Shown here one piece after another: positions 1 to 64,000 of a stretch of DNA of 64,000 nucleotides; within the stretch, counting starts at the first letter, position 1; every line of letters starts with the position of its first letter. Source of the DNA: a virus. The notes below the pieces were generated by a model that saw only the letters and a program-made list of their open reading frames with translations, did no database searches and had not been told where the DNA came from. The position numbers were made by a program, and so were the translations under genes. The stretch lies in the IMG/VR virus record IMGVR_UViG_3300027710_001279, positions 1-64,000 of that record; one strand, written 5' to 3'.

Positions 1-2
1 TT

Positions 3-323
3 GTACAGATTCTAACAGATACTAAAAACAGCACTATCAAGCAGTATCAGTATATGTTTGAACTAGACGGTATTGATCTGAGTTTTGATCAAGACGCCCT
101 ACGTGAAATAGCAAAGCGAGCTAAAGAACTTAAAACCAATGCTCGTGGACTTAAAAACATCATTGAAAAGATCCTAATGCCTTATCAGTTTGATGCCGTA
201 GATCTTGTCGAGCGCGGTTTGAAGTCAATTCGCATAAGTAAAGATACTATAGATGGCAAACCAGCCATTATGATTTTTGATAAAAAGAAAAATGAGCAAA
301 AACAACAAAGCACCAATGGGTAA
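3..323 (+). CDS. clpX: ATP-dependent Clp protease ATP-binding subunit ClpX, C-terminal part (5' truncated by window edge)
   Basis: Frame open from nt 3: VQILTDTKNSTIKQYQYMFELDGIDLSF..ALREIA..ARGLKNIIEKILM, typical ClpX C-terminal domain. Confidence 0.85.
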   Translation, partial: VQILTDTKNSTIKQYQYMFELDGIDLSFDQDALREIAKRAKELKTNARGLKNIIEKILMPYQFDAVDLVERGLKSIRISKDTIDGKPAIMIFDKKKNEQKQQSTNG

Positions 324-528
324 TAAGGTCATCGTAGGAGACTTGCCATTAAACGTAGCACTGAGAAAATTCAAACAAAAAGTAGATGATTCCGGGATTC
401 TGGAAACATTGAGAGCCAAAATGTTCTACGAAAAGCCAACCACTGAGCGTAAGCGTAAAAAAGGTGCTGCCAAAAGCCGTTGGCAAAAGAAACTTAGAGA
501 CGGCGCTTTACCTAAAAAAATGTATTGA
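292..528 (+). CDS. rpsU: Ribosomal protein bS21
   Basis: ALRKFKQKV..GIL..FYEKPTTERKRKK signature; start could be 277 or 292. Confidence 0.9.
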   Translation: MSKNNKAPMGNKVIVGDLPLNVALRKFKQKVDDSGILETLRAKMFYEKPTTERKRKKGAAKSRWQKKLRDGALPKKMY

Positions 529-553
529 CAAATACCATAAAATGTGTTATACT
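525..553 (+). promoter_or_regulatory. sigma70-type promoter
   Basis: TTGACA-N17-TATACT; ATG 560 lies 6 nt after the -10 box (leaderless). Confidence 0.75.
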
Positions 554-559
554 TAATGT

Positions 560-1090
560 ATGACAAAACATCTTATGATCGATATGGAGACCATGGCAGT
601 CTCCCCAAATGCTGTAGTCCTTTCACTGGGCGCAGTCCACTTCAACCCGTATGGTAATGGATATGGTGACAAGATCTACTTTAAAATTGACCTTGATGAC
701 CAAGACAAGTTAGGACGTGAAATTGACCCTAACACACTCGAGTGGTGGAGTCGGCAAGATCCTGCTATAATGGAGGAAGCCTTTAGTGAAGAAGGCCGTA
801 TTTCACTTGTTGAAGCTATGGATATCTTCCATAAGTTTGCTTGGGGATGTTCAGCATTCTGGAGTCACGGTGCAACCTTTGACTTAGTAATCATTGAAAA
901 CATTTATCGTCAATTAGGAAAACCTCTACCTTGGCAATACTGGCAGTTACGTGATACACGCACCCTGTTTGATCTAGGTTATGATCCAGACATGCCACAA
1001 GGTAGTAAACACGATGCTTTGCAGGATGCTATCCGGCAGGCCGTAGGCGTACAAAACATCTACGCAAAAATGAAAATTAGACCACGATAA
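560..1090 (+). CDS. DEDDh 3'-5' exonuclease (RNase AS / exonuclease VIII-like phage family)
   Basis: MIDMET, FD, RDTRT, HDALQDA motifs. Confidence 0.85.
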   Translation: MTKHLMIDMETMAVSPNAVVLSLGAVHFNPYGNGYGDKIYFKIDLDDQDKLGREIDPNTLEWWSRQDPAIMEEAFSEEGRISLVEAMDIFHKFAWGCSAFWSHGATFDLVIIENIYRQLGKPLPWQYWQLRDTRTLFDLGYDPDMPQGSKHDALQDAIRQAVGVQNIYAKMKIRPR

Positions 1091-1104
1091 TGTTCATGGT
1101 TACC

Positions 1105-1179
1105 CTATTCCTGAAATAGGAAAATACAATGGAAGACTCATGGTTTTCCATTGATTTGTGCATTAAATAAGTGTACAAT
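1105..1179 (+). promoter_or_regulatory. Putative OxyR/LysR-like site plus promoter of ahpC
   Basis: CTAT-N7-ATAG-N7-CAAT (1105-1130); TTGATT-N17-TACAAT (1151-1179) with TAAATA in the spacer. Confidence 0.4.
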
Positions 1180-1213
1180 AAACATTGTTTCATTCACACA
1201 CAAAGGAGATAAT

Positions 1214-1765
1214 ATGAAAACAGTTGGTGATAAATTAGAAAAATTTGCCGTAACAGGCGTGAACCCAGGTAAAGATGATTTCTTTACTATTACAGATGAG
1301 TCATTTGCAGGCAAGTGGAAAGTAATCGTTTACTACCCAAAGGACTTTACGTTTGTTTGCCCAACAGAAATCGTAGCCTACGATAAACTGTTCCAAGACT
1401 TTGCTGACCGTGATGCAGTATTGCTAACTGGATCTACAGACAACGAGTTCTGTAAACTAGCATGGCAACGTAGTCATGAAGACTTGAGCAAGATCAAACA
1501 TATTCAGTTTGCTGACACACAACGTTATGATCCAAAAACTTGTGACGACTTGAGTTTGATTGAACAACTTGGTGTGTTCTATGCTCCAGCTGGCGCCGCA
1601 CTTCGCGCCACATTCATCGTTGATCCACAGAACGAAATCCAACACGTTACAGTCAACAACTTGAACGTTGGTCGTAACCCAGAAGAAACACTTCGCGTAT
1701 TGGATGCGCTACAAACTGGTGAACTATGTGCTTGTAACCGCACAGTTGGCGGCGAGACTCTGTAA
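1214..1765 (+). CDS. ahpC: Peroxiredoxin AhpC
   Basis: YYPKDFTFVCPTE, GRNPEETLRVLDALQTGELC; SD AAGGAG before ATG 1214. Confidence 0.93.
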   Translation: MKTVGDKLEKFAVTGVNPGKDDFFTITDESFAGKWKVIVYYPKDFTFVCPTEIVAYDKLFQDFADRDAVLLTGSTDNEFCKLAWQRSHEDLSKIKHIQFADTQRYDPKTCDDLSLIEQLGVFYAPAGAALRATFIVDPQNEIQHVTVNNLNVGRNPEETLRVLDALQTGELCACNRTVGGETL

Positions 1766-2388
1766 TGTTAGAAACTATATGCGACACGTTAGTTGAAGCA
1801 TATAGACGCAACTGGATTACCAGTCGTGATGGCAATGTAAGTATTCGTCATCACGACCGTGATCATTTTTATATCACACCCAGTGGCGTCCGTAAGCAGA
1901 CAATGCAGCCTGATCAATTTAAGAAGATCAAGATTGTCAGCAATCTAATATGGCGGGAAGAACCTTATTCTGATATAAGTGCTAACCTAAAGCCCAGTGG
2001 AGAAATTCCATTACACTTCGGTTTACAAAGAGCAATGGGACAACATAGTAATGATGTTCGAGTAGTAGTTCATTTGCACCCCACTTATTGTGTAGCGGCT
2101 ATGCATGCCGGCATTGACCTAAGCACCATTGTTAATGACTTCCCGGAACTTAGTAGATACACCAAGGTAGCACCTAACGTAGGTGATGTGCCGCCTATCA
2201 GTCAAGAACTTGCTGACCGTTGTCACGAAAATTTGTGGCTACGAAAAGACGGTACCATTGGGTTTGATATTGTTGGTATTAAAGGTCATGGCGTGGTTGC
2301 TATAGATACTAGCCCATGGAGGGCATTTGAACACATTGAACGATTAGAACATATTTGTCAAATCGTATTAGCGTCGGGAAAATATTGA
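1765..2388 (+). CDS. Class II aldolase/adducin family protein
   Basis: DGNVS, ITPSG, PSGE..H, VVHLHP, GHGV motifs. Confidence 0.85.
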   Translation: MLETICDTLVEAYRRNWITSRDGNVSIRHHDRDHFYITPSGVRKQTMQPDQFKKIKIVSNLIWREEPYSDISANLKPSGEIPLHFGLQRAMGQHSNDVRVVVHLHPTYCVAAMHAGIDLSTIVNDFPELSRYTKVAPNVGDVPPISQELADRCHENLWLRKDGTIGFDIVGIKGHGVVAIDTSPWRAFEHIERLEHICQIVLASGKY

Positions 2389-2389
2389 C

Positions 2390-3022
2390 ATGAGTTATAT
2401 TGTAGGTTCGTTGCCGCCAATTAAATGTTTTGTTAAACGAGAATTTCTCTATAACTTTGAAAAAGGTCATGGAGAATTAGAACCTGCAATATGGGTCAGT
2501 CTTAAAGCACTAAGGGGACAGGTGTTTCGTATTGAAAGCCTGTTGCCTAACTACGGTGCCCTCTATGACAAGCTACCTATTCATGCCTACGTTTGGCAAG
2601 AAAATCATACAGGAAATCTACCCGTAGATATTTTACAGCTTTGGGACTGTATGGGCTATCGCTTTACTATTATTGAAAAAATAGGTCTGCGTAATCTAGG
2701 TGTTAAGTTTCTGGGCAAGGATAAAGAATGGCATCACGGAACTTATTTGTTTACCGTGGACTTTTGTGCAGACGGTATGGATGTGGACACAGGGTTCACT
2801 GAAGTTGCCGAAGAACATAAATCGTTTAATTTTATTCGACTAGAAAACGGACAGTTTGCCTGCCAACCTAACAACCGTTGCTTGTGGTATGATCAAAGTT
2901 TAATTTCTGGTAATGTTAAATTTCCAGACTTCAAAGCCGCACAGACTATATTTACAGTAGATGGAACACGCAAGTGGAGTGCAGGAGATGATTGGTTTTA
3001 TAATATAGAGGAAAGAAAATGA
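2390..3022 (+). CDS. Hypothetical phage protein
   Basis: 210-aa ORF coupled to its neighbours; no motif recognised. Confidence 0.75.
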   Translation: MSYIVGSLPPIKCFVKREFLYNFEKGHGELEPAIWVSLKALRGQVFRIESLLPNYGALYDKLPIHAYVWQENHTGNLPVDILQLWDCMGYRFTIIEKIGLRNLGVKFLGKDKEWHHGTYLFTVDFCADGMDVDTGFTEVAEEHKSFNFIRLENGQFACQPNNRCLWYDQSLISGNVKFPDFKAAQTIFTVDGTRKWSAGDDWFYNIEERK

Positions 3023-3525
3023 GTTTTATTGAAACAGTAAAAGGTGCTTTGCCAGATTACGCAAAGGACACAAAGTTAAACTTGGACGCAGTTCTGGTTC
3101 GCAGTACACTAGATGCAGATGTTGCCATGGGCTGTGCCGTAGCCGCATTGGCTGCAACAGGCAACGGAAAAGTCCTAGCAGTGATGTTAGCAGACAATCC
3201 AACGTTTGCAGAGTCAGCAATGACCGCCGCAAGTATTATGGCGCAGAACAACGTTTGGTATCCGTATGTTGAAATGGCCGACGATCCTAGTCTAAAAGGA
3301 TTACCAGCTGGCTTACGTATGAACGCTATTGCGAGTCATGGTGGAACTACCAAGTCAAACTTCGAAGCATTTAGTTTGGCTGCAAGTATTGTTGGCAAAT
3401 GTCACTTCTGTGTTAAAGCACATTATGAAACACTCAAGACAGAAGGTTACACAGTGGAACAACTTCGTGACATTGGCCGTATTGCCAGTGTAATGAACTC
3501 TGTGGCCAAAGTTTTGAATAGTTAA
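3019..3525 (+). CDS. ahpD: Alkylhydroperoxidase AhpD (CMD family)
   Basis: LPDYAKDTKLNL, MAQNNVWY, GKCHFCVKAH CxxC motif. Confidence 0.9.
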   Translation: MSFIETVKGALPDYAKDTKLNLDAVLVRSTLDADVAMGCAVAALAATGNGKVLAVMLADNPTFAESAMTAASIMAQNNVWYPYVEMADDPSLKGLPAGLRMNAIASHGGTTKSNFEAFSLAASIVGKCHFCVKAHYETLKTEGYTVEQLRDIGRIASVMNSVAKVLNS

Positions 3526-4490
3526 TTTTTCCAACCTACTTCATCTATAATTGGTATCCATTGTTTACGTAGTGCCATCATACTGGCTTTAAACCCCACA
3601 GGAGTTTGTTCTTTTATTTCGGCAAACATTAAATTGTCTTTAATAAATTGACGTCCTTCAGAGCTATTAATAGCATTACGGAACATGGTAACATACCAGT
3701 CAATGACATCTTGGTTTGTGCCTTTGGGGAATATAATACCCCAGGCAGCATAGACATTCATCCCCGGAACATAGTCCTTCATTAATGGAACGTCTTTTAA
3801 ACCTTCGAGTTTGTATTCACTGGTTAACCCAATAATTTTTACCTTACCAGATTTTACCAAGACATTAGCAACCGCAACAGGAATGATCCCGAACTCTGTG
3901 TGCCCACCTGCTACATCCTGACCTGCCTGTGCTGGCCCTTTATATGGGATAGTTTTAATTAGTTCTCGATTACCCTTGATATGATACATCATGTATTCGT
4001 AGGCCATTTTATGCGAACTACTTCCAGTAGCAATACTAATAGGGTCTCGGGTGTTCCTCATACGTTCCATAAATTCTTTTGGAGTCGTAGTTGGACTTTT
4101 TTCAGAGGCTATAATAGCTAATGGGCTCTTTGCTAAAGTTAATCCATATTCAAAATCATCTAATGTATATTTTTTATTTTCTGGATTTACATAATCCGCA
4201 GTTACCCAAATACCTTGGTGGCTAGCTACATAGATATGATGCCCATCGTTAGGTAGCTTTATAAAGTGATTCATACCTATAATGCCATCGCCCCCTGGCT
4301 TATTTTCTACAATAAAATTTATTTTAGGATTTGTTTTTTCAATAATACTACTAAACCCTCTAAAACTTAGTTCGTTTCCGCTACCTGGTGCAAACCCGAT
4401 AACTGTTGTTACTGTTTTGCTTGGCTCCCAAGCATTGGCTGCTGTTGCAATGAACATTGCAATAATTATTTTAATGATGTTCTTACTCAC
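3522..4490 (-). CDS. Tripartite tricarboxylate transporter substrate-binding protein (Bug/TctC family)
   Basis: Signal peptide, GFAPGSG, VENKPGGDG, IPYKGPAQAGQDVAGG. Confidence 0.88.
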   Translation of the reverse strand: MSKNIIKIIIAMFIATAANAWEPSKTVTTVIGFAPGSGNELSFRGFSSIIEKTNPKINFIVENKPGGDGIIGMNHFIKLPNDGHHIYVASHQGIWVTADYVNPENKKYTLDDFEYGLTLAKSPLAIIASEKSPTTTPKEFMERMRNTRDPISIATGSSSHKMAYEYMMYHIKGNRELIKTIPYKGPAQAGQDVAGGHTEFGIIPVAVANVLVKSGKVKIIGLTSEYKLEGLKDVPLMKDYVPGMNVYAAWGIIFPKGTNQDVIDWYVTMFRNAINSSEGRQFIKDNLMFAEIKEQTPVGFKASMMALRKQWIPIIDEVGWKN

Positions 4491-4540
4491 GATGTTTCCT
4501 GTTGTTATTACTTTGCAGTAAATAGATATTTAATAAACAT

Positions 4541-5080
4541 ATGACAGTCGATCAAAATTATCTCAATCAATACTTTGGAAACATCTGGCACAAGAACAGC
4601 GACCCTTGTAGGAAGAATACAAAATCAGGACTACAACTTATTGACAAAATAGGCAACTATGAAACTGTCTTAGACGTAGGCTGCGGGACAAATCCTTTCA
4701 AAGGAGTTATATCAAATCTTACGGGCATAGATCCGGCCTTTGATCAAGCAGATGTAAAATGTGGCATAGACGAATTTGTCACTGACAAAAAGTTTGATGT
4801 GGCGCTGTGCCTGGGCAGTATCAACTTTGGTGATGTTGTAGACATAGAAAGACAGATAGCAAAAGTTGTCAGCTTACTAGAACCACATGGAAGAATTTAT
4901 TGGCGTTGTAATCCTGGACAAAAGGACCACCCTGATCCAGGGTGTGAGCATATTGAATTCTACCCTTGGAGCATTGAGGAACATGTTCGTTTAAGTATCA
5001 AGTTTGGATTTAGACTTGTTGAGTGTTGCTGGGAACAGAACGGACGACGAATCTATGCCGAGTGGTCTAGGATTATTTAA
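4541..5080 (+). CDS. Class I SAM-dependent methyltransferase
   Basis: VLDVGCG motif I, FDVALCLGS. Confidence 0.8.
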   Translation: MTVDQNYLNQYFGNIWHKNSDPCRKNTKSGLQLIDKIGNYETVLDVGCGTNPFKGVISNLTGIDPAFDQADVKCGIDEFVTDKKFDVALCLGSINFGDVVDIERQIAKVVSLLEPHGRIYWRCNPGQKDHPDPGCEHIEFYPWSIEEHVRLSIKFGFRLVECCWEQNGRRIYAEWSRII

Positions 5081-5492
5081 ACCATCCTATCTTCTTACCT
5101 GCTGCCTTACGCTCATCATACTCTTCAGGGGTACTTGGGAAACGTAATGCCCATACAGCGCAGAGTGCCATTCCTAGGCCAACACCTAATACTAGTTTCC
5201 AGTTTTGCGTAGTAAACCAAAGAATGATAAGACTAATGTCCATTGTAATGACCATAGCCCATTTGCCATAAGTAGGGAATACTCGTTTCTCTGACCAGTT
5301 ACGTAAGAAAGGTCCAAACAGTTTATGATTCATAATCCAGTTATGCCAACGTTCTGAACTTTTGGCAAAACAATAGGCCGCACCAACAGTTGGTGTGCTC
5401 CAAGGTATACCAGGAGTAACTACTCCAATGTAAGCAATGCCTAGGCAAATAAATCCCAAGGTCATCCATAACGCTTTTTTAATCTTATTCAT
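5073..5492 (-). CDS. YbaN/DUF454 family inner-membrane protein
   Basis: LGFICLGIAYIGVVTPGIP..AAYCFAKSSERWHNW..HKLFGPFL. Confidence 0.85.
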   Translation of the reverse strand: MNKIKKALWMTLGFICLGIAYIGVVTPGIPWSTPTVGAAYCFAKSSERWHNWIMNHKLFGPFLRNWSEKRVFPTYGKWAMVITMDISLIILWFTTQNWKLVLGVGLGMALCAVWALRFPSTPEEYDERKAAGKKIGWFK

Positions 5493-5565
5493 AAGGGTTC
5501 CTTTCTTGTATTTACTAAGTATTTGACACACACAGAAAAAACAAGTCTTAACTTAAGGAGAAAAG

Positions 5566-6606
5566 ATGGACTTCATCACAAACGTTCTGTTAAAGAACAT
5601 ATCATACTTATGGATGATATTCTTCATTATGATCACTGCCGGACTAGCAAAAGAGTATCAACTCTTCGCCCCGGCATTTGCCTATGTAAGAAACACATTC
5701 CGTAGCAACAAGTTTGTAGTAGTTCTCCTAAGTGCAATTGGCGGAGTATTGCCAATTGAAGGTCGAGTCACTGTATCGGCAGGTTTGCTTGATACAGTTG
5801 CACCTAAGTGCGGACACGGTCGTGAGAAGATGGGTATTGTTGATTACTTGAGTACACACCACTATTACTTGTGGTCACCTCTTGAGAAAACAGTTATCCT
5901 ACCTATTGCGGCTTTTGGTCTAACCTACGGTGCATGGCTTGGCCTAGTTGCGCCTTTATTGATTGTTACTTTTGCGTTTATTACTTGGTACATCTGGAGC
6001 CAAGTACATAACGAAGAAATAGTGATCACCCCAGGAAACTTTAAACTATCATCGGTATTACGAAATGTATTGCCTATGTTTGTAGCAATTGGCCTTTACA
6101 TTTACAATGATAAGTGGATGGTCGGTTGTTTTGGTTTCCTAACCCTGTATTACATCATCATTAGTCAACAGTGGAACATTAAGAAATTATTGAGCTACGT
6201 TCGATGGGATGTATTAGCGTGGGTTGGCGCAGTTATTATGCTAGGAAACTACATGAAAACTTATGATGCCGCTTGGCAAACTATGTTAAAGACAAGTGTG
6301 CTTGATCCGCATACTTTTGTTGGCATGGTAATCATCAGCCTCATCGGCCTTGTGGCCAGCTTCTTTATGGGTAGTAGTGGAAAATTTATTGCAATTGCTG
6401 TATTAATGGCTCAAGTCTTTGGACAAGAGTATTTCTTATGGTTCTTTGCTATTGACTTTGCTGGCTACTTATTAAGTCCGACTCACAAATGTGTGGTGAT
6501 CGGTAACCGTTATTTTGGAACACCGTTTAGTACCTACTATAAAGCATTAGGTGCCTGGGGTGGATTAATGCTGATAACGGCAGGTGTATTAACCTTTTTG
6601 GTTTAA
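5566..6606 (+). CDS. Multi-pass membrane protein, putative ion/carboxylate transporter
   Basis: About 10 hydrophobic segments; GYLLSPTHKC motif; SD AAGGAG. Confidence 0.65.
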   Translation: MDFITNVLLKNISYLWMIFFIMITAGLAKEYQLFAPAFAYVRNTFRSNKFVVVLLSAIGGVLPIEGRVTVSAGLLDTVAPKCGHGREKMGIVDYLSTHHYYLWSPLEKTVILPIAAFGLTYGAWLGLVAPLLIVTFAFITWYIWSQVHNEEIVITPGNFKLSSVLRNVLPMFVAIGLYIYNDKWMVGCFGFLTLYYIIISQQWNIKKLLSYVRWDVLAWVGAVIMLGNYMKTYDAAWQTMLKTSVLDPHTFVGMVIISLIGLVASFFMGSSGKFIAIAVLMAQVFGQEYFLWFFAIDFAGYLLSPTHKCVVIGNRYFGTPFSTYYKALGAWGGLMLITAGVLTFLV

Positions 6607-6612
6607 TACCAC

Positions 6613-6641
6613 TTGACAAACTGACCTTTCTAGTGTATAAT
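6613..6641 (+). promoter_or_regulatory. sigma70-type promoter
   Basis: TTGACA-N17-TATAAT. Confidence 0.85.
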
Positions 6642-6667
6642 AACACATACACTCAGAAAGGTTTCTT

Positions 6668-6925
6668 ATGAAACACTCAAAATTGGATCGACGTCATACT
6701 GGTTATTCCAATTTTAAATATGCGGCCCAATTCTTTTCTAAAGAAAAAGATAAATTTTGTGCTATTAGAGAATGGGCTTGGGAGCAATGGGGACCTAGCT
6801 GTGAAATGGAATTTTGGGACTCAACTAGAAATCCTAAATGGTGTTGGATAGTTGATCAATATAAAATTAAAATTTTCTTTGCCACTGATGCAGAATATCA
6901 ATGGTTTTTACTAAAATGGACATGA
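6668..6925 (+). CDS. Hypothetical phage protein
   Basis: ORF downstream of promoter; Trp-rich. Confidence 0.7.
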   Translation: MKHSKLDRRHTGYSNFKYAAQFFSKEKDKFCAIREWAWEQWGPSCEMEFWDSTRNPKWCWIVDQYKIKIFFATDAEYQWFLLKWT

Positions 6926-6926
6926 C

Positions 6927-7739
6927 ATGATAATTCACCTTGTTAGTGATTTACACTTAGAATTTGCCTACCAGGAATTGCCCGGTGGTGATGTTCTCAT
7001 CTTGGCTGGAGATATCTGTGAAGCAAAAACACTCCGTAAAGAATTTCACCAAACTAAAGTTGTAGATCGTGTTCCTGGTGCTTTCAAAGCCTACGACTTT
7101 TTCTACAGCGAATGTGCCAAATACAAGAAAGTGTTTTATGTTATGGGAAACCATGAACATTATCACGGTCGCTTTGACAAGACCTACAACGAACTTAAAA
7201 GTATGATGCCTGAAAATGTTACCTTGCTTGAAAAAGAATGTTTTGAGTATGAAGGCGTAGTGTTCTTAGGTGCTACATTATGGACTGACATGAATAAGGG
7301 TGATCCTATCACGGTCTATACTATGAAAGGTTTTATGAATGACTATAAGGTTGTTCAGAATTTTTATGCTGACAAAGGATTATACCACAAGTTAACTCCT
7401 GAACATACTGTTACAGAACATCGTAAGACTAAGCAGTATTTCAAAACAATTCTTGAAATGAACCGTGATAAACCAGTAGTAGTTATTACCCACATGAGTC
7501 CTAGTTTCCAAAGCACCCACGAAAAGTACAGATACGAAACTGTTACCAATGGTGGCTACTCTAGTGACTTAGATGACTTCATCCTAGATCACAATAACAT
7601 TAAAGTATGGGTTCATGGTCATATGCATGATCCCGTTGATTACAAGATTGGTGATACTCGAGTCATTGCAAACCCAAGAGGCTATATGCCTTGGGAAGAT
7701 GGCAACGGTTTTGAACCCGGTCTATACTTTGAGGTATAA
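6927..7739 (+). CDS. Calcineurin-like metallophosphoesterase
   Basis: SDLH, AGDI, GNHE, HGHMH motifs. Confidence 0.9.
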   Translation: MIIHLVSDLHLEFAYQELPGGDVLILAGDICEAKTLRKEFHQTKVVDRVPGAFKAYDFFYSECAKYKKVFYVMGNHEHYHGRFDKTYNELKSMMPENVTLLEKECFEYEGVVFLGATLWTDMNKGDPITVYTMKGFMNDYKVVQNFYADKGLYHKLTPEHTVTEHRKTKQYFKTILEMNRDKPVVVITHMSPSFQSTHEKYRYETVTNGGYSSDLDDFILDHNNIKVWVHGHMHDPVDYKIGDTRVIANPRGYMPWEDGNGFEPGLYFEV

Positions 7740-7741
7740 CT

Positions 7742-7984
7742 ATGTCTAGTCTGGCAGAATACTTTGAAGCTAATCGTCCTAAACCCAAATACAAGTTTGG
7801 GGATAGGGTCGATGGTATGTATATGAAGATACCCTATGTTGGTACAGTCTATACAGATAATATGCGTAATGAGTTAGAAGGCCCTATGGTTAGTATTCAT
7901 TTGGACCTGCCAATGAAAATTGGTAAAGTGTGGCATGAATACATTCGTGTAAAATATAAAGACATTAAAGGACTAAGAAAATGA
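7742..7984 (+). CDS. Hypothetical phage protein
   Basis: ORF with GAGG SD, coupled to next gene. Confidence 0.7.
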   Translation: MSSLAEYFEANRPKPKYKFGDRVDGMYMKIPYVGTVYTDNMRNELEGPMVSIHLDLPMKIGKVWHEYIRVKYKDIKGLRK

Positions 7985-8232
7985 GTTCAACCGTACGTAT
8001 ACCTTGGAATCGAAATTACGAGAACGAACGCAACTGGAATGAAGTCTGTGCTAGAGCTATAGAAATGTTTGGACTGCCGGGCAACAGATTTACCACTCAT
8101 GCCAATATTCACTATATGGACTTTATTTTTAAAAGTAATAAAGATGCACTAATGTTTGCCATAGAACATAATGGCATTATTGTTCCAGACGAAGACCTAA
8201 CTGTAGAAGCTGTAGGAAGATACATGCAGTGA
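7981..8232 (+). CDS. Hypothetical phage protein
   Basis: ATGA overlap with the previous gene. Confidence 0.7.
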   Translation: MSSTVRIPWNRNYENERNWNEVCARAIEMFGLPGNRFTTHANIHYMDFIFKSNKDALMFAIEHNGIIVPDEDLTVEAVGRYMQ

Positions 8233-8525
8233 GAAAGCGTGAGGATGAAAGTTACGAAGCATGGTGCAAGCGTGTCGAAATGTATGAACACGGCTGTGCT
8301 TTGCAACGGATTGCAGAAGGTGATTCTATTGATCAAGTTTTAGATGACATGAGTCGTAAAATCATGCAAAAACTTCTACATCCTCTCTATGACGAAATCC
8401 GTAAATCATCAAATACTACATATGATGCAGAAGCTGGGAAAAAAGAGTATGCGGAAAAATATCTAAAACATAACACTCCTGTAGCAGATCACGTTGAAGG
8501 TCAATTATTTGACAAACGCGAATAA
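8229..8525 (+). CDS. Small protein resembling the glutamyl-tRNA reductase (HemA) dimerisation domain
   Basis: ALQRIAEGDSIDQVLDDMSRKIMQKLLHP resembles the HemA C-terminal pattern AL..L..G.D...VL..LS..LTNKLLH.P. Confidence 0.55.
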   Translation: MRKREDESYEAWCKRVEMYEHGCALQRIAEGDSIDQVLDDMSRKIMQKLLHPLYDEIRKSSNTTYDAEAGKKEYAEKYLKHNTPVADHVEGQLFDKRE

Positions 8526-8610
8526 TTCGTGTATAAATATAGCTGTAGTGAATACTTTTAAGATTTACTACCGGACATAGGGTCCAAACTATTCTTACTT
8601 ACCAAGGAGA
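8509..8610 (+). promoter_or_regulatory. Promoter and structured 5' UTR of dnaK (RNA-thermometer-like)
   Basis: TTGACA-N17-TATAAA(TA); two hairpins, then TTCTTACTT pairing with SD AAGGAGA; same design upstream of hsp20. Confidence 0.6.
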
Positions 8611-8615
8611 TAAAA

Positions 8616-10499
8616 ATGAGTAGAGTAATCGGTATCGATTTAGGTACAACAAATTCGTGTGTAGCAGTCATTGAAAATGGTGTTACAAAAGTTATTGAGA
8701 ATTCAGAAGGCGCACGTACTACACCTAGTATTGTTGCTTATGCTAACGATGAGATCCTTGTAGGAGCCTCGGCAAAACGTCAAGCAGTTACAAACCCCAA
8801 AAACACAATTTACGCAAGTAAGCGTTTAATCGGACGTAAGTTCACAGAAGAAGCTGTACAAAAAGACATCGATTTGATGCCTTATAAAATTGTTCAAGCT
8901 GATAACGGCGATGCTTGGGTACAAGTAAACGAGGACAAACTTGCTCCTCCACAGATCAGCGCAGAAGTCCTGCGTAAAATGAAACAGACCGCAGAGGATT
9001 ATCTAGGACATGAAGTTACACAAGCGGTTATCACAGTTCCTGCATACTTTAACGACAGCCAAAGACAGGCAACTAAGGATGCTGGCAAAATTGCAGGCTT
9101 GGAGGTACTCCGTATTATCAACGAACCAACTGCGGCTGCATTGGCCTATGGTGTTGACAAAGCAGATAAGGCTGATCGCAAGATTGCTGTGTATGATTTG
9201 GGTGGTGGAACATTTGACGTATCAATCATTGAGATTGCCAACGTTGACGGCGATAAACAAATTGAAGTGTTGTCCACTAATGGTGACACATTCTTAGGTG
9301 GTGAAGACTTTGACCAACGTATCATGGATTACTTGGTAGCGGAGTTTAAGAAAGACAATGGAGTTGATCTTACCAAAGACATGTTGGCCCTACAACGTCT
9401 TAAAGAAGCCGCTGAAAAGGCCAAGATTGAATTGTCAAGTTCTGCACAGACAGATGTTAACTTGCCTTACATCACAGCAGACGCCAGTGGTCCTAAGCAT
9501 ATGAATGTTAAGATCACTCGTGCTAAACTTGAGCAGTTAGTTGACGAGCTAATTCAACGTAGTATTGCCCCATGTAAAACTGCCATGTCAGATGCAGGTG
9601 TCACTGCTGGCGACATTGACGAAGTTATTCTAGTTGGTGGTATGACACGTATGCCTAAGGTTGCTGAAACAGTTGAGAAGTTGTTTGGCAAGGCACCACG
9701 TAAGGATGTTAACCCAGATGAAGCAGTGGCCGCTGGTGCTGCCATTCAAGGTGATGTGCTAGGTGGTGGACGCACAGACGTTCTATTGCTAGATGTTACA
9801 CCATTGAGCTTGGGTATTGAGACTATGGGTGGTGTAATGACTAAGTTGATTCAAAAGAATACAACTATTCCTACTAAGGCAAGTCAAACATTCTCTACAG
9901 CTGAAGACAATCAACCTGCTGTAACTGTCAAGGCATTCCAAGGTGAGCGTGAGTTCGTTCAATATAACAAGCTGTTAGGTGACTTTAACCTCGAAGGCAT
10001 TCCTCCAGCACGTCGTGGTACTCCTCAAATTGAGATTACCTTTGATATTGATGCAAACGGTATTATGCACGTTAGCGCCAAAGATAAGAACACAGGCAAA
10101 GAAAACAAGATCACTATCAAATCTAGCAGTGGTTTAAGCGAAGCTGAAATCCAAGACATGATCAAGGACGCAGAACTTAACGCTGAAGAAGATAAGAAAA
10201 AGCGTGAACTTGTTGAAGCACGTAACGGTGCTGAAAATGCCATTTACTCTATCAAAGAGGACAAAGAAAAATACATCGACCTAGTTACTGCCGAAGAAAA
10301 GGCCAATCTTGAAGATGCTATTAAGGCCGTAGAAGATGCATCCAAGGGAGATGATCCTAAGGTTATTCAAGATCTTGTGCAGGCAATGTTTAAGGCCATG
10401 GGTCCTTTGATGACAAAGAAACAACAAGAAGACGAGAAGGCCAAAGATAAACCTGCGGACGACAATGTTGTTGACGCAGAAGTAAAAGAGGCTGTATAA
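8616..10499 (+). CDS. dnaK: Molecular chaperone DnaK (Hsp70)
   Basis: [32 protein letters not shown]; full length, 627 aa. Confidence 0.98.
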
Positions 10500-10503
10500 T
10501 TGT

Positions 10504-10583
10504 TATAAATAAAATTGTAGGACACCTAAATGGGTCCTACAGTTGGGCATAGCGCCCAAATGATTCTTACTTATTAAAGGAGA
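10504..10583 (+). promoter_or_regulatory. TATAAATA promoter and structured 5' UTR of hsp20 (RNA-thermometer-like)
   Basis: TATAAATA 10504-10511; hairpins 10513-10544 and TGGGC-ATAGC-GCCCA; TTCTTACTT/AAGGAGAA SD hairpin. Confidence 0.6.
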
Positions 10584-10588
10584 AAATT

Positions 10589-11023
10589 ATGAATCAATTA
10601 GTACGTTTCGACACCAATGCTCTAAACAGAGCTCTAGTAGGATTTGACACAATGTTCGACAACTTCGAACAACGTCTTGCAAGTCAAATCAACAACTCAT
10701 ATCCACCATACAACATTCTAAAACACGATGACAATTCTTACGAATTGGAAATTGCTGTCACTGGTTTTACACCAGAAGAAGTTGTAGTTGAGCTTGATCA
10801 AAATCAGCTTGTAGTCACAGGCAAACGTAGTCGTGATGAAGACACTGAAACACAGTATCTACATCGTGGACTAGCAACTCGTGATTTTACACGCAGTTGG
10901 ACATTAGCTGAACACATGGAAGTAGGGGAAGGCCGTATTAAAAACGGTGTTCTTACTATTGCTTTAACTCGTGTTGTTCCAGAAGCTCTTAAACCAAGAG
11001 TTTTGAAGATCAAAGCTGAGTAA
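10589..11023 (+). CDS. Small heat-shock protein Hsp20 (IbpA-like)
   Basis: YPPYNI, YLHRGLATRDF, NGVLTI alpha-crystallin motifs. Confidence 0.93.
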   Translation: MNQLVRFDTNALNRALVGFDTMFDNFEQRLASQINNSYPPYNILKHDDNSYELEIAVTGFTPEEVVVELDQNQLVVTGKRSRDEDTETQYLHRGLATRDFTRSWTLAEHMEVGEGRIKNGVLTIALTRVVPEALKPRVLKIKAE

Positions 11024-11029
11024 TCCTAC

Positions 11030-11049
11030 GGGGGCTCCGGCCCCCTTTT
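11030..11049 (+). terminator. Intrinsic terminator after hsp20
   Basis: GGGGGC-TCCG-GCCCCC-TTTT. Confidence 0.8.
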
Positions 11050-11074
11050 GTTAAACCCGTTATTAAATACAATC

Positions 11075-11380
11075 ATGGCAACAGATACAATCATTGAAAA
11101 GAAATCCAAAGTTACCGACACTATTAAAGCGCCTGGTAAATTTAAAGTTGTCGTCTGCAATGACGATGTAACTCCCGTTGAATTTGTAATATCCATGCTG
11201 GTCATGGTATTCCGACACACTGAAAAATCTGCACTAGAACTAACACTGAAAATCCATAACAGTGGTAGTGCTGTTGCTGGTATTTTTAGCTACGAAGTTG
11301 CAGAGCAAAAAGCACTTGATGCAACCAATCTTGCTAGGGCCAACGGTTATCCTCTGATAATTAAAGTAGAACCAGAATGA
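11075..11380 (+). CDS. clpS: Clp protease adaptor ClpS
   Basis: KVVVCNDDVTPVEFV..IHNSGSAVAG..EVAEQKA..GYPL. Confidence 0.9.
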   Translation: MATDTIIEKKSKVTDTIKAPGKFKVVVCNDDVTPVEFVISMLVMVFRHTEKSALELTLKIHNSGSAVAGIFSYEVAEQKALDATNLARANGYPLIIKVEPE

Positions 11381-11388
11381 GGAACTAA

Positions 11389-11925
11389 ATGAGCTTAAAA
11401 GATTTAACCAGTGCTAAACACACAGAGGCTGAATCTACTCCGTTTATGAAGGCAGTGTTTGCAAAAACCCTGCCTTTTGATTTGTGGGTAGATTGGACAT
11501 ATCAAAAGTGGCTATTCTACGGAGCCATTGAAGGCGCCGCAGGTGCTAATAGACTGTTAGGAGATTTGCCAGACATTCGCAGGGCATTTTATTTGTTCAT
11601 GGATTATAATGAGATGAACACTGACCGTAAAAAACACGAGTTTCGTCCCATTGTCGTTGACTACTACAATTATCTAATTTCTATTGCCAAAGATCCTAAC
11701 AAGGTTATGGCTCATTTGTATACCTGGCACATGGGTGATATGTTTGGCGGCCAAATGATCAAGAAGATTGTTCCAGGCGCACATCGTAACTTAGAGTTTG
11801 AAGATGCTCGAACACTAATGACCAACATACGCAATAAACTAGACGACAGTATGGGTGAAGAGGCTAACATAGCCTTTGACTGGGCCATACGAATGATGAG
11901 GGATTATGACAGTAGTTTGGGATAA
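11389..11925 (+). CDS. Heme oxygenase (phage HemO-like)
   Basis: LKDLT..KH..AE proximal His; AHLYTWHMGDMFGGQMI. Confidence 0.88.
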   Translation: MSLKDLTSAKHTEAESTPFMKAVFAKTLPFDLWVDWTYQKWLFYGAIEGAAGANRLLGDLPDIRRAFYLFMDYNEMNTDRKKHEFRPIVVDYYNYLISIAKDPNKVMAHLYTWHMGDMFGGQMIKKIVPGAHRNLEFEDARTLMTNIRNKLDDSMGEEANIAFDWAIRMMRDYDSSLG

Positions 11926-12577
11926 GATCAGTAAGTTAGCCGCAGACATTACAGACAAGTTTAATGCTACCGGAGAAAAAGCTCAAGGATCGTTAGAAGA
12001 ACAATACGGCTGGCATAACACCCTTTGGTCCAGCAACAGCTATCGCAGAGCTCACGTTGAAATTGTAGACTTCCGTGAAACTTATAAGATATATATTTTA
12101 CACGTTACAGTATTTCCACACTTTAACGACCCTAGTCCTATCTACGGATTTGATGCCGTATGTGGACCTAACAAAATAACAGGTGCGTTCCACGATTTTA
12201 GCCATGCTGGCGACCCTCAAAGTTTTATGTATCTTTGGTTCAAAGCCCGGGTCAACGGACTAGAATGGAATAAACCTAGACAACTACCCGAATGGGCGCA
12301 ACAGATCTTTAGTCCTGCTATGGTAGCCGCAGGCAATCTACAGGATGAATCTGAAATAGATCAACTATGTGCTACTGCATTAACTACTCTAGATTTCTAT
12401 CTAAAAAATGTAGGCAAAGAGCAACAAGATGTAGCTGATTATCACATGGCTCAAAATCGTTATTGCCACTATCAAAAGCAGAATCCGCACGTAGTTAACA
12501 GTATGATTAGCATGGGCGTACCTGAGCCCAAAATGAAGCAGTTTGTGAGAGAAATTCTATTCCCTGAATTTCACTAA
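11906..12577 (+). CDS. Ferredoxin-dependent bilin reductase (PcyA/PcyX-like)
   Basis: RRAHVE, LHVTVFP..PIYGFD, GAFHDFS, QNRYCHYQKQNPH; overlaps the heme oxygenase gene. Confidence 0.85.
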   Translation: MTVVWDKISKLAADITDKFNATGEKAQGSLEEQYGWHNTLWSSNSYRRAHVEIVDFRETYKIYILHVTVFPHFNDPSPIYGFDAVCGPNKITGAFHDFSHAGDPQSFMYLWFKARVNGLEWNKPRQLPEWAQQIFSPAMVAAGNLQDESEIDQLCATALTTLDFYLKNVGKEQQDVADYHMAQNRYCHYQKQNPHVVNSMISMGVPEPKMKQFVREILFPEFH

Positions 12578-12587
12578 ATACTGAACT

Positions 12588-13709
12588 ATGAGATCACGTG
12601 AATTTTTAATCGAAAAAGCCCCAACGCCCACTCCGGGGATGAAAAACAAAAATGCCGGACTTGCGGCCAGCAAGGTTCCAATGGGTCAGCCACCGGAAGT
12701 TGAACCTATACTTAAAAAGTTAGGTTACAAGGAAATTAAAAAAGCAGGCAATTTCCTTATTGTAGTTGTAGAGATTCCTCCTAAGAGTAAAAATATGGAA
12801 TTCCGTGTCGAGGTGATGAAAAAAATAGCGGCAGGGTTACAGGCTACGTTCCCGGGAACTATATATAATCCTATACAAAGCACTAAAAGCTCTATTGGAT
12901 TTGTAGAAATTCCAAACAATCCTATTAAAGTTCTTGTTAAAGATTTTAAAAAACAAGGCACAAAACGTGCCGGTGTTGCCAATGAACATCAACTAGTTGC
13001 GTTAATCCAAGAACAGATACAAGCATACGGTAAAGTTGACGTATTTTTCCAAGATGATAGAGGTAGAAGATTAGAAGTACCTGACGTTATTAATATTGTA
13101 GCAAGTGGCACAGATACCAAAGACCGAAAGAAAGCTGACGTTGTGTTACATAGTGCTTTATCAAAAGTTCCTGTATCTATTAAACAAGAAAATGCAGAAG
13201 TTTGGGAAAGTGCAGATACTTTATTTGGTGCCAGAGCAAGAAAGATCATTGATAAATTAAAGAAAGATGGACTTGTTAACTTAAATCAAATTAATCAAAT
13301 TCAGGTCAAAGGACAGTTACTACCTGTTTATAAACTAGACAAAGAAATTGTTGTTCAGCCTACTTCGCAAGATGCTATGCAGGCAGTGTTTGGCTCAGAT
13401 TTAAACCCAGAAGGCGGTATCATTGTACAAGATTTTCAACCTCACCACTTTGTGCAGTATGATGACACTATTATCATAGACTGTTATGCTGTAATCAAAA
13501 CTCAAGAAGATATTCCAGAATCTCATTTAATGTACTTTTTGATTAAAAACATGCCCGGAAGAGCTAGTTTAGGCTATTACGGTTTAGGTACTCAGGCAGT
13601 TACTATGTCTAGAGCATTTGGTAAACAACTAACTAAAACTCCAATTTTTGTAGATCAAGCAGGTAATACGGTCCCGGCTCCAAAACCACGAAATCCAGCG
13701 GTTGAATAA
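12588..13709 (+). CDS. Hypothetical protein, possible PD-(D/E)xK nuclease fold and capsid-targeting-like N-terminus
   Basis: Starts MRSREFLIE; NEH..KADVVL..VSIK pattern. Confidence 0.5.
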   Translation: MRSREFLIEKAPTPTPGMKNKNAGLAASKVPMGQPPEVEPILKKLGYKEIKKAGNFLIVVVEIPPKSKNMEFRVEVMKKIAAGLQATFPGTIYNPIQSTKSSIGFVEIPNNPIKVLVKDFKKQGTKRAGVANEHQLVALIQEQIQAYGKVDVFFQDDRGRRLEVPDVINIVASGTDTKDRKKADVVLHSALSKVPVSIKQENAEVWESADTLFGARARKIIDKLKKDGLVNLNQINQIQVKGQLLPVYKLDKEIVVQPTSQDAMQAVFGSDLNPEGGIIVQDFQPHHFVQYDDTIIIDCYAVIKTQEDIPESHLMYFLIKNMPGRASLGYYGLGTQAVTMSRAFGKQLTKTPIFVDQAGNTVPAPKPRNPAVE

Positions 13710-13775
13710 ATTTCCCCGATCTTTTTCTAGACTTAAATAAGTCTACAGAGTTAAATACTCTTATATAGGAAAGAT

Positions 13776-14147
13776 ATGGAAATACTGTTTTTGCTGTTAT
13801 TATTCCAAATCAAGCATTGGTATGCTGATTTTAAAATTCAAACCTACATGCAGACAGTTAAGAAAGGCGTGTGGCTAGACCCAGTTGGCATGAGCCACAC
13901 TGCCGACCATATTTGGACCACGCTGGTCTGTTTATTTGTATTCAATTTCATTCATCCTATTCCAGCACTTACTATCATTGTAGTAGCATTATTAGAAGGC
14001 CTCTATCATTATATGATAGACTACACCAAAGTAAAATACGGTTGTAAAGACAACACTAAACCTTTGTTCTGGAACCAATTTGGTCTAGATCAACTAGCAC
14101 ATCAAACATCTTATCTTGTCATTGCTTGGTATTTGCTGATTCTTTAA
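13776..14147 (+). CDS. DUF3307 family membrane protein
   Basis: KHWYADF, HYMIDYTK, GLDQLAH. Confidence 0.8.
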   Translation: MEILFLLLLFQIKHWYADFKIQTYMQTVKKGVWLDPVGMSHTADHIWTTLVCLFVFNFIHPIPALTIIVVALLEGLYHYMIDYTKVKYGCKDNTKPLFWNQFGLDQLAHQTSYLVIAWYLLIL

Positions 14148-14214
14148 CTTATCTGTATAGTTAATTTCTCTAAAATAGCCCGTAAATACTACGAAGGTTA
14201 TTTCGGAGGAATCA

Positions 14215-14694
14215 ATGAAAAACACTTTAATCGCCGTAGGGCTAATGCTAACACTGGCATCAGCACAGGCCGAACTAGTTCACCAATTTAAAAATCCAGC
14301 CTTTAGCGGCATTGGATACAGCAGTCACGTTCTAACAATTGACAGCATTGAAAAGTCACGTCGTGATGCCATTGAGGCAGATAAGAAGTCTGCTATTGCC
14401 AAAGCTGAAGCAGAACTACTAAACACTCCGCTGAATAGATTCATGAGTCTATTCCAAAGTCAAGTATACGCTCAACTTGCTACACAATTAAGCAACAACT
14501 TATTCACAAACAAATGTAGTGCCGCAGATGGTACAGCAATTCCTGGTTGCGTAAATCCAACAACAGGTAATTTTGTATTAGATGGTAACACAGTTACCTG
14601 GGTCAAGGCCAATGACAAAGTTACACTAACAGTGGTAGATGCCAAAGGCAATAGAACCACTGTTGTAGTGCCGATTGCTAGTTTTAGTTTTTAA
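14215..14694 (+). CDS. csgF: Curli assembly protein CsgF-like
   Basis: Signal peptide, then ELVHQFKNPAFSG; directly upstream of csgG. Confidence 0.8.
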   Translation: MKNTLIAVGLMLTLASAQAELVHQFKNPAFSGIGYSSHVLTIDSIEKSRRDAIEADKKSAIAKAEAELLNTPLNRFMSLFQSQVYAQLATQLSNNLFTNKCSAADGTAIPGCVNPTTGNFVLDGNTVTWVKANDKVTLTVVDAKGNRTTVVVPIASFSF

Positions 14695-14704
14695 GGAGTA
14701 AAGA

Positions 14705-15643
14705 ATGAACGCAATTAAATTATCCTTAATAACACTAGCCGTAGTAGCCCTGGCAGGTTGCTCAACAGTTCGTCCATGGGGCAGCACACAGATCAAAGAA
14801 GAAGCTACGGTCAGCGAAACAATTAACAAAAGCTTCAATAATGTTCCAAGTCCAGCAGGACCGGCAGTGACAGTGGCAGTATACGGTTTCAAAGACATGA
14901 CTGGACAGCGTAAGCCAAGCTCAACACTGAGCTTATTCTCTACAGCAGTTACACAAGGTGCCGAAGCGTACCTAATTAAAAGTTTACAAGAAGTTGGCAA
15001 TCGTCAATGGTTCACAGTTGTTGAGCGTGTTGGCCTAGACAACTTGTTGAAAGAGCGTCAGATGATCAAACAGACTCGTGAGATCTATGAAGGCGCAAAT
15101 GCCAAACCTTTACCTCCACTACAGATGGCGGGTGTTATTCTTGAAGGCGGCATTATTGATTATAACTCTAATACACTAACAGGCGGCACAGGTGCTCGTT
15201 GGTTGGGTATTGGAACACAAACAGCCTACACTCAAGACGTGGTTGTGATCAGTTTACGTCTGGTGAGTGTTCAAACTGGGGAAGTATTAACTACTGTAAC
15301 AGTGGAAAAGAACTTGCTCAGTACCGCCGATGGCGCTACTGCATTTAAATTCTTTAATCAGGCTACACAGGCATTTGAGTTCGATTCAAGCCAGACATTT
15401 AATGAACCTGGCAACTATGCACTACGTTCAGCAATTGAGACAGGTGTTGTTGAGTTAATTAAGAAAGGCGAACGTAACAGCTTATGGAAATTCAAGGAGA
15501 AACCTAATGAGTTGGTTCAAAAGGAAACCCCACGTGAAGGAGCCGCCAAAACTCCACCCGCACCACAGCAGTCCAATATCGGAAAGCGTGATGAAGGAAG
15601 CAAAGAAAAAAGTAATTGGAGTAGACTCCAATTCTGGAAGTAA
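14705..15643 (+). CDS. csgG: Curli secretion channel CsgG (lipoprotein)
   Basis: Lipobox LAGC; VAVYGFKDMTGQRKP, STAVTQG, WFTVVER.GLDNLLKERQ. Confidence 0.93.
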   Translation: MNAIKLSLITLAVVALAGCSTVRPWGSTQIKEEATVSETINKSFNNVPSPAGPAVTVAVYGFKDMTGQRKPSSTLSLFSTAVTQGAEAYLIKSLQEVGNRQWFTVVERVGLDNLLKERQMIKQTREIYEGANAKPLPPLQMAGVILEGGIIDYNSNTLTGGTGARWLGIGTQTAYTQDVVVISLRLVSVQTGEVLTTVTVEKNLLSTADGATAFKFFNQATQAFEFDSSQTFNEPGNYALRSAIETGVVELIKKGERNSLWKFKEKPNELVQKETPREGAAKTPPAPQQSNIGKRDEGSKEKSNWSRLQFWK

Positions 15644-15659
15644 GAAGAAAAAAGATTAG
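15507..15659 (+). CDS. Putative 50-aa basic protein overlapping the csgG 3' end in another frame
   Basis: SD AAGGAG 15494-15499, ATG 15507; MSWFKRKPHVKEPPKLHPHHSS..KKKKD. Confidence 0.4.
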   Translation: MSWFKRKPHVKEPPKLHPHHSSPISESVMKEAKKKVIGVDSNSGSKKKKD

Positions 15660-15660
15660 G

Positions 15661-15708
15661 TGTTAATTTTTTTACTGTAAATTTTTTTACACTGTTAAAA
15701 AATTAACA
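15661..15708. promoter_or_regulatory. Three tandem 16-bp palindromic operator-like boxes (TGTW-N8-WACA)
   Basis: TGTTAATTTTTTTACT, TGTAAATTTTTTTACA, TGTTAAAAAATTAACA upstream of the curlin gene. Confidence 0.55.
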
Positions 15709-15781
15709 TCGGTGTTTAACTTGTAAGAGAATACATTTAAATATTGTAGGAGGGGACATTATTAAGTCCAAAGGAAACAAA

Positions 15782-16570
15782 ATGAAACAAATATTATTAG
15801 CACTAGCAATATTAACAGCGTTCCCGGCCATGGCCCAAACAGCGGTTACAGCCCCGAGTGCTCCAACAATTCCCGCAATGGCTACAGTTAGCCCTAACGC
15901 AACAGCCGCACTGGCTATTGCCACAACTAACCGTATCTTTATTGATCAAAGTGGTGACAATCCTGATGTCAATATGACACAAGATGGTACTGGTAACAAA
16001 GCAGGGTCAGCTGCTCGTCCAGTATATCTACGTGGTATTGACCAAACAGTTGTTACTCGTCAAATTGGTGTCAACAACGACATCAACTTAGAGTTAGTTA
16101 ATGACACTACTGGCTCTGGCAAAGGCGTAACTGTTACAATTCAACAGATCGGCGACAGCAACATTGTTGATGCAGCCTGCGGTTATGGCACAGCAAGTAC
16201 AGGTGGAACAGCACTGACAGGTTGTAATGCTGCTGACTTAAACTGGAAGTTCACTGGCGACAGCAACGACTTTCAATTCCGTGGCACAGGCGCTGACCTA
16301 AAAAGCGCAGTTGATGTAACAGGCGACAGCAACGTATTCCGTATTGATGCTATTGGTGACAAGCACAGTCAGACTATTAAGGTAGCAGGTGACACTAACA
16401 CATTTAATATCAATCAACGCAGTACAGGTGCCGCAGGTTCTAGCATTTGGGTTGACCTAACTGGTAACAGCAACAGCTTTACAATGAGCCAAACTGGAAC
16501 TATTGATAGCGTTATCAATATCAAGAGTGTATCTAACTCAGGTACATTTAACATCACTCAGAAAAACTAA
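15782..16570 (+). CDS. Curlin-repeat secreted protein (CsgA/CsgB-like)
   Basis: Signal peptide; repeated Q-x-G-x-x-N units (IDQSGDN, TQDGTGN, QQIGDSN). Confidence 0.75.
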   Translation: MKQILLALAILTAFPAMAQTAVTAPSAPTIPAMATVSPNATAALAIATTNRIFIDQSGDNPDVNMTQDGTGNKAGSAARPVYLRGIDQTVVTRQIGVNNDINLELVNDTTGSGKGVTVTIQQIGDSNIVDAACGYGTASTGGTALTGCNAADLNWKFTGDSNDFQFRGTGADLKSAVDVTGDSNVFRIDAIGDKHSQTIKVAGDTNTFNINQRSTGAAGSSIWVDLTGNSNSFTMSQTGTIDSVINIKSVSNSGTFNITQKN

Positions 16571-16579
16571 GGTGGCAAC

Positions 16580-17749
16580 ATGAGAGTTGCCTCTCTTATC
16601 ATTGGCTTGTTAATGGCCGGTACCGCTTGGGCAGACATTGGTTCTGTCACCGAAGCATCTGGTACTGCCATTATCAAGCGTGGTAAAGATACAATTCAAA
16701 TTGTCAAAGGCACTGAAATTAAAACTAATGATAAGGTTGAGACTAAGAATGGTAAAGTTAAGATCGTTTTTAAAGACGATACAAATGTTACTGTTACTGA
16801 GTCGAGTAGCCTTGTTATTGACGACTTTGTATATGATCCTAAAAGCGGCGCGGGCAAGCTAGGACTCAAAGCTGCCGCAGGAACAGTTCGATATGTATCA
16901 GGTAGCATTGCCAAAGATCCTAAGAATGTAAAAATCAACACACCTACTGCGGCCATTGCTGTTCGTGGAACAGACTTTGTTATGGCTGTTAGTGAAACAG
17001 GTAGCAGTATGATCATGTTGATGCCAACTTGTGAAATAGAACAGAATGTAAACCTTAAAGGACTAACCTGCGGTAGTGGTGCTATTGATGTAGAAACCCC
17101 AGCAGGCATTGTTAAACTAAATCGTCCATATCAAGCTACACTAGTTGAAACACTAAACGGCATGCCTAGTCCTGCTGTTATTGTTGCTCTTAATGGTATG
17201 GCCATTGGCAACAACCTAATGGTTAATCCTCCACGCACAACTACAGGTATGAATGTCATACAGGCTGCTCGTGCTGCTGCTGAAAAAACAGGCGATGCCA
17301 AGAAAGACGACAAAGATAAAAAAGACGACAAAGATGATGCCAAAGATCAAGAGAAGCAAGCAGTAGCCAGCAAAGGCGAAAAAGGCAGCGGAAACAGATC
17401 TTACAAGCAAGGTCGTAGTGCCAACGAAGGCGACGAAGACACTGCTAATGGAACTAAAGTTGGTGTAGATGTAAACACTAACAAAGATGCGCTGTCTAAT
17501 GATGTAGCAGCAGTAGGAGACACTGAAAATCCCTACGTTAAAAAGTTATTCAAAGATAAAAGTGAAACACAGCAAGTTGGTTGGTTATATGAAAGTCTAA
17601 GTCCTAACAGTCGTAACTATGCTAACGTTGTTATGCCAATGAATACACAGGTTCAAGTTACAGTAACACAAGACATGCAGACTAACCAATGGAACTTTGC
17701 TCCAGGTAAGCCACAAGGACAGATTGTTATCAATCAGAACTTCAGATGA
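16580..17749 (+). CDS. FecR-domain periplasmic protein
   Basis: Signal peptide; DKVET..GKVKIVFKDDT..TPTAAIAVRGTDF. Confidence 0.85.
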   Translation: MRVASLIIGLLMAGTAWADIGSVTEASGTAIIKRGKDTIQIVKGTEIKTNDKVETKNGKVKIVFKDDTNVTVTESSSLVIDDFVYDPKSGAGKLGLKAAAGTVRYVSGSIAKDPKNVKINTPTAAIAVRGTDFVMAVSETGSSMIMLMPTCEIEQNVNLKGLTCGSGAIDVETPAGIVKLNRPYQATLVETLNGMPSPAVIVALNGMAIGNNLMVNPPRTTTGMNVIQAARAAAEKTGDAKKDDKDKKDDKDDAKDQEKQAVASKGEKGSGNRSYKQGRSANEGDEDTANGTKVGVDVNTNKDALSNDVAAVGDTENPYVKKLFKDKSETQQVGWLYESLSPNSRNYANVVMPMNTQVQVTVTQDMQTNQWNFAPGKPQGQIVINQNFR

Positions 17750-19596
17750 AAAAGATATTATTTGCCCTAATGTTTTTATGCTCAAATGCATTTGCTGCTA
17801 TCACTGATGGCAAGTTTGGTATCAATCAAATATTCGACGTGCAGTATTGGTGGAATGGTAATACACTAAACGCCAGTAACTTTATTGCTCCCTACAATAA
17901 AAACTTTCAAACAGTAACAGTTACCACAGGACAATACTTTCAGTTCTTTGCCAGCACGACTAATCCAGGAACCTACGGATTGAAGTTAATGAACAGCAAC
18001 GGCACACAGCACAGTATTGTTCATGACACTGGCGATATCACTGCTTTAGGTAACGGTGCTATTTTCTATATCGGATCGGGATTCTTTGGCAACGTTATCA
18101 CAACAGCAGCAGGCTACAACTATGGTGCTAGTGCTCAATTCACTAACATGGATACAAGTGTTACTAGCAGTGACCTAAACAACTATACATTTGCCAGCAC
18201 AACACCGTTGGCAGCAGGACAAACAGCGGCACCAGCAACTCCTACAGTTGATTGGAAAACGATTAAGACTAATAGCACACCTGTAGTAATCAGTGCTATT
18301 ACTCCAACAAGTTATAACAGTCCTGCAGGTGAAGGTGCAGCCAATGCGTTTGACGGCAACACAGGAACAAAGTATCTAAACTTTGACAAAAAGAACGCCG
18401 GTGTTACAGTTAAACTAAGTCAAGGTCGTGTAGTTCAAAAGTTTACTATTACCACAGCCAATGACTTCAGTGGCCGCGATCCTACCAGTTACAAACTCTA
18501 TGGCAGTAATAACGGCACTAACTGGACATTGATTAAACAAGACACACTAAGTTTAAGTGAGTCTAGGTATTGGACTAGTCCTGAAATAGCGACAGGCAAC
18601 ACTACTGCCTATGTCTATTACTTTATTCTATTCCCCACAACTAAGTCAGGTGACGGTTGTGGATTAAATTGTGACAGTATGCAGATTGGTGAAGTTACAT
18701 ACTACTATGATCTAAATGATGGTGTTACTAGCACTGACTCTGGATCAGGTGGCACACCTAGTAATCCAGGAACAGCAGGCAGTGTCTGTGCTGACTGTGC
18801 TCCTACATGGCCAGCAACCAGTGATATTACTGTTGGTCAAACTGCACAAAAGAATTCAGCAAAGAGCCGTGTATCAAACATTGTATTAGGCAACAGTCTA
18901 CATCTTGAACAAAAGATCGGTAGTAGTGGTAACAGTGTAACTATCGAACAGACCGGAAACTACAATAAGATTGCAGGCTTAGGTGGCAACACATACTCTG
19001 TCATTGACGGTGACAACAATAATATCAATATTAAACAAGGTGACACGCTAGGTAAGAACTTGATTGAGTTCAGTATTACTGGTAACAGTAACACAGTTGG
19101 TATATGGCAAAGCCGTAATCCTACAACTGGACTACAAGATGGCAGTGAAAGTGGTGGACACTACATGGGTCTAAATATCACAGGCAGCACCAACACATTG
19201 TCGTTGAAACAAAGCAATGACGGTGGCACAACTAGTGGACACTTTGCCTACATTGATATCACAGGTAACAACAATCAAGGCACACTAAAGCAAATGGGCA
19301 ATGGTGAGAAAACATTCTTTGGCATTGTCAATGGAAATACTAATGTGTTTGATGTTACTCAACAAGGGAGTGGAAGCTACTTTGATCTAAGTTTAACAGG
19401 CACAGGACATAATGTCACTGCCAACCAAAAGGACGCTGGCAGTCACAAAGCCACAATCAACTTGACCAATGCTGGTGGGTCTAGTACAGTCAATTTAATT
19501 CAGCAGGGTGCAACAGCACAAAACATCAACATTACTCAACAGTGTGCCACATTATCAGGATGTAGCGTTTCAGTAACGCAAGGCGGCGGACCATAG
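17746..19596 (+). CDS. Secreted protein with discoidin/F5-8-type domain and C-terminal curlin repeats
   Basis: Signal peptide; NAFDGNTGTKYL..RDPTSYKLYGSNNGTNW; C-terminal IEQTGNYN, IKQG, LKQMGNG, LIQQG repeats. Confidence 0.7.
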   Translation: MKKILFALMFLCSNAFAAITDGKFGINQIFDVQYWWNGNTLNASNFIAPYNKNFQTVTVTTGQYFQFFASTTNPGTYGLKLMNSNGTQHSIVHDTGDITALGNGAIFYIGSGFFGNVITTAAGYNYGASAQFTNMDTSVTSSDLNNYTFASTTPLAAGQTAAPATPTVDWKTIKTNSTPVVISAITPTSYNSPAGEGAANAFDGNTGTKYLNFDKKNAGVTVKLSQGRVVQKFTITTANDFSGRDPTSYKLYGSNNGTNWTLIKQDTLSLSESRYWTSPEIATGNTTAYVYYFILFPTTKSGDGCGLNCDSMQIGEVTYYYDLNDGVTSTDSGSGGTPSNPGTAGSVCADCAPTWPATSDITVGQTAQKNSAKSRVSNIVLGNSLHLEQKIGSSGNSVTIEQTGNYNKIAGLGGNTYSVIDGDNNNINIKQGDTLGKNLIEFSITGNSNTVGIWQSRNPTTGLQDGSESGGHYMGLNITGSTNTLSLKQSNDGGTTSGHFAYIDITGNNNQGTLKQMGNGEKTFFGIVNGNTNVFDVTQQGSGSYFDLSLTGTGHNVTANQKDAGSHKATINLTNAGGSSTVNLIQQGATAQNINITQQCATLSGCSVSVTQGGGP

Positions 19597-19597
19597 T

Positions 19598-19762
19598 ATG
19601 TTCAACGCCATTGGTTCATTGATGTTGGCAGGCATGCTGGCTCAAGAGCCAAGGTGTGTAAAATGGACATGGACAGGCGATGTCTATAATCGCAGAGTGG
19701 TATGCCTAGAATGGGACAAACCTCCCAAGCCACCTAAAGATAAGGATCCTAAGAAAACATGA
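19598..19762 (+). CDS. Small putative secreted protein (54 aa)
   Basis: MFNAIGSLMLAGMLAQEPRCVKWTWTGDVYNRRVVCLEW..; fills the gap, ATGA overlap with next gene. Confidence 0.65.
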   Translation: MFNAIGSLMLAGMLAQEPRCVKWTWTGDVYNRRVVCLEWDKPPKPPKDKDPKKT

Positions 19763-20244
19763 TTGATCCTATCACAATTGGTATTGCTTTCACGGCCGCA
19801 CAACAGTCGGTGGGCTATATTAAAAAAGCCATTGCCCTAGGCAAAGACGTTAACAGTCTCTACGGGCAGTTTGCCCGATTCTTTGAAAACAGTGATAAAA
19901 TTCACTCTGCCAGCATAGAGGTACAAAACAGTAAAAAAATTCTCACAGATGGGCAGATTCGGGCCATGTCAATACAGATTGCCATGCAGAGTAAAGCTCT
20001 GCGGTCCGCTGAAAAAGAACTAAAAGAGATGCTGATATACTCGGGTAATAGTGATGTCTGGGATGAAATGATGGCTGAGCGTGTGCGTATGTACAAGGAG
20101 AGAGCCAAGTTAGAAGCAGATATAAAAAATGCTAGGATCCAAGCACAGTCTGATATGATAGATCGAGTACTTATAGGTATAAGTTTTATGGCAATAGCTA
20201 TACCTGTTGTGCTTTTTACTTTTGCTATGATAGTAAGGTCCTAA
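19759..20244 (+). CDS. Hypothetical coiled-coil protein with C-terminal TM helix
   Basis: MIDPITI start; hydrophobic C-terminus. Confidence 0.75.
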   Translation: MIDPITIGIAFTAAQQSVGYIKKAIALGKDVNSLYGQFARFFENSDKIHSASIEVQNSKKILTDGQIRAMSIQIAMQSKALRSAEKELKEMLIYSGNSDVWDEMMAERVRMYKERAKLEADIKNARIQAQSDMIDRVLIGISFMAIAIPVVLFTFAMIVRS

Positions 20245-20259
20245 CCGCATAAATATTCA

Positions 20260-20571
20260 ATGCGTTTCGATGACTTCACAAAGCGACCTGTCCAACCACA
20301 GAGTCCACTAACTTATACAGAAAGTTTACAGGCTAAACTTGATGCCCAAATGGCAGTTAAACCTGCTCCTAAATTCACAGCTTTAGAGTATGCTATGATG
20401 GAAGGTGGCCATAGTTTAGAAGAAAGCTACGGTGAAACATTTGGCCAAGCTGGAAAAGAAAAAACTAAAATAATGCGTAAACATAATATTAAACCAGGCG
20501 ATGCAGAATGGTTTAAATTGTGGTTTAGTCTTCCTTACATGACTGGAGAGAAACCCAATGAAAGTAAGTGA
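20260..20571 (+). CDS. Hypothetical phage protein
   Basis: IKPGDAEWFKLWFSLPY; TAAATA 4 nt upstream of ATG. Confidence 0.7.
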   Translation: MRFDDFTKRPVQPQSPLTYTESLQAKLDAQMAVKPAPKFTALEYAMMEGGHSLEESYGETFGQAGKEKTKIMRKHNIKPGDAEWFKLWFSLPYMTGEKPNESK

Positions 20572-20752
20572 GATATTAGAAAACTTTGCTGATGGTCGTA
20601 ATCCACAAGACAAAGGTGATAGTAAACGTCACGGTATCAATACTAAAGCATCAGTAAGTAGTTTACGTAAGACTGCTAAACAAGGTGGCCGCAAAGGTCA
20701 ACTAGCACATTGGCTAGCTAATATGAAATCAGGGAGGGCTAAAAAGAAATGA
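20558..20752 (+). CDS. Small basic hypothetical protein
   Basis: Starts MKVSEILE; overlaps neighbours. Confidence 0.7.
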   Translation: MKVSEILENFADGRNPQDKGDSKRHGINTKASVSSLRKTAKQGGRKGQLAHWLANMKSGRAKKK

Positions 20753-21039
20753 GAGCCTACGAATTTATTAATGAAGATTGGAATAAGGTTAACAAGCAAG
20801 ATAAAACTGACGGACTAAGTCAGAAAGCTGTTAATGCTTATCGCAGAGAGAATCCAGGTAGTAAATTAAAGACTGCCGTTACTACTAAGCCCAGTAAATT
20901 AAAAGCAGGCAGCAAGGATGCTAAACGCCGCAAGAGTTTCTGTGCTCGTATGTCGGGTAACAAAGGTCCTATGAAAGACGAGAAGGGTCGCCCTACTCCA
21001 AAAGCAAAAGCACTAAGTCGATGGAACTGTGAAGAATGA
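20749..21039 (+). CDS. Small basic hypothetical phage protein
   Basis: Starts MRAYEFINE; RRKSFCARM motif. Confidence 0.75.
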   Translation: MRAYEFINEDWNKVNKQDKTDGLSQKAVNAYRRENPGSKLKTAVTTKPSKLKAGSKDAKRRKSFCARMSGNKGPMKDEKGRPTPKAKALSRWNCEE

Positions 21040-23099
21040 AAAAAATATTATTAAGCCCCTGGTTGGCAATAGTAACACTTGCCCTAATAGTAGGTGTTCG
21101 ATTTGCTGATCTAAGTTTTGTAGAATCGGTTAGACTTCGTTACTTTGACCAATTGGTTACCAGCCAACCCGCCAAAGATATACCTGTACACACAGTTAAC
21201 ATCGACGAGGCAGCATTAGACAAGTACGGCCAGTATCCTTTTAGTCGTGACATTTATGCACAAATCATTCAAGAACTCTACAAAAGAGAAGCTGGATTAG
21301 TTGTTTTTAATATATTAATGCCTGAAAAAGACAGGTTTAAACAAGACCCTGTGCTAGCACGTACTTTAGAACAATATCCAGTTATATTGCCCAACCTTGG
21401 AAGTATGTCTTCAAAGAATACAGCACACGGAAGCCCTGCCGCTATCATCGGTCAAGATCCTGCAGGCCGAGTAGTAGAATATCCAGGCATTATCAGTAAC
21501 GTAGACATGTTAGGTGAACGTGCTGCCGGTGTTGGTATGGTAAACACATTCCCAGAGATTGATGGTGTTGTTCGTCGGACTCCTTTAGTGATTTACAGTC
21601 AAGAACATTTGTATCCTAGCCTAGCATTAGAGACACTGCGTGTCGCTGCCAAAGACAAAAACTTCCAAATTAAGATTGGAGAGATGGGTGTAGAAGCACT
21701 GCGTATTCCTAAGTTTGGTAAGATACCTACAGACGGATTAAGTCGTGTATGGATTGATTGGTCAGCAACTCCTCAACAGCATAGTCTAGTAGACTTGCCA
21801 GAATCATTTAAAGGTGAGATAGTTATTGTAGGTGTTAGTGCCGCAGGACTAGTCCAACCCGTTGCTACCAGCAAAGGCGAAATATGGCCACAAGATTTAC
21901 AAGCGGCTGCTATGGGAACAATGTTAAGTGGCACCACTATACAACGTCCTGAGTGGGCTGACCAGGCTGAAATATTAGCACTGATCCTTGCAGGTGCATT
22001 ACTATTATTTTTAACAAGGTGGATGTATGTTGGAATTGCGACAATGGTTGTATTGGCTGTTGGTAGTGTGTTCGCTAGTATGTACGCTTATAGTGGGCTT
22101 CATATTTTATTTGATACTACCGCTTTTACCCTTGGAATTGTATTGGTTGCTTTACATGCCTATACAGTAAAATTCTTAGATGAGTTCTTCCAGAAGTCAC
22201 AAATTAAAAAACAATTTGGTTCTTACGTAAATCCTATTATTGTAGAACGCTTACAAAAAGATCCTAGTTTTATTAAACTAGGCGGTGAGAAGAAAGAACT
22301 TACTGTTATGATGAGTGACATGCGTAACTTCACCGGGCTCGGAGAGACCTACGGAGATGACGTCGTAGCATTTACAGAAACAATGAATCGTTACATGACT
22401 GCCATTGCTGAACCTATTCTACGCAACAACGGTTGCTTGATCAAGTTCATTGGTGATGCAAGTTTACATGTTCACGGTGCTCCTATTCAAGAAGCACAAG
22501 ATCCTGACCACGTGCTAGCAGGAATTCGCACAGGTTTAGAAATGTTACATGCCGTTGAGTTGTTTAACATTGAATTAGAAAAAGAAGGTAAGCCAAAGGT
22601 AGGATGTGGATTAGGTATTAACACAGGACCTACATTGATTGGTAACATTGGAAGTAAAGACCGTTTTGCCTATGACGTCTTAGGCGACAGTGTTAGTTTA
22701 ACAGCACGACTAGAAGGCCAAACAAAGAACTATGGTGTGTTAATTATCATCAGTGAATCCACACAGTCTAGAGTAGGAGATGCGTATTTTACACTGCCTT
22801 TAGATTGTATTGCAGTTAAAGGTAAGAACATAGGTGTTAATATCTTTACTGTGTTCTACAATCCAGATGAAACTGTAGCAGAAGCATGGTATAGTGCTAG
22901 AGAGCATCATGAACTAATGCTACAATATTATCGCGAACAACAATGGGACAAGGCCATTAGTATGTGTCAAGAACTAACTGGTGAGTTCTACGGTAACATG
23001 GATCATTACTACGAACTGTGGATTGAACGTATTGCTGAAATGCGCTCTAGAGATCTTCCTGCAGACTGGGACGGTACTTACAGGGCTACGAGCAAGTAA
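21036..23099 (+). CDS. CHASE2-domain class III adenylate/guanylate cyclase
   Basis: N-terminal TM, CHASE2 (VNIDEAAL..DGVVRR), three TMs, cyclase motifs SDMRNFT, KFIGDA, GINTG..GNIG..GDSVSLTARLE. Confidence 0.93.
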   Translation: MKKILLSPWLAIVTLALIVGVRFADLSFVESVRLRYFDQLVTSQPAKDIPVHTVNIDEAALDKYGQYPFSRDIYAQIIQELYKREAGLVVFNILMPEKDRFKQDPVLARTLEQYPVILPNLGSMSSKNTAHGSPAAIIGQDPAGRVVEYPGIISNVDMLGERAAGVGMVNTFPEIDGVVRRTPLVIYSQEHLYPSLALETLRVAAKDKNFQIKIGEMGVEALRIPKFGKIPTDGLSRVWIDWSATPQQHSLVDLPESFKGEIVIVGVSAAGLVQPVATSKGEIWPQDLQAAAMGTMLSGTTIQRPEWADQAEILALILAGALLLFLTRWMYVGIATMVVLAVGSVFASMYAYSGLHILFDTTAFTLGIVLVALHAYTVKFLDEFFQKSQIKKQFGSYVNPIIVERLQKDPSFIKLGGEKKELTVMMSDMRNFTGLGETYGDDVVAFTETMNRYMTAIAEPILRNNGCLIKFIGDASLHVHGAPIQEAQDPDHVLAGIRTGLEMLHAVELFNIELEKEGKPKVGCGLGINTGPTLIGNIGSKDRFAYDVLGDSVSLTARLEGQTKNYGVLIIISESTQSRVGDAYFTLPLDCIAVKGKNIGVNIFTVFYNPDETVAEAWYSAREHHELMLQYYREQQWDKAISMCQELTGEFYGNMDHYYELWIERIAEMRSRDLPADWDGTYRATSK

Positions 23100-23804
23100 T
23101 TAAGATCGAATCTTTGCCAAGCCTACTGTTCTAAATAGTGTAAGCCACATCCACCCTAGGTCAAACTCAAACCAACGACGGCTCATTTTAGGACTGGCTG
23201 GATCAAGGTGATGGTTGTTGTGTAGTTCTTCACCACCAATGATAATACCCCAGGGGCTAAAATTTGTACTGCGGTCTTTGGTCTCACCGTTACGATATCC
23301 TAGCCAATGGCCAACACCGTTGACAACACCTGCGGCCCAGAATGGAATCCATATCATTTGTATACCCCACACTAACAATCCCCATGAGCCAAAAAGAACA
23401 AGGTCTATGACCAGCATTAAAGCTATGCCCAGGCGACTGTGTGGAGTATATAATTTGCGTTCGATCCAATCATCGGGTGTGCCTACACCGTATTGATTAA
23501 TCATTGCTGTATCTTTGCTGGCCGTATGATATAAGAAGGCTCCTTTGAACAGGACATTCCATATGCCAAATACGTGCGGGCTATGCGGATCGCCTTCTAC
23601 ATCGGTTGATCTATGATGCTTGCGGTGTATGGCAACCCATTGCTTGGTAATTTGTCCTGTGGTCATCCATAACCAGAAACGCATAAAGTGTGCTAATATG
23701 GGATGAAATTCTATTCCACGATGTGCTTGTCCACGGTGCAAAAACAAAGTGACGCATACTATGGTAATATGCGTCACTATTAGAGTATAAAGTATTAATA
23801 GCAT
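23100..23804 (-). CDS. Fatty acid desaturase (DesA/delta-9-like)
   Basis: His boxes HRGQAH, HRKHH, HNNHH. Confidence 0.9.
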   Translation of the reverse strand: MLLILYTLIVTHITIVCVTLFLHRGQAHRGIEFHPILAHFMRFWLWMTTGQITKQWVAIHRKHHRSTDVEGDPHSPHVFGIWNVLFKGAFLYHTASKDTAMINQYGVGTPDDWIERKLYTPHSRLGIALMLVIDLVLFGSWGLLVWGIQMIWIPFWAAGVVNGVGHWLGYRNGETKDRSTNFSPWGIIIGGEELHNNHHLDPASPKMSRRWFEFDLGWMWLTLFRTVGLAKIRS

Positions 23805-23811
23805 CTACTAT

Positions 23812-24162
23812 TTAATCATCTCCGGCAGAACCTTTTATTTCCTCTTTGGTTGCTTTCCGTTTACCTATTGGTAGATCTTCATCTGCTGTCTTATTAATCT
23901 CAGCTTCTGCCCTAACACGCTCACGTTCAATGGTCTTGCCACGCAGTTCCATAACAGTTTCAACCTTTTGATTTAATCTTATAAGGTCGTTGTCCAACAT
24001 ACGAATGCGATCAATAAGAGCAATAAGAGTTCCATTAGCTTGTCCTATAACAGGTTTGATTTCTGTGGTCACCCATGTCCACACATAGTAAATGAAATAT
24101 CCCATGCCGCCAGCGGCTACAATAGGGAATCCATATTTGTTTACTAATTCTACTGGATCCAT
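23812..24162 (-). CDS. Small membrane protein with coiled coil
   Basis: GFPIVAAGGMGYF TM; similar to 25187..25465. Confidence 0.75.
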   Translation of the reverse strand: MDPVELVNKYGFPIVAAGGMGYFIYYVWTWVTTEIKPVIGQANGTLIALIDRIRMLDNDLIRLNQKVETVMELRGKTIERERVRAEAEINKTADEDLPIGKRKATKEEIKGSAGDD

Positions 24163-24171
24163 ATATACTCC

Positions 24172-25185
24172 TTATCTTACCCAATACCAAATAACACCTG
24201 GATGAGCACCATCTTGGATATTAGCCAACCACGGTGCTGGTTCCCATCCACCAGGTGTGATCAATGTTCCCCACCAACCGCCACGGAATCCGTCTGTGGT
24301 CAACCAGCCATGGTTGATGCCAATACCTACCCAAGGCATACGTGCTTCCATGTCATCATAACCGTAGTTCCATGTTTGACCAGTGTCATTGTTGCCAAAA
24401 CGTGCTAATTCTGTAATGTTCTTACGCCAGCCGGGTGTGCCCAACTGTTCATCACCAAAGTCAGCACCATCAACAATAGTTTGAGTAAATGAGTATGCTT
24501 CGTTAGCAGTCCACGCACCACCTAGTGATCCGTGTTCACGAGCAGTGATCATAAAATCAAATCCTGAGTCTGCTCGTTTGATCTTGTTAGCCCAACTTAA
24601 GATACTGTAGTTTTGTTCAACTGAACGATTGTTGTATTGGGCCAGTTGAGTAGGGCAAGTGGTAGCGTTGCGACTAAACACTTGTTCTTCTGTCCAGTTA
24701 CTAATAGAATTTTGAACGATTAATGTCCAGCCACCGCCTAAGGTAGTCATGTCACAGTAGACAGCAAAGGGATTGCCATCGTTGATGTCATCGTTTTGTA
24801 TCCAGTATACACCATCTTCACTGTCTGGATAGTCTTGTTTGATCTGCCAAGCACTGGTGCTGTATTCTTCTCTAGTCAATCCAGTGTTTAATCCTAGTGC
24901 TAGATTACGTGCTTTAAGTTCTGCTTTCTCTCTTGCTAGGATAGCCGCTTCGGTTGTGCGTAGTGAGGCAGTTAATGTCGAACGATCTGCGATACTCAGC
25001 GTGTCATAATAGTTTAATATAGTTTCTTGATTCACAATCTCTTCCTCTGTTTCAGCACCGATATCCTGATTGGCAATTTCTTCACGGTAATCATTTACGG
25101 GTTTTGATACTAACTTTCCGTCCGGAGTTCTTACCCAAGTAAAATCGCTGGTGTATTCTTTGCCATTCCATACAGATACAACCAT
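24172..25185 (-). CDS. Fibrinogen C-terminal-like domain protein
   Basis: DGVYWI..FAVYCDMTTLGGGWTLI motif. Confidence 0.7.
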   Translation of the reverse strand: MVVSVWNGKEYTSDFTWVRTPDGKLVSKPVNDYREEIANQDIGAETEEEIVNQETILNYYDTLSIADRSTLTASLRTTEAAILAREKAELKARNLALGLNTGLTREEYSTSAWQIKQDYPDSEDGVYWIQNDDINDGNPFAVYCDMTTLGGGWTLIVQNSISNWTEEQVFSRNATTCPTQLAQYNNRSVEQNYSILSWANKIKRADSGFDFMITAREHGSLGGAWTANEAYSFTQTIVDGADFGDEQLGTPGWRKNITELARFGNNDTGQTWNYGYDDMEARMPWVGIGINHGWLTTDGFRGGWWGTLITPGGWEPAPWLANIQDGAHPGVIWYWVR

Positions 25186-25186
25186 G

Positions 25187-25465
25187 TTAGTCTTTCCTTT
25201 GATCTGCTTGCTCTGCACGACTAATTCTGTCGTAATCAGGTTGTAGGCCTAGTGCATGACTTACTTTAACATCAATACGTTGAAGTTGGTTGGTCATAGT
25301 ATCAACACGGCTGTCTAAGCCTTTAATGATACCACCCATACCATTGACACTGGATGTAACTCCAGCAAGGATGAATTTTAGTGTAAGGAAAACAAAGTAG
25401 CCAGCAGCCATGGCACCTGCAATAGGAAAGCCAAGCTCTGCTACTAATTTAAAGAAATCTCCCAT
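25187..25465 (-). CDS. Small membrane protein with coiled coil
   Basis: GFPIAGAMAAGYF TM; similar to 23812..24162. Confidence 0.75.
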   Translation of the reverse strand: MGDFFKLVAELGFPIAGAMAAGYFVFLTLKFILAGVTSSVNGMGGIIKGLDSRVDTMTNQLQRIDVKVSHALGLQPDYDRISRAEQADQRKD

Positions 25466-25525
25466 ATTTTGCTCCCAGTGTATTATATTTACATATAATG
25501 ATTTGGGGAAAATATGGGTATATAA

Positions 25526-26239
25526 TTATTCTTCTAGCCACCAAGCAGGAGATTCTTGACGCACCTGGCATACAAAGTCAGCGTCACGAGGAACGCCCGG
25601 AGGGCAACTTGGATCAGGTACCGCAGCCATACCAGGTGCAAACTCACCCCAGCGATCGCCTTTAAAGTCTTTGTTTACATGAGTGTAGGGTGTCCAAAAC
25701 TCTGCACAAATATTTTGATATGTGGAGTAAGGTACCTTTTCGTTGTTCCAGGCAATAAAACGTTTAACACTATCGCCTGCAATAATTTGAATATTGTTTT
25801 CGGCAAACTTATGTCGTGGGCACCAGAATGTAGTCCATCCAGATTCTAAACTGTTTACGTAGTCTTGCATACGTTCAGAGATAATAAACGCATCCGACTC
25901 AACGTGAATGATTTTTTCAAACCCGTATTTCTCTGCATAGGCTGCGGCAAACATATAACTTCTATACCAACCTGGATATACAGCGTGTCCACTGTAACCT
26001 AGGTTCTGAGCAAAGTGATAGATCACTGCGCGGCTTTCAGGACATTCGTCCGGTAGTTGATTTTCTTGAATAACTTCTACGCCTTCCCATCCGGGCATCA
26101 TGGCGCTACCATCATCAATGAATAATATTTGATCATATTCGAGCTTACTATTCTCCAAGGCGTTAGCCCATCGTCCAAATAGTCCGTCCCAACGTGCTTG
26201 ATCGTTTGAGTAAGATGTGCAAAATACTAATGTTTTCAT
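25526..26239 (-). CDS. Putative glycosyltransferase (GT-A-like)
   Basis: IDDGS and IHVESDA motifs; adjacent to the sugar cluster. Confidence 0.55.
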   Translation of the reverse strand: MKTLVFCTSYSNDQARWDGLFGRWANALENSKLEYDQILFIDDGSAMMPGWEGVEVIQENQLPDECPESRAVIYHFAQNLGYSGHAVYPGWYRSYMFAAAYAEKYGFEKIIHVESDAFIISERMQDYVNSLESGWTTFWCPRHKFAENNIQIIAGDSVKRFIAWNNEKVPYSTYQNICAEFWTPYTHVNKDFKGDRWGEFAPGMAAVPDPSCPPGVPRDADFVCQVRQESPAWWLEE

Positions 26240-26344
26240 AACATTAATTATACACAAAAGACTTGACAAGAGCAAATCAAGGCTGTATCATATTTGTTAT
26301 AGTGCAGATAAAAATAATTTAAATACTGCAGAACAGAGGATTCA

Positions 26345-27145
26345 ATGACAAACCGATTAACTTTTAGCCACAGCGGCACATTTGGCGATACTATCTACAG
26401 TATGTGCCCAGTAAAAATACTAGGTGGGGGAGATGTTTATATTAAACTCAACGGAATGAACGAAGTATCGTGGAACGCATTTGGAGCACCAAACGCAGGA
26501 CCACACGCAGGTAGATACACACAGCAAGACATAGACTTTTTATTCCCACTGCTAGAAAAACAAAGTTACATTCACAAATTAGACTTGTGGCGTAACGAAA
26601 CAGTAGATCACGATCTAGCCGATCATTATAAATTTACCACAGGACCCAAAGGTTGGCAAGGAAATCAAACTGAATGCGCTGCCTTAGTCTGCGGATTAGA
26701 TCTCGACGAACATCGTCAAGCATTATTAATTGATCCATGGTTAGATGCTGTTGAACCTATCCGCATCAATAATCGTCCTATTGTTATCAACAGAACGCCA
26801 CGTTATCTACAAGGTGGTGATCCTAATGCTCCTACTTGGCGCAAGTGGGTTGAAGATGGCTTAGATGACGTTGCTGTATTCTTAGGCACACAAGAAGAAG
26901 CAGATGCGTTTAATCGTCAGTTTAGTTGTAATGTACCTTATCACAAAGTTGAGGATATGTTAGAGATGGCACGTATTATTCAAGGTGCTGAACAGGTTAT
27001 GGCTAATCAAAGTATTGTTATGTCCCTAGCTATTGGCCTAGGTAAAACATTCTGGTGTGAAACTAGAAAAGACTATGACAACTATCGCAGTCCTAGAGGC
27101 TGGGGAGATGTTTGGTTTCCCCGTGTTAATGGATTCTACTTCTAA
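26345..27145 (+). CDS. Putative glycosyltransferase (GT9-like)
   Basis: SGTFGDTIY N-terminus; DMLEMARIIQGA..NQS..LAIGLG. Confidence 0.5.
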   Translation: MTNRLTFSHSGTFGDTIYSMCPVKILGGGDVYIKLNGMNEVSWNAFGAPNAGPHAGRYTQQDIDFLFPLLEKQSYIHKLDLWRNETVDHDLADHYKFTTGPKGWQGNQTECAALVCGLDLDEHRQALLIDPWLDAVEPIRINNRPIVINRTPRYLQGGDPNAPTWRKWVEDGLDDVAVFLGTQEEADAFNRQFSCNVPYHKVEDMLEMARIIQGAEQVMANQSIVMSLAIGLGKTFWCETRKDYDNYRSPRGWGDVWFPRVNGFYF

Positions 27146-27705
27146 TGATTGAAGTTATAGATCTACCTTTGAAAGATGCAAAGGTAATAAAATTAAAACG
27201 ACATACTGATAACCGTGGCTGGTTCACTGAAACATTTAGGCAGGAATGGCTCGACCAAGCAGGCATTACATCTAATTTTATATTTGACTTTTACAGTTTT
27301 AGCATCAAAGCAGGAACAGTAAGAGGCATGCATGGTCAAACTAGTAATGCACCACAGGCTAAATTAGTCAGCGTTCTTAATGGTAGCATCTATGATGTGT
27401 TAGTTGATGCTAGACTAGACAGTCCTACATATGGACAAAGTTGCGGAGTTACTATTTCAAAAGACGAGCCTAGTCTTGTTTACATACCACGTGGTTTCTA
27501 TCACGGATTCATTACACTAGATCCCAACACCTACGTTGGTTACAGAGTAGACGGGTATCACAATGGCGCAGAAGAATGTGGCGTTATGTGGAATGATCCA
27601 CAGTTAAAAATTAAATGGCCTCTGAATGATGAGCTAACTATTAGTCAGAGAGATCAAAGTCATCCAAGTTGGAATGACTGTTATAAATTTCAAGGAACAC
27701 TATGA
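27145..27705 (+). CDS. rmlC: dTDP-4-dehydrorhamnose 3,5-epimerase
   Basis: DNRGWFTE, RGMHGQ..QAKLV..DVLVDAR..PRGFYHGF. Confidence 0.9.
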   Translation: MIEVIDLPLKDAKVIKLKRHTDNRGWFTETFRQEWLDQAGITSNFIFDFYSFSIKAGTVRGMHGQTSNAPQAKLVSVLNGSIYDVLVDARLDSPTYGQSCGVTISKDEPSLVYIPRGFYHGFITLDPNTYVGYRVDGYHNGAEECGVMWNDPQLKIKWPLNDELTISQRDQSHPSWNDCYKFQGTL

Positions 27706-28361
27706 CAAAAATTGCAGTATGTCAGTTATGGGACCATAACTACCAAGCACTAGCAGATGTAAGCTGGACACAGAATAAAAAACTATACTGTGACCATTGG
27801 GGTTATCCCTATCATGTTAAAACAGAAGGCTTTACATATTGCCCTAGCTATGAAAAAATCAAGTTCATGCTAGACATTATGAACGAACATCCAGAATATG
27901 ATTGGTTGTACTGGGCAGGTGCCGATACATTGATCACTAACTTCTACATTAAGTTAGAAAGTTTTATCGATGAAGACTACCACATCGTTATGGCCAAGGA
28001 CATTAACGACATTAATGCCGACAGCTTTATGTTAAAAAACAGTCCAGAAAGCAGAGCTTACTTTGCCTACTTGTGGACACAGGTTGAAAAGTATCAAACA
28101 CACATGTGGTGGGAACAACAGGCTATGATTGACAGCATGCCAACATATGGTCACTTGTTTAAGTTTGTTCCACAAAAAACATTTAATAGTTTCTTATACA
28201 AGCAACTGTATTGGAACATCTATCGCAGTGACATTGATAAAACTGGCAACAGTGGGCAATGGACACCTGGCGATTTCTTAATTCACTTTGCAGGCAGCGG
28301 CTTGCCTAAGAAAGAATTATGCCAACAGTTCCTTGGATTAGTTAGACACATTACACCTTAA
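27702..28361 (+). CDS. Glycosyltransferase family 34 (GMA12/MNN10-like)
   Basis: YDWLYWAGADTLITN, WEQQAM, GDFLIHFAG. Confidence 0.75.
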   Translation: MTKIAVCQLWDHNYQALADVSWTQNKKLYCDHWGYPYHVKTEGFTYCPSYEKIKFMLDIMNEHPEYDWLYWAGADTLITNFYIKLESFIDEDYHIVMAKDINDINADSFMLKNSPESRAYFAYLWTQVEKYQTHMWWEQQAMIDSMPTYGHLFKFVPQKTFNSFLYKQLYWNIYRSDIDKTGNSGQWTPGDFLIHFAGSGLPKKELCQQFLGLVRHITP

Positions 28362-28370
28362 GAGAGAAAA

Positions 28371-29690
28371 ATGCAAGAAATTTTAAATCTAGTAAAAAAG
28401 TATATTGAAGAAAAAGAATCAAAGAAGACCTGGGTAGCAGGAAAAGACTTTGTTAACTATGCAGGCGCTTTATATGACTCCTCAGAATACATGGCAGGCG
28501 TAGAGTCGTTGCTCAAAGGTTGGCTGGCTCTAGGCGAGTGCGGCACACGATTTGAAAAAGAATTCCCTGCACAGTTTGGTAAAAATCTAGGAGTTTTAAC
28601 AAACTCTGGTTCTAGTGCTAACTTGTTAATGATGGCTTCATTGACCAGTAAACGTGGACATAACTTTCCTAAAGGTACTAAGGTGTTAATGCCCATTGCT
28701 GGCTTCCCCACAACACTCAACCCCACGCTACAAGTTGGCTTTACTCCTGTGTTCTGTGACATTGAGATCGATACACTAAACATTGACTTAGATCATGCAG
28801 AACGTATTCTGGCAGAAGATCCAGAGATTAAAGTCATTACCTTTGCCCACGTACTTGGAAATCCTCCTAACATGGATCGTGTTATGGAATTAGTTAAAAA
28901 GTATAACCTAGTATTGCTAGAAGATTGTTGTGACGGTCTAGGTACTAATTATGATGGCAAGCCGTTAGGCAGCTTTGGATTTATGGCCAGTTGCAGTTTC
29001 TATCCTGCACACCATATGACCATGGGTGAGGGCGGCTTTGTAGCAACTAACAGCGCTAGCCAAGAAGTTATTGTACGCAGTTTCCGTGAGTGGGGACGTG
29101 GTTGCTATTGTGTAGGCCCAGAAGCCAACAAACTTAAATGCGGCACTTGTGGAAGTCGTTTCAAAGAATGGATTCCAGAACTGCCCGGCGAGATATTTGA
29201 CCACAAGTATGTCTATGATGAAATTGGTTATAACTTAAAGCCTATTGAATTACAGGCTGCTATGGGTCTAGAACAGATCAAGAAGCTACCACAAATTCAC
29301 GAACTGCGTCAACGCAACTATGAATTGTTGTTTAAGATCTACGAAAAGTATGAACAGTTCTTCCATATTCCACGAGCCTGTGATAAAGCAGATGTAAGTT
29401 GGTTTGCGTTTCCTCTTACCATTAAAGAAGGTGCTCCGTTTACTCGTGCAGACATCGTTGACTACTTGGAAGAAAACTTGATTCAAACTCGTCCGTATTT
29501 TGCTGGTAACATCATGTTGCAACCTGCTTACAGTCATTTAATGAATCCTGCAGATGCTCGTGATCACTTTCCTGTAGCAACATATACAATGAAGAACACA
29601 TTCTTCCATGGATGCAGTCCTGTTATTACTCCAGAACAGATTGCCTACATTGGCGAGAAGGTAGATGGATTTATGAGTTTGTTTATCTAA
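28371..29690 (+). CDS. rfbH: CDP-4-keto-6-deoxy-D-glucose 3-dehydrase (RfbH/DdhC)
   Basis: NSGSSANL, EDCCD, SFYPAHHMTMGEGG (His in place of the Schiff-base Lys), WGRGCYC..CGTC Fe-S motif. Confidence 0.88.
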   Translation: MQEILNLVKKYIEEKESKKTWVAGKDFVNYAGALYDSSEYMAGVESLLKGWLALGECGTRFEKEFPAQFGKNLGVLTNSGSSANLLMMASLTSKRGHNFPKGTKVLMPIAGFPTTLNPTLQVGFTPVFCDIEIDTLNIDLDHAERILAEDPEIKVITFAHVLGNPPNMDRVMELVKKYNLVLLEDCCDGLGTNYDGKPLGSFGFMASCSFYPAHHMTMGEGGFVATNSASQEVIVRSFREWGRGCYCVGPEANKLKCGTCGSRFKEWIPELPGEIFDHKYVYDEIGYNLKPIELQAAMGLEQIKKLPQIHELRQRNYELLFKIYEKYEQFFHIPRACDKADVSWFAFPLTIKEGAPFTRADIVDYLEENLIQTRPYFAGNIMLQPAYSHLMNPADARDHFPVATYTMKNTFFHGCSPVITPEQIAYIGEKVDGFMSLFI

Positions 29691-29691
29691 G

Positions 29692-30510
29692 ATGAAAATA
29701 TTTTTAACCGGAACTCAAGGCTTTATAGGACATAACCTATTAGAGTTTTATCACGGCTATGAAATATTCGAACATCGTAGATACATGGACATCGGTGCTA
29801 AGTTAGAATATTTTAAACCAGATCTAATTATACACTGTGCTGCCGAAATATATAAACCAGATGAGATGTGGAAGTCTAATATGGTCATGCTCTATGATAT
29901 CTTAGACTATGTTAAAACTAATCCTAACACTAAGTTAATACATATTGGATCAAGTTCGGAATACGGGCCTGTTCCAAGAGCAGCCGCTGAAACAGATAGG
30001 ATTAATCCCATAGATATGTATCAGGCAACCAAAGGTGCAGGTACATTGTTATGCCAAGGTTATGCTAGACAATACAAACTTGACATTGCTGTTGCAAGAG
30101 CGTATAGTGTATATGGTAAGTATGAAAAGCCGCATAGACTATTTCCAAGACTTTGGAGAGCGTTCCAACTTGATCAACCTATGAAATTATTTCATGGATA
30201 TCACGACTTCATTTATATCGATGACTTTGTTAGAGGCATTGATACTATAAGACAGGCAGATAAACCTCTAGGTGATATTATAAATCTTGGATCAGGTATT
30301 CAATATAGTAATCAAGAAGTGTTAGAACTATTTGAAAAGGTAGCAGGAAAGCGAGCACCGGTTGAAGTAGTTCCAGCAATGGCTAAAGAATTTGAAAGTG
30401 AAGTATGGTTGTGCGATACAACTTACGCAAAAGAAAAATATAACTTTGAAACAGTTTATACTTTAGAACAAGGTATTAGAGATTTCTTAAAGACTGCAAA
30501 CTATAATTAG
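29692..30510 (+). CDS. NAD-dependent epimerase/dehydratase
   Basis: TGTQGFIG, SSSEYG, YQATK. Confidence 0.88.
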   Translation: MKIFLTGTQGFIGHNLLEFYHGYEIFEHRRYMDIGAKLEYFKPDLIIHCAAEIYKPDEMWKSNMVMLYDILDYVKTNPNTKLIHIGSSSEYGPVPRAAAETDRINPIDMYQATKGAGTLLCQGYARQYKLDIAVARAYSVYGKYEKPHRLFPRLWRAFQLDQPMKLFHGYHDFIYIDDFVRGIDTIRQADKPLGDIINLGSGIQYSNQEVLELFEKVAGKRAPVEVVPAMAKEFESEVWLCDTTYAKEKYNFETVYTLEQGIRDFLKTANYN

Positions 30511-30517
30511 GAAAATT

Positions 30518-31237
30518 ATGACATTACAACGACAACTACTAACCAGTAAACACACTACAATTGATATTGTTAGTGAAGATGAATCTGCTCAAGCACACTT
30601 TGATAACAGAGCAAACTTTGCTGACATTGTATTAAATCAAATTAACACAGATCGATTCTATGACGATATACTCGATGGAGAAGATGATCTTACAATTTTA
30701 GACGTCGGCGGCAACATAGGATTGTTTAGCTTGTATGCTCATGATAAGTCTAAGGCAATTTATCCTGTTGAACCAACACCAGGACACTTTCATATCCTCA
30801 AAGACTTAACTAAAAATTATCCTAACATTCATCCTGTTAATGTTGCGCTACACAATGAAGATACTACCATTGATTTTTATATCAGTGAAGAAAACTCTAC
30901 AATGAACAGTAGCGTTAACAAGTATGGTACCAAAGTAGAAGTACAGGCTCGCACACTAGCAAGTCTAATCAAAGAACTTGATCTAGAACATGTAGACTTT
31001 GTCAAGTGTGATATCGAAGGCAGTGAAATGGCTGCGCTAACTGATGAAACTGTAGGTGCAGTTAAAGATATTGTTGATGCTTGGTTTATCGAAGTACATG
31101 CCACAGACAACGAAACATTGAGAGGTATCGATAGCCTACGTCACAATAGAGGACAGTTAATTGAAATCTTTGAAAGACAAGGGTATGCCGCCCAAATCTT
31201 AAGAGAAGATTCACTTTACATTTACAAAGATGAGTAA
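30518..31237 (+). CDS. FkbM family methyltransferase
   Basis: LDVGGNIG, VEP, KCDIEGSE, EVH. Confidence 0.88.
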   Translation: MTLQRQLLTSKHTTIDIVSEDESAQAHFDNRANFADIVLNQINTDRFYDDILDGEDDLTILDVGGNIGLFSLYAHDKSKAIYPVEPTPGHFHILKDLTKNYPNIHPVNVALHNEDTTIDFYISEENSTMNSSVNKYGTKVEVQARTLASLIKELDLEHVDFVKCDIEGSEMAALTDETVGAVKDIVDAWFIEVHATDNETLRGIDSLRHNRGQLIEIFERQGYAAQILREDSLYIYKDE

Positions 31238-31835
31238 TTTAGTTAAACGTATTCTAGATATAAGCTATCAAGAAAAGCTGAGCCATCTAAGCTCTTGCCT
31301 TTCTGCGTTGCCTATTGTAGAAGAAATATACGAAAAGAAAAAAGAAGATGAAGTGTTTATCCTAAGTAATGGACATGCCGGGCTTGCACTATACGTAGTA
31401 TTAGAAAAAAAATATGGTGTAGACCCTGTAATGCTTTTACATAAACACGGTATTCATCCTAGCAAAGATTTAGAAAACAAACTATACTGTAGTACAGGTA
31501 GTTTAGGTAGCGGTCTACCTATCGCTGTTGGACATGCTCTAGCAGATAGAACAAAGAACGTTTACTGTATGATCAGTGACGGCGAATGTGCAGAAGGCAG
31601 TATTTGGGAAAGCCTGCGTTTTATCCACACAGCTAAGTTAGATAACCTTCATGTCTATGCTAACATTAACGGAATGAGTGCTTACGAATATTTAGATGTA
31701 ACTTATTTGGTAGAACGATTAAAGACATTCTTACCTAGAATTAATTTAAGAATATCCGAGCCTGCTGAATTTAGCTTTGCTAAAGGATTGTTAACTCATT
31801 ATTATGTTATGAAAGGTGAGGACTACACGCCATGA
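31230..31835 (+). CDS. Transketolase N-terminal (TPP-binding) subunit
   Basis: LSNGHA, STGSLGSG, SDGECAEGSIWE. Confidence 0.88.
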   Translation: MSNLVKRILDISYQEKLSHLSSCLSALPIVEEIYEKKKEDEVFILSNGHAGLALYVVLEKKYGVDPVMLLHKHGIHPSKDLENKLYCSTGSLGSGLPIAVGHALADRTKNVYCMISDGECAEGSIWESLRFIHTAKLDNLHVYANINGMSAYEYLDVTYLVERLKTFLPRINLRISEPAEFSFAKGLLTHYYVMKGEDYTP

Positions 31836-32314
31836 GAAAAGAATGTATGAATCTGCTTCTTGCAGAAATGGTAGACAATGAGGATATCATCGTGTTAACT
31901 GCTGATCTAGGCTTTGGATTGTTAGATCAAATACAAAATACCTTTCCGGAACGTTTTCATAACGTAGGAGCCGCAGAGCAACTTATGATTGGGGCAGGAA
32001 TTGGACTTGCAGAAGCAGGTAAGATTCCTGTATGCTATAGTATGAGTTCGTTCCTATTGTATCGACCTTTTGAATTTTTGCGTAACTATGTTAATGCTGA
32101 ATGTGTTCCTGTTAAACTAATTGGTAGTGGTAGAGATAAAGATTATAGTCATGATGGACTAAGTCATTGGGCACATGATGATGAGCAGGTATTATCAGCG
32201 TTGCCTAACATTAAAATTTACAAACCAGAAAGTATCGAAGAGTTGGAACGTATCTGGCCAGACTTCATTAATAGTCTCGAACCTGCTTACTTAAACTTAA
32301 CAAGAAAGATTTAA
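31832..32314 (+). CDS. Transketolase pyrimidine-binding subunit
   Basis: TADLG, NVGAAEQLMIG..GLA, SHWA. Confidence 0.88.
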   Translation: MRKECMNLLLAEMVDNEDIIVLTADLGFGLLDQIQNTFPERFHNVGAAEQLMIGAGIGLAEAGKIPVCYSMSSFLLYRPFEFLRNYVNAECVPVKLIGSGRDKDYSHDGLSHWAHDDEQVLSALPNIKIYKPESIEELERIWPDFINSLEPAYLNLTRKI

Positions 32315-32315
32315 A

Positions 32316-32978
32316 ATGTACGCTGTTATATCAATGCACACTCCAGACTATCAGCCATTGGCAGACTATACCTGGACTAAGAACAAATTAGAGTATACAG
32401 AACGGCACGGCTATGCCGCACACTGTAAAACTGATGATTTCAGACTGCCTAAAAATCAAGTAGGTGGAGAGAAGTTGCGTCTGTTCCGTGAATACTTTGA
32501 TTCTAATCCCGGAGTAGAATGGATTTGGTGGTTAGAGACTGATACTCTAATCACAAACTTCAATACTAAAATTGAAGATCTAATCGATAACAACTACCAC
32601 TTTATTATTGGGACTGATGGCAACGGATTAAATGCAGGCAGTTTCTTTTTGCGTAATAGTCCAGAAGGTAACGCATATCTTAATTGGTTAATTTCTGTAT
32701 GGCCTAAATATCAGAATCATCATTTCTATGAGCAGCAGGCTATGATTGATAGCACAAGCATGCCTGAGTGGTCGCCTATTATCAAAGTAGAGCCACAGTA
32801 TAAATTCAATGCACACGACTGCTGGCCCAATCAATGGCAACCAGGATTTGGTGTAGACAAGCTAGGAGAACGTGCTTGGTGGGAACCAGGAGATACCGTT
32901 GTACACTGGCCTGGTTCAAGTTTGCAAACAAGACTAGGAAGACAGATCCCTTACTATATGCCCAAGGTGGTTAGATGA
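32316..32978 (+). CDS. Glycosyltransferase family 34-like
   Basis: WIWWLETDTLITN, LNAGSF, EQQAM; paralog of 27702..28361. Confidence 0.75.
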   Translation: MYAVISMHTPDYQPLADYTWTKNKLEYTERHGYAAHCKTDDFRLPKNQVGGEKLRLFREYFDSNPGVEWIWWLETDTLITNFNTKIEDLIDNNYHFIIGTDGNGLNAGSFFLRNSPEGNAYLNWLISVWPKYQNHHFYEQQAMIDSTSMPEWSPIIKVEPQYKFNAHDCWPNQWQPGFGVDKLGERAWWEPGDTVVHWPGSSLQTRLGRQIPYYMPKVVR

Positions 32979-33847
32979 GAAAAGTCTACGATTGTTTTAC
33001 ATTCTTTAATGAACTTGATCTTTTAGAACTTCGATTAAGTGAATGTTATGATAGTGCAGATTATTTTGTAATTGCAGAAGCTAATAAAACATTCTCCGGT
33101 AACAACAAAAGATTTATCCTAGAAGATAATTGGGATAGATACAAGGCATTCCACGATAAGATCATTTACATTAAAGTTGATGATATGCCCGAAGGTCCTA
33201 ATGCATGGGCAAGAGAATACCATCAGCGCAATGCATTGATTCGCGGATTAGGCAATGCGGCAGACAATGATGTTGTAGCATTAACAGACTGCGATGAAGT
33301 ATTACGTCCAAGAACGTTAAACATTCTACGCAACGATACAGAGCATTCAATTTGGATCTGTCGTCATCCTATGTTTTATTTTAAACTAAACTACTTAATG
33401 ACACAACCTAAATCGTATCATGTTAATCCCATGGCAGTTCTTAAAAAGAATTTAACTGGTTTTCAGAATTTGCGTAATCATATGGTAGGTTGGGCATACC
33501 AACAACCGGATGATTACAACACCAACGAAGTTTGTACCATTCAGCACAGTGGTTGGCATTTTACCTATCTAGGCGATACTAAACATGCCGCAACTAAGTT
33601 GCTTAACTTTGCACACACAGAATCACAACACTGGGCCAGTAAGATTGATATCAATGAGATTATGACACGCAAAGGCGGCATTGATCCAAATAGCCCAGAA
33701 AGATTTGAATACATAGAATTAGATGAATACTTTCCAAAGACTGTATTAAACAATTTAGATCGTTGGAAAGATTACATCATCACAAATCCTGCAGTTAGCA
33801 TTAAGAACTATGTGCCTTCTCTAAACTTAGATGAAATTTACAAATGA
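32975..33847 (+). CDS. Glycosyltransferase family 17-like (GlcNAc transferase)
   Basis: YDCFTFFNELDLLELRL, E..QRN, DCDE, GWHFTY. Confidence 0.85.
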   Translation: MRKVYDCFTFFNELDLLELRLSECYDSADYFVIAEANKTFSGNNKRFILEDNWDRYKAFHDKIIYIKVDDMPEGPNAWAREYHQRNALIRGLGNAADNDVVALTDCDEVLRPRTLNILRNDTEHSIWICRHPMFYFKLNYLMTQPKSYHVNPMAVLKKNLTGFQNLRNHMVGWAYQQPDDYNTNEVCTIQHSGWHFTYLGDTKHAATKLLNFAHTESQHWASKIDINEIMTRKGGIDPNSPERFEYIELDEYFPKTVLNNLDRWKDYIITNPAVSIKNYVPSLNLDEIYK

Positions 33848-34644
33848 AAATATTAATAACCGGTGCTAGGGGATTTGTTGGAAGTTTCATTGCTAGGCAT
33901 CTAGCAGAAAAACATACACTATTAACTCCTACAAGACAAGAGTTAGATCTTACAAACTTAGAACAGGTAGAGGATTGGTTCAGCAACAACGAAGTCGATG
34001 TAGTTGTGCATTGTGCGTTGAGTGGGCGCGAAGTTTTGTCTAGCACCGAACCACAATATCTAAGTGATGGTTTGTTGATGTTCCGTAATCTTTGGTTGCA
34101 AAAACCCAGATATAAAAGATTTGTACACTTGGGCACAGCCTACGAATTTGATCTAACTAAAAATAACAACAATGTATTAGAACATGAGTTTGTTCATCAC
34201 ATACCAAGAACAAGTTACGGTTATGCTAAAAACATTGCGGCAAGGATTATACGAGATACACCAGGCTTTTATAACTTAAAGTTATTTGGAGTGTTTCACG
34301 AAACTGAAAGTTCTAACAGATTCTTTCAAAGGGTAAAACAACAGGATGAAGTTATAATCAACAACGACATTTATTTGGATTACATTTATCTGCCTGACAT
34401 ACTACCCATGCTTGAACGCATGGTAGAAGGACACAGCCAACATTCCGATGTTAACATGGTATACACCCATAAATATCGACTAAGTGAGATGGCAGAAATA
34501 TTGTGCAACAATTTAGGTTTGCCACTAACAAAGATTAAAATTAAAAATTCAGCAGGCAATAATTTAACAGGAGACAGCGTAGTGTTGTCTAGTTATAATT
34601 TTAAACTAGTTGGATTAGAACAAGGACTAAGGAATTATAAATGA
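33844..34644 (+). CDS. NAD-dependent epimerase/reductase
   Basis: TGARGFVG, YGYAK. Confidence 0.85.
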   Translation: MKILITGARGFVGSFIARHLAEKHTLLTPTRQELDLTNLEQVEDWFSNNEVDVVVHCALSGREVLSSTEPQYLSDGLLMFRNLWLQKPRYKRFVHLGTAYEFDLTKNNNNVLEHEFVHHIPRTSYGYAKNIAARIIRDTPGFYNLKLFGVFHETESSNRFFQRVKQQDEVIINNDIYLDYIYLPDILPMLERMVEGHSQHSDVNMVYTHKYRLSEMAEILCNNLGLPLTKIKIKNSAGNNLTGDSVVLSSYNFKLVGLEQGLRNYK

Positions 34645-35579
34645 AAGTTGTTTACGTTACCGGTTGTTTAGGTTTTATTGGTTACCATGTAACTAAAAAA
34701 TGTCTAGACAAAGGTTGGTATGTCATAGGCGTCGACAAGGAAACCTATGCTGCCAATCTACAGTTCTTACCAGAACTACAGGCCTACCCAAAATTTAAAT
34801 ATATTAAACAAGACATTCGTGACATCACATATTTGTTAGACTGTGATTATGTTATCAATACTGCCGCAGAAAGTCACGTTGACAATTCAATTGTTGGCAG
34901 TGAAGTATTCTTAAACAGTAACATCTACGGTGTTCATAATCTTTTACAAAACTTACAAAAGAATAAGTTCAAGGTTCCTACACTACTGCATTTTTCAACT
35001 GATGAAGTCTACGGTGATATTGTAGAAGGCAGTCACACTGAAACAGATATCCTAAAGCCTAGTAACCCATACTCTGCAACCAAAGCGGCTGCTGACATGT
35101 TGATCAGTGCTTGGGCTCGTACACATAACATTCCCTGGGTTATTGTACGCCCTACTAATAACTACGGCATTGGACAGTATGTTGAGAAGCTAATCCCCAA
35201 GGCTGTCAAATACTTGAGCATTGGTCGCAAGATTCCCCTGCACGAAAACGGCACTCCCAGACGCACATGGTTGCATGTTAGTGACACAGCAAACGCTATC
35301 ATCCATATTGTTGAAAGCGGAGTAACTGGTGAGATCTTTAACATCAGCGGTAACAGCGAAGACAGCAATATCAATATTGCTAAAAAGATTATTAAACAAG
35401 TCACTGGCACTGAAAACTATGATGACCATATTGACTTCAGTTGGGGACGTAAAGGACAAGATGTCCGTTACAGCATCGACGACAGTAAACTACAGGCATT
35501 AGGTTGGAAGGCACAGGCTAACTTTGATGAAGAACTGGCTAAAATTGTAGACTATTATAAAAATAACTTTGTTTGGTAA
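34641..35579 (+). CDS. rmlB: dTDP-glucose 4,6-dehydratase
   Basis: TGCLGFIG, AAESHVDNS, STDEVYG, PYSATKA, NNYG. Confidence 0.9.
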   Translation: MKVVYVTGCLGFIGYHVTKKCLDKGWYVIGVDKETYAANLQFLPELQAYPKFKYIKQDIRDITYLLDCDYVINTAAESHVDNSIVGSEVFLNSNIYGVHNLLQNLQKNKFKVPTLLHFSTDEVYGDIVEGSHTETDILKPSNPYSATKAAADMLISAWARTHNIPWVIVRPTNNYGIGQYVEKLIPKAVKYLSIGRKIPLHENGTPRRTWLHVSDTANAIIHIVESGVTGEIFNISGNSEDSNINIAKKIIKQVTGTENYDDHIDFSWGRKGQDVRYSIDDSKLQALGWKAQANFDEELAKIVDYYKNNFVW

Positions 35580-35582
35580 AAT

Positions 35583-36284
35583 ATGAAAAAGAACCTTTTA
35601 ATTATCCCTGCGGGACCTAATGCACTATTTCAACAGTGGAGCGACTATTCAAACTGTAATTTTGATCTAGTAGTTCTTAATTGGAGTTCTGCTCCACTGA
35701 CTAACTTAGAACATGCTGCCTTTGTAGAAACTACTCCAGGACAGAAGTGGAAAATTGTTGCAGACTTTGCCAGCAAGCAAGATTTAAGTCGTTACGAATA
35801 CATTTGGATACTAGACGACGATTGCCTAACTACTCCAGAAGGTGTTGAAGCTACATTTAATTTCTGCAAGGAAAACAATTTGGATATGGCGCAACCAGCA
35901 CTAACCCCGGACAGCTCCCGCACTCATCCTAGCACATTTTTAATTCCCGGTGCAAAGATGCATATTACTGACACAGTAGAAATTATGGCACCTATCTTTA
36001 GTAAGGCAGCTTGGCCAGTATGTTCAGAACACTTTGGCAAGATGCCAGCTGGTGTAGGTTACGGTCTTGAAGGATATTGGGCAGGTGTTCTTGACAGTAA
36101 ATCAGGTACAACTAAGTTTGGTGGACAAGTAGCTGTCATTGACTTATATCCAGTAAAGCATACAAAGACAGTAACTGGACCTGCTGAATACGCAAGAATG
36201 GGCATTAACCCAGATGATGACGGACACTACTTTGCTAATCTCGGGCACGGTTGGACATTTAACACTATTGAAGTCATAATGTGA
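35583..36284 (+). CDS. DUF707-like putative glycosyltransferase
   Basis: YEYIWILDDD, AQPALT, VEIMAPIFS. Confidence 0.7.
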   Translation: MKKNLLIIPAGPNALFQQWSDYSNCNFDLVVLNWSSAPLTNLEHAAFVETTPGQKWKIVADFASKQDLSRYEYIWILDDDCLTTPEGVEATFNFCKENNLDMAQPALTPDSSRTHPSTFLIPGAKMHITDTVEIMAPIFSKAAWPVCSEHFGKMPAGVGYGLEGYWAGVLDSKSGTTKFGGQVAVIDLYPVKHTKTVTGPAEYARMGINPDDDGHYFANLGHGWTFNTIEVIM

Positions 36285-36766
36285 TTGCAATAACAGGCCA
36301 TACTCAAGGCATAGGAAAATGTGCCTTTGAAAGATTGAGTCCTAACATAATAGGTTTTAGCAAGTCTACCGGATATGACATTACTAATTTTTTTGATCGT
36401 AAACGGATCATAGATGAATCTGTAAACTGTGATATCTTTATAAACAATGCTACAGCAGAGTTTGGTCAAACATTATTGTTTTTAGAATTGTTTGATGCAT
36501 GGAAACATACTAATAAAACTATTATCAATGTTGGTAGTAGAATTGCAGAAGTATTAGTATTACCAAATACTCATCAACACTTATTAAAGTATCAAGCTGA
36601 AAAACTTATTTTAAAAGAAATGAGCAATAGAGTAGTCGGGTTGTGTAAAGTTAAATATAAATGGTTTGGTTATGTAGGTACAGAAAAGATACTAAAAAAA
36701 TATCCGCATTTTACAGAACAAGATTACATCACAGAAGATCAAGCAGTTAACATAATACTTTCATGA
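36281..36766 (+). CDS. Short-chain dehydrogenase/reductase-like protein
   Basis: ITGHTQGIG, FINNA, INVGS, YQAEK. Confidence 0.75.
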   Translation: MIAITGHTQGIGKCAFERLSPNIIGFSKSTGYDITNFFDRKRIIDESVNCDIFINNATAEFGQTLLFLELFDAWKHTNKTIINVGSRIAEVLVLPNTHQHLLKYQAEKLILKEMSNRVVGLCKVKYKWFGYVGTEKILKKYPHFTEQDYITEDQAVNIILS

Positions 36767-37248
36767 TAAAAAAAGTAATAGATACTATCAACGTTGATCC
36801 TATTTTAGATAGTTTTTTTAAACTTAATAAAGATATAGTATGGACAATTTATCCGCAAGGACAGCAAGTTGGATTACAATATAAACCAAACGAAGACCAT
36901 TGGTCAAGTGCAGTAGGAAAAAGTCAAGGTAAAGAACTAGAATACACTGAATTAAATCCTTTCTTTAAAGATACAATATTCGAAACTATTATTAACCAAT
37001 ATAATTTAAAAAGAACTAGATTAATGTGGGTTAATCCAAAATCATGTTATAGCTTACACCAAGATGAAACTCCAAGGATTCATATTCCATTGATTACAAA
37101 CTCCGAATGTTATTTTTTATTCCCACCCGGAATGATGTTTTGCTTAGATGTAAATTCAGTATGGTGGGTAAATACAAAATTAAAACATACATTCTTAAAT
37201 TGTTCAGAAGAACCAAGATTACATCTTGTTGGAGTAATTGAAAAATAA
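36763..37248 (+). CDS. 2OG-Fe(II) oxygenase / Asp-Asn beta-hydroxylase-like
   Basis: HQD..RIHIPL..HTFLN..RLHLV. Confidence 0.75.
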   Translation: MIKKVIDTINVDPILDSFFKLNKDIVWTIYPQGQQVGLQYKPNEDHWSSAVGKSQGKELEYTELNPFFKDTIFETIINQYNLKRTRLMWVNPKSCYSLHQDETPRIHIPLITNSECYFLFPPGMMFCLDVNSVWWVNTKLKHTFLNCSEEPRLHLVGVIEK

Positions 37249-37256
37249 CCCAAATG

Positions 37257-37313
37257 TGTTGTAAAAATACAACACTAAAAGAGGTTGACAAGTTGGTAAA
37301 ACCGTGTTATAAT
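37257..37313 (+). promoter_or_regulatory. Palindromic operator plus sigma70 promoter
   Basis: TGTTGTAAAAATACAACA (37257-37274); TTGACA-N17-TATAAT (37285-37313). Confidence 0.8.
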
Positions 37314-37322
37314 ATATGTAAC

Positions 37323-37508
37323 ATGATTAATATACACCCAACACTTAACCCACTTGAAGTTATCCTTGTCGAAGAGGATATGGCTAAAAAGGGGATTACA
37401 CACTATACAATGACACAGGGCAACGACTGCATCTGGGTCTACTATGGTCCAATGAACCTCTATTATATATTTAAAGAAGGACGTATTCATGACATCCAAA
37501 TTGATTAA
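37323..37508 (+). CDS. Hypothetical phage protein
   Basis: ATG just downstream of the promoter. Confidence 0.65.
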   Translation: MINIHPTLNPLEVILVEEDMAKKGITHYTMTQGNDCIWVYYGPMNLYYIFKEGRIHDIQID

Positions 37509-37698
37509 AGTTATGCAAGAGACCACAGAGTGGTCCGATGGTGGCTCCAATCACACGTATATATTTAAAGATAAGCCCACAGGTCGTAGTGCCGCGGCCA
37601 TTGCCTACATACCGGCAGGTTCTAAGATAGTGCAACGTTTCAAGAAGCCTATTAACTTAGACCTTAAGGGCAGGACGTTTGTAGAGTTGACAGACTGA
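37489..37698 (+). CDS. Hypothetical phage protein
   Basis: AAGG SD; overlaps the previous ORF. Confidence 0.65.
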   Translation: MTSKLIKVMQETTEWSDGGSNHTYIFKDKPTGRSAAAIAYIPAGSKIVQRFKKPINLDLKGRTFVELTD

Positions 37699-37715
37699 TA
37701 ATTTTCTAGTATAAT
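37687..37715 (+). promoter_or_regulatory. sigma70 promoter for tRNA-Arg(TCT)
   Basis: TTGACA-N17-TATAAT. Confidence 0.8.
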
Positions 37716-37722
37716 AAGACAA

Positions 37723-37799
37723 CTGACTGTAGCTCAACTGGATAGAGCAACAGCCTTCTAAGCTGTAGGTCGGGGGTTCGAGTCCCTCCAGTCAGGCCA
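37723..37799 (+). tRNA. tRNA-Arg(TCT)
   Basis: Cloverleaf; ACAGC-CT TCT AA-GCTGT; CCA end. Confidence 0.93.
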
Positions 37800-37804
37800 A
37801 ATTC

Positions 37805-37880
37805 GTTGTAAAAATACAACAAAAATAATTTGCCAAAAATGCAAAAAGTGGTTGACAACGAGACTAAATAAATGTATAAT
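37805..37880 (+). promoter_or_regulatory. Palindromic operator plus sigma70 promoter of the leader/attenuator
   Basis: GTTGTAAAAATACAAC (37805-37820); TTGACA-N17-TATAAT (37852-37880) with TAAATA in the spacer. Confidence 0.85.
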
Positions 37881-37938
37881 TAACACATAGACAGCAATGA
37901 TGCTGTTTATGGAAACAAAAGGTTTTAAGAGAAATAAA

Positions 37939-38085
37939 ATGCAATCGTGCAATAAACATCAACAATTTAATACGATGCCCAAACAGGCAGGTGTAATAGC
38001 CTCCAATTGGTCAACGATTGATTGTGGTAGTTTATCATATGATCGCACACCAGAGATTACCAGGGTCCGGGAGGACTTAATGTAA
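37939..38085 (+). CDS. Putative attenuator leader peptide (48 aa, all 20 amino acids)
   Basis: MQSCNKHQQFNTMPKQAGVIASNWSTIDCGSLSYDRTPEITRVREDLM; last codons form the 5' arm of an antiterminator. Confidence 0.65.
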   Translation: MQSCNKHQQFNTMPKQAGVIASNWSTIDCGSLSYDRTPEITRVREDLM

Positions 38086-38120
38086 ATGTAAGTTTACACT
38101 TAAACTCCAAGGACCCTAGG
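38060..38120 (+). promoter_or_regulatory. Antiterminator hairpin
   Basis: AGGGTCC/GGACCCT, GGAG/CTCC, TTAA/TTAA and TGTAAA/TTTACA stacked helices. Confidence 0.7.
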
Positions 38121-38147
38121 ATTAAAACCCTGGGGTTTTTTGTTTTT
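38111..38147 (+). terminator. Intrinsic terminator, mutually exclusive with the antiterminator
   Basis: ACCCTAGG-ATTAAAAC-CCTGGGGT followed by TTTTTGTTTTT. Confidence 0.85.
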
Positions 38148-38159
38148 GGAAAAAGAAAA

Positions 38160-38321
38160 ATGATAGAACAAGATAAGAAGAAACAACGAGAAGTTGAGTT
38201 TATACAACAGTATACTCTATCCAAAGAAGATTTTCGTAAGATGGTCTTAGAAAAGATGGAACGTGCTAAGGTATATAGTCAAGCCGTTAGAAAGCGCGAG
38301 ATTGCTCAAGAGCGATTGTAG
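38160..38321 (+). CDS. Small charged helical protein (53 aa)
   Basis: MIEQDKKKQREVEFIQQYTLSKEDFRKMVLEKMERAK..; first ORF after the terminator. Confidence 0.55.
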   Translation: MIEQDKKKQREVEFIQQYTLSKEDFRKMVLEKMERAKVYSQAVRKREIAQERL

Positions 38322-38322
38322 A

Positions 38323-38540
38323 CCGCAAAGTGTGAATAGGTAGCAACGCGAGCTACGGGATGCACTTAAAACATGTCTCAAATGGGCGGCAACTAGGATG
38401 GAATCCCTTGTGTGGGACTAAAAATCAGTTCGTATTAAAGCATTCTTTAAGAACAGGCAGCCTAAGTATTTTAGAGTGCTTTAATACACACTCTCTACTT
38501 CCGTTGACTGGAAGGACAGGGCACGTAGTGCCGAGAGTGT
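38323..38540 (+). ncRNA. Candidate structured ncRNA(s)
   Basis: Hairpins GTAGC/GCTAC and TCCC/GGGA; 15-bp stem 38432-38487; three-way junction 38488-38540. Confidence 0.45.
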
Positions 38541-38550
38541 TATCTATTTT

Positions 38551-38637
38551 GGAGATGTAGGAAAATTGGTAACCCCAGTGGACTGTAAATCCGCCGCCCG
38601 AAAGGCACTACTGGTTCGACTCCAGTCGTCTCCACCA
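38551..38637 (+). tRNA. tRNA-Tyr(GTA)
   Basis: Cloverleaf with V-arm; CT GTA AA loop; CCA. Confidence 0.93.
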
Positions 38638-38642
38638 AATTT

Positions 38643-38717
38643 GGTCCCATAGTATAGCGGTAAGTATAGCGGCTTGTCACGCCGTCGGCAGGGGTTCGAT
38701 TCCCCTTGGGACCGCCA
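38643..38717 (+). tRNA. tRNA-Asp(GTC)
   Basis: GCGGC-TT GTC AC-GCCGT; G discriminator; CCA. Confidence 0.93.
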
Positions 38718-38723
38718 AATTAT

Positions 38724-38798
38724 GCTCGGTTCGTCTATCGGTAAGGACGCTAGCCTTTCAAGTTGGAAAGACGGGTTCGATTCCCGTACCGAGTACCA
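38724..38798 (+). tRNA. tRNA-Glu(TTC)
   Basis: CTAGC-CT TTC AA-GTTGG; CCA. Confidence 0.9.
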
Positions 38799-38805
38799 AA
38801 TAATA

Positions 38806-38895
38806 GGAAGCGTGGCAGAGTCCGGCTTATTGCAACAGTCTTGAAAACTGTCGGCTCGAAAGGGTCCGTGAGTTCGAATCTCACCGCTTCCACCA
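38806..38895 (+). tRNA. tRNA-Ser(TGA)
   Basis: ACAGT-CT TGA AA-ACTGT; long V-arm; CCA. Confidence 0.93.
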
Positions 38896-38902
38896 AAAGA
38901 GG

Positions 38903-38930
38903 TTGACATTCTACTTAATTCGTGTATAAT
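38903..38930 (+). promoter_or_regulatory. sigma70 promoter internal to the tRNA array
   Basis: TTGACA-N16-TATAAT. Confidence 0.7.
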
Positions 38931-38937
38931 TATATAT

Positions 38938-39051
38938 GCGACCGTAAGTGGAATATGGCAGACCTCCCGCTATGCTCATAGCATAGAATGGGGACGGGGC
39001 GATGAGTCTAACTCGCAGCCTTTGCAGGTTCAAGCCCTGCCGGTCGTACCA
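38938..39051 (+). ncRNA. Aberrant tRNA-like RNA (114 nt) with elongated anticodon arm (CAT loop) and long V-arm
   Basis: Acceptor GCGACCG/CGGTCGT-A-CCA; T-arm GCAGG-TTCAAGC-CCTGC; Leu-like D-loop; arm TCCC..CTATG-CTCATAG-CATAG..GGGA. Confidence 0.7.
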
Positions 39052-39055
39052 AATT

Positions 39056-39146
39056 CGAGAGTGGGCAGGATGGTAATGCAGCTGATTGCTAATCAGTAGA
39101 CCAGCTTAAAACTGGTCACAGGGTTCGACTCCCTGACTCTCGGCCA
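39056..39146 (+). tRNA. tRNA-Ser(GCT)
   Basis: GCTGA-TT GCT AA-TCAGT; V-arm; G73; CCA. Confidence 0.9.
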
Positions 39147-39150
39147 ATTT

Positions 39151-39224
39151 GTATCCCTGGTGTAATGGCAGCACCGCGGTCTCCAAAACCGTCAGTCAAG
39201 GTTCGAGTCCTTGGGGGTACGCCA
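39151..39224 (+). tRNA. tRNA-Trp(CCA)
   Basis: GCGGT-CT CCA AA-ACCGT; CCA. Confidence 0.92.
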
Positions 39225-39230
39225 ATCAAC

Positions 39231-39307
39231 GGTGACCATAGTGTAAAGGTTTAGCACCGCACTCTGTGAAAGTGCTAGAATGGGATCGTTCCCCATTGGT
39301 TACCCCA
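39231..39307 (+). tRNA. tRNA-His(GTG)
   Basis: G-1:C73; GCACT-CT GTG AA-AGTGC; atypical T-loop ATCGTTC. Confidence 0.88.
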
Positions 39308-39317
39308 AGGAGCTATA

Positions 39318-39728
39318 ATGGAAAAACTAAAAACATTCAATATTTTGAAAGGTTCTGTTCGCAGGTTCGATGAACTGCTAGGACGAACATTGTATCGTGT
39401 ATCTGCAGATGAGGCAGAACTAACATTGTATCTGTCGGATACAAACTATGTAAGATTCTGTCACCACCAAGATTGTTGCGAAAGTGTTTACATAGAAGAT
39501 ATCTGTGGAGATCTCAACGACCTTGTTGGGGCACCTCTAGTAGAAGCTGAAGAAGTTTCTAACTATGATGATGGCCCAGTAGATAGTAGCGATGAATCTT
39601 ACACATGGACATTTTATCGTTTCCGCACACGGAAAGGTAGTGTGTCAGTTCGATGGTATGGGTCCAGCAATGGATACTATTCCGAAAGTGTCAGCGTAGA
39701 ATTTGTTGACACTACAATACCCGGATAG
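39318..39728 (+). CDS. Hypothetical phage protein (acidic)
   Basis: SD AAGGAG; HHQDCCESVYIEDI..WYGSSNGYYSE motifs. Confidence 0.8.
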   Translation: MEKLKTFNILKGSVRRFDELLGRTLYRVSADEAELTLYLSDTNYVRFCHHQDCCESVYIEDICGDLNDLVGAPLVEAEEVSNYDDGPVDSSDESYTWTFYRFRTRKGSVSVRWYGSSNGYYSESVSVEFVDTTIPG

Positions 39729-39793
39729 CTCAGTGGTAGAGCAGCGCCTTGATAAGGCGTTGGTCGCAAGTTCAAATCTTGCTCCGGGTACCA
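39719..39793 (+). tRNA. tRNA-Ile(GAT)
   Basis: GCGCC-TT GAT AA-GGCGT; CCA. Confidence 0.92.
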
Positions 39794-39797
39794 ATTT

Positions 39798-39872
39798 ACC
39801 GCTGTCGTATAATGGAGTATACCCCTCGCTACGAACGAGGAAATGGAGGTTCGATTCCTTCCGGCGGTACCA
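39798..39872 (+). tRNA. tRNA-Arg(ACG)
   Basis: CCTCG-CT ACG AA-CGAGG; CCA. Confidence 0.92.
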
Positions 39873-39878
39873 AATAAT

Positions 39879-39954
39879 GGGACCATAGCTCAGTTGGTAG
39901 AGCAGTAGACTTTTAATCTATTGGTCGGGAGTTCGAATCTCCCTGGTCCTACCA
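39879..39954 (+). tRNA. tRNA-Lys(TTT)
   Basis: GTAGA-CT TTT AA-TCTAT; CCA. Confidence 0.93.
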
Positions 39955-39958
39955 TAAC

Positions 39959-40034
39959 AGACATATAGCATAGTGGCTAATGCAGTTCCTTCATACGGAA
40001 AAGATCGTTGGTTCAAGTCCAACTATGTCTACCA
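39959..40034 (+). tRNA. tRNA-Met(CAT) elongator (or Ile2)
   Basis: GTTCC-TT CAT AC-GGAAA; paired 1:72; CCA. Confidence 0.85.
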
Positions 40035-40041
40035 ATTCAAT

Positions 40042-40117
40042 ACCAACTTAGCTGATGTGGTCATAGCAACGGTTTGAAGCACCGTGGAATGAGGTTCGAT
40101 CCCTCAAGTTGGTACCA
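40042..40117 (+). tRNA. tRNA-Phe(GAA)
   Basis: ACGGT-TT GAA GC-ACCGT; CCA. Confidence 0.88.
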
Positions 40118-40124
40118 AGTTTGT

Positions 40125-40198
40125 TCCCGGATAGTGTAGTGGTAACACAACAGACTTTGACTCTGCTATTGTAGGTTCGATTCCTACTCCGGGTGCCA
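40125..40198 (+). tRNA. tRNA-Gln(TTG)
   Basis: ACAGA-CT TTG AC-TCTGC; G73; CCA. Confidence 0.9.
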
Positions 40199-40219
40199 CA
40201 AAAATGTTTTAAAAAACCG

Positions 40220-40286
40220 TTGACAGATCTTAAAAAAGACTGTATAATAATTACTTGTTAAGCAATTAACACCGTTCTTTAAAAAT
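40220..40286 (+). promoter_or_regulatory. sigma70 promoter followed by a boxB-like hairpin and boxA-like antitermination signal
   Basis: TTGACA-N17-TATAAT (40220-40248); hairpin TAATTACTTGTTAAGCAATTA; GTTCTTTAAAAAT (40274-40286). Confidence 0.65.
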
Positions 40287-40300
40287 ATAATTTGATATTT

Positions 40301-40387
40301 GCCCGAGTGGTGAAATAGGTAGACACAAGAGACTTAAAATCTCTCGCTCTAACAGGCGTGCCGGTTCGATTCCGGCCTCGGGTACCA
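40301..40387 (+). tRNA. tRNA-Leu(TAA)
   Basis: AGAGA-CT TAA AA-TCTCT; V-arm; CCA. Confidence 0.93.
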
Positions 40388-40553
40388 TTAGTTGATAGCA
40401 TTCAGTGGGTATCGTATATGGACGCATATACTAGGCGGGCTAGTCGGGCCATCGATCAGTCCTAACACAACCACAGCAATGGCTTAGGAAGGGAAGCACC
40501 CGACTCCAAAATTCGCTCGTCGTCATAGACTGTGAATACTATCAACTAATGGT
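40384..40553 (+). ncRNA. Candidate structured ncRNA closed by a 21-bp stem
   Basis: ACCATTAGTTGATAGCATTCA / TGAATACTATCAACTAATGGT; inner stems GTATATG/CATATAC, AGTCGGG/CCCGACT, TCCTAA/TTAGGA. Confidence 0.55.
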
Positions 40554-40560
40554 ATTAAAT

Positions 40561-40636
40561 GTCCCGTTCGTCTAGAGGCCTAGGACACCACCCTTTCACG
40601 GTGACTACACCAGTTCGAATCTGGTACGGGACGCCA
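40561..40636 (+). tRNA. tRNA-Glu(TTC), second copy
   Basis: CCACC-CT TTC AC-GGTGA; host-like GTCCC..AGAGGCCTAGGAC body; CCA. Confidence 0.92.
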
Positions 40637-40644
40637 AAGTTTTA

Positions 40645-40734
40645 CCCGCAGTAGCTCAAGGAGAGCAGGTCGGCTTATATCCGATTAATCTAGATAAGGT
40701 CCAGGATGGGGTTCGATTCCTCACTGCGGGACCA
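40645..40734 (+). tRNA. tRNA with TAT anticodon (Ile-UAU) and long variable arm
   Basis: CCCGCAG/CTGCGGG-A-CCA; GTCGG-CT TAT AT-CCGAT; about 21-nt variable region. Confidence 0.75.
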
Positions 40735-40763
40735 TTGACAGTTTATAAATATTCTGTTATAAT
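40735..40763 (+). promoter_or_regulatory. Dual sigma70 / late-type promoter
   Basis: TTGACA-N17-TATAAT with TATAAATA (40744-40751) in the spacer. Confidence 0.75.
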
Positions 40764-40771
40764 AGTTTTAT

Positions 40772-40848
40772 GCCCAGGTGATGGAATTGGTATACGTGTT
40801 GGTCTTAGAAGCCAAATTTTGCGAGTTCGAGTCTCGCCCTGGGCACCA
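40772..40848 (+). tRNA. tRNA-Leu(TAG), short variable loop
   Basis: TTGGT-CT TAG AA-GCCAA; no V-arm; CCA. Confidence 0.9.
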
Positions 40849-40930
40849 TATTGAAGCACATTAAAGATAGGGTCGTAGCGGTTCTATGAACTTTAATACA
40901 TACCAAGGTAGTTAGTGTGTTTCAATATGG
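40846..40930 (+). repeat. Long inverted repeat (processing-stem-like) between tRNA-Leu and tRNA-Ala
   Basis: CCATATTGAAGCACATTAA / TTAGTGTGTTTCAATATGG. Confidence 0.7.
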
Positions 40931-41004
40931 GGGTGTAGCTCAGTTGGGAGAGCGCCAGCTTTGCAAGCTGGATGTCGCAGGTTCGATCCCTGTCACCTCC
41001 ACCA
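40929..41004 (+). tRNA. tRNA-Ala(TGC)
   Basis: G3:U70; CCAGC-TT TGC AA-GCTGG; CCA. Confidence 0.95.
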
Positions 41005-41010
41005 GTTTAT

Positions 41011-41086
41011 TCCCTAGTAGCTCAGCGGTAGAAGCACCTGACTGTTAATCAGGGTGTCGGTGGTTCGATCCCACCCTGGGGAGCCA
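41011..41086 (+). tRNA. tRNA-Asn(GTT)
   Basis: CCTGA-CT GTT AA-TCAGG; G73; CCA. Confidence 0.93.
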
Positions 41087-41106
41087 GTTTTTTTAAGGAT
41101 TTAAAT

Positions 41107-41283
41107 ATGTCAAAAGGTAGTAGCCCTAGGCCATATAGTGTTAGCCAAAAACAATTTGCTAATAACTTTGATGCAATTTTTCGCAAGCCTGATCCTAGGA
41201 TAGTCGAAGAACAACAAATTGAAGATGAAGAATTCGAAAGAATTGCTCAATCAAGTCAAGTTAAAGATACTACAAAAGATTAA
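41107..41283 (+). CDS. Small hypothetical phage protein (58 aa)
   Basis: SD AAGGA; MSKGSSPRPYSVSQKQFANNFDAIFRK.. Confidence 0.7.
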   Translation: MSKGSSPRPYSVSQKQFANNFDAIFRKPDPRIVEEQQIEDEEFERIAQSSQVKDTTKD

Positions 41284-41291
41284 TAATTAAA

Positions 41292-41366
41292 GCCGACTTA
41301 GCACAGTGGTAGTGCAATCGCCTTGTAAGCGATAGGTCATCAGTTCGAATCCGATAGTCGGCACCA
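41292..41366 (+). tRNA. tRNA-Thr(TGT)
   Basis: ATCGC-CT TGT AA-GCGAT; CCA. Confidence 0.93.
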
Positions 41367-41369
41367 AAT

Positions 41370-41443
41370 GCGGGGTTAGTTTAATGGTAAAACAGCAGAT
41401 TTCCAATCTTCGGTCGAGAGTTCGATTCTCTCACTCCGCTCCA
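41370..41443 (+). tRNA. tRNA-Gly(TCC)
   Basis: GCG start; TT TCC AA loop; U73; CCA. Confidence 0.92.
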
Positions 41444-41449
41444 ATTTTC

Positions 41450-41525
41450 GGGTCGTTAGCTCAGTTGGTAGAGCGCCTGCCTTACACGCAGGATGTCGGC
41501 AGTTCGAGCCTGTCACGACCCACCA
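41450..41525 (+). tRNA. tRNA-Val(TAC)
   Basis: CCTGC-CT TAC AC-GCAGG; CCA. Confidence 0.95.
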
Positions 41526-41531
41526 GTATTT

Positions 41532-41608
41532 CGGAGTGTAGCACAGCCTGGTAGTGCGCCTGGTTTGGGACCAGGAGGTCCAAGGTTCGAATCCTTGTAC
41601 TCCGACCA
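41532..41608 (+). tRNA. tRNA-Pro(TGG)
   Basis: CCTGG-TT TGG GA-CCAGG; CCA. Confidence 0.95.
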
Positions 41609-41614
41609 AGTTTT

Positions 41615-41900
41615 GTAAGACACATGGGTTGACCACAACGCCACGCATCAAGGTAAGGTGTCTATAGTGTAAGTAGCAGGTTTGGTCATGCTTACACACA
41701 ATCCCAACGTTCCGGGTGTCTCCGGATAGTGTGACCCACACGATGAGAAGTAGTGTGACAACTACGGGTGGTAGTCTTTAAACCGAAAGGCCGCTAGCAA
41801 TGCGAGAACGGTCCCTGTCGGGAAGCGGGTGGAAGGAGTGTGTGATGGGTATGATAGCGTCATATCTTGATACTCTATAATTACCGCCGGGGGATGCAGA
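41615..41900 (+). ncRNA. Candidate large structured ncRNA
   Basis: GC-rich non-coding stretch with many helices: AGACAC/GTGTCT, GTGTAAGTA/TGCTTACAC, TCCGG/CCGGA, GTAGT/ACTAC, CC-GAAA-GG, GGGTATGAT/GTCATATCT. Confidence 0.55.
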
Positions 41901-41901
41901 G

Positions 41902-41969
41902 CATATATAAACACACTCTAGCCAAACGGCAACAAGTGGGCTCATGCCCATGAAGTGTGTTTATATATG
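41902..41969 (+). repeat. 16-bp perfect inverted repeat enclosing two small hairpins
   Basis: CATATATAAACACACT / AGTGTGTTTATATATG. Confidence 0.75.
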
Positions 41970-41984
41970 TTTTGGGAGAATTAT

Positions 41985-42137
41985 ATGCCAATGTATGAGA
42001 CAACTGTAAGAACACCACAGGGTGAAGAAAAGAAAAGAATCTATGCGGATACTCCGCAAGAAGCTAAAAAACTTTTTGAACAACTGTACGGTGGACCAAG
42101 AGCAGTGCCATACATACCGCATATAATTCCAAGTTAA
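41985..42137 (+). CDS. Small hypothetical phage protein (50 aa)
   Basis: SD GGAG; MPMYETTVRTPQGEEKKRIYAD.. Confidence 0.7.
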   Translation: MPMYETTVRTPQGEEKKRIYADTPQEAKKLFEQLYGGPRAVPYIPHIIPS

Positions 42138-42141
42138 TTAT

Positions 42142-42220
42142 CGCGGGGTAGGGGAGTCTAGTCGTCCCCGCCAGTCTCATAAGCTGGAGATCGGAGGTGC
42201 GAATCCTTCCCCCGCAACCA
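42142..42220 (+). tRNA. tRNA-fMet(CAT), initiator-type
   Basis: C1:A72 mismatch; CGCGGGG start; CT CAT AA loop; CCA. Confidence 0.88.
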
Positions 42221-42243
42221 TTTTTTTAAACGTAAAGGTATAT

Positions 42244-42474
42244 ATGGCTATTAAACAACTAAGTCGCGGTACAACAATTGACACTGAAACATGTGTAGAA
42301 ATGGTCGGGGGCAATCGATTTGATCTAGTATTGATTGCGGCTGTTAGAGCTAGAGAACTAGCACGTCAACATCGCCATGCTGAAAACAAAGGGCAGTTAA
42401 ATGCTCCTGTAGCCGCTTTGCTTGATATCCAAGAAGGCAGAGTTGGTAACGAATATCTTAAAAGAATTCGTTAA
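42244..42474 (+). CDS. rpoZ: RNA polymerase omega subunit
   Basis: CVEMVGGNRFDLVLIAAVRAREL..PVAALLDIQEG. Confidence 0.85.
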   Translation: MAIKQLSRGTTIDTETCVEMVGGNRFDLVLIAAVRARELARQHRHAENKGQLNAPVAALLDIQEGRVGNEYLKRIR

Positions 42475-42480
42475 TTAAAT

Positions 42481-42558
42481 GCAACGGTGGCAGAGCGGCC
42501 CAATGCAACGGATTGCAAATCCGTAAAACCGGGGGTTCAAATCCCTCCCGTTGCTCCA
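42481..42558 (+). tRNA. tRNA-Cys(GCA)
   Basis: ACGGA-TT GCA AA-TCCGT; U73; CCA. Confidence 0.92.
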
Positions 42559-42582
42559 ATATCAAATTATAAATATTTTAAT

Positions 42583-42656
42583 GCGGGTATGATGTAAAGG
42601 TAACCTGAAACCTTGCCAAGGTTTATTTCCGAGTTCGATTCTCGGTACCCGCTCCA
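42583..42656 (+). tRNA. tRNA-Gly(GCC)
   Basis: AAACC-TT GCC AA-GGTTT; U73; CCA. Confidence 0.9.
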
Positions 42657-42664
42657 AACAACAC

Positions 42665-42711
42665 GGCCCTACCCTCTAGTAACATAGTTCTACGGTGGGG
42701 TTTTTCTTTTT
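42665..42711 (+). terminator. Probable terminator ending the tRNA operon
   Basis: GGCCCTACC..GGTGGGGTT, then TTTCTTTTT. Confidence 0.55.
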
Positions 42712-42896
42712 GCGTTATATAATCTTTCTTTGATTTCGTTGCGGACAATGTAGTCTGTGGAAGCGATTCTTGCCAACCACCCAGATAATAGCCCACGTTG
42801 ATAGATTAATGTTTCCATTTTATCGCCCTTATAACAGAGTTCGAGTAACTCGTCGAGCTCTTTTTGGATCTCTTCAAGGTGGGTTTTTGGCTTCAT
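42690..42896 (-). CDS. Hypothetical protein
   Basis: 68-aa ORF; TAAATA 6 nt upstream of ATG on the minus strand. Confidence 0.6.
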   Translation of the reverse strand: MKPKTHLEEIQKELDELLELCYKGDKMETLIYQRGLLSGWLARIASTDYIVRNEIKERLYNAKRKTPP

Positions 42897-42912
42897 AATA
42901 TATATTTATAGG

Positions 42913-42941
42913 TTGACAAACTGGTAAAACCGTGTTATAAT
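42913..42941 (+). promoter_or_regulatory. sigma70 promoter (near copy of the 37285 promoter)
   Basis: TTGACA-AACTGGTAAAACCGTGT-TATAAT. Confidence 0.85.
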
Positions 42942-42965
42942 ATATACATAGCAAGGAGCAATATA

Positions 42966-43364
42966 ATGGAATTTCTCGTCGAAACTCGTAGCGTAAAGAA
43001 ACGTAAATTTATAGAGGCAATTTTGCCCTCTATGATTAAACAACTTAAATTGGAAAACAGTAAGAAAGTTTTGCTGGTTCGAGTTGCCAATGAGTGCGAT
43101 GGACAGGGTATGACTATGCCACTGAATGGATTAGATGCCTATGTCGTAGTTGTCAAGCCAGGTTGGTTTGCCGATATGGGTGTTACCCTTGCACACGAGA
43201 TGGTTCACGTGCGTCAAATGGCCAAAGGTATTCTCAAAGTAGAAAATGGTGTTAACTACTGGCGTGGGAAGAAATACAGCAAGAAGACTAAGTATTTGGA
43301 CATGCCTTGGGAACAAGATGCGTTTTCAAAGCAAGAACTTATTTTTAGGAGGGCTGTAGAATAA
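42966..43364 (+). CDS. HExxH zinc metallopeptidase-like phage protein
   Basis: TLAHEMVHVRQ..PWEQDA. Confidence 0.7.
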   Translation: MEFLVETRSVKKRKFIEAILPSMIKQLKLENSKKVLLVRVANECDGQGMTMPLNGLDAYVVVVKPGWFADMGVTLAHEMVHVRQMAKGILKVENGVNYWRGKKYSKKTKYLDMPWEQDAFSKQELIFRRAVE

Positions 43365-43570
43365 TGGAAATCTCAAGAGCAGAACAAAGTGTTATAAAAT
43401 ATAATCTAGAACAGTACCGCTTAGATCAAGCTCGTTTGGAAAAACAGCGAGAACAAGACTACGCCAAAAAGATTGAAGAACGTAGACTTGATCAAGTTAT
43501 AGCAGAACGAGTATCAAGAAATCTTCGTTTAGATTTGGACAAGGGTCGCATTTTAGATATAGAATGTTAG
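43364..43570 (+). CDS. Hypothetical coiled-coil protein
   Basis: Coupled ORF ending KGRILDIEC. Confidence 0.7.
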   Translation: MEISRAEQSVIKYNLEQYRLDQARLEKQREQDYAKKIEERRLDQVIAERVSRNLRLDLDKGRILDIEC

Positions 43571-43579
43571 GAGGCAATT

Positions 43580-44116
43580 ATGCCATGGATTGAAAATGTA
43601 GGTCTTGGAGATATTCCAAAAGGTCGGCATCACGATGCTGGCGAGAATTCGATGTTGATTCAGATTGTTGATCCGGCAATGGAGTTTCCTACCCCTATGC
43701 ACAAGTTCAAAGAGACTCATCAGTTTGAGTTTTTGGATGTAGAGGAAAAGGACGAAGTGTTGGAAGAAGCTATGAAGTGTAGTCACGAACAAGCTGCCGA
43801 GTTGGTTCGCCTACTACAACACGCATTGGCTAATCGAATGAATGTAGTCGTGCATTGTCATGCAGGTGTTTGTCGAAGTGGTGCAGTCTGCGAAGTTGGC
43901 GTCATGATGGGTTTTAATGATACTGAAGTCTTCCGTAGTCCTAACCTCCTAGTCAAGCATCGTATGATGAAGCACTTAGGTTGGACCTACGACGAGAACG
44001 AGCCTCACTCTATTAACGGTATAGGGCTCGATCCAGATTGGACCAACAACAACGAAAAGGTGTTTACACTCGCAGGCGCAAGACGAGAGCGTAGACTAAG
44101 AGAAGGTGATATTTAA
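43580..44116 (+). CDS. Cys-based (PTP/dual-specificity) phosphatase-like protein
   Basis: VHCHAGVCRSG CX5R motif; SD AGGAGG. Confidence 0.8.
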   Translation: MPWIENVGLGDIPKGRHHDAGENSMLIQIVDPAMEFPTPMHKFKETHQFEFLDVEEKDEVLEEAMKCSHEQAAELVRLLQHALANRMNVVVHCHAGVCRSGAVCEVGVMMGFNDTEVFRSPNLLVKHRMMKHLGWTYDENEPHSINGIGLDPDWTNNNEKVFTLAGARRERRLREGDI

Positions 44117-44129
44117 AAAGGAGGGCAAG

Positions 44130-44735
44130 ATGCCTAGTGTATTTTTAGTAAGCGATACGCACTTTGGACATACCGGCGTCTGTCGCTTCACACGTAACGA
44201 TGGTGTTACAAAACTTCGCCCATGGGAATCTGCTGAGGAAATGGACGAAGCAATGGTTAAAGCGTGGAACGAACAGGTAAAGCCCACTGACAAGGTTTAC
44301 CATTTAGGTGACGTTGTTATCAATCGTAAAGCGTTAAAAATTATGTCAAGATTAAACGGTGACAAAGTTTTAATTCGTGGTAACCACGATATCTTTAGGG
44401 ATGATGAGTATAGAACTTACTTCCGTGAATTACGTGCCTATCATGTTATGAACGGGATGATCTTGAGCCATATCCCGTTACACTCAGAGTCCATGGGACG
44501 CTTTGGTGTTAACATTCACGGTCACTTACACGCAAACCGTGTGAAGAAGGCTCGCGGTGTTGATGCACGTACTGGAGAAGTTTTATACAGCGATGAAAAC
44601 GATGTTCGTTACCATTGCGTTTGTGTAGAACAAACTCCAAACTTTGCGCCTATACTGTTTGAAGATGTCATTAAGAACATCGAAGCAGAAGGTGGTAGTG
44701 TAGGTTTTAAGAACGGCAACGGTCCGACAATGTAA
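44130..44735 (+). CDS. Calcineurin-like phosphoesterase
   Basis: SDTHFGH, HLGD, GNHD, SHIP, HGHLH; SD AGGAGG. Confidence 0.88.
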   Translation: MPSVFLVSDTHFGHTGVCRFTRNDGVTKLRPWESAEEMDEAMVKAWNEQVKPTDKVYHLGDVVINRKALKIMSRLNGDKVLIRGNHDIFRDDEYRTYFRELRAYHVMNGMILSHIPLHSESMGRFGVNIHGHLHANRVKKARGVDARTGEVLYSDENDVRYHCVCVEQTPNFAPILFEDVIKNIEAEGGSVGFKNGNGPTM

Positions 44736-44736
44736 T

Positions 44737-44853
44737 ATGATCTACATTACTAACAAATACAATTCCATCCGACTACCCAATGAACCGGGTATGTTAGATT
44801 GGTTATTAGAAAATTATCCTAATTCAGGATATCACGTAGTAGAGATAAAATAA
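44737..44853 (+). CDS. Small hypothetical protein (38 aa)
   Basis: Fills the gap exactly between coupled genes. Confidence 0.45.
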   Translation: MIYITNKYNSIRLPNEPGMLDWLLENYPNSGYHVVEIK

Positions 44854-44854
44854 T

Positions 44855-45322
44855 ATGCTAAAATGTTATCAATTGATTGGAGTGCCTGGGTCCGGCAAAT
44901 CTACTTGGGTAGATAAGCAGGCCTGGGCTTTTTCTTGTGCAAAAGTTAGCACAGACAAATGGGTTGAAATTTATGCTAAAGAAGTAGGTCGTACCTATTC
45001 CGAAGTGTTTACGGATTTCATGCCTACTGCTGTAGACCTAATGGCTAAAGAAGTTATTGTAGCACGTGAAATGAATCGTGACATTATTTGGGATCAGACC
45101 AGCACGACCGTTGCAAGTCGAGCTAAAAAGTTTCGTATGTTGCCGGACTATGAACATATTGCCGTAGTGTTTAAGACCCCTGAGCATACAGAACTTATGC
45201 GTCGATTGATGAGCCGTCCGGGCAAAGACATTCCAGATCATGTTATTGCTAGCATGATTGCCAGTTGGGAAGATCCAACTGAAGAAGAAGGCTTTAAAGA
45301 AATAAGATATATCGGTCCTTAG
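44855..45322 (+). CDS. P-loop kinase (AAA_33 / polynucleotide kinase-like)
   Basis: GVPGSGKST Walker A, STD, WDQT..R..R, PTEEEGF. Confidence 0.85.
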   Translation: MLKCYQLIGVPGSGKSTWVDKQAWAFSCAKVSTDKWVEIYAKEVGRTYSEVFTDFMPTAVDLMAKEVIVAREMNRDIIWDQTSTTVASRAKKFRMLPDYEHIAVVFKTPEHTELMRRLMSRPGKDIPDHVIASMIASWEDPTEEEGFKEIRYIGP

Positions 45323-45387
45323 TTCAATGGATAGAATGCTTGGCTTCGAACCAAGCGGTGTGGGTTCGATTCCTGCAGGACCGGCCA
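45313..45387 (+). tRNA. tRNA-Arg(TCG)
   Basis: CTTGG-CT TCG AA-CCAAG; CCA. Confidence 0.92.
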
Positions 45388-45396
45388 TCGTGTCGT

Positions 45397-46227
45397 TTAA
45401 ATACAATATGCATTAGGACATTCTGTTTTAATTTTTTCTTTTAGATCTAACAGCCAGTTTCCCGAAATAAGTATATCGTATGGTTTGTTAAAATAATCTT
45501 CAACAACTTTTATGTTATTTTGATGATACTGGATAAGATCTTCCGAACTAATTGGACAGGTCATGTTAAACAATTGACTAAACTCTATTACATTATCAAT
45601 GGTGTTTAAAAATAAATTATCTAAATTGTAAGGTATCCATCCGTTGGCAGCTTTTTTACTCATACTTGCGTAATTAAAAAAATATTTAATGGTCAGGTCT
45701 ACACCGTTAGACATGTTTAATCTCAGTGCTGGTTTTTCAAATGAATAGAAATATCCCCTGTCTATTATTTCTTTACTCTTTTCAATTAATTTTAAGTTTT
45801 TTCCTGCACACCTAATAACATCATCTTCAGACCCTCCTATATTAACCGGAAGGCTCCATCTCTTAATCCATAGTAATATATAAAACAGCGGTGTTAGTTT
45901 GTTACTACATAATTTAATACCTGCAAGCCTGGGCAAATTAATATTGTTAAGATCGAGAAAATAATGAGTAGGTAATATTAAATTCTTTTCTGAATACGCT
46001 ATATCTATTCTTTTGCAATCAGTATCGTTGATGATTAAAGATTCAGGCCAATAAGGATTTTTTATGTCAATTCCAAAATTTGCAAAAGGATTTTCTAACT
46101 CGCATCGATTAATATCGGAAGTCATTGACGATTGTAAAGAATAAAAACTGTCATCTTTAGAAATTTGAGAACATAAAAAATCCCCGCAAGACCCACCTGT
46201 GAACCCTAATAGAAAAATGTTTTTCAT
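45397..46227 (-). CDS. Hypothetical protein (possible sulfotransferase-like fold)
   Basis: N-terminal GFTGGSCGDFL; 276 aa. Confidence 0.55.
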   Translation of the reverse strand: MKNIFLLGFTGGSCGDFLCSQISKDDSFYSLQSSMTSDINRCELENPFANFGIDIKNPYWPESLIINDTDCKRIDIAYSEKNLILPTHYFLDLNNINLPRLAGIKLCSNKLTPLFYILLWIKRWSLPVNIGGSEDDVIRCAGKNLKLIEKSKEIIDRGYFYSFEKPALRLNMSNGVDLTIKYFFNYASMSKKAANGWIPYNLDNLFLNTIDNVIEFSQLFNMTCPISSEDLIQYHQNNIKVVEDYFNKPYDILISGNWLLDLKEKIKTECPNAYCI

Positions 46228-46784
46228 CTAACAATTCCGTTTTGTAATAACGCCCATTTCTTTTCTTGGCAAGGCCAACACGCTCCACATTCGGGAATTT
46301 TGCCTTCACCACAAGTTCCAGTAATATCTAATAATTCACCCACATTAAATTTTAAAGCAATTTTAACTAATTGATCTTTAGTAACTTCATAAAACGGCTG
46401 CAATACTTTAGAACTAATTGATTTACCCCTATTCGGTCCAGGAGGTAATTCTTTGGGATTAGCAGTATCGCCTAACAACAAAACATCTACCGGAAACTTC
46501 ATAGAATCGACTACAGCCATTTTTACTTGAACAGAATGATTAGCGTCTTTGTTTCCAATTAAGATTGCTTTTAAGTTTTTATTGAATTTTTTATTAATCC
46601 AATCTAAAACTATGTTGTTAAAATATAAAGACTTATTTGGACGGTCAATAACAAAGATAAGAAATTCATTATCTTTATTAAACTTACAGCACAGGTAAAG
46701 TAACAAGGCACTATCAAAACCACCAGATACAAAAATTCCAATCTTCTTGTGTGTTTTCAAAATGTCTTTTAAATTGTCAATCAT
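46224..46784 (-). CDS. N-type ATP pyrophosphatase (QueC-like)
   Basis: SGGFDS PP-loop; C-terminal TC..CGACWPC zinc motif. Confidence 0.7.
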   Translation of the reverse strand: MIDNLKDILKTHKKIGIFVSGGFDSALLLYLCCKFNKDNEFLIFVIDRPNKSLYFNNIVLDWINKKFNKNLKAILIGNKDANHSVQVKMAVVDSMKFPVDVLLLGDTANPKELPPGPNRGKSISSKVLQPFYEVTKDQLVKIALKFNVGELLDITGTCGEGKIPECGACWPCQEKKWALLQNGIVR

Positions 46785-46840
46785 GCAGATATTTATTGAC
46801 TAAAATTTATCAAGGTAGTATAATAAAAATAATTATTAAT

Positions 46841-47362
46841 ATGAAAAATAAATTTATAAAACTATACATGGATTGGGCAAAACGCTGTGCCGAACTCAGT
46901 CATGCAAAACGACTACATGTCGGAGCTGTTATTGTCAAAGACGATACAGTTATCAGCTATGGGTACAACGGTATGCCAGCAGGCTGGGATAACGATTGTG
47001 AAAATATAGAATGGTGTTCGGCAGGTGGTTGGCTAAGTCCAGAAGAAATTATAGAAGGTTGGCCATACGAAGGCACATACCTAGACGGAGATGGTAATAC
47101 GATGCAGGGTCGGTATCGTTTAAAAACTAAACCTGAGGTATTACATGCAGAATCAAACGCTATTGCAAAGCTAGCGAAGTCTACTAACAGTGGGCTTGGG
47201 GCTGACTTATTTGTTACTCACATGCCTTGTCTCGACTGTGCCAAGATCATTTATCAGTCTGGCATTGGTCGTGTATGGTATGGTGCTAACTATAGAGATG
47301 ATTCGGGAATCAAGTTCCTTGAAAAGTCCGGAGTTAAAATAGAAAAAATATCTAATGAGTAA
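46841..47362 (+). CDS. dCMP deaminase
   Basis: GYNGMP, HAESNAI, PCLDC; upstream TTGACT-N17-TATAAT. Confidence 0.92.
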   Translation: MKNKFIKLYMDWAKRCAELSHAKRLHVGAVIVKDDTVISYGYNGMPAGWDNDCENIEWCSAGGWLSPEEIIEGWPYEGTYLDGDGNTMQGRYRLKTKPEVLHAESNAIAKLAKSTNSGLGADLFVTHMPCLDCAKIIYQSGIGRVWYGANYRDDSGIKFLEKSGVKIEKISNE

Positions 47363-47399
47363 TTGTAGCGTTAAATACTGTTTACATTAGAAATTAAAT

Positions 47400-48035
47400 A
47401 TGAACAAACTGTTTTGTCCTGTTAACTTAGATAAAAACTTTGTAGAGCCATGTGTTGCGTCATCATTAGATTATTGGCATGAAAAATACTATCCAAGAAT
47501 CTTAAAAGAAAATCTTAAACCGCATAATCTTTATGTTATGCCCGACGTACACAAAACTGAATATCAAGACTTGAAAAAATATTTTCATAAAGAACTCGGG
47601 TTAATATTAAAAAGTATAATTTTATTTCCTACCATTCCTAACAAGCTCAAAGATCCGCATAGAGACGGTCCACGATCAGATTATAGTTACAGCGCCATTA
47701 ATATTCCTGTGGCCAATACAAAAGGAACACTTCAGGTCTGGTGGCCAGATTTCGATGAATCAAGAGTCAAACAATTTAATTTAACACGCCCAGACGGAAC
47801 AAAGTCTATAGGATTTGATATTGTCCCAGAATGGAAAGAGGAAGAGTTTGATCAGGTTCCTAGTGATCATTCTTTAGAGTTGTTGTCTCCTCATTTGCTA
47901 AACACCAATGTTATTCATGGCGTAGATAATAGATCAAATAATGACTGGAGATTGGTTATGTCTTTGAGATTTATTGGTAACCCAAAACTAGAGCAAGTTA
48001 AAGAGCAGATTTTAAACACAAGAGGCCATCTATGA
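47400..48035 (+). CDS. 2OG-Fe(II)/cupin oxygenase-like protein
   Basis: PHRDG..INIP..HGVDN..WRLVMSLRF. Confidence 0.6.
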   Translation: MNKLFCPVNLDKNFVEPCVASSLDYWHEKYYPRILKENLKPHNLYVMPDVHKTEYQDLKKYFHKELGLILKSIILFPTIPNKLKDPHRDGPRSDYSYSAINIPVANTKGTLQVWWPDFDESRVKQFNLTRPDGTKSIGFDIVPEWKEEEFDQVPSDHSLELLSPHLLNTNVIHGVDNRSNNDWRLVMSLRFIGNPKLEQVKEQILNTRGHL

Positions 48036-48688
48036 GTGTTGATGTAAAATTAATGACCATTGATGATATTTTATCTATCCCCAGTGACCTATTAACTACT
48101 AACCATGTTGCAGGATCTAAAGTATTAGAGTTAGACGAAACAGTTTGGAAAAGAAGAGCTATAGGTTATGCAACACACGGTTCTGTAGAAGTATTAGGGG
48201 CATACGATGCTGACAAAATTTTAGGTGTTGCGTTTGTTATATGGCCTAAACTTTCTCCTGCATATATGATTTCTAACCTAAGACTGTTTCATAACTTTCC
48301 TGGGTTTCCTGTAGATAAGAATGGGTATGGTGCATTGTTAAGCACTGCAATTGAAAAGGGCGAATCTCAAGGTAGATGGGAATTTTATATGAGACGAAAC
48401 TTAGATTATGGCAGATGGTTTAACAGAAGATACCAAAAGAAAACTTATGAAAACATTCCTATTAGCAAAAAATATCTAAGATCTGTTGAAGAAATAATTC
48501 CTGCTAATAATCAATCAAAATGGATTGCTACTAATACATTATGTAATAATGAAATTGTCGGTGAAGACACAATTATTGTAAAATATTTTTGTCCACAGAA
48601 CGAACGTAACACAAATTACATTCCCGAAGCTATGAGAATAAAGCACAAAAATACTCTTGATGTATTAACTAATTATAAACCAGAGTAG
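48032..48688 (+). CDS. Hypothetical protein (GNAT-like)
   Basis: VLGAYD..ILGVA..NGYGALL pattern; similar design to 55177..55788. Confidence 0.5.
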   Translation: MSVDVKLMTIDDILSIPSDLLTTNHVAGSKVLELDETVWKRRAIGYATHGSVEVLGAYDADKILGVAFVIWPKLSPAYMISNLRLFHNFPGFPVDKNGYGALLSTAIEKGESQGRWEFYMRRNLDYGRWFNRRYQKKTYENIPISKKYLRSVEEIIPANNQSKWIATNTLCNNEIVGEDTIIVKYFCPQNERNTNYIPEAMRIKHKNTLDVLTNYKPE

Positions 48689-49416
48689 TCTATGTAGGTA
48701 GTAGTCGGTGAGTTGTCCACCATTACCTTGTCCTTAAATTTAGAAATACTGCGTTCTAGTAAATCTCTATATTTTTTTACGTCTAGCACATACCTCCAGA
48801 ATACAAATATAATTTTTTTGTATGCTGGATCGTAGGTACTACCGTGTCTCACTCTTAAGTTATTGAATACAAATGAATTGGTTTCGGATAAATCCGGGTA
48901 TATTCTTTCCTTTGATTCATTTTCAAAAAACAAAGTTGGGGCAGGGTTCTCATCATGAATCATTAACCTAAACGACAAGGGAGTATCAAAATAATAACTA
49001 TCATCTCTATGAAGTAGTATAGGTTTATAGCTTGACCAGATGTTTATCCAGTGTAATTCTTTAAATGGCAAATAGTCTAAAATCTGTTCTCGTAACGCTG
49101 GAAATTTTAAAAACATATCTTCTTGAAGATTTATATTCCATCTTGTTTTTTCAGGAATACCCCATTCTGTATAATCTACAGAAAGGAAAGGACTACTTCC
49201 AGGAATTGCGTTGCTTTCTTTATCGTTGTAAAGTCGTTTTATAGGAAGTGCTTTTTCAAAATACCAGCTAGCAAAGTTGTCGTCTTTTATAAGGGGAATA
49301 TCTAAGGGAACAAAACAATAATTTTTATAGTCTTGTTCTAACTCTTTAATCTCGTTGTCAAGGTTTGGAAAATACTTAAACTGATTCTCCCTCGCACTAT
49401 TGGGGATTTTATTCAT
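48673..49416 (-). CDS. 2OG-Fe(II)/cupin oxygenase-like protein
   Basis: HRDD..HGSTYDP.YKK; paralog of 61225..62025. Confidence 0.6.
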   Translation of the reverse strand: MNKIPNSARENQFKYFPNLDNEIKELEQDYKNYCFVPLDIPLIKDDNFASWYFEKALPIKRLYNDKESNAIPGSSPFLSVDYTEWGIPEKTRWNINLQEDMFLKFPALREQILDYLPFKELHWINIWSSYKPILLHRDDSYYFDTPLSFRLMIHDENPAPTLFFENESKERIYPDLSETNSFVFNNLRVRHGSTYDPAYKKIIFVFWRYVLDVKKYRDLLERSISKFKDKVMVDNSPTTTYIDYSGL

Positions 49417-50174
49417 TTTTTTATTTTTTCAATAAACCATGCGGCAATATCAGGTTCGTTATCTTTTTCACCAAACTTATATTTTCCGGGCCACTTATGA
49501 TGATTATTATGATATCCTGCACCTAATGTAATATAGGCTAACCAATGAACATTTTTACTGTTGTCAGGAGTATTGTAATTTTGATAACCTTTAGTAGGAT
49601 GATGGAAATAAACGTTACCCAAATCTTCAATCAGGTTAATCAAGAACCACCCGCCTAATGTCATAAAAAACAAACCAAAATAAATGTCTATTAAGTATGC
49701 TACGCCAACTGAACCCCAATAAAATTTATGGTAATGTCTATGAATCAGTTTTGCTAGAGAGTTTTTATAGAGCCAACGGGGAGCAACACCTGGAACAGTT
49801 TCTATAGGCTTAAATATTTGCCATCCAATAAATGCATTAAAAAATCCATTAACTGGACTATGCACATCTTGTTTAGTATCTGAAAACCTATGATGGTGAT
49901 AGTGTAATCCGGCCCAGAAGATAGGACTACCCTGTCCTGTAAGTGCTCCACAGATTATAAATGCATTTTTCCAAAAGTTGTTTACTTGAAAACTGCTGTG
50001 AGATATGTATCGATGATAACCTATTGCCGCTCCAAAAATTCCTAATATATAGAAACCTAAAAACGCATAGAGTAAAAATAACCATTGAAAATCTGTAAAC
50101 AGAACATAAAACGATACAGCGGTCAACAAAAAGTTAGGTAACAGAATTTTAAAAAAGTGACTGTTTAATTGCAT
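49413..50174 (-). CDS. Fatty acid desaturase
   Basis: HRYISH, HYHHH, HNNHH; start placed 5 nt after TAAATA. Confidence 0.88.
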   Translation of the reverse strand: MQLNSHFFKILLPNFLLTAVSFYVLFTDFQWLFLLYAFLGFYILGIFGAAIGYHRYISHSSFQVNNFWKNAFIICGALTGQGSPIFWAGLHYHHHRFSDTKQDVHSPVNGFFNAFIGWQIFKPIETVPGVAPRWLYKNSLAKLIHRHYHKFYWGSVGVAYLIDIYFGLFFMTLGGWFLINLIEDLGNVYFHHPTKGYQNYNTPDNSKNVHWLAYITLGAGYHNNHHKWPGKYKFGEKDNEPDIAAWFIEKIKK

Positions 50175-50217
50175 ACGGATATTTACCTTGGCCATATATG
50201 AGTGCATAATTAATAGT

Positions 50218-51651
50218 ATGACTACTGTTGATTTTTTAATTTTTTCCGGAATAGGTTCTGCAGAGGAAACTTTTCATAAAACTCCAAGTAAACCCTGGAG
50301 ATCAATAGGTCCTTCAAAAATTGCCAATAGTCTTAGAAATAATGGATACACTGTTCAAATAATTAACTTTGCTACACTCCTTACCTACGAACAACTTTAC
50401 AAGATCTCAAAACAGTATGTTGGGCCTAAGACGTTATTAGGAGTTAGTACTACATTTTTATACAGCGAATATAATTCTAGTAATGCATACGAAGGTCTAC
50501 AAAATGTAGTAAAGCAATTGAAACAAGAAGTAGGATCTAAAGTTATTTTAGGTGGTCCTAGTGCTCATGCCTATAAAACATATTTCAATGCAGATTATAT
50601 TGTTAACGGATATTCCGAAAATAAAATATTAGATTTATTTGATCAAATTTTTAATTACGGTATAAAAAGAAAAACACGGTTAGATTGGGATATAAAAAGT
50701 TGTAACCATCGATGGCATGAAAGTGATCGGCTACAACCAGGAGAATCTATTCCTCTTGAAATTGGGCGAGGATGTATTTTTACCTGCAAGTATTGCAAGT
50801 TTGATATGTTAGGAAAGAAGCGAGGGGAGTATGTCCGTGACATGTCTATGATTAAAGACGAAATAATTGAGAATTTTGAAAAATATAAGATTACCAATTA
50901 TATGATAATGGATGATACGTTCAACGACGATGTTTATAAATTAGAAGACTGGTGCAAAATGGTAGACTCCTTGCCATTTAAGATACAGTATACTGCATAT
51001 TGTAGAGCAGATCTTCTTTGGAGGTATCAAGATATTAGCAGAGAATTATATAGGACGGGCCTAATTGGATCGACATTAGGAATAGAATCAATGAATACCT
51101 ATGCTTCTAAAATAGTAGGAAAAGCATGGAGTGGAAAACATGCAAAAGATTTTATTCCTTATTACATACATGATATATGTAAAGGTAGAACACTTACACA
51201 GATTAATTTTATTATAGGACTCCCTGGAGATACACTTGATGATATATGGAATTGGGTACATTGGGCAAAAGAAAATAAAATTCCCACAGTCCATGCTCAG
51301 CCGTTGGTAATTCGACCACCGAGATTATTTCCAGATGATCCAGTGTTTAGTGAATTTGACAAAGATGCAGAGTCTAAATATGGTTATAGCATTCCCAACG
51401 ATAAACGACCTTATGTATGGAAAAACAACATTATGACTTGGTTTGACGCCAGAAAAGAATATCGTAAAATTTATGATTATATTTCTAATAATTTTTGTGA
51501 CTTATCATGGCACGGATTTTCTTCATTAAGTCTAGGATACTCTGTTGATGAAATACAGAGCACATCGTTGATAAAATTTTATGAAGACCCAGTATACACT
51601 GCTAGATCGCAAGCCTGGCTTGATAACTATGTAGAGTCTTTTAATGGTTAA
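50218..51651 (+). CDS. B12-binding-domain radical SAM protein
   Basis: VILGGP, EIGRGCIFTCKYC (CxxxCxxC), DDTFN, GIES, IIGLPGD. Confidence 0.88.
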   Translation: MTTVDFLIFSGIGSAEETFHKTPSKPWRSIGPSKIANSLRNNGYTVQIINFATLLTYEQLYKISKQYVGPKTLLGVSTTFLYSEYNSSNAYEGLQNVVKQLKQEVGSKVILGGPSAHAYKTYFNADYIVNGYSENKILDLFDQIFNYGIKRKTRLDWDIKSCNHRWHESDRLQPGESIPLEIGRGCIFTCKYCKFDMLGKKRGEYVRDMSMIKDEIIENFEKYKITNYMIMDDTFNDDVYKLEDWCKMVDSLPFKIQYTAYCRADLLWRYQDISRELYRTGLIGSTLGIESMNTYASKIVGKAWSGKHAKDFIPYYIHDICKGRTLTQINFIIGLPGDTLDDIWNWVHWAKENKIPTVHAQPLVIRPPRLFPDDPVFSEFDKDAESKYGYSIPNDKRPYVWKNNIMTWFDARKEYRKIYDYISNNFCDLSWHGFSSLSLGYSVDEIQSTSLIKFYEDPVYTARSQAWLDNYVESFNG

Positions 51652-51712
51652 CGTTTTAAAAAATTACCCCCGTGATATTTAAAACTAAATACCAAAATAC
51701 TTAAAAGATACC

Positions 51713-52492
51713 ATGAAAAAAATTATCGAAACTCTGTTACACTATCAGACATTATACGTAGTATGGGGAAACATGATTCTGTTTGCTGGTTTACTATATT
51801 CTCTCCCATGGTCATGGTGGCTTCCGATCTCATTGATTGCTAGTTACTATGTTTGCACAGCAATTTCTGAAATTACAGTTCATCGATATTTTAGTCACAA
51901 ATCTTACGAAGTTAGTGACTTTGGTGAAAAAGTTTTACTATTTTTAGCTTTATTTGTAGGACAAGGATCTATTGTGCATTGGGTAGCAGTACATCGTCAA
52001 CACCATGCATTTGAAGATACTCCTAAAGACCCGCATAGTCCCTTATTTGTTCCTCTCTGGAGATTATTTTTAGGAATTTTCCCTCGATTAGATTACAAAC
52101 GATCGTTAGTTGCAGACCTGTTAAGAAGTAAGCATAAGAATTATATTCTGTTTGAAAAAAAATATTACCTTTTATTGTGGACTGCAATATGGACAATAAG
52201 TTTTTTAATTAGTCCTTGGTTAATGTTGTTTATTGTAGGCGGATCAGTTCTTTGGTTTTTAGGAACAGCTCTTATTAATTTTATTGGGCATAATTCGAAT
52301 AATGAAAAACGATTTAAAAATGATGTAGGATATAACAGCAGTTGGTTAAATCTTGCAACAGGTGCTGGGAATCATAACAATCATCATGCAAGACCGCAAA
52401 GTCATACATTTAAAGTAGATAAAGAAATTGATATCTATGGCAGTTTAATCGAACTCTACGCAACTAAGTTAAAAATTGAAAGAACTAATTGA
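51713..52492 (+). CDS. Fatty acid desaturase
   Basis: HRYFSH, HRQHH, HNNHH. Confidence 0.88.
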   Translation: MKKIIETLLHYQTLYVVWGNMILFAGLLYSLPWSWWLPISLIASYYVCTAISEITVHRYFSHKSYEVSDFGEKVLLFLALFVGQGSIVHWVAVHRQHHAFEDTPKDPHSPLFVPLWRLFLGIFPRLDYKRSLVADLLRSKHKNYILFEKKYYLLLWTAIWTISFLISPWLMLFIVGGSVLWFLGTALINFIGHNSNNEKRFKNDVGYNSSWLNLATGAGNHNNHHARPQSHTFKVDKEIDIYGSLIELYATKLKIERTN

Positions 52493-53186
52493 AGTTGGCA
52501 TGCCGCATTTAGTTTACCATGGGTTAGATCCCGTATGGTTACTGAAGTATATAGGGCATAAACATTGGAAATTAATAGAACATGTCCGTCCTATTAATAA
52601 AGATAACCAACGACTCTATGCAAGTTTTTTTGCAGCCAAGATAGATTTTTTAAACGGGCAACAATCAATTACTGAAAAAAGCACAATAGAGATTAGCAGT
52701 GAAGTTTTTAAATTTAATAATCTAATCTACAGATCATCACACACGGTTAATGATATCTGTGTAACATTAGACAGTATTTTTGTTAGAAAAGATAAAGTAG
52801 CAGGTCTAATTAAAGACGAACCTGCTTGGTCAAGTACTGATATTCCATATACAAAAGATACATTCTTAGAAGAACATAGTGAACTAAAAAGAAAATTAAT
52901 GAATGTTGACTTTGCTACAGCAAAAGAGTTGGTGTTTAATCCAGCAGTATTGTTTAACGGAGTTAAAATACTTTATTGTGCTAATTATCTAAGTCTAGCA
53001 TTGTTAAGCGAATGGATCACTTATCAAAGTTTACTTGACCCTATTAAAAAAATAGAAATATTTTGGTTTAAGAATATTAGTGTTGGGGATAAAGTATATG
53101 GAACTACTTCAAACAAAAATAACGTATTTGAAACAGTATTAATTTCAAATAATAGAGCAATGGGTTTCTGCAGAATTTACAGATGA
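52476..53186 (+). CDS. LnmK/Pnap_2097-family (double hot-dog) biosynthetic protein
   Basis: GMPHL..GL..WLLK..GH.HW, RLYASF, FNGVKILYCANY. Confidence 0.65.
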   Translation: MKELIEVGMPHLVYHGLDPVWLLKYIGHKHWKLIEHVRPINKDNQRLYASFFAAKIDFLNGQQSITEKSTIEISSEVFKFNNLIYRSSHTVNDICVTLDSIFVRKDKVAGLIKDEPAWSSTDIPYTKDTFLEEHSELKRKLMNVDFATAKELVFNPAVLFNGVKILYCANYLSLALLSEWITYQSLLDPIKKIEIFWFKNISVGDKVYGTTSNKNNVFETVLISNNRAMGFCRIYR

Positions 53187-53584
53187 GTTGGCTGTTCTAA
53201 GTTTAGAGAGTCTATCAATACCAGCTCAGTAGTCTCTTTTTCCATTCCGCCAAATATTCTTTCATGTTGTTCTTGATCGATGTTTATATTGTTAGCATCA
53301 AAAACAAATCCATATTGGGTTAATGTTTGGAATTTATCATATAGATTCTTTAATAAAAGAAAATTATAGCTAGGATTAATCATTACAAAAATAACCACGC
53401 GATACAACACAAGATCTAAATGTGTTGTCCAACCATAGATTTTTCCTTGGTAGTTATCTGGAAATAAATTTAGTATATTAAAATCTGGATCATATTGTTT
53501 CATGACAGACGTAAAGTTGTCAGTATCATCGACATCAATTACCGGAAGCTGTGCATATAATTCAATAACGGAGTATGGTTTCAT
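53177..53584 (-). CDS. Hypothetical protein (tandem paralog 3)
   Basis: LP..MKQYDPDFN..IYGW similarity to neighbours. Confidence 0.65.
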   Translation of the reverse strand: MKPYSVIELYAQLPVIDVDDTDNFTSVMKQYDPDFNILNLFPDNYQGKIYGWTTHLDLVLYRVVIFVMINPSYNFLLLKNLYDKFQTLTQYGFVFDANNINIDQEQHERIFGGMEKETTELVLIDSLNLEQPTHL

Positions 53585-53586
53585 AA

Positions 53587-53961
53587 TTAATCAAATAAAT
53601 TTCTTATTTTAGAAAACTGGCGAACATGCAAAGTATCATGGGTTGAAAATTTATCTAAAATTTGTTCCCGAGTTAACAATATTTTTTCTACGGTAATTGC
53701 AGGAGTTAAACCAGTAACTGCGCTTAAAAATTCTGATAATATAAAATCTACAGAAGACGACTCTACAAAATAATAGTTTACCTTTGTTGATAACCCTTCA
53801 GTTGTTCTTATCCAGGCATATAAAATTTCTGCAAAATGTAACGGTGTAATAAATTCACCAAAATTAAAATTAGGATTTAACTGTTTCATAGCTTCGTGAT
53901 AAGACATACTCGAATGACTTTCGGGTAGTGTGCAGGTAGTTCTGATAACTGAAAAGTCCAT
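53587..53961 (-). CDS. Hypothetical protein (tandem paralog 2)
   Basis: TLPE..MSYHEAMKQLNPNFNF..YYFVE. Confidence 0.65.
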   Translation of the reverse strand: MDFSVIRTTCTLPESHSSMSYHEAMKQLNPNFNFGEFITPLHFAEILYAWIRTTEGLSTKVNYYFVESSSVDFILSEFLSAVTGLTPAITVEKILLTREQILDKFSTHDTLHVRQFSKIRNLFD

Positions 53962-53973
53962 TTTAATTCCTTA

Positions 53974-54360
53974 TCAGGTATTTATCAAATTTTCAAATCT
54001 CTCAGGGCTTAGAATTTGCACCTCGTGATTTCCTTGACTAATAATATCCAACAGCTCTTGACCGGTAAAATTAAGATTATCAACTACAGTAAAAGGCATT
54101 TCTGTATGTTTAAAGACTGATAAATGTTTAACAATGTGATCTCTTACTTCTATAAAATCGTCATCTTCAACAAAATAGTAGCTTTCTACAAAAAAATGTT
54201 CACTAATATTCCTAATTAATCCGTGTATTTTATTATGTGCTATAAGATATCCAAATGTTTCTACAAATCCCCAATCTGGGACTACTGCGTTAACCGCTTC
54301 AGTATATGCCATTTTACGATACCGTTCCGGAATAGTAGTCGTGAATTTTAATACTTTCAT
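53974..54360 (-). CDS. Hypothetical protein (tandem paralog 1)
   Basis: TIPE..MAYTEAVNAVVPDWGF..YYFVE. Confidence 0.65.
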   Translation of the reverse strand: MKVLKFTTTIPERYRKMAYTEAVNAVVPDWGFVETFGYLIAHNKIHGLIRNISEHFFVESYYFVEDDDFIEVRDHIVKHLSVFKHTEMPFTVVDNLNFTGQELLDIISQGNHEVQILSPERFENLINT

Positions 54361-55184
54361 GCCTTCAACCTATTTTTGGAATCGCCGTCTTTGTAAATAT
54401 TAATTATAAATCCAGCTGGATCAAATTCCCACCATTTTCCACTAGCACCTGTACCAAAATGGCTTGCGCCAGGGCGGCCGTGGTGATTATTATGCCAGCA
54501 CTCGCCTAGCACCAACGGAAATAAAATAGGAACATTTAAACTCTTATCATTAGTCTTAAAATTTTGATACCCTAAGCCTTTCATATGAAATAAGCTATTG
54601 GTAATATTATATGTAATTAATGTAATCATTGCAGGCATCATACTAAAAAATAAGAATAACTTTGGGCTAATTAAAAATAACACAAAATTAAATGCTAGAT
54701 AAAGTTTCACATAGTGTGTATGCACAAATACTATTTCTTTGTCTCTAATTAAATCAATGGCATATTTAGGATTAATTTTTTCGCCGTCGAGTTTATACAT
54801 CCACAATATAAAACTATGCCAGAAACCGTGAATAGGACTATGCGGATCATTAGGAGTATCAGGATGTCTGTGATGGTATCCTCGATGCACAGCAGTCCAT
54901 AAAATAGGACTTCCCTGGCCTGCCATAGCACCTGTCCATAGTAATAATCGATGTTTCCATTTTGATTCTAACACAAAACTCTTATGACAGAAATATCTAT
55001 GATAGCCGGCTGTAATTCCTAATACATTAAAAATAAAATATCCTGTTAAGAAATAAAACAAATTTGCTAATTCAAAATTAGCAAAAAATGAATATGTAGC
55101 ATAGATACCTATTAAAATCATAGGAGTGATAGCCCCTAGCAAAACTGGTACTTCTAATAAATTTTTCCAAATAGGTCTAAACAT
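54357..55184 (-). CDS. Fatty acid desaturase
   Basis: HRYFCH, HRGYHH, GECWHNNHH; start could be 55220. Confidence 0.88.
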   Translation of the reverse strand: MFRPIWKNLLEVPVLLGAITPMILIGIYATYSFFANFELANLFYFLTGYFIFNVLGITAGYHRYFCHKSFVLESKWKHRLLLWTGAMAGQGSPILWTAVHRGYHHRHPDTPNDPHSPIHGFWHSFILWMYKLDGEKINPKYAIDLIRDKEIVFVHTHYVKLYLAFNFVLFLISPKLFLFFSMMPAMITLITYNITNSLFHMKGLGYQNFKTNDKSLNVPILFPLVLGECWHNNHHGRPGASHFGTGASGKWWEFDPAGFIINIYKDGDSKNRLKA

Positions 55185-55788
55185 TTTGTATTCTCGTGCC
55201 TGTTCTAACAATGTAATCATCCTGTAATGGTCTTCTACCCATCATTCCCCACACCCAGTCTACCTCAGGTTTTGTTCCTGCAGGAATTGTAACTGTAGTT
55301 TCATATGTATAACTGTTATTTATTTCAGGTATCATACGTTGATAAAACGCATCAAACTTGCTCCAGCGACCTGGTTTAATTAGACTATGCCATGCCCTAA
55401 GGCCACGTAATTCGCATTCTCTAAACATAAATTCCCATAAAGGTTTCATATATCGTCTTAGAGCATTTTTGCTAGGATCAGATTTAAGATAAACAATGAC
55501 CCAATCTTTGTTGTATGGAGAAGGTAAATCGCATCTCCATCCTACCATAGCCATCATTGTGTCATTTTCAAATAGACCATACAGGTAGTGATAGTCATCT
55601 CCGTTAAGATAGTATCTCTTCATCCCTAATATCCAAATTTTCCAAAACTCGTCTATTTGTTCTAAAGATTCATCAACATGGCTGTTCGGCCTTTGCTTTG
55701 CTCTTTCTGCTTCAGCAAGATGACATTTCCAAAACAATTTTTCTATTTGGTCTAGGTGTGATAAATCTAGTCTAATGATTTCGGCCAT
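55177..55788 (-). CDS. Hypothetical protein (GNAT-like)
   Basis: YLYGLFENDTMMAMVG; IPAGTK motif shared with 48032..48688. Confidence 0.5.
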   Translation of the reverse strand: MAEIIRLDLSHLDQIEKLFWKCHLAEAERAKQRPNSHVDESLEQIDEFWKIWILGMKRYYLNGDDYHYLYGLFENDTMMAMVGWRCDLPSPYNKDWVIVYLKSDPSKNALRRYMKPLWEFMFRECELRGLRAWHSLIKPGRWSKFDAFYQRMIPEINNSYTYETTVTIPAGTKPEVDWVWGMMGRRPLQDDYIVRTGTRIQNV

Positions 55789-56312
55789 TCTTTAAATACC
55801 TCAGATTCGCCTGTAAATAAAATATCTTGACATGCTACTTTTGGATCACCTTGGCTAACACAAATTAGTTCTTCAAGCAAGATAAATTTAAGCTCACCAG
55901 TATTTAAATAATTTCTAACATTGATCAGAGTATTCCTGGAATTGTGCTCTCGAGAAATAAAAATTGTTTTGGGATTTAAATTTTTATTAAGCCAATGTAT
56001 TTGGCTTTCTACCATTTCTTTAAATAGTGGGTCTATTTCTTTAGATATGTGATCTTGCCTATTTAATTTCCATGTACGGTTGAGTATTCTATAACAATCT
56101 TTAGGCCAACTTGTTCGTCTAAAAATTGTGCTAAAAAGATAGGGTTTGTTATTTTTATAACCTATTGAAAAGGCTGTTTGATCTTGATAGTTAAAATTCT
56201 CAACTTTATAATTTTCTATTATCTTTCCAGAATACATACCAATTAATTTTTTTCTAGATATATCGAATAACGATAAGAGGTCTGTATCAGTATGATCAAA
56301 TGTAACAATCAT
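55767..56312 (-). CDS. Hypothetical protein
   Basis: Coupled ORF in the minus-strand operon. Confidence 0.65.
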   Translation of the reverse strand: MIVTFDHTDTDLLSLFDISRKKLIGMYSGKIIENYKVENFNYQDQTAFSIGYKNNKPYLFSTIFRRTSWPKDCYRILNRTWKLNRQDHISKEIDPLFKEMVESQIHWLNKNLNPKTIFISREHNSRNTLINVRNYLNTGELKFILLEELICVSQGDPKVACQDILFTGESEVFKEWPKSLD

Positions 56313-56920
56313 GGTTCTATTAAGTTTTGAGCAGAGAGCCTCTCAAACATTTCTTCTTTAGAAATAGGGCGAACCGCTGATTTGCCAGTGTCTGCTAAGA
56401 TAATGGTTTTAAATATTCTCACACTTATACAAAATCGCCAATTATTGCTTTTGCTCATCATCCTATGGGGTCCATCAATATTAACAAAACAAGGTTTAGA
56501 AAGTTCAACAGACTCTACTAATTCAACCTCTTCTTCAGTCCAGGTCACACCCCCTCGGGTATTAAATGTTTGATACCATACTCCTTCTTTTTTAGACTTA
56601 AACCATTGCATATAGGTATCTTTCCAATTAATAAACCAGTTTAATCCCCAGGTGTCTTGTAATGGTAAAACTCCGTCTAAGTGTATTGGTCCACTGCTAT
56701 GAGGCCTGAGTTTAAACCAATTTGCTCTAATAACTTCATTTTTACCTAAAAGGTGGTTGTCAGTAAAAAAAGAATTAAAGTAAGGAGGTATCTCAATATC
56801 ATTTAATTGTCGAAACGGATGTTTGTATTCTTTAACAGCATTGTAGCTTACATCAAAGAATGAGCTAGGCAATCCTTCAAAATTGTAAGGGTCAGTTTTT
56901 AAATAATAAAAGTTTTTCAT
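56309..56920 (-). CDS. 2OG-Fe(II)/cupin oxygenase-like protein
   Basis: IHLDG..WGLNW..PHRM..WRFCISVR. Confidence 0.6.
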   Translation of the reverse strand: MKNFYYLKTDPYNFEGLPSSFFDVSYNAVKEYKHPFRQLNDIEIPPYFNSFFTDNHLLGKNEVIRANWFKLRPHSSGPIHLDGVLPLQDTWGLNWFINWKDTYMQWFKSKKEGVWYQTFNTRGGVTWTEEEVELVESVELSKPCFVNIDGPHRMMSKSNNWRFCISVRIFKTIILADTGKSAVRPISKEEMFERLSAQNLIEP

Positions 56921-57459
56921 TCGATGATATATTCTTTAAAAGTTTTTAATGCAACATCCCAATTAGTAGGGACAACTGGTCTCACAGTTAAACACCATCT
57001 ATCAGAGTCTGAAAAGTTTTCTACTCTATGCGGAACTCCTGTTTTAATAATTACAGGTTTAGTTATTTTAACAGACTCTAATAATGTTACATCATCGTCA
57101 TCCCAAAACAAGTAAGGAGTTTTAGCATTAGTCTTTTTAAAATTTTCTAATTTAAGTTTAGGACTATTTGGTTTCCACCAACTCATTAAATGATCATTCC
57201 CCCATACCCAATTCACGCCCCATTGCTGATGAGTTAAGAATCCGTCAACATGAATAGAACATTTATTATGAGGGGGCGTTCTAAATATCATTGCTTTAAT
57301 GTTTAAACCTAAATCGTTAAAAAATTTTATTAAATCAGGATTTAAAGATTTTTCAACATCAATTTTAAGAGTTATATGAGAATTTCCAGTATCTTTAGGA
57401 AACTGAAAATCACTTCTTAAGGGAGAAACTGATAAGTTGAGCTCTTTGTAATTATACAT
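56917..57459 (-). CDS. 2OG-Fe(II)/cupin oxygenase-like protein
   Basis: IHVDG..WGVNW..PHRVEN..RWCLTVR. Confidence 0.6.
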   Translation of the reverse strand: MYNYKELNLSVSPLRSDFQFPKDTGNSHITLKIDVEKSLNPDLIKFFNDLGLNIKAMIFRTPPHNKCSIHVDGFLTHQQWGVNWVWGNDHLMSWWKPNSPKLKLENFKKTNAKTPYLFWDDDDVTLLESVKITKPVIIKTGVPHRVENFSDSDRWCLTVRPVVPTNWDVALKTFKEYIIE

Positions 57460-57460
57460 A

Positions 57461-58171
57461 TTAATAAACAGGTTGATCAATGCCTAGCTGTTTTCTAAAC
57501 TCGTCAGTAAAAATACCATCAACCCTTAAGGTATATTGTAATTTGTTAGCTCTATCAACACCGTGTACATCAAGATCATTAAAAAATGCTGAACTAGAGT
57601 TAACTGGTATTTTTAATGCTGCGCTTTCATCATAGATATAAAATCGTTTTTCCTTAGTAGGATTAAACCATATAAACTCGTTAGAATGTTCTTTGTATTC
57701 AAAGTTGTCTCTGTGTGGATACATGTCACAGTCGTTTTCTGTTAACCAAAATAATACTCTTCCAATTTCTTTAAAAGGTAATTTTTCTAGCCAGAGTTGA
57801 AGTCCTGGGAAAAAGTTGCTGTTGTCATGCCATTTGGTCTTACTAGCATACTTTTTATTTTCAAAAGCGTTCCAAGAGTTATCAACCATATCTCTTATAT
57901 AAACTACACTACTTCCACAATACCATCCAGTTTTTAATTTAAGATACAGTGGGCCTGCTTCCCTAGGTAAGGAGATAAACTTTTTAAATATTTCATTCTT
58001 TTCCTGGGGATCTAAGTATCTATCTAGGTGATTCTTTGCAGATGGCAAAACTGCTGTTAGTATTTTACTCTGAGCAATACCTGCACAAATTTCGTCGTGC
58101 AGATCTTCTAGACCAGCAATGTCTAGATAAGAATCGCAGTTAATATAAGGACTATTAACTATTCCTTTCAT
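57461..58171 (-). CDS. 2OG-Fe(II)/cupin oxygenase-like protein
   Basis: LPFKEIGRV..HRD..HGVD..YTLRVDG. Confidence 0.6.
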   Translation of the reverse strand: MKGIVNSPYINCDSYLDIAGLEDLHDEICAGIAQSKILTAVLPSAKNHLDRYLDPQEKNEIFKKFISLPREAGPLYLKLKTGWYCGSSVVYIRDMVDNSWNAFENKKYASKTKWHDNSNFFPGLQLWLEKLPFKEIGRVLFWLTENDCDMYPHRDNFEYKEHSNEFIWFNPTKEKRFYIYDESAALKIPVNSSSAFFNDLDVHGVDRANKLQYTLRVDGIFTDEFRKQLGIDQPVY

Positions 58172-59036
58172 AATTCCAATTCCAAGTGTATCCGTCTACT
58201 AGACCTAATTCTTCTTGAAGCTCATCAGTAAACGTGCCGTCAATACGTAGTGTATATCTAAAATTAGGCTCAGGATCTACTCCGTGGTAGTCTCTGTTGT
58301 TAAAGAAATAACTTCTTGCGCCCTGTTCTAGATAAACTTTTTCTTTGGTAATTTCGTCATAGACAAAGCTAGGGCGCCAGCCTGGAGTAAAGAAAAGATT
58401 GATGTTGTGATCTTTGTGTTCTGCTACTACTCCATCTCGATGCACAATAACACCAGCATTAGGATATGTAGTAAAAAATAAAATTCTACCAATGCTCTTA
58501 AAAGGGAGAGCATTGATGTATTCGATTAATTTAGGAAACAGTTTTGCATCTTCTGTCCAGAGAGACTTTTGGTCTGTAGCTTTGTCAAAGAACCCAGCTT
58601 CTTTAATGTAAACTGTAAAGAACCAAGGAATCAAAGATCCGGCTGAAAAGTAAAAATACTTATAAACTGATTTGAATCGATCTTCGGGTTTTGAAGTTTC
58701 TAATATTTGTTTAATAGACTCTTTGTGGAAACCGTCCGGATCATATTTTTCTAGCTCTCGCAACATTTCACTCCACCCATCTTTCATTCCGTATTTTTCT
58801 CTTATCTCAGGAGGATGTCCTCCAGTAGCAGTTCCCATTCTGTAATTCTTAGTCTTGGCAATCCCTATCGATATTTCTCTATGAAGTTCTAAATCCATAG
58901 AATGATCTAAGTATTTGTCCATGTTAAGCATAGGATGCCGATCTTTGCCAACACCTTTGATACCATGTTCTTGGTGGTGAAAAGTTTGCCAGTTTCTCCC
59001 CTGGTGTGGGAAATACACATATTCTTGATCTTTCAT
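58155..59036 (-). CDS. 2OG-Fe(II)/cupin oxygenase-like protein
   Basis: LPFKSIGRI..HRD..HGVD..YTLRIDG; paralog of 57461..58171. Confidence 0.6.
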   Translation of the reverse strand: MKDQEYVYFPHQGRNWQTFHHQEHGIKGVGKDRHPMLNMDKYLDHSMDLELHREISIGIAKTKNYRMGTATGGHPPEIREKYGMKDGWSEMLRELEKYDPDGFHKESIKQILETSKPEDRFKSVYKYFYFSAGSLIPWFFTVYIKEAGFFDKATDQKSLWTEDAKLFPKLIEYINALPFKSIGRILFFTTYPNAGVIVHRDGVVAEHKDHNINLFFTPGWRPSFVYDEITKEKVYLEQGARSYFFNNRDYHGVDPEPNFRYTLRIDGTFTDELQEELGLVDGYTWNWNYERNS

Positions 59037-59045
59037 TGTTAACCT

Positions 59046-59915
59046 TTATTCAGCTTTTAAAATTTCTAGCCCGGAAAATACATCACCGTCAATCAGCATT
59101 TGAAACGGATGTTTACCCCAAAATTCATTTGATACCCAGCATTGATTATTTTCATCATAATCAAACCAAGGACTAAATCCCAGAACAAAATGTACCCTGT
59201 CAATTGGGGCAGGGTTAGTTAATAACACCCTATGAGCAATATTGGTATCCCAAGTATATACTTTGCCTAATTCTAGGTGGTAAACATCATTACCTTCCAT
59301 TTCAAACATATATTCTGGAGATGTTGTAATAGGGATGTTAATTCTAATATTTTGACAAATAATTTCGTCCCTGTGCCAATTTAATTCTGCTAAACTTGAA
59401 TCAGGAACATGATTTTTTAAAACGCCCAATCTACTACGAATCATAGTTCTCTTTACTTTACTATCTAAAAACTCTTTTATATATCCGTAATTTGCCAATG
59501 TAGTTCTTTTTGTAAATCCATATGAGTCAAAATACGTGTCTTTTAACTGATTGTAATTTGATGTTTGATTCCAAAAGAATTGATCTCTTGCATTTTTAGG
59601 AGCTCCTAAAGTACTCTCATCTGGATCTATGCCATCCTTATGTCTAGGATTGCAAACAAAACTTAACCCTCCGTAGATTTCACTAGGTCCTTTTACACTG
59701 TTCCATCCTCTAAATTTTAATTGGTCTAATACTTCGAGAGTATCTTTTCTAAGACGAACAAAATCAGTATCGTGCAATTTCATTTCAACCTTGCGCCACT
59801 TAACCTGATTTTTTATTTCTTCCCATTTTTGATAGGATCCAGTTTTACGAAAAATATATTTTTCGGTTTGGATATCCTCTGGAATTTCGTCTCGGTGTAT
59901 TGTAAATTTAGGCAT
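59046..59915 (-). CDS. Asp/Asn beta-hydroxylase-like 2OG-Fe(II) oxygenase
   Basis: WHRDE..RINIPI..AHRV..RVHFV; start placed 5 nt after TAAATA. Confidence 0.65.
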   Translation of the reverse strand: MPKFTIHRDEIPEDIQTEKYIFRKTGSYQKWEEIKNQVKWRKVEMKLHDTDFVRLRKDTLEVLDQLKFRGWNSVKGPSEIYGGLSFVCNPRHKDGIDPDESTLGAPKNARDQFFWNQTSNYNQLKDTYFDSYGFTKRTTLANYGYIKEFLDSKVKRTMIRSRLGVLKNHVPDSSLAELNWHRDEIICQNIRINIPITTSPEYMFEMEGNDVYHLELGKVYTWDTNIAHRVLLTNPAPIDRVHFVLGFSPWFDYDENNQCWVSNEFWGKHPFQMLIDGDVFSGLEILKAE

Positions 59916-59958
59916 ATCGATATTTATTTGCCTATACCACGGCCTCATAAATATTGAC

Positions 59959-60660
59959 ATGGCCTACCCTATATTCAACGAACCCACACACATGCTCTTT
60001 AATCAATCAGTCGATGCAGACTGGGCATTAAAAGAATGCCGATGGATTATTGATAATCTTACTCCCAGTGACTACGCAAACGCTAGTGGCAAGTTTTTTA
60101 AAAATTACGTACAATGGTCATTCCATAAAACCAGCGAACAACCTTTGATTAAAAAATTTACTGAGATATTAGAAAATAGCAAAGAAGATTTCCGTAAGGT
60201 ATATAATAGAAATTTAGATTTTGAATTTGTCTATCTTGCCTATGTTAAGGATATTGCAGAAGAATGTTCAATTTGGCATAGAGATTACTTTTTAATCAAC
60301 GGTCAAGCACATTTAAGTGTGTTAGGGAACGGAGACCTGTTATGTTACGACTATGAAAATAATCTACACAACATTAAAGTTCCAAATGGAACTTGCTGGT
60401 TTGTTAACGGTAGTAACTTTAATCATAAGATCAATACAGGTGTAGGCGAAAGATTTGAAATATGTGCTCCTATAAGTCCCCGCAAAGAAATTGTAGAGCC
60501 AAGGATGTTAGGAGTTAACCCTAACGATCCTTTGAAATTAGTAAACAGCAGTATACCTGCCTATGTAGAAGGACAGCGTAGATTAAAAGAACAAACGTTG
60601 GCTAATGTAAAAAAGGGGAAGGATACCCACGGCGGAGTTGTTGCAGACTTTAGCACATAA
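59959..60660 (+). CDS. 2OG-Fe(II)/cupin oxygenase-like protein
   Basis: WHRD..NHKI..RFEI. Confidence 0.55.
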   Translation: MAYPIFNEPTHMLFNQSVDADWALKECRWIIDNLTPSDYANASGKFFKNYVQWSFHKTSEQPLIKKFTEILENSKEDFRKVYNRNLDFEFVYLAYVKDIAEECSIWHRDYFLINGQAHLSVLGNGDLLCYDYENNLHNIKVPNGTCWFVNGSNFNHKINTGVGERFEICAPISPRKEIVEPRMLGVNPNDPLKLVNSSIPAYVEGQRRLKEQTLANVKKGKDTHGGVVADFST

Positions 60661-60661
60661 T

Positions 60662-61228
60662 ATGCTGTATAAAAAAATTCCGTTAACCTACGAATCTGAT
60701 CAGATTGCAGAGTATTATATGACACATATATCAAATACAATGTTTAGCGTAGGAGAACTTTCAGATATTGAAAGATTTAATCATAGAGGATCTGCAACTT
60801 TAGGAAGGAATTTTTTTAAAAAATTTCCTATATTAGAATCAAATCTCGATAAGATGTTTGGTAAAGATAATTACATAGGAAGATTTTTTGCAACTAGGCC
60901 AAATAGTAAAGGGTTTGTGCATATCGACATGGCACATAGTGAGCTTAATCCTAGATACTGGTCTTTAAACTTTCCTGTGTTTAACTGTCAACACAACTAC
61001 CATGAATGGTTTTCTACCAATTCTGAGCCGGACCTTATTTCTAAAGAATTTAATTCTTGGTTTTGGACTACTGATAACAATGTAAAATTAGTTGATAAAC
61101 TAGAATTAAGTGAACCATATATTTTAAGTGTATCGGTTCCGCATAGAATAAACAACCCAACTAACGAAGTGCGTGTAGTATTTGCTGTTAGAACCGTAAA
61201 CAATGAAGAAACATTTGAGTTCTTATGA
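60662..61228 (+). CDS. 2OG-Fe(II)/cupin oxygenase-like protein
   Basis: VHID..SLNFP..PHRINN..RVVFAVR. Confidence 0.6.
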   Translation: MLYKKIPLTYESDQIAEYYMTHISNTMFSVGELSDIERFNHRGSATLGRNFFKKFPILESNLDKMFGKDNYIGRFFATRPNSKGFVHIDMAHSELNPRYWSLNFPVFNCQHNYHEWFSTNSEPDLISKEFNSWFWTTDNNVKLVDKLELSEPYILSVSVPHRINNPTNEVRVVFAVRTVNNEETFEFL

Positions 61229-62025
61229 ATGAAAAAACATTAGTCACTGAATCTAGAAAACGAGAATCTCTAAGACGATGGGGAAGCTCGGAGTTTAATC
61301 AACTGGAACAAAAGTATGGAAAATATTTGTTTGTTCCGTTAGACGTTCCTTTGATAAAATCTAATAAACACAACGAGTTAGTCACATTCTATTACCAACA
61401 TGCTAAGTTAGCTGAACGTATAAAAGAAGACATTGCAGGATCAATGGATGATACTTATAGAGCTAAGTTTCTTTCTTTAAATAGTTCAGATACAGAAGCA
61501 GCTGATGTATGGACAAAAACTTATAAGCCAGAATTCGAAAACACTTTTAAAGATCTATTTGATCAAATTTACGAATACCTTCCCATACAAAAGGATACAA
61601 AAATCAGTTATACAATTTGGTCAACTCAGAGTCCTGTAGTAATGCATCGAGATCACACATCATTGCTTGATCTTCCTTTAAATTTTAGAATTAAGTTATA
61701 TGACAATAATCCGTCCGAAACTTTATTAATTAAAAATTGTTTAACAGACGGAGTTTATCAATACCAAAAAAATTGCTCACCTATACTTTTGCCTGAAGAA
61801 ACAAACACCTGGACATGGAACAATGCCAGGATAGTTCACGGTAGTACGTATGATCCTTGTTATAAAAAAATGCTAATGATATTAGAGGATTTAAAAATAG
61901 ACTGGATTAAGTATGAAACATTACTAGAAAAAAGTTTAATAAAATATAAAGACCACGTATTAGTCGATAATACATATCAACACTATGATTATTTTAACAA
62001 GGAATACTATGAACAACAACGTTAA
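61225..62025 (+). CDS. 2OG-Fe(II)/cupin oxygenase-like protein
   Basis: FVPLDVP..HRDH..HGSTYDP.YKK. Confidence 0.6.
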   Translation: MNEKTLVTESRKRESLRRWGSSEFNQLEQKYGKYLFVPLDVPLIKSNKHNELVTFYYQHAKLAERIKEDIAGSMDDTYRAKFLSLNSSDTEAADVWTKTYKPEFENTFKDLFDQIYEYLPIQKDTKISYTIWSTQSPVVMHRDHTSLLDLPLNFRIKLYDNNPSETLLIKNCLTDGVYQYQKNCSPILLPEETNTWTWNNARIVHGSTYDPCYKKMLMILEDLKIDWIKYETLLEKSLIKYKDHVLVDNTYQHYDYFNKEYYEQQR

Positions 62026-62257
62026 ACAACTAGCCGATCAAGCAATGGCAAGCACTCAATGGTCTGTGGTTAATAATCTAAGTACAGAATTAGCGAATAG
62101 AGAAGTAGAATTGGATATATTTGCTAAATTACTATTAGATGATTACATGGACTTGTGTGAAAAAATAGCTCTTGAACAAAATAAAAGATTTGCGCCAGTA
62201 ATCCATTCATTTATAAAATCATTTAAAGACTCCATTAAACAAAGATACACAGAGTAG
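62009..62257 (+). CDS. Hypothetical protein
   Basis: SD AAGGA before ATG 62009. Confidence 0.65.
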   Translation: MNNNVKQLADQAMASTQWSVVNNLSTELANREVELDIFAKLLLDDYMDLCEKIALEQNKRFAPVIHSFIKSFKDSIKQRYTE

Positions 62258-62332
62258 GCATTTACTAATCCATTAAAGTAGTATATAATAGAGGCGTAAA
62301 AGTGATAATTACTAGTATACTCTGGATGGAAA

Positions 62333-63067
62333 ATGGCTACTTCAACAGAAAACTTTGACTGGTCGGTATTAAATCGAAACAGCATAATCACGCTGATGCA
62401 TACCCTGGCACCTGAAATAGTAAAACAACCACTTACTGTAGAAGAATTCCATAAAAAAGTAACTACATTACTAAAAAAATACTTGCCAGTTAGGGTGCGT
62501 AAAGCATTTAGTCCAAAAGTAGATCAGGGATTTGTGTATGTAGGCGGTTGCTATCACAGTGCATACGATGAAGATTATGTAAAATGCATTGAAGTATTAT
62601 TCCAATACCGAGCCAATGAAAAAATAATAAACCTAACGTCTAAAAGATTTTCTAGTATGTGTACAACTATAGCAGACACCTTGCTACATGAAATTATCCA
62701 CATGCGACAGTTTAGAAGAAGAAACTTCAAACAACTTCCAGACTACGCCAGCAATGCAGAAAAAAGTGAAATTAGAGAAGAACAAGAGTATCTTGGTTGT
62801 TCAGATGAAATAGATGCCTATGGATTTAATATTGCCTGCGAACTTATGGACAAGTTTGGTAAAAATAAAAACCAGATTGTTAACTATCTCAACGAAAACC
62901 AAAAGGGCAAGAAAAGACGTCATAACAGTTGGCGTATGTATCTTAAAGCATTTGAACACGACCACAATCATCCAATCCTACAGCGTGTCAAAAAGAAAGT
63001 GGTCCGATATCTTCCAGCAGCCGAAGCGGGCAAACCATATAGAAACAAAGATTGGATTAACTGGTAG
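62333..63067 (+). CDS. HExxH metallopeptidase-like phage protein
   Basis: TLLHEIIHMRQ..DEIDAY. Confidence 0.65.
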   Translation: MATSTENFDWSVLNRNSIITLMHTLAPEIVKQPLTVEEFHKKVTTLLKKYLPVRVRKAFSPKVDQGFVYVGGCYHSAYDEDYVKCIEVLFQYRANEKIINLTSKRFSSMCTTIADTLLHEIIHMRQFRRRNFKQLPDYASNAEKSEIREEQEYLGCSDEIDAYGFNIACELMDKFGKNKNQIVNYLNENQKGKKRRHNSWRMYLKAFEHDHNHPILQRVKKKVVRYLPAAEAGKPYRNKDWINW

Positions 63068-63096
63068 TTGACAACTGCCCAACATTCTGCTATACT
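63068..63096 (+). promoter_or_regulatory. sigma70 promoter (leaderless transcript)
   Basis: TTGACA-N17-TATACT; ATG 6 nt downstream. Confidence 0.75.
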
Positions 63097-63102
63097 AGTA
63101 GA

Positions 63103-63336
63103 ATGAACTACACCGTCCATCAAAGTCAAATTCGTACACTCAGGCAAGACGATCCTCGATTTATTATCAAGGACAAATTTGTTATAAGTCCTAGAGCAGG
63201 ATTTGAATTTAGTCGAGACTGCCCTAGAGAACATAAACTAATAATTATGGAAGCTATCAAAAACGAATGGCTGTTGCCTGTGGCAAATATTACAGAACGT
63301 GAACTAATTTTTATGGGACTCACAAATGAATCTTAA
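63103..63336 (+). CDS. Hypothetical phage protein
   Basis: ORF directly after the promoter. Confidence 0.7.
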   Translation: MNYTVHQSQIRTLRQDDPRFIIKDKFVISPRAGFEFSRDCPREHKLIIMEAIKNEWLLPVANITERELIFMGLTNES

Positions 63337-63919
63337 ATCAGTACTTGAAGTTATCGGTCACAAATTTACCACAGGTGATGACTGGGGGATTAAAACTTTT
63401 AATAACACATCACATATTACATTCAAAGATCAAAACGGACGAGGGTGCGGTCATTGCATTTATAGAAATAACACTAATGAAGTAGTGTACCTAAGTGCAG
63501 AGGTTCCTGAACAACCATTGGCATTCCAATGGATCCACCTAGATTACAAAAAATCCTACTGCGAGGAATTAGGTAATGATTGGAACATTGCCTGGGACGA
63601 AGTCACATATACTAATGTAATCACTGAAGAACTTATGCTCGAGTATATTACAGACATTGTAAATATTGATTACAACAATCTACCTGTTATAGACAGCAAA
63701 GAATATTTCTCAACCAACAAGGCCATTATGAAACAATATACTGTAAAACTTGATGTTAGATATACATTTGATGTTGAGGCCAATTCAATCGATGAAGCAG
63801 TAGCAAAAGCAACTCATTTCCAACAAACAATGAAACACGGTTGGGGTGATGTTCCGGAAGTAAGTTGGTTAGACACCGAAGTTGTCAAAGAGATTGTAGA
63901 ACGTGAACTCCTTTCCTGA
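63326..63919 (+). CDS. Hypothetical phage protein
   Basis: 197-aa ORF overlapping its neighbours. Confidence 0.7.
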   Translation: MNLKSVLEVIGHKFTTGDDWGIKTFNNTSHITFKDQNGRGCGHCIYRNNTNEVVYLSAEVPEQPLAFQWIHLDYKKSYCEELGNDWNIAWDEVTYTNVITEELMLEYITDIVNIDYNNLPVIDSKEYFSTNKAIMKQYTVKLDVRYTFDVEANSIDEAVAKATHFQQTMKHGWGDVPEVSWLDTEVVKEIVERELLS

Positions 63920-64000
63920 AGTTAGAATCGGAATCATTGGATTGGGTTATGTAGGTTCTGCAATCCTTAATTCTTTGTCCGATAGATTTATAGACTTGGT
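63903..64000 (+). CDS. Rossmann-fold dehydrogenase N-terminus (UDP-glucose/GDP-mannose dehydrogenase-like), truncated by window edge
   Basis: GTG start; RIGIIGLGYVGSA GxGxxG motif. Confidence 0.6.
   Translation, partial: MNSFPEVRIGIIGLGYVGSAILNSLSDRFIDL

What the first reader, a model, noticed from the sequence alone, without database searches (positions are those of the whole stretch)
37852..38147. All-20-amino-acid leader-peptide attenuator at the head of the phage tRNA array: a candidate sensor of host tRNA-pool collapse
Seen: a perfect TTGACA-N17-TATAAT promoter (37852-37880) precedes a 48-codon ORF (37939-38085). The ORF contains all 20 amino acids by codon 39 and uses 34 different sense codons, spreading synonymous choices over isoacceptor classes (Ser TCG/TCC/TCA/AGT, Thr ACG/ACA/ACC, Arg CGC/AGG/CGG, Ile ATA/ATT, Gln CAA/CAG). 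Codons 41-49 form the 5' arm of a long hairpin (38060-38120). Its 3' arm, GGACCCTAGG (38111-38120), is also the 5' arm of a U-tailed intrinsic terminator (38111-38147), so the two structures are mutually exclusive. Established: this is the logic of trp/his/thr attenuators, but those leaders are enriched for one or a few amino acids. Anticodon-nuclease defences (PrrC, PARIS AriB, retron PtuAB) cleave tRNAs, and phage tRNAs can rescue infection. Inference: a ribosome reaching the stop melts the antiterminator and transcription terminates. Stalling at almost any codon (tRNA cleavage, starvation) permits read-through into a small ORF, structured RNAs and tRNA-Tyr/Asp/Glu/Ser and beyond. I know of no described pan-codon attenuator controlling a phage tRNA array. 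Caveat: internal promoters at 38903, 40220 and 40735 mean that only the first block depends strictly on it.
Basis: partly seen in the sequence, partly recalled or inferred. Interest (0 to 1): 0.93.

Follow-up and report, generated by a model that had tools for sequence, protein, structure and literature searches.

The report
All-amino-acid leader switch before phage tRNAs
An uncultured giant phage and about 100 or more relatives put a tiny 48-codon test gene, which evolution keeps stocked with all 20 amino acids, inside a stop/go RNA switch in front of their tRNA genes, so they probably make more tRNA when ribosomes decode poorly.

Summary
One peptide with all 20 amino acids is not remarkable (4.6% of 48-residue windows of this phage's own proteins). 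The family evidence is strong. Of 60 distinct relatives, 56 keep all 20. Cys, Tyr and His are mostly single-copy but sit at different positions; 0 of 2000 tree-aware simulations match this. Leaders cover on average 29.8 of 32 wobble-decoding classes (background 22.3 ± 2.2). When relatives were found through the RNA switch alone, 85 of 95 unique leader peptides held all 20, against 18 of 403 control ORFs. The antiterminator stem covaries and is translated in two different frames, yet the stop stays in place. Antiterminator and terminator states are nearly equal in energy. tRNA arrays follow in 77 of 80 and 84 of 86 loci. The best reading is a ribosome-mediated attenuator that gauges decoding of every amino acid. 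Function is untested, 'pan-codon' is overstated, and the trigger is unknown. This scan found the same family before on other DNA; I found no published account.

The parts
37852..37880 (+). Sigma-70-type promoter, TTGACA-N17-TATAAT, of the leader transcript
   Evidence: In 61 unique related loci the best upstream promoter scores 12/12 in 47, 11/12 in 13 and 10/12 in 1.
37887..37910 (+). Stem-loop at the predicted 5' end of the transcript
   Evidence: fold. In 60 of 60 family members the first ~37 nt after the -10 box fold into a hairpin of at least 6 pairs, although there are 49 distinct sequences.
37939..38085 (+). Leader ORF: 48 codons plus TAA, all 20 amino acids, 34 codons, 29 of 32 wobble classes
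   Evidence: ATG 37939 is the conserved start. The in-frame upstream ATG at 37897 is interrupted by stops in L003 and L006.
37939..38055 (+). 'Sampler' core, codons 1-39 (Met to the Glu of DRTPE), lying before the antiterminator arm
   Evidence: The core alone holds all 20 amino acids here and in 51 of 60 family members. Indels within the core are all multiples of 3. Third-position entropy is highest: 24.9 against 16.9 and 16.6.
38060..38120 (+). Antiterminator: long hairpin whose 5' arm is codons 41-48 and whose apical stem holds the stop codon
   Evidence: One basal pair is A:U in 39, G:C in 16 and G:U in 5 members, with 0 mismatches in 60. One C-G to U-A double change is seen in L076. The apical stem covaries.
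38109..38147 (+). Intrinsic terminator: stem 38109-38140 (core CCCTAGG/CCTGGGG), U6-G-U5 tract to 38147. Its 5' arm is shared with the antiterminator's 3' arm
   Evidence: The stem is nearly invariant in 60 members. One compensatory G-C to U-A change is seen in L048.
38160..38321 (+). First read-through cargo: a 53-codon charged ORF
   Evidence: Conserved in L003, L006 and L007. It uses 14 amino-acid types. No PHROG or Pfam match.
38322..38550 (+). Read-through cargo: conserved structured RNA region with no family name
   Evidence: The fold of 38300-38552 has z -3.51. It contains blocks conserved in the close relatives. No Rfam match above noise.
38551..38895 (+). First tRNA block (Tyr-gta, Asp-gtc, Glu-ttc, Ser-tga). 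No consensus promoter lies between the terminator and this block
   Evidence: The next perfect promoter is at 38903.

Best explanation
This is a ribosome-mediated transcription attenuator whose leader ORF samples decoding of every amino acid.

Transcription starts at a strong promoter (37852-37880). As the RNA emerges, the long hairpin 38060-38120 forms first and holds the 5' half of the terminator, so RNA polymerase reads on into a small ORF, a structured RNA and the first tRNA genes.

If a ribosome translates the 48-codon leader without delay and reaches the TAA inside the hairpin's apical stem, it occupies the hairpin's 5' arm. The freed 3' arm then pairs with CCTGGGG, and the U-tailed terminator stops transcription at about 38147.

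A ribosome held up at any of roughly the first 39 codons, or no ribosome at all, leaves the antiterminator intact and gives read-through. The core is kept stocked with all 20 amino acids and about 30 of 32 wobble classes. A shortage of almost any charged tRNA should therefore raise transcription of the phage's tRNA array, and adequate decoding should shut it down. This would be a feedback gauge for tRNA supply.

What is shown: the anatomy, its conservation, covariation in the stems, selection for completeness of the leader, and the link to tRNA arrays.

What is inferred: that the leader is translated, the polarity of the switch, and what triggers it in nature.
For: 1. Conserved module. Peptide-based search gave 92 relatives in IMG/VR, of which 80 were kept. 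Promoter, 5' hairpin, ORF, hairpin and terminator are all present.

2. Link to tRNA arrays. Same-strand arrays follow in 77 of 80 loci; the other 3 have no more than 457 nt of downstream DNA. Loci with at least 8 kb downstream hold 20-41 tRNAs, with 0-1 tRNA in the 10 kb upstream.

3. Selection for all 20 amino acids.
- 56 of 60 distinct members have all 20.
- Column shuffling gives a mean of 28.8 ± 2.8, and 0 of 5000 shuffles reach the observed value.
- Tree-aware simulation with independent columns gives a mean of 28.6 ± 7.4 and a maximum of 49; 0 of 2000 reach the observed value.
- Cys is single-copy in 51 of 60 but sits at 7 alternative single-Cys columns. Tyr is single-copy in 54 of 60 at 3 columns. 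His is single-copy in 53 of 60 at 4 columns.
- The core before the hairpin alone has all 20 in 51 of 60. The chance for a 39-residue window is 0.93%.

4. Ascertainment independent of the peptide. A search for the shared arm plus terminator gave 115 evaluable loci. Of these, 109 have an ORF of 38-70 codons ending 12-45 nt before the arm. Of 95 unique peptides, 85 have all 20, including 50 of 60 not seen before, many of them very divergent. Control ORFs picked by the same rule give 18 of 403, or 4.5%. In 84 of 86 loci with enough DNA, at least 3 tRNAs follow.

5. Codon breadth. The window leader covers 29 of 32 wobble classes and the family mean is 29.8. Background 48-codon windows give 22.3 ± 2.2; 0.09% reach 29. 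Background windows that already have all 20 amino acids give 24.95 ± 1.38. Resampling synonymous codons predicts 26.9 classes, and 36 of 60 members beat that at p<=0.05. Members realise 96% of the classes attainable for their peptide.

6. The RNA switch.
- The antiterminator basal stem covaries with 0 mismatches in 60.
- The same conserved 5' arm is read in two frames (40 against 20 members), yet the stop (TAA in 59 of 60) stays 14 nt (14-27) past it. It lies 20-35 nt before the 3' arm and 52-66 nt before the end of the U tract.
- The two states are nearly equal in energy: ddG +1.9 ± 1.7 kcal/mol, with the antiterminator lower in 53 of 60.
- Nascent RNA up to 38127 folds as the antiterminator. 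Masking the RNA up to a ribosome sitting at the stop leaves only the terminator.

7. Dependence on read-through. No promoter scoring at least 10/12 lies between the terminator and the first tRNA in 49 of 61 loci.

8. Against a folded small protein. AlphaFold2 with 60 sequences gives pLDDT 57.8, pTM 0.11 and no secondary structure. There are no Pfam or PHROG hits.

9. Presence in RNA libraries. Freshwater metatranscriptome contigs match the leader; for example a 167-nt contig covers 37921-38087 with 1 difference. This shows presence in RNA libraries only.
Against: - There is no functional evidence at all. Translation, polarity and response are inferred. The RNA data are assembled contigs, which cannot show transcript ends or levels, and DNA carry-over is possible.
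- The peptide order and many synonymous sites are far more conserved than a pure sampler needs (FNTMPKQ, DRTPE; GAT, ACA, CCA and GAG fixed in 59-60 of 60). The ORF body has only a weak consensus structure (-5.6 kcal/mol, 1 covarying pair). No complementary partner exists in the window. Some other function, such as a nascent-peptide effect or a protein or RNA partner, is not excluded.
- Leader codons do not follow array content. All 23 codon/anticodon tests gave p>0.05 in 45 unique loci. AAG occurs in 2 of 45 leaders although Lys(ctt) is in 35 arrays. TTG occurs in 8 leaders although Leu(caa) is in 39 arrays.
- The two states are close in energy, so strand displacement could let the terminator form without a ribosome. 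With Glu39 in the A site the predicted fold already tips towards the terminator, so the last sampler codons may not signal in the proposed direction.
- The Shine-Dalgarno match is only 3 nt in 27 of 60 members.
- Control can only be partial. There are internal promoters at 38903, 40220 and 40735, and 12 of 61 loci have a strong promoter before the first tRNA.
- The tree used was built from the same short region. The peptide search patterns favour retention of some residues, though not of Cys or His.
Confidence: 0.6

Rival explanations
1. It is a general sensor of translation capacity, not a tRNA gauge. The switch has the same architecture but reports any slowing or lack of ribosomes (host shut-off, ribosome-targeting toxins or antibiotics, ribosome shortage), as the whiB7 and toiL upstream ORFs do. 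The all-20 content only broadens the range of inputs.
For: Absence of any ribosome also gives the antiterminator state. Leader codons do not track the tRNA repertoire. Published upstream ORFs of this logic respond to many stresses (PMC10274678, abstract and section 7 read; PMC12121999, title and start of abstract from the listing).
Against: A generic stall sensor needs no complete amino-acid set. Yet completeness is actively maintained by compensating changes, and synonymous codons are spread over wobble classes. The regulated genes are tRNAs in 77 of 80 and 84 of 86 loci.
Confidence: 0.15
2. It is a small-protein gene with its own leaky terminator. The 48-residue product has a function of its own (for example, binding a host or phage factor). 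The hairpin and terminator merely end or stabilise its mRNA, and the tRNAs are made by leak-through and from internal promoters.
For: Strong positional conservation of FNTMPKQ, W24 and DRTPE. Moderate purifying selection: 7293 synonymous against 8014 non-synonymous single-base codon differences. Strong promoter.
Against: Rare residues move position while their presence is kept, which a folded or binding peptide would not tolerate. The C-terminal 8-10 residues are read in two frames over the same RNA. There is no confident fold and no family match. Very divergent leaders found through the RNA switch still hold all 20 amino acids. The overlap of the two stems covaries.
Confidence: 0.08
3. The polarity is reversed or the coupling differs. 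Efficient translation close behind RNA polymerase favours read-through (as in pyrBI), or stalls in the hairpin's 5' arm are what matters.
For: The energies of the two states are close, so kinetics that cannot be computed here decide the outcome.
Against: The stop lies 20-35 nt before the shared arm, so a ribosome at the stop cannot cover the terminator stem, but it does occupy the antiterminator's 5' arm. All 20 amino acids are placed before that arm in 51 of 60 members.
Confidence: 0.07
4. It is a non-coding structured small RNA of about 260 nt, ended by the terminator, and the ORF is incidental.
For: The whole transcript 37887-38150 folds far better than shuffles (z -5.66, 0 of 200 shuffles as good). 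It has a conserved 5' hairpin and a terminator.
Against: The ORF is open in 60 of 60 members and in 109 of 115 loci found through the switch. Indels in the core are all multiples of 3. Third positions vary most. The all-20 and wobble-class signals only make sense if the RNA is decoded. The ORF body has a weak consensus structure.
Confidence: 0.03

Closest known systems
Leader-peptide attenuators of enterobacterial amino-acid operons (trpL, hisL, leuL, pheL; multivalent thr and ilvGMEDA leaders). From textbook knowledge, recalled
   Same: A short translated leader, an intrinsic terminator, and an antiterminator that shares an arm with it. The position of the ribosome chooses between the two stems. 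The distance from stop codon to U tract (52-66 nt) is close to my recalled figure of about 70 nt for trpL.
   Different: Those leaders are enriched for one to three amino acids and control biosynthesis of those same amino acids. This leader has each rare amino acid about once, keeps all 20, and controls tRNA genes of a phage. With no translation at all, the trp leader terminates (1:2 pairing). This element is predicted to read through.
whiB7 / wblC upstream-ORF attenuator of Actinobacteria (PMC10274678; abstract and section 7 read)
   Same: Stalling in an upstream ORF gives antitermination. [quoted passage not shown] The M. smegmatis ORF encodes 19 of 20 amino acids, and depleting tRNAs or synthetases induces it.
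   Different: The whiB7 ORF varies in length and sequence, is enriched for alanine, and lacks several amino acids in M. tuberculosis, so completeness is not conserved. It controls a transcription factor of a bacterium, not tRNA genes of a virus. No sequence relation is known.
toiL upstream ORF of E. coli topAI-yjhQ (PMC12121999; title and start of abstract only, listing)
   Same: A regulatory upstream ORF that senses translation stress of several kinds through ribosome stalling.
   Different: By my recollection it works through Rho-dependent termination and control of translation, not an intrinsic terminator. It is not known for amino-acid completeness and has no link to tRNA genes.
Long tRNA operon (trn) of Anabaena PCC 7120, induced under translational stress (PMC8421152 and PMC10272220; titles and starts of abstracts only, listing)
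   Same: An extra tRNA array that is kept low and switched on when translation is impaired. This is the same physiological logic as proposed here.
   Different: According to the PMC10272220 title and abstract start, control is by a protein repressor (TrcR), not by a leader peptide and RNA switch. It is a bacterial megaplasmid array, not a phage one.
T-box riboswitches (recalled)
   Same: A leader RNA that couples tRNA charging status to a choice between terminator and antiterminator.
   Different: A T-box binds one specific uncharged tRNA directly and is not translated. No T-box or other Rfam family matches here.

Membership tests
Ribosome-mediated (leader-peptide) transcription attenuators | Short ORF with a start codon and ribosome-binding region in the 5' leader of the regulated genes | tested here: met
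   A 48-codon ORF lies 52 nt after the predicted transcript start. It is open in 60 of 60 members. A purine-rich SD-like match of 4-5 nt is present in 33 of 60 members, and of 3 nt in 27.
Ribosome-mediated (leader-peptide) transcription attenuators | Intrinsic terminator between the leader ORF and the regulated genes | tested here: met
   Stem 38109-38140 plus a U6-G-U5 tract. It is nearly invariant in 60 members.
Ribosome-mediated (leader-peptide) transcription attenuators | An alternative antiterminator stem that shares an arm with the terminator | tested here: met
   38111-38120 pairs either with 38060-38068 or with 38129-38135. The antiterminator stem covaries with 0 mismatches in 60. The two states differ by 1.9 ± 1.7 kcal/mol.
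Ribosome-mediated (leader-peptide) transcription attenuators | The leader ORF ends where a terminating ribosome masks the antiterminator but not the terminator | tested here: met
   The stop lies 14 nt (14-27) after the 5' arm core and 20-35 nt before the shared arm, in both tail frames.
Ribosome-mediated (leader-peptide) transcription attenuators | Regulatory codons enriched for the amino acid(s) whose supply is sensed | tested here: not met
   No amino acid is enriched. Cys, Tyr, His and Trp occur about once each, and all 20 are present. This is the feature in which the element departs from the classical members.
Ribosome-mediated (leader-peptide) transcription attenuators | Read-through responds to the supply of charged tRNA and depends on translation of the leader | not testable with these tools
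   Needs reporter, in vitro or Ribo-seq/Term-seq data. RNA-library contigs cannot show this.
whiB7 / wblC upstream-ORF attenuator | Located upstream of a whiB7-family transcription factor in Actinobacteria | tested here: not met
   The downstream genes are a 53-codon ORF, a structured RNA and tRNAs. The record is a virus fragment.
T-box riboswitch or any curated RNA family (Rfam 15) | Match to the family covariance model | tested here: not met
   Only tRNAs and sub-threshold noise at E<=1 over 36000-46000 and at E<=10 over 37880-38560.
Known small-protein families (Pfam-A, PHROGs) | Profile match of the 48-residue product | tested here: not met
   No PHROG match. The only Pfam match is a chance-level one, E 0.16. 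tblastn against 50,697 phage records found nothing at E<=0.1.

The most novel reading that the evidence does not exclude
A clade of giant freshwater phages carries a natural 'decoding test strip'. It is a roughly 40-codon sampler that selection keeps complete for all 20 amino acids and about 30 of 32 wobble classes. The time a ribosome takes to cross it sets, through a two-state terminator, how much of a 20-41-gene tRNA array is transcribed. This would be the first leader-peptide attenuator known to control tRNA genes, and the first leader known to be selected for completeness rather than for enrichment. It would give the phage a closed-loop control of the cell's tRNA supply during infection, for instance after host tRNA loss or cleavage.
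Probability: 0.55. Interest if true: 0.9.

Novelty: new variant of a known kind. Interest (0 to 1): 0.85.

Why it matters
Why phages carry large tRNA sets, and how they use them, is an open question. The explanations on offer include codon-usage matching, replacement of degraded host tRNAs, and escape from tRNA-cutting defences. A built-in sensor that switches the array on when decoding falters would show that tRNA supply is actively regulated during infection. It would also say what the phage 'measures'.

For gene regulation in general, this would extend leader-peptide attenuation from sensors of one amino acid to a sensor of the whole decoding system. The selection for completeness is visible in sequence data alone.

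The element is compact (about 300 nt) and uses a sigma-70-type promoter. It could be tested directly in E. coli or in a reconstituted translation system, and it might serve as a reporter of tRNA or amino-acid limitation.

Tried and rejected
Close relatives among cultured phages. Megablast of 37700-38560 against 50,697 phage records matched only the tRNA-Arg gene (33 records, 5-7% of the query). Sensitive blastn of 37800-38560 found nothing. tblastn of the peptide found nothing at E<=0.1. The family is therefore known here only from uncultured IMG/VR contigs.

Chance. One all-20 peptide is not unusual: 4.6% of real 48-residue windows, 4.3% for random draws at this composition, and 2 of 66 other ORFs of 40-60 residues in the window. 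I reject chance only for the family pattern.

Do leader codons mirror the array? I tested 23 codon/anticodon pairs in 45 unique loci with at least 8 kb downstream. None was associated; the best was Ile(tat)~ATA at p=0.055. Arrays may extend past the 10 kb held.

A strong RNA structure in the ORF body as the cause of the fixed synonymous sites. The consensus fold is only -5.6 kcal/mol, with 12 pairs and 1 covarying. I found no complementary partner of the two invariant ORF segments anywhere in the window.

RNAalifold on the MAFFT alignment of the switch region returned the terminator and the apical stem but not the basal antiterminator stem, because indels put the 5' arm out of register. I counted that stem by anchoring on its motifs instead.

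RNA evidence. 20 of the 23 listed runs hold at most 0.20 of the sampled words. I laid four metatranscriptome runs. These are contigs only, so they give no transcript ends, strand or levels. Stretches without cover (for example just upstream of the promoter and just after the U tract) are not evidence. Contigs of relatives do run across the terminator, but that could be read-through RNA or DNA carry-over.

Structure prediction of the peptide gave no confident fold. This is weak evidence only.

Literature. Searches found no account of a leader-peptide attenuator controlling phage tRNA genes. I judged the listed papers from titles and the starts of abstracts only. Subscription journals and supplementary files were not searchable, so a published description cannot be excluded.

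Rows dropped. L073 (ORF cut by the contig end) was left out of all counts of 60. The 12 weakest of the 92 peptide-search relatives were never returned. In one search, 4 stretches lie too close to a contig end (4) and 6 of 115 evaluable loci had no ORF by the rule. One search picked ORFs by amino-acid count, which is biased; I replaced it with the unbiased rule and do not use it.
Full report
WHAT IS THERE. The window is the first 64 kb of a 73-kb IMG/VR virus record rated about 20% complete, so it is a fragment of a very large phage. It carries a DnaK-like gene and 28 tRNA genes.

At 37852-37880 lies a perfect TTGACA-N17-TATAAT promoter, one of seven perfect ones on the + strand in 36000-46000. 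The predicted transcript begins with a stem-loop (37887-37910). It then carries an ORF, 37939-38085, of 48 codons ending in TAA.

Codons 41-48 form the 5' arm of a long hairpin (38060-38120), which is the minimum-free-energy fold. The hairpin's 3' arm contains CCCTAGG (38114-38120), which can instead pair with CCTGGGG (38129-38135). That pairing forms a terminator followed by U6-G-U5.

One correction is needed. A tRNA-Arg(tct) with its own perfect promoter sits just upstream (37687-37799).

IS ONE SUCH ORF SURPRISING? No. All 20 amino acids occur in 613 of 13436 (4.6%) 48-residue windows of this phage's own proteins. For 39 residues the figure is 0.93%. Coverage of wobble-decoding classes is rarer. 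The leader covers 29 of 32 classes, a level that 0.09% of background 48-codon windows reach or exceed (mean 22.3 ± 2.2).

RELATIVES. No cultured phage record holds the region or the peptide.

A neighbouring gene led to three syntenic IMG/VR contigs that are 84, 80 and 75% identical over the region. In these the ORF is open, at 48, 48 and 47 codons. ATG 37939 is the conserved start, and two deletions are in frame.

An alignment of the four peptides found 92 relatives, of which 80 were kept. With the window these give 61 distinct sequences. I use 60, because L073 is cut by its contig end.

The whole module is conserved:
- The promoter scores 12/12 in 47, 11/12 in 13 and 10/12 in 1 of 61 loci.
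- The 5' hairpin has at least 6 pairs in 60 of 60 members, despite 49 different sequences.
- ORF, hairpin and terminator are all present.

A same-strand tRNA array starts 198-966 nt downstream in 77 of 80 loci. The other three have no more than 457 nt of downstream DNA. With 10-kb flanks, the loci with at least 8 kb downstream hold 20-41 tRNAs, and 0-1 tRNA lies in the 10 kb upstream.

SELECTION FOR COMPLETENESS. Of the 60 members, 56 have all 20 amino acids, and four lack one amino acid each. This is not just inheritance of a conserved sequence, because the rare residues move:
- Cys is present exactly once in 51 of 60 peptides, at seven alternative single-Cys alignment columns.
- Tyr is present once in 54 of 60, at three columns. 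Lineages that lost the Tyr of SYD carry one next to the Trp or after DRTPEI.
- His is present once in 53 of 60, at four columns.

Shuffling each column among the sequences gives 28.8 ± 2.8 complete peptides, against 55 of 58 unique peptides observed; 0 of 5000 shuffles reach that. A simulation on the family tree, with columns evolving independently, gives 28.6 ± 7.4 with a maximum of 49, against 56 of 60 observed. Here 0 of 2000 runs reach the observed value; taken alone, Cys reaches it in 6 of 2000, His in 6 of 2000 and Tyr in 61 of 2000.

The part of the ORF before the hairpin (Met to DRTPE, 36-40 codons) already holds all 20 amino acids in 51 of 60 members.

Codon choice adds to this:
- The family mean is 29.8 wobble classes (range 27-32), against 24.95 ± 1.38 for background windows that also have all 20 amino acids.
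- Redrawing synonymous codons from the phage's usage predicts 26.9 classes, and 36 of 60 members exceed this at p<=0.05. The window itself gives p=0.068.
- Members reach 96% of the classes their peptide could possibly cover.
- Amino acids that occur twice use different classes: Thr ACG/ACA, Pro CCC/CCA, Ala GCA/GCC, Gln CAA/CAG, Arg AGA/CGY, Ile ATA/ATT, Gly GGY/GGA, Leu TTA/CTA.

A SECOND, INDEPENDENT ASCERTAINMENT. The first search used peptide motifs.

I applied a rule that ignores composition: take the first ATG, and take the longest ORF of 38-70 codons that ends 12-45 nt before the arm. By this rule 109 of 115 evaluable loci have such an ORF. Of 95 unique peptides, 85 hold all 20 amino acids, seven hold 19 and three hold 18 or fewer. 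This includes 50 of 60 peptides not seen before, many barely alignable with the window's. Control ORFs picked by the same rule at random places in the same loci give 18 of 403, or 4.5%. An earlier version of this count picked ORFs by amino-acid number; I discard it as biased.

tRNA arrays follow in 84 of 86 of these loci. In 20 of 89 a tRNA also lies within 2 kb upstream.

THE RNA SWITCH.
- The basal stem of the long hairpin covaries. One pair is A:U in 39, G:C in 16 and G:U in 5 members, with no mismatch in 60. L076 changes a C-G pair to U-A.
- The apical stem covaries too.
- The terminator stem is almost invariant, with one compensatory change in L048.
- The conserved 5' arm is translated in two different frames (40 against 20 members), so its conservation is at the RNA level. 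Even so, the stop (TAA in 59 of 60) stays 14 nt (14-27) beyond the arm core. It lies 20-35 nt before the shared arm and 52-66 nt before the end of the U tract.
- When each state is enforced, the antiterminator state is lower in energy by only 1.9 ± 1.7 kcal/mol (lower in 53 of 60). That is what one expects of a switch.

For the window:
- RNA made up to 38127 folds as the antiterminator.
- Masking everything a ribosome at the stop would cover leaves only the terminator.
- A ribosome with Arg36 in the A site leaves the antiterminator intact.
- With Glu39 in the A site the balance already tips slightly towards the terminator.

MECHANISM (INFERRED). By default, or when a ribosome is delayed anywhere in about the first 39 codons, the antiterminator holds and polymerase reads on. 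It then transcribes the 53-codon ORF, a conserved structured RNA (z -3.5, no Rfam family) and tRNA-Tyr, Asp, Glu and Ser. A ribosome that reaches the stop promptly frees the shared arm, and transcription ends at about 38147.

No promoter scoring at least 10/12 lies between the terminator and the first tRNA in 49 of 61 loci, so this first block depends on read-through. Later blocks have their own promoters. The loop would raise tRNA output when any charged tRNA is short and lower it when decoding is adequate.

WHAT SPEAKS AGAINST IT, OR IS UNEXPLAINED.
- There is no functional evidence. RNA-library contigs from freshwater metatranscriptomes match the leader, for example 167 nt with one difference. 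They show neither transcript ends nor regulation.
- The order of residues and many synonymous sites are conserved beyond what a sampler needs. The ORF body has no strong conserved structure and no complementary partner in the window. A nascent-peptide effect or some other partner may exist.
- Leader codons do not follow differences in the arrays' tRNA sets. AAG and TTG are rare in leaders although Lys(ctt) and Leu(caa) tRNAs are common. 'Pan-amino-acid, near-pan-wobble-class' is accurate; 'pan-codon' is not.
- The trigger (anticodon nucleases, host tRNA decay or starvation) is unknown.

RIVALS.
- A generic translation-stress sensor (0.15) does not explain why completeness is maintained.
- A functional small protein with a leaky terminator (0.08) is hard to reconcile with the moving rare residues, the two tail frames, the lack of a confident fold (pLDDT 57.8, pTM 0.11) and the lack of any family match.
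- Reversed polarity (0.07) does not fit the position of the stop.
- A non-coding RNA (0.03) does not fit the open frame, the indels in multiples of 3 and the codon signals.

COMPARISON WITH WHAT IS KNOWN. The element works like the classical leader-peptide attenuators and meets their structural criteria. It fails the criterion of enrichment for the sensed amino acid.

The nearest case in print that I could read is the whiB7 upstream ORF. There, stalling gives antitermination and the ORF's composition decides which starvations are sensed. The M. smegmatis ORF has 19 of 20 amino acids. However, the ORF is variable and alanine-rich, and it controls a transcription factor (PMC10274678; abstract and section 7).

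I know the toiL upstream ORF (PMC12121999) and the stress-induced tRNA operon of Anabaena with its repressor TrcR (PMC8421152, PMC10272220) only from search listings.

Five searches found no account of a leader-peptide attenuator before phage tRNA genes. Subscription journals and supplementary files were not searchable.

EARLIER NOTES OF THIS SCAN. The same family was reported before on other genomes, with the same reading. Codon-matched leaders before tRNA blocks were reported in other phages. I saw these notes only after my own family analysis. They supplied the whiB7 and Anabaena leads, which I then checked in the papers.

VERDICT. It is unproven in function, polarity and trigger. I class it as a new variant of a known kind of regulator, of high interest.

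Noticed in passing
window 37687-37799: A second perfect promoter (37687-37715) drives a lone tRNA-Arg(tct) directly upstream of the leader promoter. Among the 80 relatives from the peptide search, only L020 and L022 have a tRNA in the 3 kb upstream. In the set found through the switch, 20 of 89 loci have a tRNA within 2 kb upstream.
   Followed up: partly
window 38160-38321: A 53-codon, highly charged ORF starts 13 nt after the U tract. It is conserved in L003, L006 and L007, uses only 14 amino-acid types and has no Pfam or PHROG match. Many family members, but not all, have an ATG at this place.
   Followed up: partly
window 38322-38550: A structured RNA region lies between that ORF and tRNA-Tyr. 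It has sequence blocks conserved in the close relatives and folds with z -3.51 (38300-38552). No Rfam family matches. RNA-library contigs of relatives cover parts of it. Its function is unknown.
   Followed up: partly
window 37966-37987 and 38041-38057: Two stretches inside the leader ORF (coding FNTMPKQ and DRTPE) are almost invariant even at synonymous sites. The ORF body has only a weak consensus structure, and there is no complementary partner in the window. This is unexplained. A nascent-peptide or codon-specific role is possible.
   Followed up: partly
loci L100-L179 (tRNA arrays downstream of the leader): Lys(ctt) tRNA is present in 35 of 45 arrays and Leu(caa) in 39 of 45. Their codons AAG and TTG occur in only 2 and 8 of the 45 leaders. 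The first tRNA after the leader is Tyr(gta) in 23, Asp(gtc) in 13 and Ile(gat) in 7 of 60 unique loci.
   Followed up: partly
window 36000-46000: There are seven perfect 12/12 TTGACA-N16/17-TATAAT promoters on the + strand within 10 kb. Relaxed promoter-like matches are no more frequent than in shuffles: 25 against 24.8.
   Followed up: no
window 8616-10499: A 627-residue DnaK/Hsp70-like gene in the phage: PHROG 22485, up to 69% identity to bacterial-type DnaK in phage-labelled records, and 48-58% to huge uncultured phages and Lak phages.
   Followed up: no
L002:1819-2210: ARAGORN calls a tmRNA gene (tag peptide ANNESYALAA) on a related viral contig, upstream of the homologue of the 161-residue gene.
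   Followed up: no
window 40645-40734: A 90-nt tRNA-Ile with anticodon tat. This anticodon is present in 41 of 45 related arrays, and ATA is a conserved leader codon at position 20.
   Followed up: no
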